This document shows positions 1 to 64,000 of a stretch of DNA of 64,000 bases, piece after piece. Origin of the DNA: Enoplolaimus lenunculus (lineage: Eukaryota); assembly GCA_030248215.1 (NCBI GenBank), contig JASANG010000611.1, positions 124,001-188,000 of the forward strand, in the 5' to 3' direction. The position numbers and the translations under genes were made by a program. The number at the start of each line of letters is the position of its first letter. Positions within the stretch are counted from its first letter, which is position 1. The notes beneath the pieces were generated by a model, which made no database searches, was not told the origin of the DNA, and saw only the letters and a program-made list of their open reading frames with translations.

Positions 1-1337
1 TAACACTCCGTAACCGAATAACAGAGTTGTGCCATCTGCAGACGCAAGCTAAAATATCAGTAGTGCCCAGTCTTTTTCGGGTCTCTCACAGCAGTATTCT
101 TGGAAATTTAGTAACTTGTGTTGTAGTAGTGTATATAATGATTTGATTTTTTTGTTTGTATTTTTGTGTATGGTTTAAACCTAGTGAAGCATTTTCGTTA
201 TATTATAGAAACTGCAAATACCATTAATAGAAACTAATATCTGTTCCGGAACCATCAAGTTGATATTCGTGTTTACATGCTAGTTTTGTTGCCGACCGAT
301 GTGATTCATAAGCTTAAAATATGCTGTGAAATTTTGAAAAAGTGTAATTACAATTTATTGCGTCAATACAGCTGTACATATTACGTTTTGTGAGATGTAT
401 TTCTTCCCAACATCGCGTTGTTTTAGGGTTTTTAATATTTAGCATCAAATCAAAACTTACATTTCAAAAACCTCCCCTCTCACAGTATAGGCCCGTAGCC
501 AACTCACCTTGTTATGGGGGTGGCTAAATAGTGTTCACGAGGGGCATACAAGGGGGGCAGAGATGCGTAATATGAACCCAATAGGAATTTAACAAAAAAG
601 TGACCTATCCTATAGATCTCCACCAATGGGGGCAGCATTAAAAGTAAATAAATTATTTTCATTAAATTTCTAGGAGGTCCATATTCCGAACCTCCGCCTA
701 CAAGGGGTTTGGATGATTTACAAGTACGGTTGAAAATTTTCTCTGAGGGCCACCCAAACACGGAAACCCTACCACGCACATATATATCCACATTAGGTGA
801 AGAACGGCGCAGCTTGTGATTGCATGCTGAACTCGAGCGCAAAAGGTCCAAGGTTCGTTTTTGGAGAGGTTCTAAACTTTCGGCAACATTTCTGGAAGGA
901 ATTGACTCCATCGTGCAGTTCCAACACATCCATTCTATCACTTAGCCAGAACCGTTGATTCATCGTTAAAAAGCACACACTTCTTTCAGCACCTAATGAT
1001 GAACGAAAATGACTCCTGTTGATTCAGATTCAACAAACGAACAGCGAAATCTTTCCGCCACAATTATTCGGGTCACTACAGTAGAATTGAAACACTGGCT
1101 CAGTGATATTCACAATAAGCAACCGAGACGATTAAAATGTTTTTAGTATTTATTTAAGAGGTTCATAAATAAATTTTTAAATTCTTTTTAATATTTAAAC
1201 ACAAAGTTTAGTTTTGATTTTTATTCAAAAAATATCCACTGCCAAAGCATCGAGATGTCCGTGGCCGTAATTAGTTGGAACATCATAGTTTAGCACAATG
1301 TAAATACTTCCACATTGTAATTGTTTAACCAAACAAT

Positions 1338-4300
1338 ATGCACCAAGAAGTGAAGCGACCACGCCGACGCCAGCAAGATACCAGCAATTCTGGTTGTTGT
1401 ATATCTGGCTCGGACCAAAAAGCTTGTTTCACAGGCATTAAAGCATTTGTTGCTCTGATGTGTCTAGTGATTGCAATTCAAGGAACATATTTGGGCTACG
1501 TTGTTGGTATTCAAACCAGCTTAGAACGCCGATTTGAAATTAGAACAAGCCAAATAGGATTAATGTTGGCGATGTATGACATCGGACATACCATAGCTGT
1601 CATGATTGTTGGGTACTTTGGAGCGGCGGGCCATAAACCGCGATGGACCGCATGGGGAGTCATGATCAGTGCCGTCGCAATGGGTGGTATGGCGTTGCCG
1701 AATTTTATGTGAGTTTATTTTTAAAGTTAGGTACACATTAGCTGATTTGTGTCGCCGGTTTGATCTAAATTTCAAATTCTATATTCACATGACTACGTTT
1801 AACCGCCAGACGCAAACTGTTGAAGAATAATTTGGCCGACGTGTTATTTGTTTACGTTCATGAATAAATCTTCGAAAACATTAGCTTGGTACAATAATTA
1901 GAACTTTGTTAAACATTTCATATATGATGCCGACATTTTTTGATATTTTATTGAAATTTCTCTTATTCATTTTTTAAAAGAAAAGTTTTGAAAACGTAAG
2001 AAATAATCAACAAATAATCGTTACAATCGAAGATAAGTGCGTAGCTATGGGAAACGTCCGGGGTGTAAACTCGCCAATTAATTAACCAAAAGCTCATTTA
2101 TTGTCGTTTCACACCCTGATCAGATAATTTCGGCTGATTTCAACGCACCAAATTATTATATCGGAATCAAAATGATCCTCATTCTACGCACCAGAACCGT
2201 ACAAATTTGAAATACTGGCTAAGCTGCTCGATGAAGCACCAATAACGCATTTCAAAAACAAAAATGAAAGTTCACATTTTGCGTTTCAGATACGGTCCGG
2301 TGTCTGTTGAAGAAGATCTCGAAAATCATCGATCATTGTACATTAAAGCTATGAAATGTGATCCGCATAGACGAGACTCCAAATCTTCGTTCCCTCATCG
2401 CTATATCGCCAAAGAGCCGCCGATCAATTTAACTCGACGCGACGTATCTGCAGCGGTGCGGTCAGAGGGTTCCCTAGAACGCTGGAACGCGACCAATTTA
2501 AAAGTTCGAGATACTCCAACAGACCCACGTGAATCTAAAAGTCGTTACTTGGACACGGCTGAATTGCACAGTAGTCGTCGAACAGGCAACAACAAATTTC
2601 CCCGTAACTCAGTATCTCGTAGAGTGAAATTCATTTATAAACAGAATCGGAAACTTAAATTCGACAATTGTTTAAAAGTTTTTTCAAAGTTCAACACCAG
2701 TTTTGAGCCACGATTATGCAAAAACAACGGTGAACAATCTTCACTTTGGCGTGTTCAAAACGACAGCTTGTTTCAGTTTCCATACGTTTCCATTGCGAAC
2801 CGCAGCTCAATATTTCGCAGCGGGGACAGAACGCGTAGAAGAGTTCATTCTCGCAAACGCAAACTTACAGCCGACACTACAAGACGTCCAACTGCACAAA
2901 ACAATAATACCAAGCAAGATATTTGCGCAAAGCATATGCATGCAGATGCATATATCATTCTTGCAATATCGCAATTAATTGCAGGAATCGCAGCTGCGCC
3001 GTTTAACACTCTGGCTTACGTGTACATTGACGACAATGTTGACTCAAGGAAATCACCGTTTTATTTAGGTAAAAGTATAGCGATTTGGTCAATGTGACAT
3101 TTGTTATTATCCGTAGCTTTTTTTGCAATGAATATCCATTTAATAAAGCTCTGGCATCATAAGTGTAGCCAAGTGGAAATACCGACTTGAGAGGTCGCTT
3201 GTATATATTACAACATGGCTAAAATTAATCAGTGCAAAATCTGAAATAACAGCTAGGAAGAGTTTAAATATTTGCTATCAGTTTTAAACCATACTTTTAA
3301 TATGCAATGCCAGGTATCACAAACCGATTAGCGCAACATTTTGTACAGTTACCCGTCACTTTTCATTCAAAACTTGGTCAATGTTACTTTAAGGGCCGTA
3401 ACAGTAGATTAAGCGTATTCCTAAGCCTAAGCCTAAGCCTAAGCGTTGCAAAAATGTGTTCCTAAGCCTAAGCTTAAACCTAATCCTAAACCTAAGCAAA
3501 AAAATATGTAATATAGAATCTATGTCTACTCTTTTATAGACCTGCAAGAAGCCTGGACGCCCTTTAAAGTAACATGGCCCAAAACGTTATATGAAATGCC
3601 GCTCATGGCCGGTTTTGGATCTGAAAACTTTCGAAATTTCAACGATTTGGGTATTCCAGTGGTTGAAAAAGTTAGCCTGATGTTCGAAAAAACAACAGAA
3701 AAACATTGAGTTGTTCGCCATTTTAGGATATTTTACAGCCGTACGGTGTCGTTTTAGGTTTGCTCACAAGTATGTACGCGTTTGGCCCGGCGTTTGGTTT
3801 TGGTTTGAGTGCACTCTGCAACCATTTATATGCTGATCTAACAGGTAAAAAAGAAACCTTAACATTACCAGGCATAGCCTGTTTTGTTTGAAAGGGTTTT
3901 ATCATACCTGTTTGCTAGTAATTGTAATTTTACTCAAAAACAACTGAACTCGATAGAGCTTTCTTCGCTGTAAAAACAATAAATGACATGTTTGGTTGAA
4001 CTGTTTAAGCTTCGTTACTGACTTTGTCGATTAAGGAAATATAACCTTCTAGTAAAATTAAAACTGGGAATTTGAAAAAATTTGCAATGCTGGTTACCGA
4101 TTGTTCAGGATCACCCACTTGGGATTTTTTTCCCAGGCGTCTTTAGGATTTTTCGAGTTGATAGCACAAGAAACTTCGATCGAAATTTTTGGTAGAACGT
4201 AGCCCACATTGGACAAGTTTTGGCTGCGACACTGCTATATAAGCCTGGATCATTTTAATACTGAGTTTTTTCAGCTGTTCACTCATCAGTCACTGAAACA

Positions 4301-7300
4301 AGCCCAAATTGGATCGGTGCGTGGTGGCTAGGATTTATTATCTGCGCTGTTCTGTATTTAGCAGCAGGAGTGCCTTTATTTTGCTTTCCAAGACAAATTC
4401 AGCCAAAAGCAACCGCTACTCGTGTCCAGTTTAACATCGGCGACTTGGAATATCCCGAAGAACAAATCTCCCTCGGTCAACTACCGCAACAACCTGAGAC
4501 AGAAATCAAAACACAGTCAGAAAATGGTCACAGATCATGCTTATCGTTTTGTAAAACTATAAAAGGTTAGTTCAACATTTTTGCACTGATGGATATTTTG
4601 ACAATTTCGAGGTAGTAAAGCGAGGTTTCACTAAAATGCACACTTAGTATATTTAAAAAATAGCCCATGTTAAGTATAAAGGAATGCCCACTCGCTAACG
4701 CTAAAGCTAAGCTAGGCCTGTAACCAGCTCACCATGCTCGGGAAAAAATTTTAAGGAGGGGATTCGGGGAAATTTTACATTAAGGCCCCCTTTGGCTAAT
4801 GGCCTAGAAAGTGTTATCATCACCTTGAAGAATAAGCTATAAAGACGGTTGAACCCTTACAATCTTACAAAGTCATTCGCACGGGGGAGGTTTTGAGAAA
4901 CGTCCGCCTAAAATTTGGCTGGTGCCCCCAAATAGACTCGGTCTAGAATTAAAAACAATCTGAATTACAGTTGTCCCAAAATTACTTGGTACCCACTAAA
5001 TATAACTTTCTGCGGACGCCCCTGCAATCTAAGCCCGTATTCGCAAATGTGTGTAGCACCAATCACCAGTTGGTTATAGGTCTTGTAACTTTGAAACCAG
5101 CGCGTGGTGAGGGTCGAAACTCAGCACATTGTTCGCATTTGATTTGCCCTACTTCTGTACCAATTTTGAGAGTTGCAATTGAAGGTATTCGCCAGTTTGA
5201 AAACCTATCGCTAACTGATGATAGAGGTGCTATATGCATTTGAGAATATGGGCTCTGATGATAATTTTAGGACTACCTCGTGCAATATGGGATCTCATTC
5301 GCAACCCGGTCTATACAAGTATGCTGTTTGGTTGGATATTTGGTGCGTATCTGGTCGGTGGATTCGGCACTTATTTGCCTAAATATATCGAACATCAGTT
5401 TCACGTGACCGCGTCAATTGCTGACTTGTGTGCAGGTAGCGTTTTCGTTGTTTTGCTGTTTATTAAGTACTTTCTGTATGACGTGATTTTCTATTCATTA
5501 ATTGTGTTTTCGGTTATAAAGGAAAATCTAAATCTCCGTCCCAAAGAACATTTTGCTATGGAATTAAACAAGATTTTTCAGCGAAGAACAGGGCGATTCT
5601 GAGATACGGGATTCGCTTTTGCATGGAAAGTCTTGAATTTAACCGGTGATTGTCTTCTTTCGTTATTTCAAAATAAATATTTGCCACTGCCCGCACATTT
5701 TTTACAAATGTTTTAGACCACGAAGTATGAATATGCCAGTGTTGATTACAATTTAATAACCATAAATAATATGTCGCTATTTGTCGGATCTACGAAAATT
5801 CGTCGCCAGGATACCCTATAGACTGACAGAATCCAAATCTAAGCCTTAGTCCAAACAGAATCCTGCCCAAGCCTAAAGCTTAATGCTACGCCTAATGATA
5901 GGCGACAACTTGTCGAATCGCCAGATTTTGGATTACAAGTTGTCCAGCAACGAATTCTCGTTGTAGTCTGTCTGTCATTGTAGAAATGACTTGTGGACTG
6001 AATTTTCAGGAGTCATATCTATTGGCTCCGTGGCAACAAGTACTGCTGCTGGAGGATTCATTCTTACGCGATTCAATGTTGGCCCTCGACGAGCCACACT
6101 GTACCTGATTATTAGCTGGAGTGGCATTGTAGTAACTTACCTTATTGGGATGGCAATTGGATGCGATGAACCGCATTTAGTTGGTGATCATATACGAAGC
6201 AACTTGTACGTTTGCTTGTGAATAAATTTGCAAATTTAATTAATGTTGAGTTGGCTGAAAATTTCACATTTAGTGTATATACACCAAGAAACCTTGAATG
6301 CCCCTCCTGAAAAATTTTCAGCCCCTCCTAGCAATGTGAGCTGGCTGCGGGCCTGCTTATAAATCGAGTAGAGTAGCTCGAAAACACAACACGCGCTGGT
6401 TAATTTTTTAACTGGGGGAATACGCGTAAAGTTGTAGTATACTTTTGTCTAAGTCATCCATCGTTGACTCTTGGTGTAACTATGAACTGTTATTATCGTA
6501 TCAGTAATTCCTACAATTTCTGCTACCGTTCAGCGTTATACTCTTGTTGTGCGACCTATTATAGATGCCTGATTTTAGACAAACTTTGGTTCTCTAAATA
6601 TTTTACATAAGACAGTTTGAAAATACTAAACAAAGCAATATTTAATGCTAAAAGCAGCAAAATTTGCCAACCAAGTTTACTTTTGACTCTGATGCATATT
6701 TTGTGCCGTTTTATTGTAGCTGGAATTTTACTCAAGAATGCAATCAAGATTGCCGTTGCGGTTCAGTGCGTCAATTTGAACCAGTTTGCAACGTTGACAA
6801 AGTTTATTTTTCGCCGTGTCATGCTGGATGCGAGTTCGATTTTGAAATCAATCAGGTTAACGATAGTTATTGATGTACGAAGTTGTCACATGTTAGTTAT
6901 ACGGGCTCGGATCCGTAGCCAAGACGGAGGGAATGGTGGCTTTCGGTTTATTAAAACATAAGTCTGTTTGGCGATTTTCATTTGCCCATCAACAACAAAA
7001 ACCAAACTTGCGTTTGCCTTCTTGTTCGCTTCGCTCGTCAAGCGTTTTCCACTATGTGGCATCTTGCATTATAAATTTTATAATTCGCCTCTGTACATTA
7101 TTTATTTTGTTAACCACATTATCTATTTTGTGTAATTTTATGCTATTATTATTGTTTCGCTGCTGTATTTTGTCATTTTATTTCAAATGCTTTTAGTGGT
7201 CAAATTGTGCATGTGCAAACAATTCAGCAGTAACCGAAGGATTTTGTCCGAGTCCATGCATTACTATGCCAATTTATGTTACTGTAATGTTCGTTGGACT

Positions 7301-9547
7301 GTTCTTTGGAAATATATTTTTCATGACAACTATGATGGTGATTTTGAGGTATATAAGTTTACTGCAACGCTCAACATTATTGTTATAACCTAATTTTGCG
7401 ACAAACGCATAAAATCGAATCAACTTCACTTCACCTTTTAGTATCAAACTTCATTTTTACTTTCAATTGTAGCAGTGTCAAAGTTTTAGAAACTTTAGAA
7501 ACGAACACCTTGTTGAGCGAAGCGAAACGTTGAGTTAAGGTCGGAGTTTCGCGAAGCATTTTAAGCAATCTAATTTCAGCAGTAACGAGTTTTTGGGTGC
7601 GAGGAATGTGAATAAATTGCCTGCGCACCTTTAAATTCGAAAATTGAACAATTAGCTAATAGCTAATTTGCATATTAGCATAGTTGATAAGCCGAAATTA
7701 GGACTTTTTACGATATTTCACTAATTATTAGGGCTACAAGCAATCTAATTTCGGCAATAAAGGGTTTGTGGGTGCAAGAAATCTAAATAAATTGTCTACA
7801 AATCTTCAGAACCGATAATTAAACAGTTTGGTAATAGCTAATTTGCATATTAGCTTAATTGATAAGCCTAAATTTAGGACTTTTAAAACATTTCACTAAT
7901 TATTATGTTTACTGAAGGGTTTTGGGTGCGAGGAATTGAATAAATTGTTTACAATCCTCTGTAAATCAATAGTTAGCTAATAACTAATTTGCATATTAGC
8001 GCTTAATTGCTTAAGTGTGTTCAAGCTTCGCTCAATGCATGTAGTTCCACTTCGACTGGTGATCGCGATAGTTTTTTTAATTTTTATAATAGCGAATAGG
8101 TACCAGTAGTGGATAAGCAATCCGAAGATACACCTGTCTTCTTCTACACCCCAAATTATAGAAATATGACGATAGGTTAATTCTTTTATTTTTGAACAAA
8201 AGCGTTGATTTCTAAAAACTGTAGGAAATTCCGATTTCAGATGCGTGTATGACGATCAAAAGTCACTGGCGTTAAGTTTCGCATCAAGCTGCACTAATAT
8301 TTTTGGTAAGTCAGTATGATTGTGTACTGCACAATGAATGGGACTACGGATGGAGTTGTAGGGGGCCAGGGCGACTCATCGTTCCTTAGAAAAATTTTAG
8401 CCCCCACAAGTACTATTGCAAAATCAACAAACTCTCCCGTCATAAAATTGTTTTGGCCATCTAGCATGGAGAGTTGGTTACTTACGGACCTGGCTGTTTT
8501 TTGTTAGTGAAACTATTTTTGCCAATTGTTTAATGTGTAGAAGCGTTTGTTTACGTCAGAAAGATATTTAAATTTTTGATGAATCTGGAACTTACTATCA
8601 TGACTAATGCTTAGAGCAGTATAAACCTGTAGAACTTGACTTGATGGCCATATTCTCAATTGTGTGTAGCACCTATCACCAGTTGATAGAATGACATATA
8701 ACAATCGAAATGCCGCTAATCTTAAACTAAGAACAGTAGCGCTAGCAAAACAAATGAATTATCAAAACTTGCCAAATTTCCGAACGCACCGTTTGCTCGT
8801 TCTAATTTATCCATTCACTTTTAGTTGCGCCCACCATGTGGAAAATGGCAACGCCTATTTCCTACTTCTGTTTCTCAAAAAAGGGCAAAAGGAAATTGAG
8901 TTTGAAAACCTTCAATTTCCCACTGCCGTCACTTTCTGAAACATGAGTAGGTAACTCTTTCAAATTTCCGCGTACTGTTTGCAAATTATTGCAATTTACC
9001 ACTGGCTAGAATTTTAGAAACTCAATTTTCTTTTGCCACCGTTTTTGAAAACAGAAGTACAAAATAAGGTAGGTGCCATTTTCCTACATGGGGGCGCAGC
9101 GAAAAAGTAGATGATGCATAAAATTAGAATGTCTATCACCAACTGGTTAAAAACCAGTTACGGGTTTGAGTGCCGAAACTGAATACAAGTCTGATCGTTT
9201 CGTTATGACAAAAGGCACGTATATCGTAAACAATATTTGGTTTTTTATCCTAAGTATATTTGATATTAGGCTTTATTCCAAGTCCGATTATATTTGGTGC
9301 AATTATTGACGCAGCGTGCTCTGTTTGGCATGCAGACTGTCCCGAAACTGGGAATTGTATTTTGTACAACGCATCTCGATTTCGGTACCAATATCACGCT
9401 GGAAATGCCGGTTTTCAACTGTTGGCCATCGTTGCAGTCATTACAACCTACTTTATTTCCCGACGGTTCCGGTTCCCGGAAGAAGAAGAAGAAAAGACGG
9501 GATCGGATCAAACCTCTGGTGATGGTGCAGGATATGCTACTCCTTAA
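1338..9547 (+). CDS. Organic anion transporting polypeptide (OATP/SLCO family), 10 exons: 1338-1708, 2290-3068, 3758-3844, 4275-4565, 5271-5435, 6010-6205, 6720-6855, 7197-7348, 8241-8305, 9270-9547
   Basis: GT-AG introns with consistent phases join into one ORF. OATP hallmarks: SLERRFEIRT..YDIG, HKPRW, YIDDNV, signature NWIGAWWLGF, YLPKYIEHQF, Kazal-like CNQDCRC..FEPVC..YFSPCHAGC, LRCV..DQKSLAL, GFIPSPIIFGAIIDAAC..W..C..C..Y. Stop TAA at 9545-9547. An upstream exon cannot be excluded. Confidence 0.93.
3376..3579. mobile_element. MITE with GG-terminal TIRs, 8-bp TSD and internal (GCCTAA)n telomere-like repeats (Merlin-like)
   Basis: TIR GGTCAATGTTACTTTAAGGGC / GCCCTTTAAAGTAACATGGCC; flanks CAAAACTT / CAAAACGT. 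Confidence 0.75.
7510..8075 (+). mobile_element. DINE-1/HINE-like (non-autonomous Helentron-type) element with internal ~130-bp tandem repeats
   Basis: Subterminal inverted repeats TTGAGCGAAG (7513) and CTTCGCTCAA (8026), then a short imperfect stem-loop at 8041 and a T-run. Related copies lie at 29051-30875 and about 47915-48675. Confidence 0.6.
8800..9130. mobile_element. Degenerate foldback/MITE in OATP intron 9
   Basis: 8800-8905 and 9015-9130 are imperfect reverse complements (CCATGTGGAAAATGGCA / TGCCATTTTCCTACATGG). Confidence 0.55.
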
Positions 9548-11021
9548 AGTTCGTTGAAAGAACGAACGCTTTGATGGGAACACAGGCTTCGCATGCCATT
9601 TTTTCGCAGGGAGGAAGCATTTTGCCTTAAACTTTAATGTTGTGACATAAAAAACCGTAAATTTGCTACCAATAATTCCGCTAGCAAGCCCGCGCAAACA
9701 GAGATCCTGGAGGTGTCGGTCAATTTTCCTCTGTGGATGGTGGACCCCGGAGTTCGCAGTGTATTTTAAGAGTTGCACATGTGTGCAACTACGAGTTAAC
9801 AAGTATATATTAATTTTAGCAAAAAACTAGCAATACCGCGAAAAACCGTTGCGAAAAACTGTAATAAATTGTTTTCTTTCGCCTCCATCCGCAACCAGTT
9901 TTGTTTAAGTGTTAGCAGTGGTGATACTGCTATTCTAGGTTCTGCAATACTTGTTTGATTGAATATACACCAGACGTTTCTGCCGTTTTTTTCAGAAAAT
10001 ACCAACCCCGAGCTTGTGATATACATTAAACAATGTTAAGTCTAACAAAGAGAGTACTGAGTGAACAGGGTCGAGGAGGGAATTCGAGACCCTTAAACCA
10101 AAAAATAGTCTGACAATGTTCGGCTCTATACAAATAACAAAGTATACAAATATCTACGCTAAAGCATCAAAGGATGCGCATTCATTTTGCGATATCAACC
10201 GACATTATACCAAACACGTCAAAACAGGTGCGGAAACATTAAATTTACTTTTTGGTCCACAAACAATAAAGTTCTGCCTACAACACATAATCGTAGACTT
10301 AAATCTAACCTAAGCCTAAGTTTCCCTGTCTCTAAATGCACGAGTCACCTTAGTGTTCCAGCGGGCAATTCCTTATACTTCACACGAGCCTGCCGAAGCC
10401 AAGGGGGGCTGAGGGGGCTCAACCCCCTGGAACTATTTTGCACCCCCTTAGAAAATTTTCAACTTTGCTTGTTTGTCTACTTACGAAAACGCTTGTATGC
10501 CCTCCTGAAAAATTTTTTAGCCCCCAGCAAGGTGCGCTGGCTACGGGCCGGCAACCCTAGCTTAATTAGGATATTTAATACGTTGTTTGCATTATTATGA
10601 TAGATTCGAACGCATAAATCTGTTATATTAATATTTTCATACGTTTGTTTGCATTATTATGATTGTTTGAACGCATAAATCTGCTGTATTAATCTTTTCG
10701 AACAGCTACTGCGTGTGCATGGCAAAACCAATATAAGAACACCGATAGGATTTCATGCTGTTAAAAATAGCATCTGGCATTTCGGCCGCTGCTCTTGCGA
10801 ACTTTCTTCCACTATGCTATCCAAATTATATCACTTTCTGTTTTAGGTAATTAAAATGTTAGTTGGCTTTTGGTTTCACTGAATGTATTGGGATAGCCAA
10901 AGATATTCAACACATTTCAGTTATAGTTTTATACCAATCATTCGCGTTGTCTACACCGTCGAATATATCAATGTCATCAATCTCTTTGAGCAGCCATATT
11001 TTAGTAGTGTGCAAGAAACCC

Positions 11022-11188
11022 GGCCAACGTAAAGAACAGGGGCGGAACTGTATTGTAAGCATATTCCTAATCCTGAGCCTAAGCCTAGCCTAAGCCTAAG
11101 CCTAAGCCAAGCAAAAAATTAGTCTAAAGTTTAATATTACTCTTTTTAGTCTCAGAAAAACGTTCCGCCCCTGATCTTTACATGGGCC
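11022..11188. mobile_element. Telomere-repeat-bearing MITE (Merlin-like)
   Basis: TIR GGCCAACGTAAAGAACAGGGGCGGAAC / GTTCCGCCCCTGATCTTTACATGGGCC; perfect 8-bp TSD AGAAACCC; internal GCCTAA repeats. Confidence 0.8.
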
Positions 11189-13219
11189 AGAAACCCTAAG
11201 CTAATTGGGTACATACGCGAACTTATGCACAGTAGACAATATTTCAAGATTATTAGCCAAATGTCAAGCTCTATTATCCAGCGGTCATTGTAAACTCTTG
11301 TCAAATCCGGTTGTCCCAGATTTTATATTAACTTAAAACTACATTTAGCTGAAATAGAGATACTCATTCGCGAAAGGGCATGTACTCCCCTAAAATTGCT
11401 GGAAAATTAAATTTTGCAACAATCGGTAAATCTCGAACTTACCCCAGCTTTACTGCAACTACTATACGACGCAATCAGTTGGTAGTTAGTTCAAACTATG
11501 TCACTAAACCCTAGCTAGTGTTAGTAATTGAACGCGTGGATATGTAGTAGACCAATCTGCTATTCAGACAAGAAAACTAAGCTTATATCTGCAATAGAAA
11601 TTTTTTCTGAATAACTATAAAGTAGAACCAACTCGGATTGAATTCGAATCTGATTGTATGATCGAACACTAAATTAGCTTAAGCCAAGCTGCTTAACTTT
11701 TTAACAGACGTATAACTATTCTACATACAATGAATGAGCAATTACTTAAAGTTGAAAATATCACGAGTCTACAACAGCAAAGATTATTCTGCATTACGCT
11801 AGTTTATTGAAACGATTTGCAGTTTAACATTCTAAATTAGATATTTGGTGGAAATTAATCACCCCGAGTTAAAGCGTACTTTAGTTTTGAAGGTACATTA
11901 TTAAAGTCAATAAACGTTAAATTTAACGAATTGTTGCAACACCGGATATAATGTCAGTAACGAAGAGCGGCGGAGGGCGGGTTAAAATAAATAACAGTCC
12001 GTAACCGAATAACAGCGGGGTTCCCTGTGGAGAGGCCAAATAAATATCAGTCCCCCTCTTATTCTGGTCACTACGGTACATATTATTTCATTTACGCGAT
12101 GCATTTTTGGTCAATCAGCATGTGAAAGAGGGAGATGTGGCGTACGTTTCAAAATTATCTTTCTTTAGTGCCCATATTCTTAAATGTATACTGCCTCATC
12201 GCTATATAACAATCAGCTGTCAAACTAGCGGTATCATGCAAAGCGGATCTCAAAGTGAGCACAGTAGTAGAAACGAAACCCGAAAACTATACTGACATTT
12301 GAATTGGCGTCTACCGGGACATTTTACCGGCTGGCCGGCGGCCGGCCAATATCCAAATTTTAAAAATTATCGAGCAATTAAATAATTATATATCCAAGGT
12401 ATATTTATCGTTTCGTATCTATCCTATAAGTTTTAAATGACAATTTGCAACATTGTTTACTCAACAGTATTGTATACCCTAACATATGTACACAATATTG
12501 TCAATCACACTTTATGCAATTACGACGAAACGTTTAAGTATGATCAAAATATTAATGTGATGACGAGTGAAAGCAAGAAAAAACAGCAGTTATTATTATA
12601 TTGTTAAAACGTACATAAATAGTGGATCTAGAGAGAGGCTATGACAGAAAAATTTTGGTGAAAAATTGCTAACAGCTTTACCTTGCAAATTTAAAATTTT
12701 GAGAGAGTCTTAGAAATTTGGTTAACTATACTGTGTCAGGTGTCGCATAAAAAAATGACCGCCAAAAATGACCCCTGCGCACATTTTCATGGGGGTCCGA
12801 TTTTCGCAGTACTGTCGCGTGAAAAAATGACCCCAATAAAAGAGGCCCGCAGTCATTTTTACACGGCCAGTATACGAATGAAATATTGAGCCTCATGAAA
12901 TAATGACCCCCGTTGCAATCCAGCCAAAGATGGCAGCACGAATGACTTTGAGTTGTTTACTAAATAAATGTGCCAAATATAGCACCCTTCCTCCCGGTAG
13001 ATAACTTTATTGAGATGTTGCCATACAAAAGACTTCAGATGCCTAAATGTGCACACTGTGAAATTGAGCGAAATTAACAGTTGTCATAGTTGTTTATTTA
13101 TGATTGTTAGGTTTGAAGTCATTGCGTTTATGACCATGTAATTTAGAAGTGCTAACGTTCCTTTAGCATGATTGTGGTAAAATTAATATGGACATCGTGT
13201 TGGCGTAATATGTAGGTTT

Positions 13220-13584
13220 AGCATCGGCAAATTTTGAAAACGAGAATCGTTATCGGCTTTGGCAAAACTTTGGAGTCGGCACATCACTATTTTCTAGTTA
13301 AAGCATCGGCAAATTTTGAAAACGAGAATCGTTATCGGCTTTGGCAAAACTTTGGAGTCGGCACATCACTATTTTCTAGTTAAGTTTTAGACATTGCACG
13401 CCAACATAGCTCACTGCGGGTGGGGCAGGTAACCCTAGCCACGCCCATATTTTACCGTACGATGATGCTAAAAACACTTGGATCACCCAGATAAGCTCAC
13501 TGCGGGTGGGGCAGGTAACCCTAGCCACGCCCATATTTTACCGTACGATGATGCTAAAAACACTTGGATCACCCAGATAAGCTC
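13220..13584. repeat. Two adjacent perfect tandem duplications (82-bp and 86-bp period)
   Basis: AGCATCGGCAAA... starts at 13220 and 13302; AGCTCACTGCGGG... starts at 13408 and 13494. Confidence 0.9.
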
Positions 13585-14536
13585 CCGCTACGCCTTCAAA
13601 AACACATAAACCGGTGGTTTCGAACCCGGTACGCTAAAATATCGCGTCACTCGGGATTTCCTTGCGATATTCCAACCTTAGCACATTCCCTGGTGCAGTA
13701 GTATCCCTACAATTATGACAATTCATTATTTTTCTATTTGCCGCTCGATGACGCGAATGTATTAGCATCCAGATATAAACAACTTTGATTCATCGAAGCA
13801 TCATCTTGATGTGAACAAATGACAGATGCGTTTATCGGATCAAACAATGCGCAACAGAAACGCGAGGGCACCAACGGATTAATGCATATTGATGGATAAG
13901 GCTTTGTTGAATACTGGAGAATTCCAACTTTCGCTTAAGATGAACCAAAGCAATCGTAAACGAATTGTCGACAACACACAAACAGTATTACTTTTGTTCA
14001 ACTAAAACCGCTGTTTTTACCTCTCATAGCATCAAGGTGGATAGCTCGGGTTATACAGCTTTTTCAAACGGTAAAATCCATTAGAAATTGTGGGTGCCAC
14101 AATCACTTGAGTCATTCCACCATAATTTCAATTGTGAAGAGAGAACTAACATTCAGTTCAGAAGGTTCCGAATTTCGGGCAAAATGTCATGGGTCTCTCT
14201 AAACGTTTGATCCGCACATATTATGCTTCCGTTATTAAGTGAGTTGGCATTTTAATCTGTGAACGAGGTTTATATTTATAGCAAAAATTCTCAGTGAAAT
14301 AGGATACGTCATTTGTGTTTTGACCACGTGTTACTGCAGATATTGTTTGGTAAAAAATTCGTTTTAAAACACACTTTTTTTCGTGTATTGCGAAAACACG
14401 ATACGTTAAACAATAGATTTCAACCAACTCAGCAAATTGATGTTTACAGATCGGTAGAGTCCGGGAATACTTTATCTTGAAAAATACTTCAATATTTATC
14501 CAAAAAGGTATACATGTCTGGATGGATATTCGTATA

Positions 14537-14973
14537 CTGTAGTGCCCCGAATAAGAGGGGTGGTAATAAGAGGGGGTCCCCATTTTGAGTCCCAATCATT
14601 AAGAGTCCGTATCCCTAATAAGAGTCCGTAAGCGGATAGAGTCCCTTACCCCTAATTAGGGTGTATAAATGTCAATTATCCCTATATAGCGCATAAATGA
14701 CTAGAGGACTAAACGTGAGTTCAAAACTTTAAAGGGTACTTAAGTTTTGAAAGTAAAATTCCAAAGTATAACCTTGCATTATCACTGAAGCTTTTGATGC
14801 AATGCAAAAAACGGTTAATTTAACGGATAGTTGCAATTCCATATATATATCAGGAAGGAAGGGTGGTGGAGAGCTGGTTGAAAATAAATAACAGTCCGTA
14901 ATCGTATAACAAGAGGGGTGCCCTCTGGAGAGCCCAAATAAATATCATACCCCTCTTATTCGGGTCACTACAG
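14537..14973. mobile_element. MITE with TA TSD (Tc1/mariner-type)
   Basis: TA-CTGTAGTGCCCCGAATAAGAGGGG ... CCCCTCTTATTCGGGTCACTACAG-TA. Relatives at 37385-37768, about 11850-12077, 54063-54880, about 1065-1081 and 1-90. Confidence 0.75.
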
Positions 14974-16779
14974 TATATCCAGATACCGCACATAATTTCG
15001 AAGTTTGCCAGTCAATGCTCGATGTGATACTACTATTATAGTTCCAATAACTAGTCTGTGTAGTAATGCTGCAAAAACCCAAGCTACGATTAACAGAGTG
15101 GGAAGCGGGCAATGATTTTTTTAACCGACACGTGCTTTACCAACGAAAACAATAACTTTTTACCCGTGGGTATACCTTCGCAAAAAAAGATCTGCCCACG
15201 ACTCCCCTTTTACCTGCGCTTGAAGTTAAACCAGTATTTTAAAGATCGCTGGTGCTTCGCGCTTTAATGAAATTTTGCGATATAGCTTCATTGAATTTTA
15301 CAAATGAAATTTTTAGTAGATATATCAAAATTTCAACCCCAAAATTAAAACACGGGCAGCACCCGGCCAGAAATAAAACAGACAATAGCGTAGGTTTTTC
15401 ACCTTAAAACTTAAAAAACTGTGAATTTTTTGCGCGCATGATAAAAACCTTTGCCCGCGGTATACCCGCGCCTCAAATTTTTTACCCGACCCGCGTTTAC
15501 TCGCCGATAAGCGCGGAGACCCGCGAGAACCCGCGGGTAATGCCCCACTGTGACGATGAAAATGTTATTAGACACCTAATTTGACTCAACATCTCTTTAC
15601 TTCCAAAATTATTTTATTGCAATTAAGCCCTTAAATCGATCTCCAACAGGAATAAAATTTCAGGAAGGGCATACAATAGTTTTTGATGACTTACAAGCAA
15701 AATTGAAATTTTTCTGGGGGATACAATGTTTCCGGGGGGCTCATCACCATGGTTCCTCTCTAGCTTCAAGCCCATACTTTGATTTGCTGTCTTGTTTTCC
15801 AGTAAGGAAAATCGAGATTTAAAATTCAGTCTGAAAGAATCCGTGGTGGCGGTGGTGGCCAGAAACTAAACATAAAAATAGTTCGAACATCTATTTTTAC
15901 GCCGTAGTGTCAACGATCACCATTTAAACTATTTTACCTGATTTCTGAACCATTACTAGACAATTATTTATTTTGTTACAAATTTTTATTGCAAAATTGC
16001 TAGAAACGATCGAAAAACAATTATTGAAACTAAAGTCAACACATCCAACTGAATAAGATGCTATAAAGTGAAACAATTACTAGTAAATTGATTGCACTTG
16101 AATTCTTTCTATTCAACAAAATTATCTTTAAACCTTCAACACGTATTAAATTAGCTATTTCTAAAGTTCTAACTTTTAAATTTGATTATGGAATTTTGGG
16201 TTATGATCGAACATTGGATTTCGGGGTATTAGGATTTGGTCGACTGTACGATTTTGGAATTTCCCATGTGATCCACCCGAACCCATTATTTCTTGCCCAG
16301 ACTCAGTGCCGTCTAACGAGACCACGCTTACATCTTAACAATATAATTATCTTAAAAGCATGAGCGCGTATTAAATGAGGCTATTTATAAGCTCTATTTT
16401 TTCAAATTTTAAAGTTTACTGATCTGACTTTGAAACACTCAGGTTCATGAGAGAAACTCAAATTCTTACTGCGACATATCTGAATTACGGTTATAGTGAC
16501 AGGTTTTATATTATGTCTAGGAATTTTTGCAGAAACTCTCAAAGCAAGTCAGCAAGTATCGTGAGAACACGACTGGGACAACGTGAACAGCTGCTTCAAA
16601 ACGTCACAACGCCGTACTACAACTATCCCACAATTGTTACTCATTTTCAAGAGCGAAACTCAGATTTGTACTGAAGTTTGTTCGAATATTTCCATTCGTT
16701 AAAAGGCAGTCAGGCGAACCAGCAATATCACATTTTACTTTAACTATTAATATTTGAATATATACTAAAATTTGCTTCA

Positions 16780-19135
16780 ATGGATGACCATTTGCCTATC
16801 TTGAAAATATCACGATTTTACAATAGTAAGAACTACATTGAAATACGAAGATTTGTTGAAATTATCTGCCGTTTAATATTTGAGCGTAAATATTCAGTTG
16901 AATTCGTTTCGCCTGAAGATAAATCTTTCGGAGCTGTAAACGCCAATGGCACATGGACGGGTATTATGAAAGATCTCATTAATGGAGTTACAAATCTATC
17001 AATGCCATACATGTTTTCTGCAATCGACCGAGTTGAAGCGCTCAAATATACGAAATATCCAATTTATGAGTTACGTGATGCGTTTTTGGTCAACAAAAAT
17101 ATGAAGCAAGAAAACGTAACGTACGTTTCAGATGTTTTTTGTGTTGTTTAAATTATTTGTAGTATCTTTTGACATAAGTTGATTTTAGGCCTAGAACAGC
17201 TAGCCAGTTTGTGCTCATGTATAGATTAGGGGGCTTAACGTCTATCTGCGGGACTGCAATAGAATAAGCTTGAACATTAGACTATTTTTTGTGTAGACTT
17301 AGGCTCAGGCGTAGGTCTAGGTATAAGATTATTTGTACCTTTAGGCTTAGGCTTATGCTTAGGCTTAGGAATACGCGAATACCGTTGGTACGGCTCTGTC
17401 TATGTAATTTTCTCAAGTTTGCAACAAAGTATATAATTTAGAGCTGCATTACCTACACTGATTGTTCAGTGTAGTATATCACTTTATAATCATCTTACCA
17501 CGGACTCACACCAAACGATTTCACAGATAAACGCTTAGTGGAGTATATAAGTTTAGTGCCGGAGCAGGCTAGGGTCGACCCCCAAAATTTCGGGGGTGAG
17601 AGCCCCTTGTCACGATCAAAATATTTTTCAATTTTTTTGTTTAAAATCTTGTTAGGGCAGCTGCCCTTGTTGGGGTGGGCCCCAAAATGGGGCATGGGGG
17701 TGGCAGATTCGGCCCTGCGCAACTTTTTAAATGGCAGGCATTTTTATTCAGCATCATGAGATACCATGCCTACAAGCGAAAACGTAGACCACAATCGCAT
17801 CAAGTTGTACGAATTCTCAGCCAGTTGTATTAGCCAGTCAGGTGCAGTTGCTGTAGAGGCTCGGGGCTCTGACAATTACTACCTTTTCTGTATAAATTGG
17901 CTATATAATTGAATTGCTGGAATGGTATGAACATATACTACAGACAGTAGATGCATTGAAAAGTGGGCCCACTTAAAGATCATTACTGGAAAACGTTTTT
18001 CTGCATGACCTCAATAGAGTAAGCTTAAGCTTTGTACAATTTTTTGTTAAGGTTAAGGCTCTAGCTTAGGAAGGTGTTTATTCTACTTTTGCGGCTCTGT
18101 TCTGTACATTGGTCGAAATAAATAATTTCGCGTACAAATAAGCCAGTAATTCATTGTAGACAAAAAGTAGCCTTAGCTTGAACTAGGTTTTTCGGGCTGG
18201 ATCCGGATTGGTCAACTCAAAGTTGGTGAGATTGTCGCGAATTTCTCAACGAAAAGGATGGCTTGAAATTTTAACCAAAACAGAAACTTATAATTCCGTT
18301 TAATAGGTTCCAGTGGCAGCTACTATTTTCATGGCAAATATGGTTGATAACAATTTCACTGTTGTTGTTTTTGGACGTTTTCTGTCTTCAAATTCGGTCA
18401 AAAAACCAAAAATGTGTCAACACGTGTTATTTTATTTATGTTCTTGTGTTTCAAATGTTGGTTTCGTCTGTAATTTTGAACAAATTTGTACCGTTCATCA
18501 CAGTACCGTTTAATGACGTTTTTGAAGCGGCCATTCAAGTTAAATATGGTAAATATCATATGATTTGCCCAAAAAGTTACTGCTCGGGTGGATATCGCGA
18601 TTTTCTTACTAGAGTGTTTAAGTCTTACTTTAATTGTACAGTGCCAGAACGAGTTCCAAACAACAACAATCAAAAATGCTTACAAATCAATGGTTTACGT
18701 TCGATTATTTCACACTTAAATGTTAATACCTCGGCATTTTTTTACTTACCCAGTGATGATGCCAATGTCTTGAGATATAAACATAACCAACTTAGCGTCA
18801 TTGAAGCAGAAGTTTCGCTGCGTCAAATGACAGTTGCGTATATTGCACTGCACAACTCGAATATACAGCTGGAAAACGAATACAACAGTGGATTAATGGC
18901 AGTGGATGCATATGGATTTGTTATATACTGGAAACGAAAATTGTCGCTTATGACAACACAAAAAGATCGTCAAACTATTGGTAATCCGCGTATAATTATT
19001 ACATCTGATCAACTAAAATCATTATTTTATGTTCTACTAGCAACACTATGCGTTTCCTGCACAATGCTACCGTTTGAATTGGTATACTTCAATGATTTCA
19101 ACGTCTACCAAGAGATACATTGGATTTTGGCGTAG
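16780..19135 (+). CDS. Divergent ionotropic receptor (iGluR/IR superfamily)-like gene, probable exons 16780-17120 and 18307-19135; 5' end unresolved, possibly a pseudogene
   Basis: S1-like YSVEFVSPEDKSFGAVNANGTWTGIMKDLING..DRVEALKYT. The splice AC|GTACGT..TTTAATAG|G joins it in frame to M1-like LFSWQIWLITISLLLF, then FITVPFNDVFE and a C-terminal TM LKSLFYVLLATLCVSCTMLPFEL. No signal peptide was found. Confidence 0.7.
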
Positions 19136-20754
19136 TTCTACACATATGGTTATAAACAGTCTGATAAATCGCGGTATGGGCTACACAATTATGGCAGGTG
19201 CAACCCTTTTAATTGCTACGCGAGTTTCTTGTAGCCTGGAATTGTATAAATGGCGATTCCGGCTCACTCCAAATTTGCTCTCATTCCTTAAAAATTTTAC
19301 AGATACGACGTGTTCACAATAAATTATTTTAAAAGAAAAATCCAGACTTCGGGAGAGGGGGGGTCACGGTTAAAAATATTAACTGGAGCAAAGACTCCTT
19401 TGGGATGTCGCAGCGTTTATAATAAAAAAAATTTGGCCGCTGCAAAACACTGAAATTTCCTAGCAACGGACAGGTGCGTTTGTAGGCGGTCGCATGAGCG
19501 CCGGGTAGATCATTTGCAGTCTAAGCGGCATGGAAAGTAACGCAATGCTATTTGCAATTTTCCAACGTGGTATACATACATATTACGAAATTAAAATCAA
19601 ATTTGATACATATGTCGCAGAGTACAGTGATTTAATAACATGAAACAAAGAATTATCACTTAGAGAAAGACAAAAATGTGTTATCTTAGCGACACGATAT
19701 ACTTAAGTACAGCAACGATATTTACAGAAATAGCGAAGTCAACCTAAAAGGCAACATATTCGTTCCCAATCGACAATTCTAGTAGTGAGAAAAAGGTGGG
19801 GGAGCGACAAAAAGGAGCAAACCCAGCTTTTTTGCACTACTACCAGTTGCATTGACAGAAGCATGGCTTCCAAAAATGGCAACAAATGCGAAAATTAATT
19901 TTTGCGTAATCCCTCAGCATTGGATAGGCTGAGGTTAGGTCTCGTTATGGTCAACAAAGCTTTGTTCTCGATATGAAATTATCTCTGAAAGTTAGTTTTG
20001 AACAATCTCTATACATAAAGTAATTAAAATTATAAAATTAAGTCTGTAGCCGTTTGACATGTCGACCAAGCATGCCAAATATTTTACAGGCAATAGAAAC
20101 ACGCTAAATTTAAATATAAAAATAGAATTCATTAAAAAATGGAACGAGATCATGAACAGCAAATGATAAGAAGCTTTCGAATAATCTGGTTCAGTCTGTT
20201 CCGACTATTAATTCCAAAAACACAAACTGGTGTTTGCTTTGTAAAAATCGAAACCGATTCCAATACCTTAAATTTTCCTTCAGTCTGAAAAAATACCGGC
20301 TTTGAAATTTTTGCCGAATTTCAAATCGAAGATCAACTTTTGTTAAACATCTTGATTGATATACAAACAACGAGTTTTAAGCGAACGTTTGGTGCAACTG
20401 CATTTAAGATGTTAAAGTTAGATGTATACTGCGCAACAGAGATAATCGCTTCATGACTTATGTACCGAGAAAAAGTGCAATAAAAATGTAGTGTGACTGC
20501 TCAATATTTGACAGCCGGTAAAAACGGAAATTCTGTATATACTTGTTGCACAACCCAACGTTTCGTTTTGACTGAACCTAGAACATTGTTAAAAACAAAG
20601 TACGAGTTAGTTCAAGTTTCGTTGCAAAAAAACCGGCTGCACCGAAACCGAAGTGTGATTCAGTTTGTGTAGTCCCGTAGAGCCTATTTCGGAGAGAGTC
20701 AATTTGACTCACAATTTTTTCCCAGCGACCGAAATTACGGCCCATGTATACTTG

Positions 20755-21600
20755 ACTGCAGGCTTTGGTTTAAGCATAAGTTAGATCTTAAACGACCCTT
20801 GCACTAAACACTAGGATTACACTTAGGCTTAGGCTTATTGTGCTTCGGCTTAGCCTTAGAGCGCGGCTTTAGAAATAGACTTTGGTTTAAACATAGATTA
20901 AATCTTAAATGACTTTTGGCTAAATCTATGGCTTGAGGCTTAGGCTTAGGCTTTTGGAGCGCGCTTAGGCAGTGGTTAAGCATAGATTAGGCGGTAAATG
21001 GCATAGGATTAGGCTTAGGCTTTAAACATAAGCTTTGGTTTAAACCTAAATTATACAGATCCTAAACGACCCTTGGGCTAAATCTCAGGCTTAGGCTTAG
21101 GCTTTGGGCTTAGGTTTAGGTTTAGGCTTAGGCTTCAAGAACATCTCCCCTTCGACCATATCTCGAAATCCCAAAATCCCATTACGCTTAGGCTTAGGCT
21201 CAGGCCTGGGCTTAGCTTTAAACTTAGGCTTTAGCAGCAGGCTTTGGTTTAAGCATAGATTAAATCTTAAATGACCCTTGGACTAAACCTTAGGCTTAGG
21301 CTTAGGCTTAAGCTTGATCTTAGGTTTAGGCTTAGACTGAGGCTTTAGGCATAGATTAAATCTTAAATGACCATTGGGCTAAATTTAAGGCTTAAAATAG
21401 GCTTAGGCTTAGACTTATTGTTTGGCTTGGGCTTAGGTTTGGGCCTCAGGGTTCGGTTAAGCATAGATTAGACGGTATGTCATACGCCAAATTGGCTTAG
21501 GTTTTAGGAATAGGATTTGGTTTAAACATGAGATTAGATCCTAAATGCCCATGGACTAATCTTAGGCTTAGGCTTAAATTGGGTTTAGGTTTAGACTTAG
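20755..21600 (+). repeat. Interstitial degenerate TTAGGC telomere-like array with ~120-bp higher-order unit
   Basis: Recurrent GCTTTGGTTTAAGCATAGATTAAATCTTAAATGACCCTTGG followed by (TTAGGC)n runs. Confidence 0.8.
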
Positions 21601-24291
21601 ACCAGATCTACCCAAGTCAGTGGATTTGAATGTAACTGCAATAGTTGGGTTGGTTGTAAGTAATTATCAAGTGAAATAAGCAAACTTTTCAGAATTGTTC
21701 AATATGGACCATTTTTACATTGACTTTTTATACTGTCAGTTAAAACTGAATCAGGAGGGTCTGGGACCATGTTCTAGCGAAAAATTAACAAGAATTACTG
21801 CTATGGGAAACACAAGAAACAATGTTAAAATGCATAGTTTTCCTCAATTTTTCTGTTTCGCTGGATGTTGCATTACATTAAAACCTTAAATTGGCATTAA
21901 GATGCTGCTCAGCAGCGCATTTTCGTAAAAACTATAGGTTTTTTCTTATGTCAAATCCTGCACAGTGCCTTTGGTCTTAAGTAGTAATCAAATTGGGCTT
22001 CTAATCCACTCTAAATTTTGCTTTAGATCATAAGAAAATCTATATTTCTATCTATTTAAAGTAAGGTTTGAGCCGATAACGTTACAGTTCCTACTAGTAG
22101 CTTTCGAAAATCTTTTAGGCCAAAGAAGCACGATGGTGGTGATAGGAAACCAAATAACAGATTGGCAGATGCAGCTAGCAACACAAACCCGTGCATAAAA
22201 CAAGAACATAGCAGAGTGAAAATTATCATGTATATAATTATAGTTTGGACGAGTCTTACAACTTCAAAAAATATAGACCTTCTTGTGCCGTCAGTTCAAA
22301 GTGACATCAGCAAGATACGGGTTAGGTTTAGGCATAAGCTATATAGTAGCGCCCCACCTTCGACTATATTCCGAAATCCCAAAATCACCCCTTCGACCAT
22401 ATTCCGAAATACCAAAATTTCCAAATCCCACTTTCGATATCATGAAATCCCAAAATCACTGCGTCGACAATATCCCGAAATTCCAAAATTCCACCTTCCA
22501 CCATATCCCAGAATCCCAAAATCCCACCTCCGACCATAGCTCAAATGTTGTTTCTGATAGGATTGTGGCATTTTAAGATGGCAGCGAGGTTTGAATGGGC
22601 CGAAATTTCAACTAAAAACGTTCGAATTACTTGCAGAACTCATGCCTTCTGCTAAAACGCAAAATTTGCTAATTTTTACCGTCTCTTCCAGCACCCCTTT
22701 GCATGGCCCTAATATGTGTTGAGGATAGGTAAGCTGTTCCAGTAATATATTCCCATTTCGCCAACTTTACCATTTTGAAACAAGAATCGATATTGAATCC
22801 TGTTTTTACGCCAAATGCTTCTTTCACTTTTCACTGGGCAGCCCGGAACATGTTTTGTTCGAGTTCATTAATCATCAACAAAAAGTGCTCTATATACCCG
22901 GTATGACCAGAAAATGTGAATATTACATGACACTGGCTTCTACGAACAAGTGCTCTCAACCTACAATCAAGTGGTTATCGTTTACAAGTAACCATCGGTC
23001 GAAAGACACTACGGACGTTAAATGCGAATACTATATTAGCATTCGCCAAATATCACATTGTACAAGACCATGTAATTTGAGCGCAATATTGATGCATCGT
23101 TAACTTTGTATCTCTCATGGACAGAGTGTTGAAAACACGAGCAAAACAGGCGTTGACGTCTGTTATTTAACGAGCAAGTATAAAAAGGTGTTAAATATTT
23201 GTTTTTGCACTAGTTGAAACTTTCTACTTGGGTTGTGGGCTTGTATGACTCCAAGGCACCAACTAGGGAAAAATTGTTCTAAAATCATCATTTTTCTTTG
23301 CATCTTTAGATTTTAGTGCTCTCAATTGTTGCGGTTGTGAATTTTTCAAAAAACACCAAAATAAAGCCGAGAACAGGTACAAGTATCTGCTCTATTTTAT
23401 TGGAATTGGTCAAAAATTCAAGTATTCCGCCATGGGTGAAAGCAGTTGATTTCGTTTATCTTTTCGTTTAGCACTGTTTGCCGTAGCATGATTATTTCGA
23501 ATTCATCTTATATCCTAGCCGGTAAATTTGGAAATCGTTACTTTTGCTTTCTTTAGCGTTTGTCTATAGATTGCGTTACAAGATAGGTGGCTGCTCTTTG
23601 TGTTCCATAGTTGGGCGCCGTAGCGTTTTCTATTTTTGAACCGGACAAGTTCCAGCTGATAAACATACTACATTTTTGCTTAAAGCTTAAATAGTCTTAG
23701 GCTTCGGGCTTTGCCATACAGTAGGCTTTAGGTGTAGGCTAGGAATATGCTATGTTTTGACCATTTTCTCCAGTCCGTAAAAAGAACGAGTACATCATTA
23801 AATCTAACAGGATCACGAGGGCTGTCGAGTCAGGTGAATCCTAGTCAACCATAGGAATCAAGTTTCAGCTTTGATCGAAGTTTCAGGAAGAAGGGAATGA
23901 CAAGTCCAAACTCAGTTTCCTACCAAATCCTTGCGTTTGCCCTATGCATTTGTTTGTGTGAGACAATTTTATTAAAATTTAATTCTTTTTCTCCGATTTC
24001 TAAGATTGTTACTGCATGAATAAAGAAAGGAAAAATAATACTAAGCTGTTTTTTCTGTAAATTTCAGGACCTAGTTGAAATAGCCAATACGGGATAATAA
24101 CATGTTTTTATTTATTGGTCTACTAGCATTTCCTATAAAATATATTTTATGGTATTTAGCCCTTTCAATTTCTTTACCAGAATTAAGAAGCCCCTATTAA
24201 TAATCATTACTTATTTGTTCCCCTTGGAGATACTTGTTTTACGGTTACGACGGTATTCGATTTATAAGTGATATAGCTAGCTACTACGTTG

Positions 24292-27200
24292 ATGGGTAAC
24301 ATAGTTTTGTTTTTAACGTTTTGTGTCGGACTAGGTTTCGCATTCCAGTACAAGCATCATGACACTCAAGCGGTAGTTGAATTGCTCGAGGAAATTAACC
24401 GAAAATGTCCGACGATCACGAAGCTTTATTCAGTGGGCAATAGTGTAGAAAATCGGCCGCTTCCTGTTATTCAGTTTGCGATTCCTGCTGAAAATGGCGA
24501 CATTCGCCACGACATTGGTAAGGTTAACAATTGTGTACGTCTTTATCGTTGAATAAACAGGTGTTTCGAGGTATTGGATAGGGATGTTCGTATTCGTGGT
24601 GTCAGTCTAGGAAGGAACCGGGACATCATACCTTTCAACTAAGCAGCTGGAAAAGCGGGCTAGAGGGTGGATCGAACTCTCAGCCTATGGATCCTTAAGC
24701 GAGCACTCTACCACTGCGCCACGTAGCCCGCCTGTCCAACTGCATTTTTCGTCGGCTATATTTGTCGACCGTATGCTGCCAGCTAGCATACATACAGTGC
24801 ACTGCACTATATTGCATGTGCACATAACGGACAAGCATGTCTCACATGCTTACATGCCCTTATTTTCAACAAGGTCGTCCCTTGACCGTCCATCCTATTT
24901 TCGACTGGATACCGGGTTCATAGCGCGGCAGTTTGCCATTGCGCTCACGGCGTAGCCCCCATGTCAGTCAAAGTTGTAAGTGAGGGATATCAGACCTTTC
25001 TACTAAGCAGCTGGAAAAGCGGGCTAGAGGGTGGATCGAACTCTCAGCCTATGGATCCTTAAGCGAGCACTCTACCACTGCGCTACGTAGCCCGCCTGTC
25101 CAACTGCATTTTTCGTCGACTATTTTTGTCGACCGTATGCTGCCAGCTAGCATACATACAGTGCACTGCACTATATTGCATGTGCACATAACGGACAAGC
25201 ATGTCTCACGTGCTTACACGTGGTATTGTATTTACTGCAACGTGGTGGTTATTACGTAAGTAATGTGTCAGGCTAGTGTGAGTAGCAGGCTGCTTTCGGT
25301 ACCAAAAATACCGGAGCCGGAAGTATCTGGCTGGAACCGGGTATCGGAACCGATAACTTTAATATGATGCTGTAATTGGCCTGGTTTGCGAACGGGAGAC
25401 CCGGGTTCTATCCGGACTGATCCAATATTTCATCTTGCGTTTTCTCAAACTTAAGTTGGGGATAGGTAGGGCTGTGTGTCGTATTGGTGCACGATCGGTA
25501 GTCAGTTATGGCGGCTGGCTACGCTGACCAAAAGATGTACTTTGGTGTTCTTGCTTCGGCAGATTCGATGTGGGCGGCAGTAGATCTTCGTTTCTCAGAC
25601 ACTGTTGGAAAAATGGGATCTGCACGACCCCCGTTCGAAGCTTTGCCCAAAGTTAAGGACCACGCCAGGAATCGAATCTCGGCTTTCTTGCGCTCGAGCC
25701 AAGCATGCTACCACTACACCATGTGGCCATTGTAACAGCTTCATATAGCGATATATGTGCACCAGGGTGCAAGCGGATATCAGGCTACGGCTCCAGCTCC
25801 GGCAAGAAATCGACATCCGGCTCCGGTATTCTAACTTGCCGAGTATGATTTTTAAAAAACATTAAACAATTTATACCATCATTCGTATTTATGCCAAGTA
25901 CCATTGGACAGACTGGCTTACTTTTACATATTTTTTCTGTCACACATGTAATTTAGATTTTTTGAATGTGATAGGTTACAATAACGCTGAAAAAATCAGC
26001 AGCACATTTCTATTATTCGTAAGGGTAAGCCTAAATTCAACGTCAAAATAAGACTATAAATAAGTAAGCAAAAATAATAGGTTGTTTTCGAGCCAGGGAT
26101 GGGCGGAAACCGAAAATAAAGTCTAGGTCTCGGTCAACTTTCGGTTATCACCGAAAAACATAAAATTTTCAAAAGAAATTATTTCTAAAGTCGGTTCCAA
26201 ACCACCGAGACTCAAGAAACCAAGACGTGCCAAATACCGATTATCGAGACTTGCTGAGATCGTGGCCCTGACTCCCATCCCTTGGGCTCCCCTAAATGTA
26301 ACATAAGCCATGTGAAGATTGCAACTGAACGCAACGCTACAAAAACATAGAATAGTATAATGTGGGTCGTTCTTAAAACGTTAAAAATGTATCAGTATGA
26401 GATGTTAAACTTTCTCACGTAAATACTTTAGGTACCTTAACGCGGAAGGCAGAATTGTACGGCACGTTCTAATGTCTGAATGCAATCTGGTATTAAATTT
26501 GAATTCATTATCCGGCTCCGTCAGTTTTTGGTTTCCGGTTTAACCCTGGTGCACATGGATTAAAATGTTTTTGCTTTGCATACGCTTATCTTGCACATAT
26601 ACCTCCATCCTTTTTCACAGGCGGTCGTCCCGCACATTGAATCCAACTCCCCGAATCCATGGACTTGCTGTTTGCACTGCCAAGTCTCGGTGGGACCTCC
26701 ATGTTGGAACAACCCGGTCTGCACGACCCCTGTTCGAAGTTTTCCCCAAAGTTCAGGACCACACCGAGATCGAACCATGGCCTTCTTGCGCTCGAGCCAA
26801 GCATGCTACCACCAGACCATGGGGTAATTGCAGCAACTTCATATACCGTTTTATGTGCAGTGCACATGTATTATAATCTTTTTGCTTTGCATACACTTAT
26901 CGTGTAATGCACATTCAGTGCCATAGAAGGTAAGGTGCATATGCGAAGCCAGAACAAACATAGCAGGGTGCCACCTAACTTACAATTTAGCTGCTTTCGA
27001 ATTCGAAACATACTGATTTTGCTGAATCTGATTCCGAATCCGGACCAGGGCGTCTAAAAATCACGTCATATAGATACGCGTGAACGTTGCAAGCCGAATG
27101 TTAAACAGGTAGTAAAAACATGTCAATTTTGAAATATATATATTTACAAACTAGGGATTTGCCGATAGCATAATTTTTGCCCATGCCGATACCGATGTCG

Positions 27201-30200
27201 ATTCTTATTTTAAAAATATGCCGATGCCGCTGCTAATTCCAAATTTACTATATACATTATGCATAAAGAACAGATAGGATACTACATTACGTACATCATT
27301 ATGCGAAGACTTAAAGCACAGCCACCATAAACGACTAAAATTATATGAGAACTGTTCATTATGATTATTTTTTCAAATACAAACTCAAGAGAGATAACAT
27401 TCTCTTTTTAGACACACTGGTATGCGCCAACAACTGAAATTGACAGCATTCCCACTGGCCACTGACTATTATGTGCAAAAAGTATCGGCAAAAAATAGGC
27501 ATTTTTTGCTGTGCCGATGTAGGTGCTCAGGAAAACTGCCGATTATTGCCGCTGCCGATTAATCGCCACATCCCTTGGATGAAAAATATTTTTTATTTTG
27601 AACTATGTATTGTCAGTTAGCAAAGTTTACACAGCAGCAGGGGTGGGCGATCTTGGGATTTAGCTGGTATCGGTCTCGATCTTGCTTTTTCCGGTGTAGG
27701 TGGTTTGCAAATCTAGACTAGACCAAAGAGTTGAAAAACCGATAAGCAACCACAAAAATTTCTCTTGGATCGCAGCTTTGGGCTAGAAGTATTTCTGCAT
27801 TTCGCCTTCCAAGACAGACAGCTAACGATTGTGAAGCACAGCTACCTGGTGATACAGCGATTTGAGAAACAGAATGACCCTTTGATTTTATTGTAACAAA
27901 GCTTAAACAGTTGCATTTTAGCGTTTAAAATATTTAAGGCATCGCGTAAAAATTATGGGTCATCCGTATTTATACCGTCTACGCTATGTTACGAAATTCT
28001 CCAGTCTACTGGGTCTGCCCTGGGATCAAGAACGACGCTACAGCTTTGAATGAATAAAGTAAAAAAATTAAGTTTGGCGGCGATTTATTAGTTTAATTGT
28101 ACGAGACGATAATTGAGATCAGATAGAATATATATTCAAAACTTTTGTTAAAAACTTTCCATTTTCGGTAACGGATAAAAATTGACTGTCTCGGTCTTGC
28201 TCTTTTGACCGAGACCGCCCATCCCTGCACTGCAGCAATGTTTTGCAATGTGAATGTGTACATAGACGGTATATTTCTTATTGGTTGGCGGAAGGGTGCA
28301 ACCGGAATTACAATTACCGAAACCGAAACTGGAATTTGAAAAAATTACGGGAGCGGAACCGGAACCGGAAAATGAAAAATACAGGTCACCTAAAAATTCA
28401 TGAAAAACTCATTTTTAAGCTTAGATTTTCAAAATCCACGGAAGCACAGTCTACCTTCGATGGTTTATTTTCGGTGATTGTCCAGGTTTATACACTAGGT
28501 CAAAAAATGTAGTAACCGGAAGGTCAAAAAGGCTGGAAATGGAATTCCAGTTGCACCCTGGTTGGCGGTCGTTTTTTGATTTGCGCTTTTTTATTCTGTT
28601 GAGGTTAGTCACGTGCTGCGCGAAGCGGGGGCTTTTGCAGTAAAGTATGGGTGGGGTTTGCGATTTCGGTTAAAATTAGATTCACAATTAGTTCTGATTC
28701 TGATGACAATTTTGAAATATTGTAACACACGAACTTTTCAGTTTCCATTCTTTTTGAAGCCGTTTTAGAAACGTTTTTCATTAAGCATTCGAGCGGATAG
28801 GTAAATGTTTTTCTGGTACCGTCTATTGTAACGTATGGCCCCGGCACCCTCTAACCCCGATGCCGTGGCCGAGATCCGGCTTCGGGACATCTCTAATTGG
28901 AACCCTGTTATACATGAACGTGCAAAAAGCAGAAACACGAATTTTAAGTAAAAAATTTACTTCCAACAGGATTTAGCTTCTTTCGCCTGGTACTGAGTGA
29001 GAGTTTGTCGCCCTCCACTATCCAGCAGGGGGAAACCCTTTATGGTTTATTGAGGGAAGCGAAACTACGAGCGAAGCTCGGAGTTTTGCGAAGCGGTTTA
29101 TGTTTTGTACTCGGGGGTCGAAAAGTGGATTTTCGTCTGTCTGTTTGTCCCTCTGTCCGTTCGAACAGAGTCTCAGAAAGCGCTGAACCGATTTTGATAA
29201 CCTTTTTTGTTTAAAAGCTTATCCTGGGGTGCTAACTCGCATTGGGAGCTTAAACTTTCAAGCCGTTTATTTCCTACCTGCTAATTTGCATAAGGGTTAA
29301 GCGTAAATTAGGACTTTTTACAGTATTTAACTAATTACCAATCGTACTGGGACTCAGGGTGGCAACAAAGGTTCGGATTCGGATTCAGCAAAAATTTGAG
29401 GTTCGGATTCGGATAACAAAGTTCGGCAATAATATGTTTTTTTCATTTTTAAGCAATAAAATTTTTAAATACCTTGCTATAAAAATCAATATTTTTATTT
29501 CAGGTGAGAAATCTCAGGACTGACGTCGGGTCGAAATATATTAACGTGTTAAAAGTTACGTATACGGCTGGCATTGCGTTTATATTCTAAAACAAATTAT
29601 AGATATATCTGAAATTTGCAACATGCAGGATTCGGATTCGGTTTCGGATTTGGCAAATTAGCACTGGATTCGGATTCGGTCAAATCGTGGATTCGGTTAT
29701 CAATCATGCAAATATGCAAATTAAGTAGTAGCTAACTATTAATTATCGGTTTCGAAGGTTTGTAGACAATTATTTAAATTCCTCGCACCCCAAAACCCTT
29801 TTATTGCTGAAAGATTGCTTGCAACGCTAATTATTAGTGAAATAACATAAAAAGTCACAATTTAGGCTTAACCGATTAAGCAAATATGCAAATTAGTTAT
29901 ATAATAGCTAACTATATATTCATTTATCGGTTCTGGAGATTTACAAAGATTTGATTTAGATTTCTCGCACAAAACCCCTTTAGTACTGAAATTATATTGC
30001 TTGTACCGTAATAATTTGTGAAATATCTTTAAAACTTTCAATTTAGGCTTAACCGATGCAAATTAGCCTGTTATATAGCTAATACACAGCTTAAAATTTT
30101 ATAACACCAATGCGAAGTTAACATCCCATGATGGCCGGCTTTCAAACATTATTAAAATCGGTTCAGCGGTTCCTACTCAATTACCAATGTGAGGTTAAAC

Positions 30201-33200
30201 CCCAGGATGACTGGCTTTCAAACAAAAAAGTTTATTAACATCGGTTCAGCGGTTCTTGATATTCTTTTCGGACGGACGGATATGCACCTTTTCACCCCCG
30301 TGCACAAAATATAAAACGCTTCGCGAATCTGTTTCGCTTCGCTCAATTAGGGTTATAAGCAATCTAATTTCAGTACTAAAGGTTTTTGGGTGTGAGCAAT
30401 CTGAATAAATTGTTCTTCAGCTTACAAAAGTGATATATAATTGAAAACGTAGTTAGCCAATAGCTAATTTGCATATTAGCTTAATTAGTGTTGCCTAAAT
30501 TAGGCTTTTTAAATTATTTCACTGATTAATTAGGGTTACATGTATTCAAATTCAGTACTAAAGGTTTTTGGTGCGAGAAATCTGAATAAATTGTTTACAA
30601 GCCTTCAAACCTGAATTGAATAAAACTTTTCAAATTATTTCACTGCGTATTAGGGTTACTGCAGGGTTTTTGGGTGCGCGCAATTAGAATAAATCCTTTA
30701 TGAACTTTAGACTGATAATTAAATAGTTGGGTAATAGCTAACTTATGTATTAGCTTACAGCTAAGCTTTAATTAGGCGGACCGGTAATCCGTACGTCGAG
30801 GGTTCGAGTCGCACCGAATCTGCAGTAAGCATGTCCGATCTTCGCTCAATAAATGTAGTTCTACTACGACTGGCAATATCATTTTACGTCAATCCTTGTA
30901 AACGCAGACACATCCAGAAAGTTGCAAAATGTAAAAGACTTTGGAAAAACAACCTTGTTTGTTACTTATATTTCAGTAAATACATACAACTGTATATATA
31001 ATCATTTATACACTAATACGTATACGTAAAAACTTAGAATTAAATTTTGTAGGTTTGACTGAGTTGACTGGTGTGTGGATCTTAATTTCAAGGGTTGGCT
31101 GACTTGACTGGTGCATTGTGGATCATTGAAGTTCACAAAATTTGTTGCAGCTGCTTTCTCATTGTCTGATGAAAAATGCAAGTTCTGCATGAAATTTGCA
31201 TCTACAAGTTCTCGCAGCAAAAACTTGAACGTGTGAATAGAGCTTAACCTTTCATTTCAGTAGGATTTCGACAATCTTTTTTGCCACAACGGGAACTGGA
31301 ACAGTAGTTGAACTTTCAATTTATATAAGTAGACTTTCACCCGAATATAAAAATTGTTCACGTGTCTTCTATGTTGCTTAAGTTGAAGCAGGTTTGTAGC
31401 CTCTAAGATTTTTTAGTTTTGCATTAGTGACACGTAACTTTTCCGACAGTAATTGAAGTTTTTATGAGCACATATATATTTTTCACTTATGTTCTGTGTT
31501 CGGCAAATTGAACATCCGGTCGCTTTGTATCTTGTGATGTGTGATGTACTTTATGTGACATTATGTATATTTTAAAGTACCGTTATGTACTAGTGTTTAA
31601 GACAAATTTGAAGCCATTTCAGTGAAATCAGAGGTTCTCGCTGTGGTCGTGATCTTCAGGATGTGCATCCCTGCTAAAAACATGCGGATTTTAGATTTTA
31701 TATAATACCGACCGGGATTGTCGGATTGCCTGAATCTTCGATTCTGTGATCTTTATAAAGAAATATACATCTACACGCGTATATAGTTTTCATGTAACCA
31801 GCTATACGTACTTACCTATGCCATATACGTACGTACGTGTATTCGACCGTTGTTGCATGTCATGTTTAGAGCCAGGCCCGTAGTCAGCTCATCGTGCTGG
31901 GGACTAAAAAATTTTCAGGAGGGGCATATTATGGTTTTCGTTGACTTACCAGCAGGTTGAGAGTTTTGTAGGGGCCGAGCCTCCCCTGCTTCCCTTGGCT
32001 ACGGGCTCGGTAAGAGCTCAGCATAGCATGTTGTGTATATCCAAAACTAGTGTCTTACTGAATGCCGAACTTAATGGAAATGTGTGTGCTAAGTAGCGTG
32101 TGTCGTGTAGGGTTTTCTGCTCGTTGCTGTGTTGTGACTGAGGCTTTTGATAGAATGGATGGCTTTGGGTTAGTTTCATATATGCACGTATATATAGACA
32201 TGCGTGTTGTTTGTTGGGTTATGCGTAAGGCTTGTCTCAGTCGGTTTGGTTAGCCAACAAAGACTGTTAGAAAATGTATTGTTTGTGTGTAAAGGCCTTT
32301 GAGCTTGCCTTGTCGATTCAAGGGTACATTATACTATTATTTTTATGAATGCGAATTTTTTTATTACGTATTAGTAAATGGTTGGTAATTGTAGTCATGT
32401 GATACATACTTAAGTAGTACGAGGTGTATTCAAACGAGTGGCACGTGGGTGGAAGAACATTTTCAATTTTATTAAATAGTGTATTTGTATAGGCCTTATA
32501 AGCACACATTACATTCACACTTAGTAAAGTTCTGTGTCTGCGTATTTGTCGGTTGTGTTGTGACGTTCGAGATGTTTTTGAAGGTACATTATGGGCTAGT
32601 GTACTGTATGATACTTTGCTAAAACAAACTTTATAGTTTAAATTTAAATGTTAAAGCGTTGTATATGTATATTAGATATATGTTCATATTTACGAATTGT
32701 GGCCTGTTTTTTATAAATGGTGTGTGGCAGTGATGGCATTTATATTTTGTAATGCCAGCAATATTATATATTTATTTTCTGTATGGGTAAATTATTGAAA
32801 AGTTATTTATTTGCAGCTAAATGTGTGTATTTTATGTATGTATTTACGTATGTAACCTTTGTATCTGATCAGCGTCTTGATCATTCATGAAAGTTATTTA
32901 AATGTTGATTTTCAAACAGACAATTACTATTCGAACAAGAATTCAAAATTTATTGGAAATATCAGATTTAATATGTAATGTACCAGAATGAAACTAATGA
33001 TACATGCTTATAACAGCGAACGCTAAAACCGCTTGAGAGCTATAGAATTGCGCTTCATTTTCGGAACCACGTAATACGTAGGTAGTGTTAATTGGTGAAC
33101 ATTGATATATGTCGGTCGATTAGTTCAAAATGTGCACAAGTTTTTGGTTCAGAGTGCTGTTCTTATTTATTTGTTGACCTAATGTGTTAAGTTTTATTTA

Positions 33201-36200
33201 CTAGAGACTTATAATTGGTTTTAATATAGTTTTTTTGTAGCCGTGTGAGCATAACGTACATTATTTTTGTTTCAGGTCGTCCAGAATTTAAATATGTTGG
33301 CAATATGCATGGTAACGAGGTTGTCGGTCGCGAAATGTTGTTAAAATTAGCTGACTATTTGTGCGATCGATACCAACATGGTGACGCGGAAGTGCGCAAA
33401 CTAGTCAATCTGACGTCAATTCATATCATGCCCACAATGAATCCGGACGGATACGAAATGGCGTACCGAATGGTATGTATATATGTCAGATGTGAATGAA
33501 ATAATTTATTTCATTTTGGGTTAATTTGGAAAATTTTAACCAATTGCTTTTCTGTAAAAACCTCTAAATTTTGAAAAACAAAAACCCTGTTGGAATTTGT
33601 TGAACTGTTCCTGTATTTTACTGCAAAATTATTGAGTCCATTTTGATTGTCACTAAATAATACGTATATGTTTCATAGAGCAGCGCTGTTTGGTTCCTAC
33701 TGTCGTGTGGGTGTCGAAATTGTTCGTAGTATGGTTAACTTTGTTTAAGTGGATTGATTCAGCGAACTTACGTGTATATATACTTTCCGCAAAATCCTCA
33801 ATGTACTTGTTCACTTTTTTACTGATTCATGAGTGTATAGGTTGGTTTGAATTTTTTCAGGGTGGTCAAGGTGGCTGGACGCTTGGTCGCGAAAATGCGC
33901 ATAACGTTGACTTAAATCGCGATTTTCCGGATTTGGACAGCTTATTGTTTTATCTCGAGTCGAATGGTGTACCGCGCTATGACCATTTGATGAGCGTATT
34001 TCACGACGAAAGCCGGGTAAGCTTGTGAATGGTGCCAGGTAAGCTTGTGAATGGTGATGTTGATCGATAATGCGGTGCACAATAAGCATTTGAAACCGGT
34101 TGAGGCTTGCCGTAGCATATTTTTACTGGAAAACAATATTTATAATATTAGCCGTATTTCAGTTTAGTCGACTAGATAAAAATTATCGTTTTACAGTTTG
34201 TTATCTATTCTGTGATTTACAAAATTTGATTTTTTAAGTAGCTAGAGTTATGCTGAACATAACGATAATAACGATCACTGGTGATATCGTACTTTTTAGT
34301 GGGAAGCAGTTTTTAAATATGTTTTTTCAAGTAGATACCACTGAATTCTGAGCTGAAATCGGTTCAGTTGTCTAATAAACATTTCGGGGCACCCACGCCG
34401 ACCGCTCCTTATAGCATTACACGGTTTGTTCAAACTTGCTTTTTTTACAGTTATCTCAGTAATACTAATATTATTGTTTATTGTTATAGCATGAACCGGA
34501 AACACGAGCGGTCGGCAGGTGGATTCTGCAAAGTCCGTTTGTGTTGAGTGCAAACTTGCACGAAGGTGATTTAGTCGCAAATTACCCGTTTGACTTGAGC
34601 AAAATCGAAGGCAAAAGCGTTTATTCTAAGTCACCAGATGATAGCACATTTAGGTGAGCGCATAATAAAATACACAATATTATCTTTTGCACCTGATTTT
34701 GTTAACATTTTAGCAGTTCGCTTAACGTTCTAGCTTCAGAAAAAAGTTGCATAAAAACTTTGGAACATATTTTACATTTTTGGAGAGCTTCGTTCACTGG
34801 ACGTTTTTTATTTAACTAAGTTTGCTAATTGTCGGATACAGATCGCTAACCACCATGCTTTGGCAAAAACATTTGCAGAATTGCGTAAAAATTGCACTGA
34901 ACTAGAATTGGAAAATTTTCATATTGTACAACATGCAGAGAATTGTTCAAAAACGTTATTGGAAAACTGTATCCCTAATGTCTGTTTGATTTAGATCTTT
35001 GGCGCTCGCTTGCTTGAAATGATACGTTTTTGGATCCGGTTTGCAAACCATGGGATTGCAAAAATTGTAGACCTATTTATAAAGCAGTGTATTAATAGTG
35101 TTTTATATCTTCTGAAAACTTTGCAAAATGCAAGAAATGCTGGAAATGTATAAAAATGATCATTTTAAACTTTGTCCAAGCAGAGTGGTGTGTATAATTT
35201 AGACACTTGGCGCTTGCTTACTCAACTGAACACACTACAATGGCTGATCCGGCGCGTAAACCATGCGATATGGCGGGCGATGATTATTTTGCGAAACATG
35301 GGGGAATCACTAATGGGGCGCGATGGTATTCGGTTGAAGGAGGTTGGTTTATTTAATGTGTCATGATGTTTAAAACCTGGCATTGACAGTAAGGGAACTA
35401 GTGTATTTATACACACAGTGATCTAGAAAAAATCGTGTCATTAATTGATATAAATCGAATGGTTACAAACGGATCTTTATAAAACATGAAGATTCATACA
35501 GGGGCACACGTTTTTGTCAAATATTGCACATGGAACCTGGGCTATCTTTGTATTCGCTACGCATGCTTATTATTTAGGAGGGTTGTCTTATTGTATTGAT
35601 TTTGTAGCCAATGTTACTTTTAGGGGCGTAACAACAGATTAAGCGTATTCCTAAGCCAAAGCCTAAGGGTTGCAATAATGTGTTCCTACGCCTAAGCCCA
35701 AGCCTAAGCAAAAAATGTAATTTAGAGTCTGAACCCACTTTGCGGAAAATTTTGTTCTAATTTGATTTAAAACGGAGACAGCTTGCAAGATGATCAAGGT
35801 GATTGTAATTGGTCACGGTATAATAAGGTATTACTTTTTGGTTTAGGAATGCAGGATTTTAACTACTTGGCGAGCAATTGTTTTGAAATAACTCTTGAAT
35901 TAAGCTGTCAGAAATTCCCGCCGGCTGAGCTCCTTGAAAACTATTGGAATGATAACAAAAACGCGCTACTTAACTTTATCTGGCAGGTAAGTATTGTTTA
36001 AATTTGAACCGTTTTATAAATTCAACATACGTGGAAAGGTATTTTTCAAAATGTATACACATTACACAGAACATTTTGATTGTAATTTTTAATGCAGCAT
36101 ATGCATACATAGCGAGTGTCAACAGTCTTTCAAGCCGAACAAATTTATTAATTATATGGATTGTGCAGTGTTTTAAATTTTTTTCGTTTCGACAGAAACG

Positions 36201-37137
36201 ATATCGATTATAGAGTTGCAACATTCAAAAATAAATACCGTACCCGGTCATGGACCTGGATGTTTTTGAAAAATTCATATGGCTCAAAGTTGTTTATTTC
36301 AGACTCATATCGGAATCAAAGGCGTCGTCAAGGATGCTGCTACGAAGCAGCTGATTCCGAACGCGGTTATATGGGTTACCAATGTGACTGATTCCGCAAA
36401 TCCATTCTTAATCAAACATCCAGTTACAACAGGTCTGAGATTTCAAAAGCTTTTCGGTTTTATTATGTATTTGGGTGTTAGTATGGTGTTGCTAGAGTTG
36501 TGCAGCCAAGTAGAAAAATAATAGTCAGAAAGGCGCTATCTTCATTATATTATTTCCTAGGTTTTGTTCTATATATTTCAGCGGGAACTGGTGACTATTG
36601 GCGATTGTTGACTGATGGCGTGTACAATGTCACAGTTCAAGCATTCGGTTATCAGTCGCAAACGAAAAAAATTACGGTATCAAATGGACGTCACTCTGAA
36701 GCGCAACGGGTAGACTTTGAACTGACTCCAGACAGCCAGGGCATACCGGGTGCAGCTCGTGGTCAGTTGTATGATCTCGAAAGTGGTAACCAGGTAAGAA
36801 AATTTTCATAGATCAAAATTTTTGTTCTTAGCACATGCAAAAGGAAGAAGCATAACGGTAATCAATTACCAGGAAGCAGGAACATTTGAATTTATTGATT
36901 GCTTTACTCGTGTCTGCGTTTCGAAAAATTCAGTCTCATAACGCTATTTATTTTTGATTTATCTATCGTTTATTCCAGTTTCATTGGGATTGTGTGCATA
37001 TTTGCATTGGTGTGTAAGCAGTAGTTTGATTGTAGCAGTTGTGCTTATTACAGCTTTAGGTCGAAGATGATGAAGACAATGAAGGCGAAATTAGCGATGC
37101 GGATTTACAAAGTATCATTGAACGTATGAACAAGTAA
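24292..37137 (+). CDS. egl-21: Carboxypeptidase E-like zinc carboxypeptidase (M14B), 9 exons: 24292-24517, 33276-33472, 33861-34016, 34490-34653, 35203-35342, 35847-35986, 36303-36432, 36582-36793, 37060-37137
   Basis: Signal peptide; [80 protein letters not shown]; transthyretin-like GDYWRLL domain; single catalytic domain. All introns are GT-AG and phase-consistent. The symbol comes from remembered similarity to nematode CPE and orthology was not tested. Confidence 0.92.
24600..25218 (-). mobile_element. Miniature non-autonomous LTR retrotransposon (TRIM), family 1, with tRNA-like module in each LTR
   Basis: Direct repeats 24600-24854 and 24962-25218, each TG...CA. Perfect 5-bp TSD CGTGG (24595-24599, 25219-25223). 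107-bp interior with minus-strand PBS-like TGGGGGCTACGCCGTGAG (24944-24961) and purine-rich GAAAATAAGGG before the 3' LTR. A box TGGCGCAGTGG and B box GTTCGATCC lie inside the LTR. Confidence 0.9.
25603..26913 (-). mobile_element. Miniature LTR retrotransposon (TRIM), family 2, tRNA-Gln PBS, tRNA-like module in LTRs; one LTR interrupted by a DNA-element insertion
   Basis: Repeats 25603-26597 (minus the insertion) and 26702-26913 both start TGTTGGAA and end GCACA. 104-bp interior with minus-strand PBS TGGAGGTCCCACCGAGAC (26684-26701) and PPT AAAAAGGATGGAGG (26602-26615). No TSD was recognisable. Confidence 0.8.
25763..26548. mobile_element. CAGGG-terminal non-autonomous DNA element, itself containing a nested CAGGGATGGG-type MITE (~26094-26283)
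   Basis: CAGGGTGCAA ... TTAACCCTG ends flanked on both sides by GTGCAC; it splits the TRIM LTR. Confidence 0.65.
27638..28227. mobile_element. hAT-type MITE
   Basis: TIR CAGGGGTGGGCG / CGCCCATCCCTG; 8-bp TSD CACAGCAG / CACTGCAG. Confidence 0.7.
28292..28560. mobile_element. hAT-type MITE
   Basis: AAGGGTGCAACCGGAAT / ATTCCAGTTGCACCCTG; perfect 8-bp TSD GTTGGCGG. Confidence 0.8.
29051..30875. mobile_element. Composite of DINE-1/HINE-like elements: a forward copy with an inverted copy and a GGATTC-repeat MITE fragment inside
   Basis: TTGAGGGAAGCGAAAC at 29051; GTCY microsatellite at about 29135-29160; inverted 5' end GTTTCGCTTCGCTCAA at 30331-30346; 3' CTTCGCTCAA plus hairpin GTAGTTCTACTAC at about 30840-30868. 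Confidence 0.6.
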
Positions 37138-37384
37138 AATAAGTTATTATAAAAATAGCCATGCTTTACAAACAACATTTACTTATATACCGGTGTTTAT
37201 CATGACGTCAAAGCCATCTGTGGTATATTATTTTTGTGTATCTATAAATACAGTATAGCTGTGGTGCATTGTTCTAGTCCTATAACTTGTGTACGCGAAA
37301 TCGGAGGTTTTTTTACAAAGATTAACATTGAAGATTTACGGTGTCTATTCTCATTTTAACTTCTAAGTAAATTTTTACCAAAAA

Positions 37385-37768
37385 CTGTAGTGACACGAAT
37401 AAGACGGGGTCTCATTTTGAGTCCCAATTAATAGGAGTCTGTTTCCCTAAGTTCGTAAGCTTGTAGAGTCCCTAAACCCTAATAGAGCCCATCCTAATTG
37501 TAGCGCATAAATGGCTCCAGAACCAAATAAAGTTGAGTTCGAAACTTTAAAGTGTACCTAAGTTTTGAAAGTATATAACCTGGCATTATCGCTCAAGCTT
37601 TTGATGCAAGGCAAAAACGTTTAATTCATTGAATAGTTGCAATACCGGATATACATATATTAGTAACGAATGGTGGAGGAGGGCGGGTTGAAAATAAATA
37701 ACAGGGGAGTACCCTCTGAAGAGGTCAAATATATATCAGTCTATTCCTTCTTGTTCGTGTCACTACAC
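37385..37768. mobile_element. CTGTAGTG-family MITE (same family as 14537-14973)
   Basis: CTGTAGTGACACGAATAAGA ... TCTTGTTCGTGTCACTACAC; interior is colinear with the 14537 copy. Confidence 0.7.
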
Positions 37769-39083
37769 TATGTTAAATTGGGATTTTAAGGCGATCTTCT
37801 TAGCAATAGAAACATTAGGCCGCTAGGCATTTCCAAAACAAGGACAAGATAGAATTGTTTGATCAATACGCAAAAGAAAGGTAGTTTATTTCACAGAAAT
37901 ACTGAACATAATTCTGCAATCAGACGTCAAATTGCTAAATTACGCTCGTTATTTTCTCGTACATTTATTGTTGCTCGTTTGCTGATCTCAGATAATCATT
38001 CCATGCATAACATTCTGAATCCGGTATATTGATGAATGAATAAAAAATATTTTTGAGCATTTATGCCAGTAACGAACGTTTCAGTGTCAGGTCCGCTCTT
38101 ATATAGAATACGCTCATAATTTGGTAATTTCATGTACGCCTCTAGAGCATCTCTGCAAGGGTGTTTTCGTCATTTTGGCCCATATATAAAACGGGGCTTT
38201 GTTTTCCTGGGCTCAAAATATTACCTGGTTTTGTAGGGAACGTCTGAAGCGTAGCATTTGTTTGGAAAATGACAGAAGTTGAAAATTCTAACGCTTAAAC
38301 TTTCATGGTTTGGTAGAAACTTCAAACGCCTAGATATCTCGTGGTATGGCAAAATAAATCTGAAGCGTTAAACTTTCTTTGGAAAACGGATATGGTGGAA
38401 TATTCAAACGCCCAGATTTTGACTTGTTTGCCAGGAACCATCTGAACCGGAGATTTGTTTTGCAAAACGAAGAAAATCTATGCGTTTGAACTTTTCACAT
38501 TTCCCGTTTTCCAAATAAATCCAAAGTAACCGATGTTCTATACCAATCACGGAAAATCTAGGGGTTCAAATTTCCCACTTTTCCGGTTTTCCATACAGAA
38601 CTTATGGTTAACATGTTTTCTATCAAACCATGTCAAAACACGCATTCAAATTTTCCTGTTTTCCGAATTTCGCTTACACCTCTAACGTTCGCTTCCAAAC
38701 CGAAAGGAAACGTATACACTTAATTTTTCCACATGTTCAGAACCGAATAACACATCCCGATTTTCAATTTGGCGGAAAATTTAAATGCAAAAAACAAAAT
38801 AACGTGGTAAATAGATTATGTCATTTAGCGATTTCCGGCGTCAACAAACTTAGACTGTAACGATAAAGTCCGAAAATTCGCGCAACTCTATATTTAACGT
38901 TAGTATAATGCGCAACCTATACAAAATGTATGTCCATCAACGCAGTAGACTCATGCAAACGTTTTTGATTTAGAGATAAAATGGTTGCACAGGAGCATAC
39001 AGTTTAGCAATACTAGTAGGTATAGCTAGCATTTTGAAAACAGCATAGGGGACAATGGATGTGCAAAGTGCACGTATGGTAAC

Positions 39084-39378
39084 GTGTGAGTGACATTAAG
39101 AGACCATAAAGCAGGATGGGAGCCGCCGCTCCAACAACCCTCCCCCCGCACTAAGTAGTTCATACAATTCAGCTCTACACTGTAAAAAAATTTTGCTCAA
39201 GCAATGAATTGCTTGGTGTGGAGGTTTAGGAGTCGACAGCCCCGTGTGAGTATTAATAGACCATAAGCAGGATGGGAACAGCCGCCCGCTTCCAACCCCC
39301 CTCCCGCGCTAAGCGGTTCTTTCAATTAAGCTGTACACTAAAAAATTTTGATGAATTGCTTGGTGTGGAGGTTTAGGA
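39084..39378. repeat. Imperfect ~160-bp tandem duplication
   Basis: GTGTGAGT..AGACCATAA..GCAGGATGGGA..ATGAATTGCTTGGTGTGGAGGTTTAGGA occurs twice. Confidence 0.7.
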
Positions 39379-39485
39379 TTAAAAAAAATATTTTTATGCG
39401 AGCGAGCTGAGGTGGAAAAAAGTGCGAATTTGGTTAGAGACGTTGACCTCTCCCCCTGCATCCGTCTGCCTAAATTATATGCAGC

Positions 39486-42400
39486 TGCCCCGTTTTCCCA
39501 TTAGCCCGAAACAAACCTGTTTCATTTTCCCACCGAAAAATTGCAGTTGTCCCGTTTTCACATTTGCCCGAATCAGGTCTGTCTTATTGTCCCGCTTTCC
39601 CAGCGAAACAAACCTTTTCCGTTTTCCCAGTGAAAAATTGCAGCTGTCCGTTTTCCCATTTGCCCGAGACAGGCTTTTTCCATTGTCCAGATTTCCCAGC
39701 GAAAAGTTTCCGTTTTCCCATTTGCCGGAAGCAAACCTGTCCCGTTCTCAGCAAAAAATTTCAGCTGTCCCGTTTTCCCAGTTTTCCCAAACAGACCTGT
39801 CCCACTGTCCCGTTTCCCTAGCGAAATTTTGCAGCTGTTTCGTTTTGCTATTTGCCCGAAACAGGCCTTTCTCATTTTCCGGTCAATGTTACCCTAAAGG
39901 CCGTCCATTTTCCCGGGACAGAAATGTACCAGGAGTACCCGTCCCATTTTCCCGGGACAGCAATCTACCAGGAGTACATACAAAAAATATAATTGGGACA
40001 ACGGGACGGATGATACAGTGGGACAGATGAGACAGTTGGGACAGTTTGGACAGATGGGCCGTTGAGACAAATGGAACAGATTGGACAGTTGGTACACTTA
40101 GGACAGATGGGGCAGTTGGGACACATGGGACAGTTGGGACAGGTGGAACAGTCGGGACTAGGACAGTGGGACATCTGGGACCGTGGGTCAGTAGGACAGC
40201 TGGACAGTCCTACTGTCCCATTGTCCCACTGTCCCGCTATCCTACTGTCCCGCTGTCCTACTGTCCTACTGTCCCGCTGTCCTAGTGTCCTACTGTCCCG
40301 CTGTCCTGCTGTTCCACTGTCCCGCTGTCCTACTGTCCCACTGTCCTGCTGTTCCTCTGCCCTACTGTTCCGTTGTCCCGCTGTCCTACTGTACCGCTGT
40401 CCTACTGTCCTGCGGTCCCACTGTCCCGCAGTCCTACTGTCCCGCTGTCCTGCTATCCCTGCCCCGCTGTCTTACTGACCCACTGTCCCGCTGTCCTACT
40501 GTCCCACTGTCCCGCTGTCCTACTGTCTCACTGTCCCACCGTCCCGCTGTCCTATTGTCACGCTGTCCTACTGTCCTGCTGTCCTACTGTCCCGCTGTCC
40601 TACTGTCCTGCTGTTCCACTGTGTCCCGTTTTCCTAGCGAAATTTTGCAGCTGTCTCGTTTTGCTATTTGCCCGAAACAGGCCTTTCTCATTTTCCGGCC
40701 AATGTTACCCTAAAAAGGCCGTCCATTTTCCCGGGACAGAAATGTACCAGGAGTACCCGTCCCATTTTCCCCGGACAGCAATCTACCAGGAGTACATACA
40801 AAAAATATAATTGGGACAGCGGGACAGATGATACAGTGGGACAGATGAGACAGTTGGGACAGATGGGGCAGTTGGGACACATGGGACAGTCGGGACAGTT
40901 GGGACAGATGGAACAGTCGGGACTCGGACAGTGGGACAGCTGGGACAGTGGGCCAGTAGGACAGCAGGACAGTCCTACTGTCCCACTGACCCATTGTCCC
41001 ACTGTCCCGCTATCCTACTGTCCTGCTGTCCCACTGTCCTACTGTCCCGCTGTCCCGCTGTCCTGCTGTTCCACTCTCCCGCTGTCCTATTGTCCCACTG
41101 TCCTACTGTCCCACTGTCCCGCTGTCCTACTGTCCCACTGTCCTGCTGTCCCTCTGTCCTACTGTTCCGCTGTCCCGCTGTGCTACTGTACCGCTGTCCT
41201 ACTGTCCCGCTGTCCTACTGTCCCACTGTCCTACTGTCTCACTGTCCCACCGTCCCGCTGCCCTACTGTCACGCCGTCCTACTGTCCTGCTGTCCTACTG
41301 TCCCGCTGTCCTACTGTCCCGCTGTCCTACTGTCCCGCCGCCCTACTGTCCCGCTGTCCTGCTGTTCCACTGTCCCACTGTCCTACTGTCCCACTATCAC
41401 ACTGTCCCGCTGTCCCACTGTCCCGCTGTCCCGTTTTCCTAGCGAAATTTTGCAGCTGTCTCGTTTTACTATTTGCCCGAAACAGGCCTTTCTCATTTTC
41501 CGGCCAATGTTACCCTAAAGGCCGTCCATTTTCCCGGGACAGAAATGTACCAGGAGTACCCGTCCCATTTTCCCCGGACAGCAATCTACCAGGAGTACAT
41601 ACAAAAAATATAATTGGGACAGCGGGACAGATGATACAGTGGGACAGATGAGACAGTTGGGACAGATGGGACAGTTTGGACAGATGGGACAGTTTGGACA
41701 GATGGGACGTTGAGACAAAGGGAACAGATTGGACAGTTGGTACACTTAGGACAGATGGGGCAGTTGGGACACATGGGACAGTCGGGACAGTTGGGACAGA
41801 TGGAACAGTCGGGACTCGGACAGTGGGACAGCTGGGACAGTGGGCCAGTAGGACAGCAGGACAGTCCTACTGTCCCACTGACCCATTGTCCCACTGTCCC
41901 GCTATCCTACTGTCCTGCTGTCCCACTGTCCTACTGTCCCGCTGTCCTGCTGTTCCACTCTCCCGCTGTCCTATTGTCCCACTGTCCTACTGTCCCACTG
42001 TCCCGCTGTCCTACTGTCCCACTGTCCTGCTGTCCCTCTGTCCTACTGTTCCGCTGTCCCGCTGTGCTACTGTACCGCTGTCCTACTGTCCCGCTGTCCT
42101 ACTGTCCCACTGTCCTACTGTCTCACTGTCCCACCGTCCCGCTGCCCTACTGTCACGCCGTCCTACTGTCCTGCTGTCCTACTGTCCCGCTGTCCTACTG
42201 TCCCGCTGTCCTACTGTCCCGCTGCCCTACTGTCCCGCTGTCCTGCTGTCCCGCTGTCCTGCTGTTCCACTGTCCCACTGTCCTACTGTCCCACTATCTC
42301 ACTGTCCCGCTGTCCCACTGTCCCGCTGTCCCGTTTTCCTAGCGAAATTTTGCAGCTGTCTCGTTTTACTATTTGCCCGAAACAGGCCTTTCTCATTTTC

Positions 42401-43415
42401 CGGCCAATGTTACCCTAAAGGCCGTCCATTTTCCCGGGACAGAAATGTACCAGGAGTACCCGTCCCATTTTCCCCGGACAGCAATCTACCAGGAGTACAT
42501 ACAAAAAATATAATTGGGACAGCGGGACAGATGATACAGTGGGACAGATGAGACAGTTGGGACAGATGAGACAGTTTGGACAGATGGGACAATTTGGACA
42601 GATGGGACGTTGAGACAAATGGAACAGATTGGACAGTTGGTACACTTAGGACAGATGGGCAGTTGGGACACATGGGACAGTCGGGACAGTTGGGACAGTG
42701 GGTCAGTAGGACAGCGGGACAGTCCTACTGTCCCACTGACCCATTGTCCCACTGTCCCGCTATCCTACTGACCTGCTGTCCCACTGTCCTACTGTCCCGC
42801 TGTCCTACTGTCCCGCTGTCCTGCTGTTCCACTCTCCCGCTGTCCTATTGTCCCACTGTCCGACTGTCCCACTGTCCTACTGTCCCACTGTCCTGCTGTC
42901 CCTCTGTCCTACTGTTCCGCTGTCTGTCCTACTGTCCTGCTATCCCACTGTCCCGGGGTCCTACTGTCCCGCTGTCCTGCTATCCCACTGCTCCGCTGTC
43001 CTACTGTCCTACTGTTCCACTGTCCTACTGTCCCGCTGTCCCGCTGTCCCACTGTCCCACTGTCCCGCTGACTTACTGTCACGCTGTCCTACTGTCTTGC
43101 TGTCCCACTGTCCCGCTGTCCTACTGTCCCGCTGTCCTACTGTCCCGCTGTCCTACTGTCCCGCTGTCCTACTATCCCGTTGTCCTACTGTCCCGCTGTC
43201 CTGCTGTTCCACTGTCCCGCTGTCCTACTGTCCCACTGTCCTACTGTCTCACTGTCCCACTGTCCCGCTGTCCTACTGTCCCCACTGCCCGCTGTCCTAC
43301 TGTCCCGCTGTCCTACTGTCCCGCTGTCCTGCTGTTCCACTGTCCCGCTGTCCTACTGTCCCGCAGTCCTACTGTCCTGTCCCGCTGTCCGACATCCCAC
43401 TGTCCCGCTGTCCCA
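39486..43415. repeat. Higher-order tandem array: 4 units (periods about 816, 805, 900 bp), each a conserved ~190-bp block plus (GGGACAG)-type tract plus inverted (CTGTCC)-type minisatellite
   Basis: TAGCGAAATTTTGCAGCTG recurs at 39819, 40635, 41440 and 42340; strand polarity flips at GGACAGTCCTACTGTCC in each unit. Confidence 0.92.
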
Positions 43416-43885
43416 GTTAGGTTGTGTCGGTGGAAAAGGTATTCGATGATATTGTGAGCTCTGGACAATATTGGAGGGCTGTGCCTCCCCAATCTGAACA
43501 TTAGGGGCAAGTGCCTCTGCACCACATTTCCGAAGCCTATGGAGGGCAGGTTGGCAACACTGAGCACTCCCTAGCACACAAACTTCCAACTACTTAAAAA
43601 GCTGAGCTCAATCTCTTGTCTGGAAATCTCTGTACTAGCTCGCACATTTTTACAATCACAGAAATAAACAACGCGATTTATGAATATTTTGCAGCAATAC
43701 GCAATTTCAACTGCAATTTGCGCACACTTTACTGAGCAGCGCAGTCGCACCTGCTTGCGTTGTGTTATTTCAGCTATTAATGTGTTTGTTACGAAGTTTG
43801 TTGCTTCAACTGTTTTGCGTTTGTTTTGATTAGAAAATTTTACGACTAAAACTATAACACATAAACTTTAGGGAGTAAAATTTTC

Positions 43886-44094
43886 GGCCAATGTAAACAA
43901 CAGGCGCGGAACAGTATTAGCATATTCCAAAGCCTAAGCCTAAGCCTAAGCGTAAAGATGAGCATATCCGTAATCGTAAACGTAAGCCTAAGCTTAAGCT
44001 TAAGCCTAAACCAAGCAAAAAATTAATCGAAAGCTTAAGCTTGCTCTATTCTAGTCCCACAAAAAACCTTCTACCCTTGATCTTTACGTGGGCC
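43886..44094. mobile_element. Telomere-repeat-bearing MITE (Merlin-like)
   Basis: GGCCAATGTAAA ... TTTACGTGGGCC; TSD AAATTTTC / AAATTTTT; GCCTAA repeats inside. Confidence 0.75.
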
Positions 44095-44132
44095 AAATTT
44101 TTAAAAAAAACATACACTGAAAATGGAATTAA

Positions 44133-44395
44133 CCCCTTCTCACATTCTGTTGCCTATAGGCGACTCAGCGCAGTGTATATACGTTAAATAATATATATCG
44201 CACCGTGTTTCACAATTGCAACAGGTATACATAGTACTAAATCACCACAAGACGTGAGAGCCCCCTCGGGCTCGAACGTCAAGCTCCTGTAGCTGCGTGG
44301 TGATCGTATACGCCTCCCACTCCAGTCACTGGAGTTCGAATCTTAGCATAAAAATAGGTTTCAATGGAAATAGAAAATATTCATGTGAGAAAGGG
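44133..44395 (+). mobile_element. piggyBac-type MITE containing a tRNA-like segment
   Basis: TTAA-CCCCTTCTCACAT ... ATGTGAGAAAGGG-TTAA; internal TAGCTGCGTGGT...GAGTTCGAATC. Same family as 62450-63364, in the opposite orientation. Confidence 0.75.
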
Positions 44396-47216
44396 TTAAA
44401 AATTATCTATGCCGCCTGAACAATAACAAACCGTCCAACACAGAAAAGTTCTATTCCGGCAACTTATCACCTATAAATCGACAACGTTTGTATTTTGTTC
44501 AAGCTTGTGTTATGCAAGCTATCGGCTGATTGTAGTGGCGGATTCAGTAAGTTCGGCTGGAAACGAAAAGCCAAACGAACCAAAACTTGGTTTCGATCTC
44601 TGTTGCGGGGATGGCTCGGCTATGTGCCCCCCGTTAGATCTGTCAGTATGGCAGATGTGCAACGCTGAGCTAAAGCTTCATTTGACAGCTGTACTGGTAA
44701 ACTAGATACCATGTTATCACTGCATGAGTATATACTATTTAAAGCGTTTTCAAGGCTGTGTTACTATATTTAGCGCTTTTACATGTCTTTATAAGATTTG
44801 TATATGTAAATGCATTATGTTTAATATATATGTGTGTGTGTTGCAGATAACAAAACTGCAATGTTGTACACATCTTCATCAATGAATGCTACGCTGCCCA
44901 GACTGTTGCTGCAGTCAGGGAAGCGAAAGAACTCACAAACACATCCCCTCAATCTCGAGGCAAATGAGAAAAAAGGGGAGGAACCCAGATTTTTCGGTCT
45001 TCAGATTTTAAAAATTAACATAATTTGTATTGTAGAAATTAATGCTAAAATTGCGTTTGGCTTCGCCCGCGAGATTTTTTTGATTTCTTATTTCCCGCTA
45101 TTGCGGCCTTGTCCCGTCCGTCACAAATCAAATTTATGTTACCCAACAAACTCAGTATAAACGCATGGGCGGTTAATACCGGTCAATGCAATACGACACT
45201 GCAGTTTTAAATTGTCGAACACCACGCATTATATATTGCAATAGTTATCGTTGAACGCTGTATATTGAAAGAGTGATATATGCGGTTTGCAATGTTTGCT
45301 ACATATATTTTGTTTTAATTGAAATAAAACACAGCTTTCACTTTTGTTTTTAATCACAGAATTTGTCCCTCACGCAGAAACGAGAGTTTTTTTCGCGGGT
45401 TGCTGCTTGTGGGTGGGTGGAAATTTAAAGTGCAATAGATAATGTTTGGGTTGCATCAAAATTTGCCTTTCGGTGCGATGGGTCTGCCAATGGCAGATGC
45501 AGAAATTTCTGACGAGGGGGCTGCATGACATATATCAGTAAACAAAAGCTGGCGAGCGAGAAGTCAAAGTCCTATTTTCGTGCTAAATTTTAAACACAAT
45601 TTTAGTTTTGATCCCTGTTCGATGGGCAGGCTTCAGTGGCCACCTTGGTTCCTTTCAGTGTGGGTCTGTAGTTTTGGTTTTGTGTCGTGCTGCTGGCAGA
45701 GAAAGCTGATGGGGTCGTTGTGATATGCTTAGCTTACAAATTGAAGTTTCAAGCCTGTGGCTGGTAACAAAACATCATTGCAATCGCATATATTTACGAG
45801 CCTGTTCATCGGGCCAGTGACCAACAAAGGGGGCAGAAAAATTTTCCCGTTAAAAATTTTGCCACTCATCATCGAACGGTTTTGGAACGCGTTGTATAAT
45901 ATCTGAATTCCAAGCATGGCGCATTTTGAAATTTATGGTTCTCTAAAACATGTTGGCCAAAATATGCGCCTGGTTTTGGCGACCCCACAATGCCAAATTT
46001 TATAGTGTAGCATTTGATGTATTTCGTTCAACAGACAGATTTATTACTTACGTTGGTCTTTTAAATTATGCTGGCTTTTCATACTGGTTCACTTGCATTT
46101 GTAAAATTTTAGAGGTTTTGTCTCATATGCTGCAGTTTTGATGAAGCAGTACTGTATTTGTGCGCGTTTATTTCCTATGTTAGGGTTGCATTATACTTTT
46201 TTGTGAAATGCGGAACCGGAACCAGTAGTGGAAATTTAAATGGTGCTGTGTTGCACGGCCCGTTTTTATAAAAACTATTTTTTGACATTACGTTTTGAGC
46301 GGCGTGCAGCGTCGATTAGTGAGTACAGAGCAACACTTAGTTTTCTGTCGCGCCAGTGCACATTGTATATATATAGTCCTTAGATGGAAGCGGGCGTGAA
46401 ACGGGGCAAATTTGGCCGCCCTATGGGACAGATTGTTCTTTTAGAAAAAATAGAACCATTTATTTGTGGTTCGCAAGCACAGTGGCATGATTTTAAGTTT
46501 TGAAATTGTTTCCTAACAAATCAAAAATGTATTTTCCGCCAATTAATCGTTTAATATTTTGATCATTCATCAAATTATTCTGGTCTGCCGCTCGCATTTT
46601 GAAACTTCGGCGCGGTTTTTGTTTCAACCGGTTAGGGTGAGCGAGGGTCCCTTTAAGGGTGGGGGCCTCCGAATGGGGGTATGTTGGTGGCTGATCCGGC
46701 CTTGTGTTTGCAACTTGGCTCAATAAGTAAAAGTAGGCGTACACATTGGTTAATTATATCGCTGCACAACATAAAAATTGTACGAAAATCACGCTTCTGC
46801 CTCTCGTATAACCTAACTAATGACATTGTTCAGAGTTAGTGAACCTAGTCTTTTATGAATTGAAAAGTATTTTTAGATATATATATGTCTAAACTTCCCT
46901 GGGGTCGAGCCAATCAAAATTTTTCCCTCATGGTAACAATTACATTACACTTCATTTTTACTCATAACGACTAAAACTTTTAACTGGTTCTAAAAATAAA
47001 TACTACCTGATCCAACATATTTTTTTAAATTTCAGCCGCTAATCTCACCATGCAGTGATGCATTAAGATAGTTGCCATATGCGATATATGTAATTGGCTT
47101 ATTCTTTGTTTGATCTGCTCTCATTTAATGCTTAAATCCGCTAACCGTACCAACGTGTAACCTAACTGATATGACGTCTACATAGCTCTGATGCACCGAC
47201 ACCTGGAACTGCGCAA

Positions 47217-50157
47217 ATGGATCAGCATTTAAATTGTTCAATGACTATTCGCCGCGTGTTTGTTTCGTTCTTAATCTACTTTTTGCTGGTTACGGTGAAA
47301 CGATTCGATTCGAACAGTTATGCAAACGCGTTAGTTCAAAACGCAACGCATAAAGGGTGTCATGGTCATTTTCGGCCGTCATGCATATGTAATAACTATA
47401 TGATTAATTGTACAAGTACGTTTATCGTAAGTGCCGGATGCAGAATTTTGTGTATATTCTTGTCGGTAGAATACTTTCAATATTTTAAGATTCGCTAATT
47501 GCACAGGACCAAATTTTTTTTCAATTTTTTCTGTAACACCGTCATATCCTTTAACTGGCTAAAAACGCACGTCGCACTACAGATGAATCGTTTGCATCGC
47601 GAGATCTTCAACAAGGCATTACTGATCCGGGATACATATACCAAACATACCCGCTTCCCTTGCTCTGTCACTGCGTATTCGGCTTGTATAATAGACTGAC
47701 TCTCGGACCCTCAGAAATTTACATTTGGTTCCGGTATTTTAATTTACCGGATACTGCTATGAAACGAATATCATCGCCATATATTAAACTTTTATTTTAA
47801 CGGAAAAATTATAATATATTACAGTTGGAGTTTGTTGAAAAGGCACCACTAAATCGGCAAATTAAATAAAATGTGACTAAAACCGCTATTCCACAAAAGC
47901 ATTCATCGAATTGACACTGCGAGCAAAGCTTCAGAGTTTTGCGAAGTGTTTATGTATTGTGTTCGAAAGTCGAAAGGTGGACGTCTGTCCGACCATCCGT
48001 TTGACAGGAATATAATGCACCACTGAATGGATTTTAGTGAACATATTTGTTTGAATGTTTATTATCTTGTGGTGTTAAAAAGTTTTTGGTATCGGAGAAT
48101 TTGTGTAAGGTATTTATAAATCTCTATAAGTGATATCTGAATAGTTATCTATTCACTAATGAGCATAGTCGCTATGCCCACTATGGCAGTTTAGGGAATT
48201 AGCGTAATGGATGTCAATTTTAGAGCAACGTTTATGCAACTTGGGCAATAGGGTTTTCGGCATGGTAAATTTAAATATGGGGCTTACATACCGAAACACT
48301 TGCAAATTAGTTAACTACTAGCTAATTACAACATAATGCATGCTAATTATCGCAACAGGGCTTATGATGTTATTACAATATATCCCATTTCAATATTCAA
48401 GGGTTATGGGCTCAGGATTTTATGACACGGGAAATTCGAATGTGCCTTGTACGGATTGCCACACCAGCTTGTTTGCCTTTTATTATATAATTAGCACATC
48501 AGGTATCCCAGTAAGGTTTGTCGTCTTATTTAATCAGAAGTGAACATCATTAAACAACTGTTACAGGGGGGTTGGGCTTGTGAAAAACAGAACCAACTGA
48601 CTTTGGAATGTAAGTAAGTAGGTCACGCCACGCTACGCTGCTCTCAATAAATATAATTTCACTACAACTGGTAACGATTTACATCTAGCAAGTAATTACT
48701 ATATTTCTGCAATTGCTTTATTTTTGATATATCAATTTCATATCCGGTTCCGAACGGATATTATAGTATGTGGCCCTGATGTGCTGGTTCCTCAACAAAG
48801 TTTGATTGATAGTTACAATTCTAGAATCAGGACCGAAAATCCACAAATAAATAAATTTTGTTAGCCAACACATATAGATACCATATAACGTTGCATGAAC
48901 AACTCGTCGACTCACATTTCTTTACCCGAAATCTTATAGACATGACAATTTGTCGCGTTTAATTAGGCTTAGGCTTCGACAACTGTCGAGCGACAAGTTA
49001 CGGAGCTTCTATGTCGTCGTAAACTTTTATAATGCTTGTTTTTTGTTTCAGATGCAGGTTACAAAGATACTGACGTGTTCTTAGCGCTGTCTCACTATAA
49101 TTTCCCACGTGTCGACACAATCATATTTACAGGCAACAATTTTGGTGCTTTGCCTGCAAACAGCTTATTCGGCGAGGGTGTATCGCATAATTCGTTAACA
49201 TTTCTTGATCTCTCAAACAACAATATCACCGAAATTTATCGTCAAACATTTGCCGGCATGCCACGACTTCAAGAGTTGCTACTCAATAACAATTCAATCA
49301 GTCTTCCGATTCATCGGGACAGCCCATCAAATTCAGGAGCAGCGACATTTTCGCACGCTCCAAAAAATACCGTGGGAATATTCTCAGAAGTCAGTGCAAC
49401 CGTTCGAAAATTGTATTTGAGCGAAGCAATCCGTGACGTCAATAATATTACTCATCAACTCGACATACTTCACGCCATGTTGCAAGAGAGCGCTCTCAGC
49501 CGGCTGGATACGTTAATTCTGTCGAATAACGGTCTTCAGTGGTTACCACCGCGTTTTCTGTGTAGTTTCCCAGCACTCAGTCGTCTATCTCTAGCCGATA
49601 ATGATTTAAATGAATTCACACCCGATTCAGACTGTATCGAGTCTCTGGCAGAGCTTAACTTATCGAACAATAATCTAATTTCACCAAATAGCAATTTTAC
49701 CTCGCTTATTGACACAGCAGCAACACAAACTGGGAACTTGCGAAGTTTAGATTTGAGTGACAACGAATTTGACTGTTCCTGCCCCTTGTTGCATTTTGTT
49801 CGATGGTTTCAATCCTCGCGGCCTTCAAGTGGACCTAATGGTGGCAGCTCTGCAGGCCTTTTAGTGCGCCGATCGGCGGTGACATGCAAAGATGCGTATG
49901 ACGCAAGTTTGATCGGGCAAAAATTGGACGATTTAGAGCTGAACTCGCTCAAGTGTGAGACAAATGGATCACGGTATGTCCATGGCGTATACATTGTCAT
50001 CGGATTAATTGTAGTGGGACTGGTTGTACTTCTTTTGTGCCTTGGTTACGTTAATCGTCGGCTGGTGTGTCAGCAAGTGAACCAAGTGAAAATGGGTACT
50101 ATTGGTGGATATGCGCAACTGGAACGTGAAGCACAAGCTGAAGCTGAATTTGTGTAA
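47217..50157 (+). CDS. Single-pass leucine-rich-repeat membrane protein, 5T4/TPBG-like; exons 47217-47415 and 49052-50157
   Basis: Hydrophobic N-terminus; LRR-NT cysteines (C..RPSCIC..INC); IIFTGNNF; multiple LxxLxLxxN repeats; LRR-CT NEFDCSCPLLHFVRW..C..C; TM YIVIGLIVVGLVVLLLCLGYV; short tail. The phase-1 intron A|GTACGT..TTTCAG|AT fits. The start could be Met 47217 or Met 47241. Confidence 0.88.
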
Positions 50158-50781
50158 TCTAAGCCATAAAAACCAATTTTTCCACACTGACCGTGTTTTG
50201 TGTTTTGACTGGTGTGTGATGTCATGAGCAGGCTTTTCGAAGAACAAGACTCGATAATGCTTCTTTGAACAAGAGAATGCAATTTATCAAAAAATGCGTG
50301 GTGCAAAATATACCGACACGCGTTGAGCTTTGTTCCAACCACCCCTAATTTGGGTGTGGGAATATATGTTGCCAGAAAATACGAGCGAAAATGCGGAGCA
50401 ATGAGTTCATTTTATTTCGTAATACTCAGAGGAATGTGTTTGACCCCCTTCCTCAAAATTCAGAGGTGCGAGGCCAAAAAACAGTGTGCGCCGGTAAAGT
50501 TGCATACGTACTCTTGTAATAGAGTGATGATCCAGTCTTGGCAACCATAATTTAACTAAACCTTGCTTGCATTGGAACTCCGGTTTTGAGCCAAAATACT
50601 AAACTAAGTGTTAATGACTAAAAATTTCAGAATGTCACGGCCAGGCGAGAGTGTGATAGTCCAAAAACCTCGCGTATAAAATGCGGCAACAGACTTGTTT
50701 TGGAATACAATGTGAAACCTAAACTTCAAAATGAGTTCGCTACTAAGCATACTCGCACGCTTATACTCGTATTACTACTAT

Positions 50782-51145
50782 CAAGAGTGGATCCTCTTTA
50801 TAACAAGAGTGTGCAACTGGGTACATTCTGTGTATTAAAGATTGTATACGACGCGCGTTGCGTTTTTGGCCTACCCCAATCCGGCGCGCGTTGCGTTTTG
50901 GCCTACACCCCCTCCTTGTTCAGGGGGTCTTTATGCAGCTTTATATCGCAATCAAGGAGGAAATTGTAACCCCCCTTGTATAAGGGGGGAGGTGTACTGA
51001 AGCATAATGTTAATCTCTTACTTAAAATCCCCTAATTGAAGGGGGTTGGGTCGAACAAAAATGCAACTCGTGCTGGTACATTCTTTAATACACAGAATGT
51101 ACCCAAATGCACACTCTTGTTATAAAGAGTGATCATCCACTCTTG
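50782..51145. mobile_element. MITE with long (~60-bp) TIRs
   Basis: CAAGAGTGGAT..CTCTTTATAACAAGAGTGTGCA..GGGTACATTCTGTGTATTAAAGA and its reverse complement ending at 51145. Confidence 0.75.
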
Positions 51146-53064
51146 CTACTATGAATCAGCTTTTGAGACTGCAACGTCTAAAACAATTCCATTCCTGTTT
51201 GCAGAATTTCGAAAATGGAAAAAAATTTTCTCAACTGGTAAATTTATAAAAATTTTAAAGAATTCGGTTTGTAAACCCAAATAATTTCTTTTTTAAATTC
51301 CTTCATTAGGAAGAATGGCTGGAAATTTTGCACCGTTTTGTTCTATCTCTATTTTGACTTCCGATTCTCGCGACACAACCTACCAAACTGAGTTTTGTGC
51401 TGGAGTTAAAATAACAAAACATATAGTGCAGACTGCATATTGTATATCTTGATCGTTTAAACTCTGGATTGAAATAAAAACGTGTATAGCTTCGCCAGTT
51501 TATGAATGGATTATTTAAGATTGGAAATTTTCTATCATGTTTATACTGCAAGAATACCAGACTAAGAGGGCTGACGCTAAATATATGTCGTTCGGCGTCG
51601 GACGCAGGTCAAAAAGTTTTGTTTATAAATTTTCAAGTGGTGCCATGCGGCGATTTACATGCGTTGCGTTACATGTCCGATAGATTCTGCACGGCACATG
51701 ACTGCATTAAAATTGTCAAAAAGTATAGCCCCACCCAAAACATAGTATTTAAACGCAAACATTGTATATAAACATTTTAGATGCACAATCAAACTGTAAA
51801 GGTACCGTTATACTTGTCGCATGGCGTCGTCCGTCACCATACGGCATCTTACGTGAGTAATACGCGCCCGATGCCGCACCGGTACGCACGGTGACGGACG
51901 GCGCCGGACGTCTTCAAAAGAATAAGCGCCACCCTAAAGCTTTAGCAGATTAGAAATATTAACTTAGCTCTTAGTATTATAAATGGTCAAGATAATCGAA
52001 AATCCTAAATACGAATTACAACGTTCTATAGGAAAAGTTCGTTGAATGATGAAATTTTGAGGTTATCAAACCCTTCCCGCACTCAGTAGACTGTGAGCAT
52101 CTCAGTGTAAAACTGTGAACTCAAAATTTGCGATATAAATCGGATCGGTTTCAATCAGATCTGCGATTTAAGGCAGGATCGAATCGAAAATTACGTTTAA
52201 TCGGATCGTTTTATTTCCATATCGAATCGTTTATTTCCATGTTGGATCGATGAATACTCATTTCATACGAATAACCAATGTCACTTCTAAAATACTTTTC
52301 AATACAATTTTCTTTTATTTGCATTGCACTTAGCATTGCAGCGCTTCTGATTTGGCGTTTTGTAATTTTGAAAACTTAAAACTAAACGTGCTCCAGCAAC
52401 ATGGTGTTTACGCAGTTTATTTACCGAATAATCGCCAGCAAGGTGGGCCCCATGTTAATACTTTGAGACCTATCCGTTTACACCCGCCGTGACCCTAGTA
52501 AATATGCAGTGGAAATGCTTAGCATTCAGGCTGGCTGGCATTCTTCTGTGTTTTCTACTGCAGCTGTCGCAAATATGACAAACACTTTAAACATTGCTGC
52601 AATAAAACGCGTATAAAACGAGTTGAGCCCAGTTCTAAATACAAAGAAACTGTAAGCATTGTATTCCATACAGACGCCAAAGGGTGAACAGAGAGGTGTC
52701 TAGAGAATCGCCCCCAATTTGATTTTTGTCAGTCACTCGAGGACGCTGCCTCGTTGTCTCAAGACCCCTGTACTTTAGTCGGTTTTGGGCGCCCCATCAT
52801 CCAAATTTTCCTATATGCCACTAAAACCTCATCGCCTATTAACATTGCACGAGAGTGCCATTTGCGTCTATGTCTTTCGAGTTGATTCGAAAAATGCTTT
52901 AGGATCAGGTTACTTTTCGCTATTGGAGAGAAAAAAATTATTCGGTTTGATTAGCTCAAATAGTATGAACATTGTTTAAGCAACCACTGTGGTAGGCTAA
53001 TACTAAATTGGTGCCTAGAGAGTTATAGTCTTTGGACTTGAACGGCGTCTTGAGCAGTATATAT

Positions 53065-53439
53065 CAGGGTGCAACCAGAGGTGAAAAATCTCGGAGCCGA
53101 AGGTCAACAAAACTTGCCGGACTGGAGGTGAAGTCGGAGGTAGGCGAAATGAAGTAGTTAAAATGATGTTTTAGTTTGTTAATTTTAGCAAATATCTGTA
53201 ATGTGTTGTTATAATTTGATTGGTTTTACGCTTATTTTTTACTAAAAGGGCAATTTTTTGTCAGAATTGTGCCCAAAGTTGAAACAAAACACGCCAAACA
53301 GATAAACTTAGTGAAACTTTGGCAAAATTTCACTACCGAAATTGCCGGAACCTCCTGCAAAAAATTCAATCCGAGCCGGAGCTGAAGGTCGATTTTCTGC
53401 CGGAGCCTGTGCCAAAGGACGACCTCCGGTTGTAGCCTG
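53065..53439. mobile_element. hAT-type MITE
   Basis: CAGGGTGCAACCAGAGG / CCTCCGGTTGTAGCCTG; perfect 8-bp TSD GTATATAT. Confidence 0.8.
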
Positions 53440-54062
53440 GTATATATAAAACAATTTAATGCGATAACAAATTCAGAATTTCAAACAGCATTTACCGAAC
53501 TCTGCCGCTTTTCAACCACCTGGCGAGATTGTTTTATTTTGAAATTTAATTTTAAACCTGATGTGGATTCCAAAAATTTATATACTATGGTTTTGTCTAA
53601 ACTAAAATAATAGTGGCATTTGATTGGTGATTAAATTTGAATAAAGCAGCCAACAACTTAATTTACAGTTTCGTTAATTCATTATGCCATTGGGCACCGG
53701 TTGTTATCAATGATATAAAAGCCAGGCCCGAAAAAGCCGTTAGGGAGACGGGGTACGCACCTATCTAACACATATACTGGCCCATATACTTATGTATTGG
53801 CTATAATTAGGATCGTAATTATTTTCGGGAGTGCTAAAAACATACTTAAACTGAGATAAAGTCGCTAACGTTTGTTTAAGAAATGAAAGCGAGTAAAAAG
53901 CATGTAGCTGAAAACGAAAATTAAAGACAGATGGTCAACAAAAGTTTTCAAAATGTGCTTCTTGGGCCAATATGTATTTACCGTTTCCGGCAAGGTGTGC
54001 AAACGGATAGTAAAAATAACGTAAATGGAAATGGTTAGTGATCAAAATAACGGAAACGGAAA

Positions 54063-54880
54063 GGGGGGTCCCCATTTGGAGTCCCAATCAATAGGAATCC
54101 GTGTCCCTTAGTCAGCAAGCGGACAGAATCCCTAATCTCTAATTAGAGTTTGTAAATATTAATTGACCCTAATTGTAGTGCACAAATCACTCCAGCACCA
54201 AATAAAATTGAGTTCGAAACTTTAGAGACGTGTTTAAGTTTTGAAAGTACATTCATAAGTATATAACCTTGCATTATCTCTCAAGTTTTCGATACAAGAC
54301 AAATTAACGTTTAATTCAACGGATTAGTTGCAATACCGGATATCAGGGTGTAAACGAATAGTAAAAATAACGCTAACAGAACCGGATACTGATCAAAAAT
54401 AACGGAAACGGAAAACGGATATTGAAGTATAAAAGTTTCAAAAAAATTTTTATTTTTGTGCAAACCAAATTGAGGTATGCAAATATTCACCGAGCTTTCT
54501 ATAATTTTACAGAAATGCGTTTTCCATTTGCGTTATTTTTAACCCGTTTACACTATGATACCCGGTAGTGTAACTATCCATTGAATAAACGTTAATTTGT
54601 CTTCTATCAAAAACTTGAGCGATAATGCAAGGTAATATACTGATGAATGTATTTTCAAAACTTAAGTACGTCTCTGAAATTTCGAACTCAATTTTATTTG
54701 GTCATGGAGTCATTTATGTAGTACAATTAGGGATAAGTGACGTTTATTTGTTCTAATTAGGGTTTATAAACTATAACCACTTCCGGATACTTTTTAGGAA
54801 TACGGACTCCTATTGATTGGGACGCAAAATGGGACCCCCTTTCATTACTCTCTCTCCCTCATATTGGAGTGACTACGGTA
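54063..54880. mobile_element. Inverted pair of CTGTAGTG-family MITE fragments around a central GTGTAAACG-TIR element
   Basis: 54063-54341 and about 54560-54840 are imperfect reverse complements; the centre has GTGTAAACG...CGTTTACAC. Confidence 0.65.
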
Positions 54881-55026
54881 CTTGCGTTCAAGCAAAACCC
54901 TGCGAATCAGGATTAGGTTCCCGACTATAAATACAAAAACTTTCAATTGCGAATAGCAGAGACACGTATAACATTAATTTTGGCTTCATTTAACTATTTT
55001 CTCTTTGAAGCAGTCGGATATTGGAA

Positions 55027-58000
55027 ATGCTGAGCACCCTTGTGTCTTGCGCTGGCAACCCATACTGCGACGAATTTTTCGATAATGTGCTCGAAATTAA
55101 CGTCGGCGGGCAACAGTTCACTATTTTACGTTCAAAACTTAAACGTCATCCCAGTGGACGGCTGGAGCGTCTAGCTCAATTACTAGACTCATGCCGCGAG
55201 CTCCAAACCGCCGGACAACTGCGAACACTTCGCGAACACCAAGACGAACTTGAATTTTATTTGATTCGATCATCGAATTCGTGCTCACATCAGTCGCTTT
55301 TAGGCAACAGCAAAAATGTCGGATTTGAAAATAGTGAAAAACTTGCCAATCGGTTGGATCGTAGATCAACAAGTGATTTTATCTATGCTCGCAAGCTGGT
55401 CCACGATCATTCTTCGTTACCGGCACCGTCGTGCGACACAACCCAGTATCAAATATATTTCGACAGACCTGCATCGATGTTCCAGTACATCACCACTTAC
55501 TATCAAACTGGTCATTGTCCACAACCGACACGGCAATGCCTGGTTGCCCTCGCTGAAGAAATTGGCTTTTGGAACTTGCCCACACAAGCTCTATCGCAAA
55601 CTTTCGCTCATCTGTGTCCTTGCGGAAGGCCGTATCCAGGCGGTGGAGTTGCCAGCCATAATCAAGCGTACAAACACACAGTGGCACGCGTATGGCATAA
55701 CCAAGGAAGACCACGATTAAATGTTGCGAAGACAGGCAAGCCATTGCTAGCAAATAGCGCCTGTAAATCAAATAAAAGGCGCAAACCACGTCGCAGTCCT
55801 ATTCCACCACATCAACGAGTCCTTGCCCGGCGATCTAATTTTCGAATACCTATCGAGCATCCGTATGTAACGGTTGGCGGGGTGTCGCCGCAAGTTATGC
55901 GCGGTCCAATGCGCCGTTCAAGCAAAGATCCTCGCCCGTCAGATAGAAATGCGAACTATACAATTAACGCAATCGCTAACATGAATTTCGGTCTGATTTC
56001 GCAACTTGGCAGGAAAGATACTGATAGCATTGGTGTTGCTCGACGGCTGCCTAGTGAAGCTATACTCGATAAGCGACTGATCACAAAGGCGATGTTGATC
56101 CGATCACATCGAGCGTTGAAACAATTTATTTGGGATATGATGGAAGGACATTCAGGAAGCCGGACGTCAGTGGTAAGTTTATTTCGTGTTATAAAGCAAC
56201 TATCTTTTTCTTTGTAACCTTTACCTGAATAAGTAAATACTTGTCACAAACGCTAAATAACGGCCAAGGGCGTGGAGAGAGTACTTAAGGTCAAACCCAC
56301 CTTGTGATTCGTGTACAGGTTTTTTATACAGAAACACTTTTAGTTGGTATCAAAAGAAACCTTAGCTACGAAATTATTATAGCGAATCACATCTCTTGTC
56401 ACAATTCATGGCAAAACCCAAAGGTAACGATGTCATTCGGGGACGCGGGAACGATGTTTCTCGATGGCTGTTAAACAGGCGCCTCTGCAATTTTATTTTG
56501 AACCGGTTCGATAAGAAATCGTACTTTTGGTATGTTATTATCAAGAGTCAAAAGAGAGACAGAGAGTAGATTAAAAAACCTAGCGAGCGAAGCTAGCGAG
56601 AGGCCTGCGCATTTTTTGTATTTTCAAATTCCAAACACTAAATTTTTAGTGTTGGTCTACGTGCCTATTGCCTTTTTAAACAAAAGAACTGGTATATATA
56701 CTGTTAACCAATACTGTTTTGTGTCCCAGCTGTAAATTAATCCGAGAATCGAAACGAACGAATACGTTGATATTCGAACTACAACTATTTTCGTCTTGAA
56801 GTAGTGCAAGCTCCGATAAATTATCATAACCAACCGCAAACTATGTCTTAAAAACTAACAAAAACAAAACTTTATTTATATAGAATTAAATCTGGAACGC
56901 CCCAGATGCATATTTTGGGCAACTTTCCAGTAATTGACTTTCATTGCAATATTTTTTTAGAACACAATCGAGATTGTTCTGTGAAAACAAATTTACATAC
57001 AAATTGTTGTACATTCACCAACTTTCGCGCATTACGCAAAGAAGGCTGACTACTTTATTCAAAGCTAAAAAAACTTTACTTGCAGGCTTTTCAAATCATT
57101 TCAACACTGTTCATTCTACTCAACATCGCGTTAATTGTGCTCGATTCAATCCCAGGCTACCGGTGGACTGAATACATCAACATCATTCTACTTGGCCAAC
57201 TTGACACTGTCACGGACGACAAACATGATCGACGAAGTTTTTCACGCAACGTCACGGCGTTGTTGAGCGAATTGCGCTACAATGAAACTGGCGAATATAA
57301 ACAAATATTCGACGTTGAAGAATCGAGCGGTGTATCGCGTTAGTTTTCAACTGGAGGGTTTGTGGTTTTGGTATACAAGGGCAGCCCTGCATTATTTATT
57401 ATTTCTGTCCTTTCTGGCACCACTCTGCGGCGTTCGGCAACGATAACGAGAGGTGACCATTATCCATTTATCGCGTTATAGTGCCAATGGTATTCCAAAT
57501 TTTGAATTCTGAAACGATTATATTCTATTTCATCACGGCCAGGGCGAGAAATTTTGAGTTTTGATATATGTATTTAGTGGACTCGCAATATTGGTCGTTC
57601 CAATTTGAAAACTAACAGTCAATAATTTTTTGGAATTTGACACTGGTCAGTTGGTCACAATCGTTTATTATTAATATTGAAAATTCAAATAATTTACCTA
57701 TTTCGGTTAAAGTAATTTTTTAATTGTATATTTTTAGGATTCAGGCAGTGTTCAGGTCCGGCAGTGCCTGTGACTGTCTAAAACGTGTTGCAGTTGCATA
57801 TCCCTTAGTTTCATTGCAAATTGAATTGCACTTTGCACTATATTGTCTGCAGTTTCACGGTACCATCCGTTTGATAATTTTTTTGGAATTACACCATACT
57901 CAAAATTCACTATATTGTTGTCTCTTGTACACTTTCCTTCCACATTTTAAGTTAACGCTTATAGTTAGGCTTTGGTGCAAGCTTAGACTTAGGAAAAGGC

Positions 58001-60379
58001 ATATACGAAGGCTCACGCTTAGTTTAAGGCTTAGGTAAGCCTATTTCTATACCTAGCCTGAGACAAAGCCTGAGCCGAAACGTAAAAGTCTAAGACTTAC
58101 CATTAAATGTTCGGCGTAAAAACATGTGTGACGTGGTTGTCCTGGTGTATATGCAATATATGCAATGCACATCACATTGTGTAGTATGGTTGCCGGCAGC
58201 ATACGATCGTCACATATTGTCGACGTTTAAAGCAGTTGAAGAGGCGGAAAGCCGCTGGGTCGATCCCCGCTCTGTAGGTCCGCTTCTCTAGCTGCTTAGT
58301 TAAAAAGGTCTCAAGTCCTGGTTCATACCTAGACTGACACGGCGGCTACGCCGTGAGCGCAATGGTGAATTGCCGCGCTATAAACACGGTATCTAGTCGA
58401 AAATAGGAAGGACGATTAAGGGAAGATCGAATTGAAAATTGGGGTATGTAAACATGTGAGACATCTTGACCTGGTGCATATACAATATATGCAATGCACA
58501 TTGTGTAGTATGCATGCCGGCAGCATACGGTCGACACATACAGTCGACGATAAAAGCAGTTGGAGAAGCTGGCTACGTGGCGCAGTGGTAGAGCTCAGGC
58601 CTCGCAATCCTAAGGCCGCTCGTTCGATCCCCGCTCTGTAGGTCCGCTTCTTCAGTTGCTTATAGCTGATAAAGGGTTGAAGCCCCGGTTCCTACCTATA
58701 CTGTCATTCAGCAAAGTGCGCAACAGCCAACAATAGAAACGCTTTTGGGTCATAGTCAATTCGAGATAAAATATCAAAACTACTCAGTGGCCTATACCGA
58801 AAGATAAGCCTTGACCGTAAGCCTCTGAGAAAAGTGTACAAGAATCATACTGTTTCAGGCATTGGCAATCTTACATTTCGCGACGTAATGACACTACACA
58901 TCATCGACTGTGTATGTATTTCAGTATTTACATTGGAATTTTTACTCAAAGTTTGGTCAAGCCCTAACCGTTGGGCGTATCTTCGACGTCCTTTGGCAGT
59001 GATCGACGTTTTATCAGTCCTTCCGTCGTACATTGAACTAATTATATCATCGTTAATGACCCTAAACGTTCAAGGGCTCAACACTCTGCGTATCCTTCGT
59101 ATTTTTCGTACATTCCGTGTATTTCGCGTGCTTAATATTGCACGATATCAAAGCAGTTTCAAAGTAATCGTACTGTGTATTAAAGATAGTATTCCTGAAT
59201 TTATACTGTTATTTTTTCATTTATTTGTTGCAACTCTACTGTTTGGTAGCGCGTTATATTATATTGAATCAACACAAAAATCGACACCGTTTTCGAGTAT
59301 TCCGGTCGCAGTGTACTGGTCTATTGGTAAGTGCTTAATAAAACGATTACAATGATATCTAAGCCTAAAAGCGTAAGGGTGAGCCTGTTGCTAACCCTAT
59401 GCCTAAGCTTAAGAAAAATGTTAGTCTAGAGCTTAAACTGACTCTATTACAGCCCCGAAGAAAAATCGATCCGGCCTTTCTATACATGGGTCATATTTCT
59501 TTGCTTAAAGATATTCTCACTAAAACTCTTCCAGCACATAGTGATTGGAATTATAAAATTGGATTACTGTTAGGCGTTAGGCGTTTGATTCCGTTGCTGA
59601 ATATTCTCGTCGCAATGTTTTAATCATATTGGAATACGAGTCTTTTTTAAAACATCTCACTCACAAAAAGTCTTGCCTACGACGTGAATGAAACAATAAA
59701 CGACGCAAAGGATTGCGCTTAGTCTTTGGTTTAGGCGTAAAGTTTAGGCGTTGCAAATTAGTAACCAGCGCTGTTGGAGACTTTTTCTTTCTATCAAAAT
59801 GATACTTGAGCGAAGAGAATGTAAGCATTTACAGTCTTTGATCGGTGTTGTAAAACTTTGATTTAACCAAAACTTTGTTTGTTCCCAAAATTAGATCACA
59901 ACATCGTATAAAATATTTTGCAACGGAAACATTGCGCAGGAATTATTACCCTACAGCCGAGTCGGCAAAACCTTTCGTTTTAGTGTTTGAAACTGTTGTA
60001 AATTTTAAATATAACATTTCGGCCTACGACAACAACTTGCCTCAGCCGAAGTCTTTGCCTATGCATAAGCCATAGCGTTAACAGAAATTGTAGAATAAAG
60101 TATACAAGAGCCAATTTAATAACATTTATTTAAAATTTACGCATACTGAGTGTGATCATTTCAGTGACGTATTTCTCGTATGCTGAAACGCAACCAACAT
60201 CAACAGCTGGTAAATTAGTCGCCGCTGCTGCGTCGATATTCGGAATTGTTCTTATGGCACTGCCAGTGAGCGTCGTTGTTGACAAATTTTCATATTATTT
60301 CAAGTTGCATCGCTACGAAATGTTGATGCGAAAACAAAAGCAACACGCACGTCAGTCGTTGAATTTGCCGCGATTCTGA
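55027..60379 (+). CDS. Voltage-gated potassium channel family (Kv, T1-containing) subunit with non-canonical pore; exons 55027-56172, 57086-57329, 58859-59326, 60165-60379
   Basis: T1 (INVGG..HPSGRL..YFDR..YYQTG..EEIGFW); S1 (IWDMME..FQIISTLFILLNI); S2 (CISVFTLEFLLKVWSSP); S3 (IDVLSVLPSYI); S4 (LRILRIFRTFRVFRVLNIARY); S5 (LFGSALYYIE); pore helix (FSSIPVAVYWSIVT); S6 (GKLV..FGIVLMALPVSVVV). An upstream exon is possible and the exon-2 donor (GTGTAT) is weak. Confidence 0.88.
58115..58706 (+). mobile_element. Second, older copy of TRIM family 1 in Kv intron 2
   Basis: LTRs 58115-58339 and 58447-58706; 107-bp interior with CGGCGGCTACGCCGTGAG (58340-58357) and GAAAATTGGGG; TSD TTCGG / TTCAG; GGCTACGTGGCGCAGTGG...GTTCGATCC in the 3' LTR. 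Confidence 0.82.
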
Positions 60380-60460
60380 ACATTATCTGTTAATGCAATG
60401 ATAAACGTTATGCATATGATAAAAAATTTATAGTACAACAGTTGTACTTATAATAAATTG

Positions 60461-60712
60461 GGCCAATGTTATTTTAATGGGCGTAACAATAGATTAAGCG
60501 TATTCCTAAGCCTAAGCCTAAGTGTTGCAAAAACGTATTCCTAAGCGTAAACCTAAGCCTAAGCCTAAGCCTAAGCGTAAGCCTAAGCGTTGCAAAAACG
60601 TATTCCTAAGCCTAAACATAAGCCTAAGCATTAGCGTAATATGGAATCTAATGCTACACTTCTATAGACCCACCAGAAACCTGGACGCACTCCCCTTAAA
60701 GTAACATGGACC
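60461..60712. mobile_element. Telomere-repeat-bearing MITE (Merlin-like)
   Basis: GGCCAATGTTATTTTAA ... TTAAAGTAACATGGACC; perfect 8-bp TSD ATAAATTG; many GCCTAA units. Confidence 0.82.
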
Positions 60713-60942
60713 ATAAATTGTATTTAATATCTTATTGTCTCCACCCTCGGGTCGATGACGCTGTTTTCGCTTGCGGCTAATTTCAAAGAATTGTGTGCTG
60801 CGAATACGATAGAACCATTTTTGCTTAAATTGTTCAAAACAAATTCTATACTAGAATTTTTAAGATTTTACTGGTAACCAAACTTTTTCCATACAATTCT
60901 CGCGGATGTACTACACATCTGAATATTCTGCAAGTACAATAA

Positions 60943-61898
60943 TGGGTCATCCACGTTATACTGTCTACGCTACTGTAAAAAATTGTCCCCACTTACGAGC
61001 CCCTCACTTTGTAGTTGTAGTGTTACTAAATGACATGTCCAAATGTCACCCATATCCTGTATAGACCTTCCGGACAACTCGCATACTCTCCAAACAGCCT
61101 ATACTTTGTCACATTGCCGTCCATACCCATGCTACACTGTCAATGCGTCATATGAAGGACAACTGTTTTGTCCCGAGTCTGTCAGAACAGACTCTGTTTA
61201 GTCATCTAAAGAGTCTGTTTCAAGGGACTCTGTTTTACAGAGTCTGTCTGAAGGGACTATTGTAGAGCTTAATATTGAGTATGCCGCAACCACGGGCGAA
61301 AGAAGGGTGCAACTACCGTTGGGCTTGGTGTGCGACGTTAAAGGGTTCCCACTCGCCCGTCCTCCCCTGGGGGACAACAGTGTAGGGTTCCGGAGCTATA
61401 TACCTACACCCCAGCCGCCGCCCCCCCTCACCGGTCACGACAAAATTTCGACAGGGACACCGGGGTTTAACTTTCTGGTATACCAGAGTTATTATATTCT
61501 AACCTGCTCTGCTTGAATGGGGCGGGTCGTTCTCTTACAAGTTATCTTTTACCGGCAAAAACCTTCCTGCCCCCTCTTTTAAAAATTACTGGTTGCAGTT
61601 AATTTTTAAGAAAGTAAAATTTTTAGAACACTGCAACGTTTTTAAAACAAGCCCTAGTTACGGGCTGTGGACTGTCAACAAGCTCTTTTTCGGACGTCCC
61701 GATGTCAGACACTGTGTCCAGACAGTGTCTAATTTGTCCTTAGTCCCTTCGAAGGGACTACTGCCAAAACGAACTAGCTAGGTACACCTTGTGTAAAGTC
61801 TTAACATTGTAAGAACAATGTCGTTTTGTCCAGCCCTTGAAACCAGGGGTGTGGACAATTTTTTACAGTAGCGTAGACAGTATTACGTGGATGACCCA
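60943..61898. mobile_element. PIF/Harbinger (Tourist)-type non-autonomous element
   Basis: ~45-bp TIR TGGGTCATCCACGTTATACTGTCTACGCTACTGTAAAAAATTGTCC and its near-perfect reverse complement; TAA on both flanks. Confidence 0.8.
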
Positions 61899-62449
61899 TA
61901 AGGTCACTTTTTTTGAAAATGCTGCGTGGTTGACGCTAAAGGGTTTTAAATATTAGTAACTTGTAATCCGTAGTTGCGCACATGTGTAACTCTCCTATTA
62001 TATATAATGGTTTTAGCTTTATGTTTAAGAGCATTTGTTTTTTAAGCAGGTTTTGCCTAAGTTTTGAAGCTTAAGTGACAACTCAAACAACCAAATCATC
62101 ATTTTAATTTATACCGGGTTTATTGGTTCGGTGCTGCATGCGTTCTTAATAAAGGAAAGACAGAACTCGGCATTGCACTCTGTAGTGGAAAATACACTTC
62201 GCAACTTGAGCATAGCTAAGGACAACAGATAAATATGCTATCAATGTCTAATAGAACAACACAAAACATCTAACCAATAATGTTTACTAAGAATATCGAA
62301 ACAACAGTTTTATATATGTCTTTGCAAACTTCTATTAATTTGCATAGTGTGACTTTGCTGGAACGCTGCCCAAAATACGTATGTGGGGCGTTCCACCTTT
62401 TTATATAGATATGAATCGCTAACGCAGTTCTGTCTGCAATCGAACTTAA

Positions 62450-63364
62450 TCCTTTCTCACATGAATATTTTCTATTTCCCCTGAGACCAACTTTTATGCT
62501 AGGATTCGAACTCCAGTGACTGGAGCGGGAGGCATATACCATCACCACTCAGCTATAGGAGCTTGATGCTCGAGCCCGAGGGGGCTTCTCACGTCTTGTG
62601 GTGATTTAGTACTAAGTATACGTGTTGCAATTGTTAAACCACGGTGCGATATCTACTATTTAACGTATATACACTGCGCTGAGTTACTTACAGGCAACTC
62701 AATGTGAGAAGGAATTATAGATAGTAAACTGAAAATTTTTCGCTTTACCCTTTCTCACATGAATATTTTCTATTTCCCCTGATACCTACTTTTATGCTAG
62801 GATTCGAACTCCAGTGACTGGAGCGGGAGGCATATACCATCACTACTCAGCTATAGGAGCTTGATGCTCGAGCCGGAGGGGGCTCTCCCTGACGCTCGAG
62901 CCCGAGGGGGCTCTCACGTCTTGTGGTGATTTAGTACTAAGTATACGTGTTGCAATTGTTAAACCACGGTGCGATATATACTATTTAACGTATATATACT
63001 GCGCTGAGTTGCTTACAGGCAACTCAATGTGAGAAGGGGTGATAGATAGTAAACTGAAAATTTTTCGCTTAACCCTTTCTCACATGAATATTTTCTATTT
63101 CCCCTGAGACCTACTTTTATGCTAGGATTCGAACTCCAGTGACTGGAGCGGGAGGCATATACCATCACCACTCAGCTATAGGAGCTTGATGCTCGAGCCC
63201 GAGGGGGCTCTCCTTGACGCTCGAGCCCGAGGGAGCTCTCACGTCTTGTGGTGATTTAGTGTTATGTATACGTGTTGAAATTGTTAAACCACGGTGCGAT
63301 ATATACTATTTAACGTATATACACTGCGCTGAGTTGCCTACAGGCAACTCAATGTGAGAAGGGG
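62450..63364 (-). mobile_element. Tandem trimer of the tRNA-like-containing piggyBac-type MITE
   Basis: Units at about 62450-62713, 62748-63039 and 63073-63364, separated by the same ~33-bp spacer (ATAGATAGTAAACTGAAAATTTTTCGCTT); TTAA at both outer ends. Confidence 0.8.
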
Positions 63365-63857
63365 TTAACCTCGAGTTTTATACAGTATTGATCGAATCGC
63401 GAAATATGAAAACCTAACAGCCATTTGTAAAATATCAAAGTAAACGAAGCGAAAATAACATCATAGGTTTCAGTCTTGAATCTATTTTAAACACGAAAAC
63501 ATATTTGCAGCTGAACAAAAAGTCAATCTTAAATTCCAGTTCACCAGATCTAATTACAAATCGGCAAACTCCTGTGGTATCATCGACCTGTTAGTGACCA
63601 GGTTTGAACGCTAAATTCAGTAGAATAGAAAAGTGGTATAGGTGCTGTTATAGTACATTTGTGCATCCAGACAGTAGCTTCACTGCGGTTGTACAGCCCA
63701 ACGGCACCTTGCTACCGCTCACTGCGCCTAGAGTACGACTGCAGTCTCGGCCTGCCCTTGAATCATGCTTGCTCAGATAACGCAATAAAATGGACCGGAA
63801 GCGCAAAAAATTTACAACCATTTGTGTTTACAGCATTTGTTTCTGGATAGGAAATTA

Positions 63858-64000
63858 GGCCCATTTATAGAACAGGGCCGGAACAGTAGTACAAGAGTAT
63901 TCCTAAGCCTAAGCCTAAGCAAAAATATTACTCTAAAAGCTTAAACGGACTCTATTATAGTCCCTCCGGAAAACGATCCGGCCCTGTTCTAAACATGGGC
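63858..64000. mobile_element. Telomere-repeat-bearing MITE (Merlin-like), reaching window end
   Basis: GGCCCATTTATAGAACAGGGCCGGA / TCCGGCCCTGTTCTAAACATGGGC; internal CCTAAGCCTAAGCCTAAG. Confidence 0.75.

Follow-up and report, generated by a model that had tools for sequence, protein, structure and literature searches.

The element described here lies in the window, that is, the whole 64,000-nt stretch of DNA that was analyzed, where it sits antisense within an intron of a putative carboxypeptidase E-like gene. For one carboxypeptidase E exon, three homologues were found among 11 candidates; a single one of them is named, and it comes from the nematode Syphacia muris, its match continuing through a stretch (26/47) that is covered less far by the solved carboxypeptidases N, D and M. 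The other host genes found in the window encode an OATP transporter (1329-5602), an ionotropic-receptor-like protein (16744-19135), a single-frame LRR membrane protein (49033-50157) and a divergent Kv channel (55009-59355), the last of which is at most 39% identical to anything found, pointing to a poorly sampled lineage; searches with the LRR protein and the Kv channel gave no information on the placement of the host. The window also contains a 3.6-kb GC-rich nested satellite (39797-43460), which consists of short units, includes inverted segments and a repeat some 800-900 bp long, and has long open frames that are repeat artefacts, as well as three tandem copies of an approximately 300-bp unit (62445-63368), a relative of which lies inverted at a distance of 18 kb (44129-44399).

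Architecture of the element and its neighbors

On the minus strand, the 5' LTR is followed by the primer-binding site (PBS), a 104-bp interior that ends in a purine tract and a 3' LTR that is split by a MITE. The original prediction of two repeats of about 205 bp around a 104-bp interior once 25763-26548 is removed agrees with the lengths measured, which are 212 bp for the 5' LTR, 203 bp for the 3' LTR (one copy of the 6-bp duplication being subtracted) and 104 bp for the interior, so that the element without the MITE has 212 + 104 + 203 = 519 bp. The TRIM layout of LTR, PBS, purine tract and LTR is likewise borne out by comparison of the LTRs and by the junctions; in its details, the PBS begins directly after the 5' LTR as had been claimed, while the polypurine tract (PPT) ends 4 nt before the 3' LTR and is not flush with it. 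No open reading frame of at least 120 codons overlaps the element, and no PBS follows the third LTR copy of the window.

Table 1. Coordinates of the element, its parts and the surrounding intron in the window
Feature	Position	Strand	Basis
Carboxypeptidase E-like gene, 8.8-kb intron holding the element antisense	24518..33275	+	inferred
5' LTR, TG...CA, 212 bp	26702..26913	-	LTR comparison
tRNA-like module of 5' LTR, 71 nt	26756..26826	-	panel comparison, fold
Interior, non-coding, 104 bp, PBS and PPT included	26598..26701	-	multicopy in the organism's contigs
Primer-binding site	26685..26701	-	17/17 complementary to tRNA-Gln(CTG) 3' end + CCA
Polypurine tract, 14/15 purines	26602..26616	-	sequence
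3' LTR piece upstream of insertion	26549..26597	-	LTR comparison
MITE-like insertion, 786 bp	25763..26548	.	imperfect CAGGG terminal inverted repeats, 6-bp direct duplication
3' LTR piece downstream of insertion	25603..25762	-	LTR comparison
tRNA-like module of 3' LTR, 72 nt	25657..25728	-	Rfam, ARAGORN
Third LTR of the same kind, heavily decayed, start uncertain	813..926	+	LTR comparison within window

The insertion in the 3' LTR, which judging by its ends may be a hAT-type MITE, is itself multicopy in the organism's contigs. An 8-bp TSD was sought for it and is absent, with 4 of the 8 positions mismatched. Other LTR copies are free of the MITE: at least 10 contigs have a loose end at 25762, and one contig connects 25737 with 26860 over 19 letters. 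At the site that corresponds exactly to that of the MITE, the 5' LTR (26850-26866) carries five extra bases where the other copies have a single motif, which might be the footprint of an excision or have arisen through slippage. More CAGGG-ended MITE-like termini are found at 28293-28560, 26964, 53065 and 54344, and this family is abundant in the window.

The neighboring element of family 1 (24600-25218, minus strand) possesses a 5-bp TSD and a T4 run after its module, and its two LTRs are identical at 228 of 235 positions (97%), diverging near their 3' ends. When compared with the element under study, the module is shared (1 of 1000 shuffles scores as well) but the whole LTR is not (296 of 1000), while the similarity of the interiors (32 of 1000) is owing to similar purine tracts. 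That the two are separate families, as had been predicted, is supported by this dissimilarity of the LTRs outside the module. The first seven bases of the family 1 module (25086-25092, minus strand) recur in its own PBS (24940-24960) at 7/7, which is what an acceptor stem common to module and primer would produce. A second, diverged copy of family 1 at 58120-58706 (plus strand) shows a likeness of 72-79%, contains two parts that resemble LTRs and has a variant of the PBS start.

Primer-binding site and tRNA-like module

The PBS has no second match in the 64,000-nt window at up to three mismatches (0.05 expected). It is complementary over 17 nt to a tRNA-Gln(CTG) plus CCA, the tRNAs used being non-host. 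The motif that retrieved the gene for this tRNA (locus L001) included the PBS complement; the perfect match is therefore partly circular, and the independent part is the Gln(CTG) call by ARAGORN. A D-arm motif, which is independent of the PBS, yielded two Gln genes, and these match the PBS at 16/18 and 15/18. Among 77 non-host panel tRNAs, the five best matches are all Gln, and the best non-Gln tRNA reaches 14/18 with 3 contiguous. A scan of viral contigs for the PBS gave no match.

Each LTR contains a tRNA-like module in the sense strand of the element. The module of the 3' LTR is a match to the Rfam tRNA family RF00005 with 35.4 bits, the only above-threshold Rfam match in the window, and is assigned by ARAGORN to tRNA-Ser(cga), the long variable arm being absent, whereas that of the 5' LTR is called by neither the Rfam search nor ARAGORN. 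The two modules have 59 of 72 positions in common and differ at 13. In this copy, B-box G53 of the 3'-LTR module is replaced by A; in the 5'-LTR module, A-box A14 is changed and the T loop is one base short. Mismatches are found in the acceptor, anticodon and T stems of both modules. With a CGA anticodon that is not accompanied by a long variable arm and with mismatched stems in both copies, the module lacks the properties of a functional tRNA gene. It nevertheless clears the thresholds of Rfam and ARAGORN and would inflate the tRNA-Ser annotation of this genome.

Thus, a PBS complementary to tRNA-Gln and a tRNA-like module in the LTRs, both part of the original prediction, are supported by the panel matches, the Rfam score and the ARAGORN call, respectively. 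The further claim that the module is Gln-like is contradicted: over the whole module, Gln ranks only 5th (3' LTR) and 8th (5' LTR) among the 22 isotypes of a panel of 200 non-host sequences, and the Gln resemblances described at the 5' and 3' sides of the module were drawn from different LTRs. The panel comprises 200 unique tRNAs (222 calls minus duplicates and genes longer than 95 nt), of which 192 are usable in register, and it stems from Gln, Pro and Arg motif scans, these isotypes contributing 13, 22 and 60 of the 200 sequences, respectively. Against this panel, the 3'-LTR module scores 34.5 for Pro, 29.2 for Glu, 29.0 for Gly, 27.5 for Arg and 25.8 for Gln, and seven other isotypes outscore Gln over the whole 5'-LTR module. 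In a comparison with 42 animal-type sequences, the top-scoring Gln came 5th and 7th, and Glu was narrowly first. The arm of the 3'-LTR module matches Arg(ACG) at 11/14 and the best Gln at 9/14.

Several sources of the module were considered and rejected. A tRNA-Pro origin has the best score, but the family 1 module is also Pro-best and the animal-type sequences favor Glu; an Arg origin would account solely for the 3'-LTR arm; and capture by primer read-through would, by reasoning, yield antisense tRNA sequence, whereas the module is sense. A scan of viral contigs and genome contigs with an animal-type Arg motif returned nothing. Clusters of animal-type tRNA genes were observed in short contigs of bacterial genome bins (L069-L080), where they are probably host contamination. 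As Arg, Pro and Gln are over-represented in the panel and host genes are missing from it, no parent isotype is named for the module, which we infer to be a promoter relic and neither a working tRNA nor a primer.

A different role for the module has been weighed, in which it is derived from the primer tRNA-Gln or imitates it and its arm is put to use, either because a processed, CCA-tailed module primes or because the arm covers the PBS to regulate it; we regard this as very improbable. Between positions 60-73 of the 5'-LTR module and the PBS, 10 WC and 2 GU pairs form in register over 14 positions, and at least 10 WC pairs are reached by 2 of the 179 non-Gln panel tRNAs. The duplex energy of this arm (-22.4 kcal/mol) is also better than that of every non-Gln tRNA among 79 (best -21.3 kcal/mol), and the predicted fold of the RNA from module to PBS contains the arm-PBS helix. 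That fold, however, is not better than those of shuffles (z -0.92), the best genuine Gln tRNAs pair far better (about -32 kcal/mol), and CCA is not encoded, the adjoining base being one that would mismatch. The 3'-LTR arm forms 7 WC and 3 GU pairs (-13.8 kcal/mol), and 7 WC pairs are reached by 83 of the 179 non-Gln tRNAs. The arms of other copies in the contigs, among the joints listed, are one unrelated-looking and one of the 3'-LTR type. The low rank of Gln over the whole module argues against primer mimicry as well, as does the account of Helenus, in which Kojima found no complementarity between module and PBS (Kojima, 2024; PMC10886601). It is very unlikely, too, that the 5'-LTR arm and the 7/7 recurrence in family 1 are two instances of a lineage of nematode tRNA-bearing TRIMs with a primer-matching module, serving as a self-supplied primer or for masking of the PBS. 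A self-encoded primer has reportedly been described for a Cer element of C. elegans.

Repetition of the family and state of this copy

The contig data come from three runs of one study with at most two samples, possibly including the source sample, and were compared at 80% likeness. Summed contig depth, which is not copy number, ranges from 22 to 177 in the left-flank bins, from 2,929 to 7,018 in the interior bins and from 45,508 to 142,959 in the best module bin. The module, interior and MITE are all at high depth in these public contigs, which show the family to be highly repetitive. Multicopy sequence extends over the length of the interior, where depth runs into the thousands of units and, among the contigs listed, 5-15 contigs cover each position. 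Given that the module has approximately 10-20 times the depth of the interior, most module-bearing LTRs appear to be solo or to be associated with other interiors. At least three contigs connect an LTR with the PBS end (25726 to 26684), the letters between not being seen, and other copies share the terminal motif, as loose ends at 25619 show (among the joints listed, 15 of 221). At the B-box position, G accounts for 25,796 of the 26,448 depth of run X1 (best 40 of 409 variant rows), and this copy has A.

For the long piece, the LTRs of this copy agree in 131 of the 160 columns compared (15 transitions, 13 transversions and 1 gap; about 82%), and for the short piece they are 88.9% identical across 45 nt; an uninterrupted 30-nt identity between the two LTRs is confined to the tRNA module (P = 0.037, post hoc). 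No TSD of 4-6 bp was found at the ends of the element in the one copy tested, with matches of only 0/4, 2/5 and 0/6. With LTRs only 82-89% alike and no TSD, the copy is either old or a hybrid of two copies. As it has no TSD, an intact PBS beside an LTR identity of 82% and a 30-nt run confined to the module, we lean towards a recombinant of two subfamily copies, which seems somewhat likelier than one old insertion. Because a box is damaged in each module and the MITE has been inserted, this copy is probably dead.

These data also bear on two other explanations of the locus. The element might have arisen by internal deletion from an autonomous LTR retrotransposon, the LTRs of which happened to carry a tRNA module, and not be a separately amplified TRIM. 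The excess of module depth over interior depth and the missing TSD would both suit such a derivative, but the interior is repeated along its length, which fits amplification of the short form, and in Helenus the solo LTRs also outnumber the interiors (Table S3; Kojima, 2024; PMC10886601), so that a deletion derivative is very unlikely. Scarcely credible is the notion that two SINE-like or solo repeats merely happen to lie close together on either side of a tRNA-Gln fragment, which would accommodate the low LTR identity and the lack of a TSD but is largely refuted by the geometry of the junctions, where the TGG of the PBS starts exactly at the CA end of one repeat and a purine tract stands before the TG start of the other, while the terminal motif recurs at the ends of other copies and the repeats carry neither poly-A nor a SINE tail.

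Relation to Helenus and other TRIMs

The locus is very probably one decayed copy, broken up by a MITE, of a Helenus-type TRIM that is multicopy, has tRNA modules in its LTRs, a Gln PBS and a PPT and would be transcribed by Pol III and copied by a helper. The full LTR-PBS-PPT-LTR layout and the target-site flanks were read directly at this one copy. By analogy with Cassandra and Helenus, we propose that Pol III would start at the module of the 5' LTR, the likely promoter, and that the transcript would cover U5, PBS, interior, PPT and U3 and extend into the module of the 3' LTR. The Gag-Pol of a helper LTR retrotransposon would then package the RNA, host tRNA-Gln would prime the minus strand and the PPT the plus strand, and the integrase of the helper would insert the copy. 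On the element strand, the 5' LTR plus interior (316 nt) contain no run of four or more T and four runs of four or more A, which lends slight support to Pol III transcription; the T4 and T5 runs of the 3' LTR count against Pol III read-through.

Helenus (TRIMp3) comprises TRIMs with tRNA-derived sequence in their LTRs (Kojima, 2024; PMC10886601). Judged by its sequence, the element fits Helenus by the published definition, not by homology to a published family. Like Helenus, it is a short, non-coding LTR element with an A/B-box tRNA module in each LTR, and its 519 bp fall within the Helenus size range of 311-1263 bp (PMC10886601). It also has a PBS after the 5' LTR, as judged against non-host tRNAs, and a PPT before the 3' LTR. 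Further likenesses are the presence of several families side by side in one genome, the excess of LTRs over interiors and the interspersed multicopy nature of the family, seen here from contig depth and from the third LTR in the window. The isotype signature is non-functional in both, here as a CGA anticodon without a long variable arm; a mismatch of isotype is reported for most Helenus modules (PMC10886601).

The differences concern the host, primer, TSD and terminator. Helenus is listed from six animal phyla, and Nematoda appears neither in Table 1 nor in Table S1 of that work (PMC10886601), whereas the host here is probably a nematode. The primers given for animal Helenus are Lys, Leu, Trp, Arg, His, Ile, Pro, Glu and Ser (PMC10886601), and the putative tRNA-Gln primer of this element is outside these. 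The term "Gln" is absent from the whole supplement, and the PBS start occurs four times in its Data S1, always in LTRs and never in an internal portion (PMC10886601). The TSD of animal Helenus is 4 bp, with two animal families listed as TSD not determined (PMC10886601), whereas this copy has none and family 1 has one of 5 bp. While Helenus LTRs of bivalves, brachiopods and nemerteans, as given in that work, have a T4 after the module, none follows the 5'-LTR module here.

Similarities with other known systems are more limited. Cassandra and Ajax, as described by Kojima (PMC10886601), are TRIMs that also have a small-RNA-derived Pol III promoter in the LTR, but their module is derived from 5S rRNA and not from tRNA. 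Among the TRIMs with Pol III promoters, Pol III transcription is stated there to have been shown for Cassandra only (PMC10886601). The non-autonomous LTR element cqUNK_45 of Culex quinquefasciatus is listed with a Gln PBS (PMC3286476) and so provides an invertebrate precedent for Gln priming, but it is 3.2 kb long with internal tandem repeats, and its listing mentions no tRNA module. tRNA-derived SINEs (SINE2) share a tRNA head with A and B boxes and are a proposed source of the Helenus module; they are, however, without LTRs, PBS and PPT and are mobilized by LINE machinery. No report of a nematode tRNA-bearing TRIM was found in open PMC papers and bioRxiv; one further paper, as far as its relevant passage goes, merely cites Helenus (PMC13570524). 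The tRNA-bearing TRIM design has already been published as Helenus, and what is new here is confined to the likely nematode host and the Gln primer.

If the host is a nematode, Helenus-type elements reach a seventh animal phylum, with a primer tRNA that is not listed for Helenus, and the 5-bp TSD of family 1 points to a helper unlike that of other animal Helenus. A nematode host would also support the repeated, independent origin of Pol III-driven TRIMs. The two families found in one genome provide material with which Pol III transcription of Helenus can be tested.

Follow-up and report, generated by a model that had tools for sequence, protein, structure and literature searches.

Within the window, by which we mean the whole 64,000-nucleotide stretch of DNA analyzed, two families of TRIMs carry a tRNA-like module in their LTRs, and our preferred reading, to which we give a probability of roughly 60%, is that the modules of both families would share a single origin, a Pro-type tRNA gene or SINE head, and are likely Pol III promoters, with host tRNAs acting as primers and with the primer of family 2 differing from that of family 1. 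An earlier, sequence-only reading of the same DNA had already proposed TRIMs with LTR modules derived from tRNA, and this is borne out by the LTR pairs, PBS, PPT, and A and B boxes present in both families. A tRNA-derived SINE was also considered and is ruled out by the LTR pair, the PBS, and the PPT. The same reading had placed the system at 24655..26820, where the elements do lie, although boundaries so drawn cut into them; families 1 and 2 together make a unit that spans 24595-26913, within which no ORF of at least 120 aa was found.

Copy A of family 1 occupies 24600-25218 on the minus strand and is 619 bp long, with TG..CA LTR ends. Its 5' LTR (24962..25218, 257 bp, TG..CA) holds a module at 25021..25092 with an A box, a B box, and C73 but no CCA, followed by TTTT at 25018-25015, and its 3' LTR (24600..24854, 255 bp) holds a module at 24657-24728, followed by TTTT at 24654-24651. 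Between the LTRs lie 107 bp, which by the coordinates include the 18-nt PBS (24944..24961, Pro-type, reading C73) as well as the internal region (24855..24943), the end of which is a purine-rich PPT adjoining the 3' LTR. The element is flanked by two exactly matching copies of a 5-bp target site duplication, CCACG, at 25219..25223 (left copy) and 24595..24599 (right copy), also given for the minus strand, and its LTRs are identical at 221/227 positions with the last ~30 nt excluded. The last ~25 nt of the 5' LTR (24962-24992) are unlike the 3' LTR and most aligned contigs, with the rest 97% identical, which looks like a local replacement adjoining the PBS.

A second, diverged copy of family 1, copy B, lies on the plus strand at 58115..58706, between exons of the voltage-gated potassium channel gene. 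It has a 5' LTR (58115-58339) in which the module is partly deleted, a PBS at 58340-58357 that reads G73, and a 3' LTR (58447-58706) whose module starts at 58571; its flanks match at 4/5 positions, compared with 5/5 for the target duplication of copy A. A stretch of the internal region is complementary to the PBS in both copies (58340-58401 on the plus strand and 24961-24900 on the minus strand), and in copy B a predicted hairpin with the internal region would hide most of the PBS, with a z value of only -1.32. At 24915, the commonest letter among family-1 copies would restore part of this pairing between PBS and internal region.

Family 2 is older than family 1 and interrupted, its copy spanning 25603-26913 on the minus strand and measuring about 525 bp without its insert. 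The 5' LTR (26702..26913, module at 26756-26826) has an approximate start and an end set by the loose contig ends at 26702, where unrelated flanks leave the family-2 alignment; it is followed by the PBS (26684..26701), a perfect tRNA-Gln complement, and by an internal region (26598..26683) with a terminal PPT at 26616-26598. The 3' LTR (25603..26597, module at 25657-25728) is split by a 786-bp insert at 25763..26548 that has short imperfect terminal inverted repeats and resembles a non-autonomous DNA transposon. The end of this insert at ~26500-26547 is repetitive in its own right, and a related piece is found at 53376-53441. The two family-2 LTRs are ~82% alike; a target site duplication of this copy was looked for, and none was recovered. 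Additionally, a decayed family-2-like LTR fragment is present on the plus strand at 776..923 (score 72 against a shuffle mean of 18.5).

Contigs from three DNA runs aligned to family 1 (4,236, 10,648, and 6,667 contigs) and to family 2 (385, 879, and 656), with the depth of aligned contigs not to be equated with copy number. The runs belong to one study, come from at most two samples, possibly with the source of the window among them, and were used only for variation among copies. At the ends of copy A at 24600 and 24854, 95-179 contigs per run continue into unrelated flanks, and both families are dispersed, abundant repeats whose ends are fixed. Both lie antisense, right after a carboxypeptidase exon, and probably sit in an intron.

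The carboxypeptidase gene is one of several host genes found among 1329-5600, 18275-19135, 24286-34028, 49033-50157, and 55009-59355, which are, in order, an OATP transporter, a possible membrane receptor ORF without a Pfam match, an M14 carboxypeptidase, a trophoblast-glycoprotein-like LRR protein, and the voltage-gated potassium channel. Repeats elsewhere in the window include a compound tandem array at 39480-43450, with 8-9-nt units in ~800-900-bp higher-order repeats and GC-rich relative to the window, and a 325-bp tandem repeat at 62445-63370 with an inverted copy 18 kb away at 44129-44399. Degenerate TTAGGC arrays occur in dispersed repeats at 20750-21540, 43920-44050, 60450-60660, and other places, TTAGGC being the canonical nematode telomere repeat according to a literature listing. 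Together with genes of animal type, these arrays suggest, short of proof, that the host is a nematode; the protein clusters compared for host placement were mostly from arthropods, with one from a nematode.

The tRNA-like piece in each LTR is 71-75 nt long and contains A and B boxes, is partly lost in one copy B LTR, and in no case encodes CCA. Against the Rfam tRNA family, the family-1 5' module scores 20.5 bits, under the gathering score of 29, and the family-2 3' module scores 35.4 bits. ARAGORN calls only the latter as a tRNA, with a CGA (Ser) anticodon and a short variable arm; at a low threshold the same program made 216 calls in the window, which are noise. Modules of this kind inflate tRNA gene calls, as with the tRNA-Ser called here. 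In a folding test of five modules, none folded better than its shuffles and none formed a cloverleaf, the family-1 modules having z values of -0.36, -0.07, and -0.09 and 3/5 pairs in the T-stem. A BLAST search of the family-2 module against phages returned 25 matches with E values of about 9, none of them to a tRNA. Aligned in register, the modules of the two families are identical at 38/72 positions (local score 32 against a shuffle mean of 14.9), and outside the module 1/4 LTR comparisons between the families was significant (P 0.003), which leaves the case for a shared LTR ancestry beyond the module weak.

The termini of the modules differ among copies. In copy A, both modules are followed by two bases and then by TTTT, and the distance from the 5' module to the TTTT of the 3' LTR is about 440 nt; no T4 follows the family-2 module. 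The family-1 module had been described as ending in TAGCCC, which is the case in copy A but is not universal, with three extra bases at this end in copy B and with 34 and 37 contigs of two runs breaking off at 24669 with another 3' end. Contigs that leave the alignment at 24709 and 24669 reveal additional subfamilies, which differ in the anticodon arm and in the 3' end. In two runs, 45-53 contigs have the 5' part of the module and then a well-paired, Val-like anticodon arm beyond 24709, which suggests another subfamily, a SINE, or host tRNA genes.

In family 1, the module and the PBS have an acceptor stem in common, as the sequence-only reading had claimed. The module starts with GGCTACG (at 25092 and 24728 in copy A), which equals PBS positions 5-11 in 3/3 intact family-1 modules, and C73 is likewise common to both. 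This match was compared with a surrogate panel of 194 distinct tRNAs from 121 viral-contig loci, which are viral and not the host's own, were fetched with Pro and Gln motifs, and are accordingly enriched for these types (40 Pro and 18 Gln; 173 distinct 3' ends); ARAGORN calls were left out where the anticodon was unclear, where a standard T-loop was missing, or where the call lay at the edge of its locus. Within the panel, 7/7 acceptor identity was seen in 28/29,642 cross-isotype pairs compared to 42/2,938 same-isotype pairs, and because such identity is so rare across isotypes, the family-1 match exceeds chance and would indicate a single tRNA type. The predicted 9 nt of pairing after trimming and CCA addition were also recovered: the copy A module end plus CCA forms 9 contiguous pairs with its own PBS, 14/18 in total, at a dG of -20.3, compared to a shuffle mean of -12, a result equaled by 1 of 1000 shuffles for one LTR and by none of 1000 for the other. 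The copy B module end, on the other hand, pairs with neither PBS (10/18, P 0.6), and 7/173 panel ends pair with the family-1 PBS as strongly as family 1's own module does.

The tRNA type of family 1 is probably Pro, as judged from comparisons of its letters. Pro tRNAs supply 6/7 of the best panel 3' ends for the family-1 PBS, C73 is present in 36/40 Pro tRNAs of the panel against 2/154 of the others, and for both copy A modules Pro ranks first among the 194 surrogate tRNAs by best score and by mean; the copy B module scores 44 with Tyr, 43 with Thr, and 38 with Pro, which comes ninth. Compared by hand to the Aplysia tRNA-Pro in Fig. S2 of Kojima (PMC10886601), the family-1 PBS shows 8 contiguous pairs and 15/18 with two bulges, and in that paper Gypsy-13_CGi has a similarly imperfect Pro PBS. 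An Arg-type primer was also considered, given the G73 of the copy B PBS and a family-2 acceptor strand equal to a published Arg end, and was ranked lower, there being no C>G change of at least 3% among the rows listed. A tRNA with the predicted primer end was found at 0 loci in viral contigs and 0 in metagenomes, which are collections of other than eukaryotic genomes; a looser pattern gave 120 loci from 6/64 parts of the collection scanned, 0/120 of them inside an ARAGORN tRNA. A scan of viral contigs for the LTR-PBS junction likewise gave 0.

In family 2, the PBS and the module do not match. The Gln assignment of the PBS stands, with 18/18 pairs to a panel tRNA-Gln (read from 26701 to 26684) and 12/12 to a published metazoan Gln 3' end, and among the rows listed for contigs of the three runs there is no difference of at least 15% inside it. 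The claim of a Gln-like module, by contrast, goes back to one LTR copy (26756-26826). The module of this 5' LTR pairs with its Gln PBS at 15/18 positions (1 of 1000 shuffles as good), whereas that of its sister 3' LTR does so at 13/18, within chance (227 of 1000). Furthermore, what makes the 5' copy Gln-like is a set of minority letters, replaced in 94-97% of depth at 26826 and 26822, in 74-83% at 26763, and in 46-78% at 26767, and many contigs clipped at 26766-26769 read as the 3' copy does. The best panel scores of the two family-2 modules are 49 and 47 with Pro against 41 and 36 with Gln, and Pro is also first by mean; in a hand count against human tRNAs (PMC5159642), the 3' module tied, with 43/72 for Pro and 44 with two gaps for Gln. 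Judged by these letters, the acceptor end of the family-2 module, which is the part read by a PBS, is not Gln, and the module body is not firmly assigned. The co-variation of PBS and module that the sequence-only reading had drawn from two families therefore fails in one of them (n=2), an outcome which it had itself named as telling against the idea.

The family-2 modules do pair with the PBS of family 1, at 17/18 and 16/18 positions and with dG values of -28.9 and -29.1, which is better than family 1's own module and better than 173/173 panel ends, and in the aligned contigs the common family-2 variants leave the acceptor stem fully paired. The simplest account of these observations is a single Pro-type host tRNA behind the family-1 PBS and both modules, each of which has decayed at different places.

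A Pol III transcript of about 440 nt could start at the 5' module, run through the weak TTTT behind it, and end at the TTTT in the 3' LTR, with the module forming the R region; Cassandra transcripts similarly extend from the gene fragment in the 5' LTR to that in the 3' LTR (PMC10886601). The transcript would be packaged by a helper element, and the primers would be host tRNAs, of Pro type for family 1 and tRNA-Gln for family 2. The family-1 module would then match its PBS because family 1 still uses that tRNA type, while family 2 would combine the same kind of module with another primer, and the 17/18 and 16/18 cross-pairing is what would be expected if the PBS and both modules reflect one tRNA. 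Primer type is described as changing within Helenus lineages (Kojima 2024, PMC10886601), partial pairing of 8-18 nt is described as sufficient in known elements (PMC13524379), and the PBS of Ty1 and Ty3 is described as not being re-copied from the primer, so that it can drift (PMC5371799). For this last reason, no argument is built on the idea that a self-primed element would have its PBS rewritten. The sense orientation, mid-LTR position, and gene-like form of the module would speak for its descent from a tRNA gene or SINE head. Counting against this explanation, no helper element was found.

It is unlikely that, instead, the LTR of a Pro-primed ancestor gained its module when RT copied the packaged primer tRNA into it, and that family 2 changed its PBS later. 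The acceptor 7-mer and C73 common to the family-1 module and PBS are consistent with such a capture, as is the enrichment of primer tRNAs in particles that is established for retroviruses. A mosquito Gypsy element is also described with CCA-bearing tRNA copies inserted at the PBS (PMC3286476). Nevertheless, a copy made by the standard scheme would be expected to be antisense, CCA-bearing, and at the LTR end, whereas the module is sense, mid-LTR, and without CCA, is followed in copy A by a trailer and TTTT as in a gene, and matches the PBS in only 1/2 families. These features speak against the module having been captured from a tRNA in its priming role, which had been one of the origins suggested.

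Rather unlikely, too, is the broader proposal that no host tRNA fits family 1 well as a primer and that a CCA-tailed tRNA mimic takes this role, made from a TRIM LTR, in the first place the family-2 module (17/18) and otherwise its own. If such an LTR-made primer were real, mobile elements would provide one another with primers in trans, and retrotransposons would have a new way of being primed.

We consider it improbable that the complementarity between module and PBS arises within each copy, the module 3' end and the PBS forming an imperfect inverted repeat ~60-80 nt apart that hairpin selection or template switching would make converge. A module complementary to its own PBS is found in copy A and one family-2 LTR and is missing in copy B and the other family-2 LTR. 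The 14/18 pairing of the copy A end would fit convergence, and so would the rare letters that raise the pairing of the family-2 LTR adjoining the Gln PBS to 15/18. However, the module end is identical in both copy A LTRs, the copy B PBS is predicted to pair, if weakly, with the internal region instead, and a single copy amounts to an anecdote.

That the family-2 module is transcribed, trimmed after C73, CCA-tailed, and used to prime family 1 is highly doubtful, even with a pairing stronger than that of every panel end, a 3' module accepted as a tRNA by both ARAGORN and Rfam, and common variants in which the acceptor stem is fully paired. The pairing includes three or four G-U pairs, descent from one host tRNA predicts equal pairing, there is no T4 behind the module, and the CGA anticodon disagrees with the short variable arm, as in the non-functional Helenus modules of PMC10886601.

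Least probable of all is that the module of family 1 yields a CCA-tailed RNA that primes its own PBS, as the 9 contiguous pairs and the TTTT just past the module, which could stop a short transcript, might suggest. Processing by RNase Z and the CCA enzyme depends on the acceptor-T half, and the family-1 module has no cloverleaf fold, a broken T-stem, and broken 6-7/66-67 pairs; its 3' end differs from copy to copy although the PBS does not, the copy B end is unpaired with the PBS, unrelated panel ends pair equally strongly, and the family-2 PBS is perfect for a host-type tRNA. Kojima also reports no LTR-PBS complementarity in Helenus (PMC10886601).

Helenus (TRIMp3) elements are short non-coding TRIMs with a tRNA-derived module in each LTR, known from animals, fungi, and a plant (Kojima 2024, PMC10886601). 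The elements described here resemble them in having two LTRs and no protein coding, in length (311-1263 bp in Kojima against 619 bp for family 1 copy A and about 525 bp for family 2), and in having an A-box/B-box module in the LTRs, a PBS after the 5' LTR, a PPT before the 3' LTR, and a degenerate cloverleaf. A Pro PBS is present in one bivalve Helenus family, the target duplications are 4-6 bp compared to 5 bp in family 1, and Pol III transcription is a proposal for Helenus as it is here (PMC10886601). Among the differences, all animal (Gypsy-linked) Helenus elements with a value have a 4-bp duplication where copy A has 5 bp, nematodes are not among the six animal phyla in Kojima's table where the host here is likely a nematode, the Gln PBS of family 2 is absent from Kojima's Fig. 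S2, and no module-PBS complementarity is reported where family 1 has a partial one (PMC10886601). The 5-bp duplication would point to a helper distinct from the Gypsy elements that have been suggested for the other Helenus of animals. For family 1, we take BEL/Pao to be a candidate helper on the basis of this duplication. The module-PBS match of family 1 runs against Kojima's general statement, and family 2 shows that shared tRNA ancestry can explain such a match.

Cassandra and Ajax also carry a Pol III gene fragment in each LTR, and Ajax, which is found in animals, has 5-bp duplications, but their fragment is 5S rRNA and the one here is tRNA (PMC10886601). Ty3 and Ty1 are similar in the partial pairing of the PBS to a host tRNA and in a PBS not re-copied from the primer, and differ in being autonomous, Pol II-transcribed, and primed by initiator Met tRNA (PMC5371799). 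Our literature search, which most subscription journals lay outside, found no nematode tRNA-bearing TRIM and no self-encoded primer. The C. elegans BEL/Pao element Cer7 has reportedly been proposed to encode its own tRNA-like primer, which, if so, would make it a nematode LTR element with an element-encoded primer; it is autonomous, and its tRNA-like piece is reportedly internal and not in the LTR. The two families described here thus belong to a known element class in a host phylum that is probably new for it, and they likely extend tRNA-bearing TRIMs to nematodes.

Follow-up and report, generated by a model that had tools for sequence, protein, structure and literature searches.

The GYG filter is, to our knowledge, nearly invariant among animal Kv channels. 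A gene in the window analyzed here (64,000 nucleotides of contig JASANG010000611.1 from Enoplolaimus lenunculus) therefore raises the question of what a voltage-gated subunit may do once both glycines of this filter have been replaced. Four exons on the forward strand (55027–60379) join into 690 codons with zero stops, in agreement with the open frame described in the original prediction for this locus. Judged from its sequence, the product is a Shaker-superfamily (Kv) subunit with an unbroken reading frame (Table 1).

The 5′ end of exon 1 is uncertain, the frame being open already from 55009. A Pfam BTB_2 match in this exon (E 1.4e-16, 61 bits against a cut-off of 21.4) reveals the presence of an N-terminal T1 domain, whose closest solved structures are the T1 domains of Shaw and Kv4. 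Exon 3 matches Pfam Ion_trans (E 2.6e-24), has Kv2.1 as its best solved relative (E 6e-25) and yields a helical structure prediction (mean pLDDT 73, pTM 0.43), with the filter lying outside the modeled part. The closest solved relatives of exon 4 are Kv1.2 chimeras. Comparison with the ESM Atlas returned only generic BTB_2 and Ion_trans clusters. All three introns are of the GT-AG type, with acceptors of the TTTCAG type and perfect sites flanking intron 3; of all splice sites in the gene model, the exon 2 donor (GTGTAT) is weakest. The chain ends only about 30 residues after S6, and a Pfam scan of the protein found no effector domain. An Rfam search of positions 53000–64000 gave a single weak match, which we take as chance. 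The window further carries 46 TTAGGC and 39 GCCTAA hexamers, several of them as arrays. TTAGGC is the nematode telomere unit; these hexamers, the TTTCAG-type acceptors and the leaning of the protein towards a nematode clade all point to a probable nematode host.

Table 1 Features of the Kv-family gene and its surroundings, in window coordinates
Feature	Position	Strand	Description
Exon 1	55027–56172	+	382 codons; T1/BTB_2, long basic T1–S1 linker, to start of S1
T1 insert	55180–55440	+	In-frame, ~80 residues
Exon 2	57086–57329	+	S1 and long S1–S2 loop; two of the protein's three N-glycosylation sequons
Exon 3	58859–59326	+	S2–S5, turret, first part of pore helix
S4 basic residues	59089–59145	+	R541–R559; K5 position is Asn (59134–59136)
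Intron 3	59327–60164	+	838 nt, GTAAGT...TTTCAG, phase 1
Dispersed repeat	59396–59490		Within intron 3
Candidate micro-exon	59535–59540	+	6 bases between TTCCAG and GTGATT; splice score 10/12
Exon 4	60165–60379	+	Rest of pore helix, rewritten filter and S6, then a short C-terminus and the stop codon
Altered filter	60170–60187	+	Codons TAT TTC TCG TAT GCT GAA (YFSYAE)
S6 gate	60263–60280	+	PVSVVV; Ser in place of P3, a change found also in KVS and Kv6–9
AATAAA	60452–60457	+	73 nt past the stop codon; weak, touches a repeat

The pore loop is assembled across the junction of exons 3 and 4. The previously proposed splice from 59326 (TTG/GTAAGT) to 60165 (TTTCAG/TG), phase 1 to phase 1, would give exactly the peptide described at the time and scores 12 of 12 against a simple GTRAGT/TTTCAG consensus, compared with 6–9 of 12 for five other frame-keeping donor/acceptor pairs near the junction. 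On this splice, the loop between the conserved pore-helix Trp and the filter acid measures 10 residues, compared with 12 in 145 of 149 reference rows, the remaining four rows being without the GxG-plus-acid motif used for the count. Rows entered this reference set for their resemblance to exon 3, and a multi-repeat protein contributes several of them. HMMER alignments to Kv2.1 open the same two-residue gap in the loop. The claim of a loop two residues short thus holds for the predicted splice, whereas a micro-exon would restore the length. Y-F-S-Y-A-E stands in place of T-V-G-Y-G-D, and since the replaced residues lie entirely within exon 4, every splice that includes this exon lacks both glycines. 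The two-residue shortening, by contrast, depends on the predicted junction.

Besides the two filter glycines, which are exchanged for the small residues Ser and Ala, the preceding Thr-Val pair is replaced, while Tyr, the acid and Pro are kept; the query has neither a T-x-G-[YF]-G signature nor, on the predicted splice, a loop of 12 residues. The earlier alignment of G-Y-G-D with S-Y-A-E stands with respect to the replaced glycines but not with respect to the deletion site, which is ambiguous: the deletion may be located at the junction, leaving S-Y-A-E aligned with G-Y-G-D, or inside the filter, with Y-G gone and a CNG-like register. At the W434 position the query has Tyr, a residue shared there by 8 of the 149 reference rows. 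The sequence suggests a descendant of the Kv family, which we would not file as a K+ channel.

Several rival splices of intron 3 would lengthen the loop. The candidate micro-exon at 59535 would yield W-S-I-A-H-M-T, bringing the loop back to 12 residues and Met-Thr into register; it puts Ala-His into the pore helix, where Val-Thr is conserved, and the glycines are not restored. A site scoring at least 10 occurred in 76 of 3000 simulated introns and one also giving Met in 30 of 3000, and the forward strand of the window contains four such sites, the test being post hoc. Its inclusion raises the HMM score from 203 to 211 bits, compared with 208 for each of two other candidates, any six-base insert giving about the same gain. 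We judge it rather improbable that the micro-exon is used and the loop length restored. Further candidates were rejected: a micro-exon at 59414–59419 lies inside the dispersed repeat and another at 59723–59728 scores 5/12, whereas two alternative splices, one from a GC donor at 59333 and one pairing 59318 with 60151, both produce 12-residue loops but score only 7/12 and 6/12, respectively, the latter with loss of the conserved Trp.

A search with a pore-plus-S6 HMM through 4206 six-frame segments of the window identified exon 4 as the sole match (E 9e-13; next 0.15), so that the reported lack of an alternative GYG exon, originally stated for the intron, is borne out across the window. A TTVGLG peptide at 61312 runs into a stop four codons later and leaves the pore HMM silent, and is considered a chance occurrence. 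A canonical pore/S6 exon might be used from beyond the window, where the search scope ends (64000), with exon 4 as a minor or dead alternative. Such a splicing artefact is highly improbable: a second pore/S6 exon is missing from the window, including the 3.6 kb past exon 4, and exon 4 itself combines a perfect acceptor with an open frame, an S6 of ordinary score and an AATAAA close by.

The initial description of T1, S1–S6 and an arginine-rich S4 as intact is correct in that the domains are present, with six S4 arginines (R541, R544, R547, R550, R553 and R559), but requires two corrections: T1 is split by an insert, and the K5 position (Shaker K374), K or R in 145 of 149 reference rows, is Asn556. 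Phe487 and Glu490 in S2 and Asp513 in S3 are kept, and with them the S2/S3 countercharges. In Shaker, according to PMC2217201, K374 pairs with E293 and D316 and is important for maturation, which reversal of this residue blocks. The T1 insert spans 87 residues compared with 7 in Shaw T1, part of which could be an unrecognized intron, given an acceptor-like site at 55303; together with the T1–S1 linker it accounts for about 250 extra codons of exon 1 that stay open. At the T1 zinc site, which we take to correspond to the His/Cys motif columns of Shab, Shaw and Shal (Kv2–4), the first Cys is kept, the His column is Pro and the later Cys is displaced. The T1 insert, the zinc-site change and the loss of K5 fit either a partner-dependent subunit or a relaxed gene. 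The PVS gate is present as reported, yet it is weak as an additional oddity: KVS subunits have PIS, PIT or PVS, and Ser occupies the P3 column in 20 of 149 reference rows. Degenerate gates were found in 42 of 43 regulatory subunits in the available text of PMC6279357. KVS gates are also without P3, so PVS does not independently indicate silence.

A protein of this build might serve as a non-conducting voltage sensor or scaffold that arrives at the membrane with its pore closed and in which S4 motion or the large basic cytoplasmic inserts signal or tether. S2–S4 score as in ordinary Kv channels and the ~250 extra exon 1 codons have been kept open, in line with such a role, and non-conducting roles have been described for Kv2.1 in the portions of the literature available to us. 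The ~30 residues past S6 leave no room for a long C-terminal tail like that of Kv2. With Pfam showing no effector domain and K5 lost, a sensor or scaffold appears quite improbable.

The orthologue search suggested at the outset came back without any match above 42% identity. Exon 3 produced 247 matches among longer proteins, with a best identity of 39% and no orthologue; of its 5937 matches among all 50% representatives, the best 150 had identities of at most 41%. Likewise, no orthologue was found for exon 4 among proteins of 38–123 residues, nor in a search of metagenome contigs, where 42 loci matched at 29–42% identity. The best named exon 3 matches are Kv6.1 records (35–37%). A neighboring LRR gene has two matches only, at 28–33% identity, indicating a poorly sampled lineage, and the missing orthologue therefore tells little about the range of the gene.

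Phylogenies were calculated from a pool of 12 of the 120 matches listed in the first exon 3 search plus the best 150 of 5937. In an IQ-TREE analysis of 41 rows, which excluded the pore-loop columns and four Shab-like rows, the query is placed beside six KVS-type rows (support 95/74) and joined to a ctenophore long branch. In a second analysis without this branch, with eight rows fewer in all (two long branches and six redundant rows dropped), query and KVS-type rows group at 92/91 within the Kv2 side (82/89); both 95/74 and 92/91 are unstarred. Five of the six KVS-type rows are named nematode records; one bears the KVS name (P0276), and the others were grouped by us. A Kv1-side position of the query is rejected by a small margin (p-AU 0.048). 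FastTree on a shorter core places the query beside a ctenophore row, outside the named groups. In both IQ-TREE analyses the query branch is long, at 1.7–2.2 changes per column. The phylogeny proposed earlier finds KVS-type rows nearest twice, though trees with the query outside Shab are not rejected (p-AU 0.117). Before and in S1, across the exon 1/2 junction, 18 of 33 residues are identical to C. elegans kvs-5 in an ungapped comparison by eye with the available part of PMC3519636 supplement 4, and in the Shab tree of its supplement 1 a single nematode expansion comprises kvs-1, -3, -4, -5, C32C4.1 and exp-2. With moderate support, these sequence comparisons suggest that the gene probably originated in the nematode KVS/EXP-2 branch of Kv2.

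Divergence is strongest at the filter. Among columns conserved in at least 80% of rows, the query keeps 2 of 8 in the filter compared with 22 of 29 elsewhere (Fisher p 0.013), and all seven changes outside the filter are conservative. These two retained columns, together with first-glycine mutants elsewhere that lose selectivity, support the earlier claim that a normal K+ filter is impossible here. None of the 149 reference rows has a BLOSUM regional score of the filter as low as that of the query (z −8.1, with two gap columns counted −4), compared with 17–69 rows for seven other regions (44 in the case of S6). S2, S3, S4, S5 and S6 all fall inside the ordinary Kv range, the S2–S5 scores being favored because the reference rows were picked by exon 3 likeness.

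A minimum of seven base changes, or 10 in the CNG-like register, separates the six filter codons from any T-V-G-Y-G-D coding, and the TCG serine is two steps from a glycine codon. With at least seven substitutions plus an in-frame loss, an assembly error is rejected. The filter alone needs ~0.4 changes per site, whereas in simulated neutral substitution, lenient in that indels were omitted, the frame stayed open in 234, 13 and 0 of 2000 runs at 0.02, 0.05 and 0.1 changes per site, respectively. Since neutral decay that deep closes the frame, an old pseudogene fits as little as an assembly error does. Recent death is a separate matter: with 234 of 2000 frames open at 0.02 per site, a decaying or recently dead paralogue, a spare KVS-type copy under relaxed selection, might have let filter, K5 and T1 drift with the stop yet to come. 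An orthologue was not found in protein or metagenome searches, the branch is long, the K5 change is non-conservative and T1 carries its insert, all of which would be expected of such a paralogue. The depth of change in the filter, far past the 0.1 per site at which no frame remained open, its concentration there, and three GT-AG introns with perfect sites at intron 3 speak against decay, which we consider unlikely.

The reading we favor, tentatively, is a non-K+-selective regulatory subunit that would join KVS/Shab heteromers and silence or de-select them. Two points favor it: both glycines are gone, of which even CNG and NaK channels need the first, and the state of T1, of K5 and of the gate speaks against a good homomer. 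KVS/Shab partners are plausible as KVS/EXP-2 is a nematode expansion inside Shab. The protein would be expressed and its fold held by purifying selection. Its P-loop would still fold and pack, yet could not supply the glycine-dependent cage of backbone carbonyls. The T1 insert, the zinc-site change, the neutralized K5 and a gate without P3 may cause poor trafficking of the subunit alone, so that the membrane would be reached mainly in heteromers, as with Kv6–9. One altered P-loop per tetramer could then reduce K+ current or create a cation leak, comparable to Kv2.1 G379R, with a weaker repolarizing current in expressing cells as the net effect. As the known silent subunits keep GYG in the sources available in part, we found no precedent for a regulator of this kind. 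General relaxation is also compatible with the change of K5 to Asn, with the insert in T1 and with the long branch. The three mechanisms initially put forward, a non-conducting or dominant-negative modifier, a channel of altered selectivity and a repurposed voltage sensor, remain side by side as readings that cannot be separated.

An altered-selectivity channel would be a voltage-gated, non-selective cation channel, homomeric or heteromeric, passing Na+ and perhaps Ca2+ on depolarization. Shaker without Y445 and G446 is non-selective (PMC2233792, in the available text citing Heginbotham 1992), and in the ungapped register the predicted loop of the query is two residues short by loss of the same Tyr-Gly pair. 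PMC3082925 gives TIGET and ETPP as the CNG signature and assigns Ca2+ binding to the acid, and S-Y-A-E-T-Q-P matches T-I-G-E-T-P-P in length and in the position of the acid; a Thr after the acid is rare, at 2 of 149 reference rows, and the six S4 arginines are retained. Nematodes also offer a precedent and a setting: C. elegans UNC-58 is a K2P channel turned Na+-permeable (PMC11513965), and nematodes are reported to be without Nav1 and Nav2 (PMC6259924), as far as the available portions of both papers go. However, CNG and NaK channels retain the first glycine after T-(V/I) (PMC3082925), which is Ala here, and T-I is S-Y. The CNG-like register costs 10 base changes instead of seven. Acid and Pro are common to ordinary Kv loops as well, so that Thr is the only extra CNG likeness. 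In addition, the shortening vanishes with a micro-exon or a weaker site pair, and K5 is lost. We regard a non-selective channel as possible but doubtful. The same doubt applies to its specific form, in which the gene would be a natural repeat of the Shaker YG deletion, that is, a Kv2-derived, T1-bearing channel with an acidic loop of CNG length.

If the favored regulatory reading is correct, the gene would provide a genome-encoded version of a dominant-negative or de-selecting mode so far known from disease and laboratory mutants. A non-selective channel would instead mean that a voltage-gated cation channel has arrived convergently at the loop length of CNG channels, and would give a nematode a depolarization-activated inward current built from a K+-channel gene. 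Either way, the gene offers a natural setting for asking whether a P-loop devoid of glycines can conduct.

A partial literature search found no natural animal Shaker-family subunit without filter glycines, and known systems resemble the query in part only. The probable placement on the Kv2 side is shared with the vertebrate silent subunits Kv5, Kv6, Kv8 and Kv9 (KvS) and with cnidarian regulatory subunits, as is the exchange of the S6 gate P3 for a hydroxyl residue (PMC6279357, in the part available). In contrast to the query, KvS subunits retain GYG (PMC4727947), and the query did not group with Kv6.1 in the second IQ-TREE analysis. Replacement of the first GYG glycine is known from Kv2.1 G379R, which is dominant-negative and non-selective (PMC7725922), and from Kir3.2 weaver G156S, which has lost selectivity (PMC12658365; both as given in the available excerpts), the glycine being exchanged for Ser in weaver as here. 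These are single pathogenic changes in normal channels, whereas the query carries a fixed multi-site rewrite.

With CNG channels (TAX-4, CNGA1–3), NaK2CNG and Shaker ΔY445/G446, the query shares, on the predicted splice, a loop two residues shorter than that of Kv channels and an acid followed by T-x-P. S-Y-A-E-T-Q-P and the CNG sequence T-(V/I)-G-E-T-P-P are of the same length and identical at 3 of 7 positions, with the glycine gone. Unlike CNG channels, it has lost the first filter glycine, possesses a T1 domain and a Kv-type S4, and has no C-linker or cyclic-nucleotide-binding domain (~30 residues after S6, no Pfam match). Any CNG likeness is convergence. UNC-58 is likewise a natural nematode descendant of a K+ channel with an atypical filter, although it belongs to the two-pore family, keeps GYG (TCGYG) and has a measured function, whereas the query lacks the filter glycines. 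Nearest in both IQ-TREE analyses is the nematode group of KVS-1 to KVS-5 and EXP-2. The KVS pores compared (kvs-5 and exp-2 not among them, and the source available in part) have T-x-G-Y-G-[DE] and a 12-residue loop, the query neither; KVS subunits have a basic K5 and no 80-residue T1 insert, whereas the query has Asn at K5 and the insert. They share with it the layout of T1 and six transmembrane segments, an S4 ending in ARY, a gate without P3 and, in kvs-5, an EGHS..AF.IIST motif ahead of S1, identified by eye in the accessible sequence.

A neighbouring gene, with that of the aberrant Kv channel following 5 kb downstream, encodes a leucine-rich-repeat protein that has a membrane segment at its C-terminus. 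A protein search returned only two hits for this protein, at 28-33% identity; it is similar to TPBG/5T4-type proteins. The first frame of the ionotropic-receptor-like gene matched Lig_chan-Glu_bd in Pfam (E 2e-6, under the cut-off), and a Pfam search of the second frame gave no match.

Features annotated in the window
Feature	Position	Strand	Basis or remark
OATP/SLCO transporter exons	1329-5602	+	Pfam search
Dispersed element with degenerate TTAGGC arrays, several copies	3370-3584, 35607-35710, 43883-44038, 60455-60716		
Ionotropic-receptor-like gene, divergent, two open frames	16744-19135	+	Pfam
tRNA-Ser(CGA), 72 bases	25657-25728	-	ARAGORN
M14 carboxypeptidase exon	33657-34028	+	Weak Pfam match
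Nested tandem array	39500-43450		Tandem-repeat analysis
Leucine-rich-repeat protein gene, single exon, 374 codons	49033-50157	+	Pfam LRR_8
Dispersed repeat with internal duplication	58120-58706 (intron 2 of channel gene)		Repeat comparison in window
Tandem repeat, 325-base unit	62564-63365		2.5 copies, 95% matches

The repeat within intron 2 of the channel gene has an inverted copy at 24600-25218, with a likeness of 70-79%. By eye, a tRNA-like stretch is visible inside it at ~58570-58640, for which ARAGORN gave no call; the repeat is possibly a SINE. The tRNA-Ser(CGA) call is short for a serine tRNA and may be derived from a repeat. Of the tandem repeats, the nested array holds at least four copies of ~800-900-base units, themselves composed of G+C-rich 9- and 16/24-base repeats.

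GxG is also absent from P0174, a protein record among the Kv relatives, which comprises 1017 residues with two Kv-like repeats and lacks the motif in both pore loops; these loops differ from that of the channel described here.
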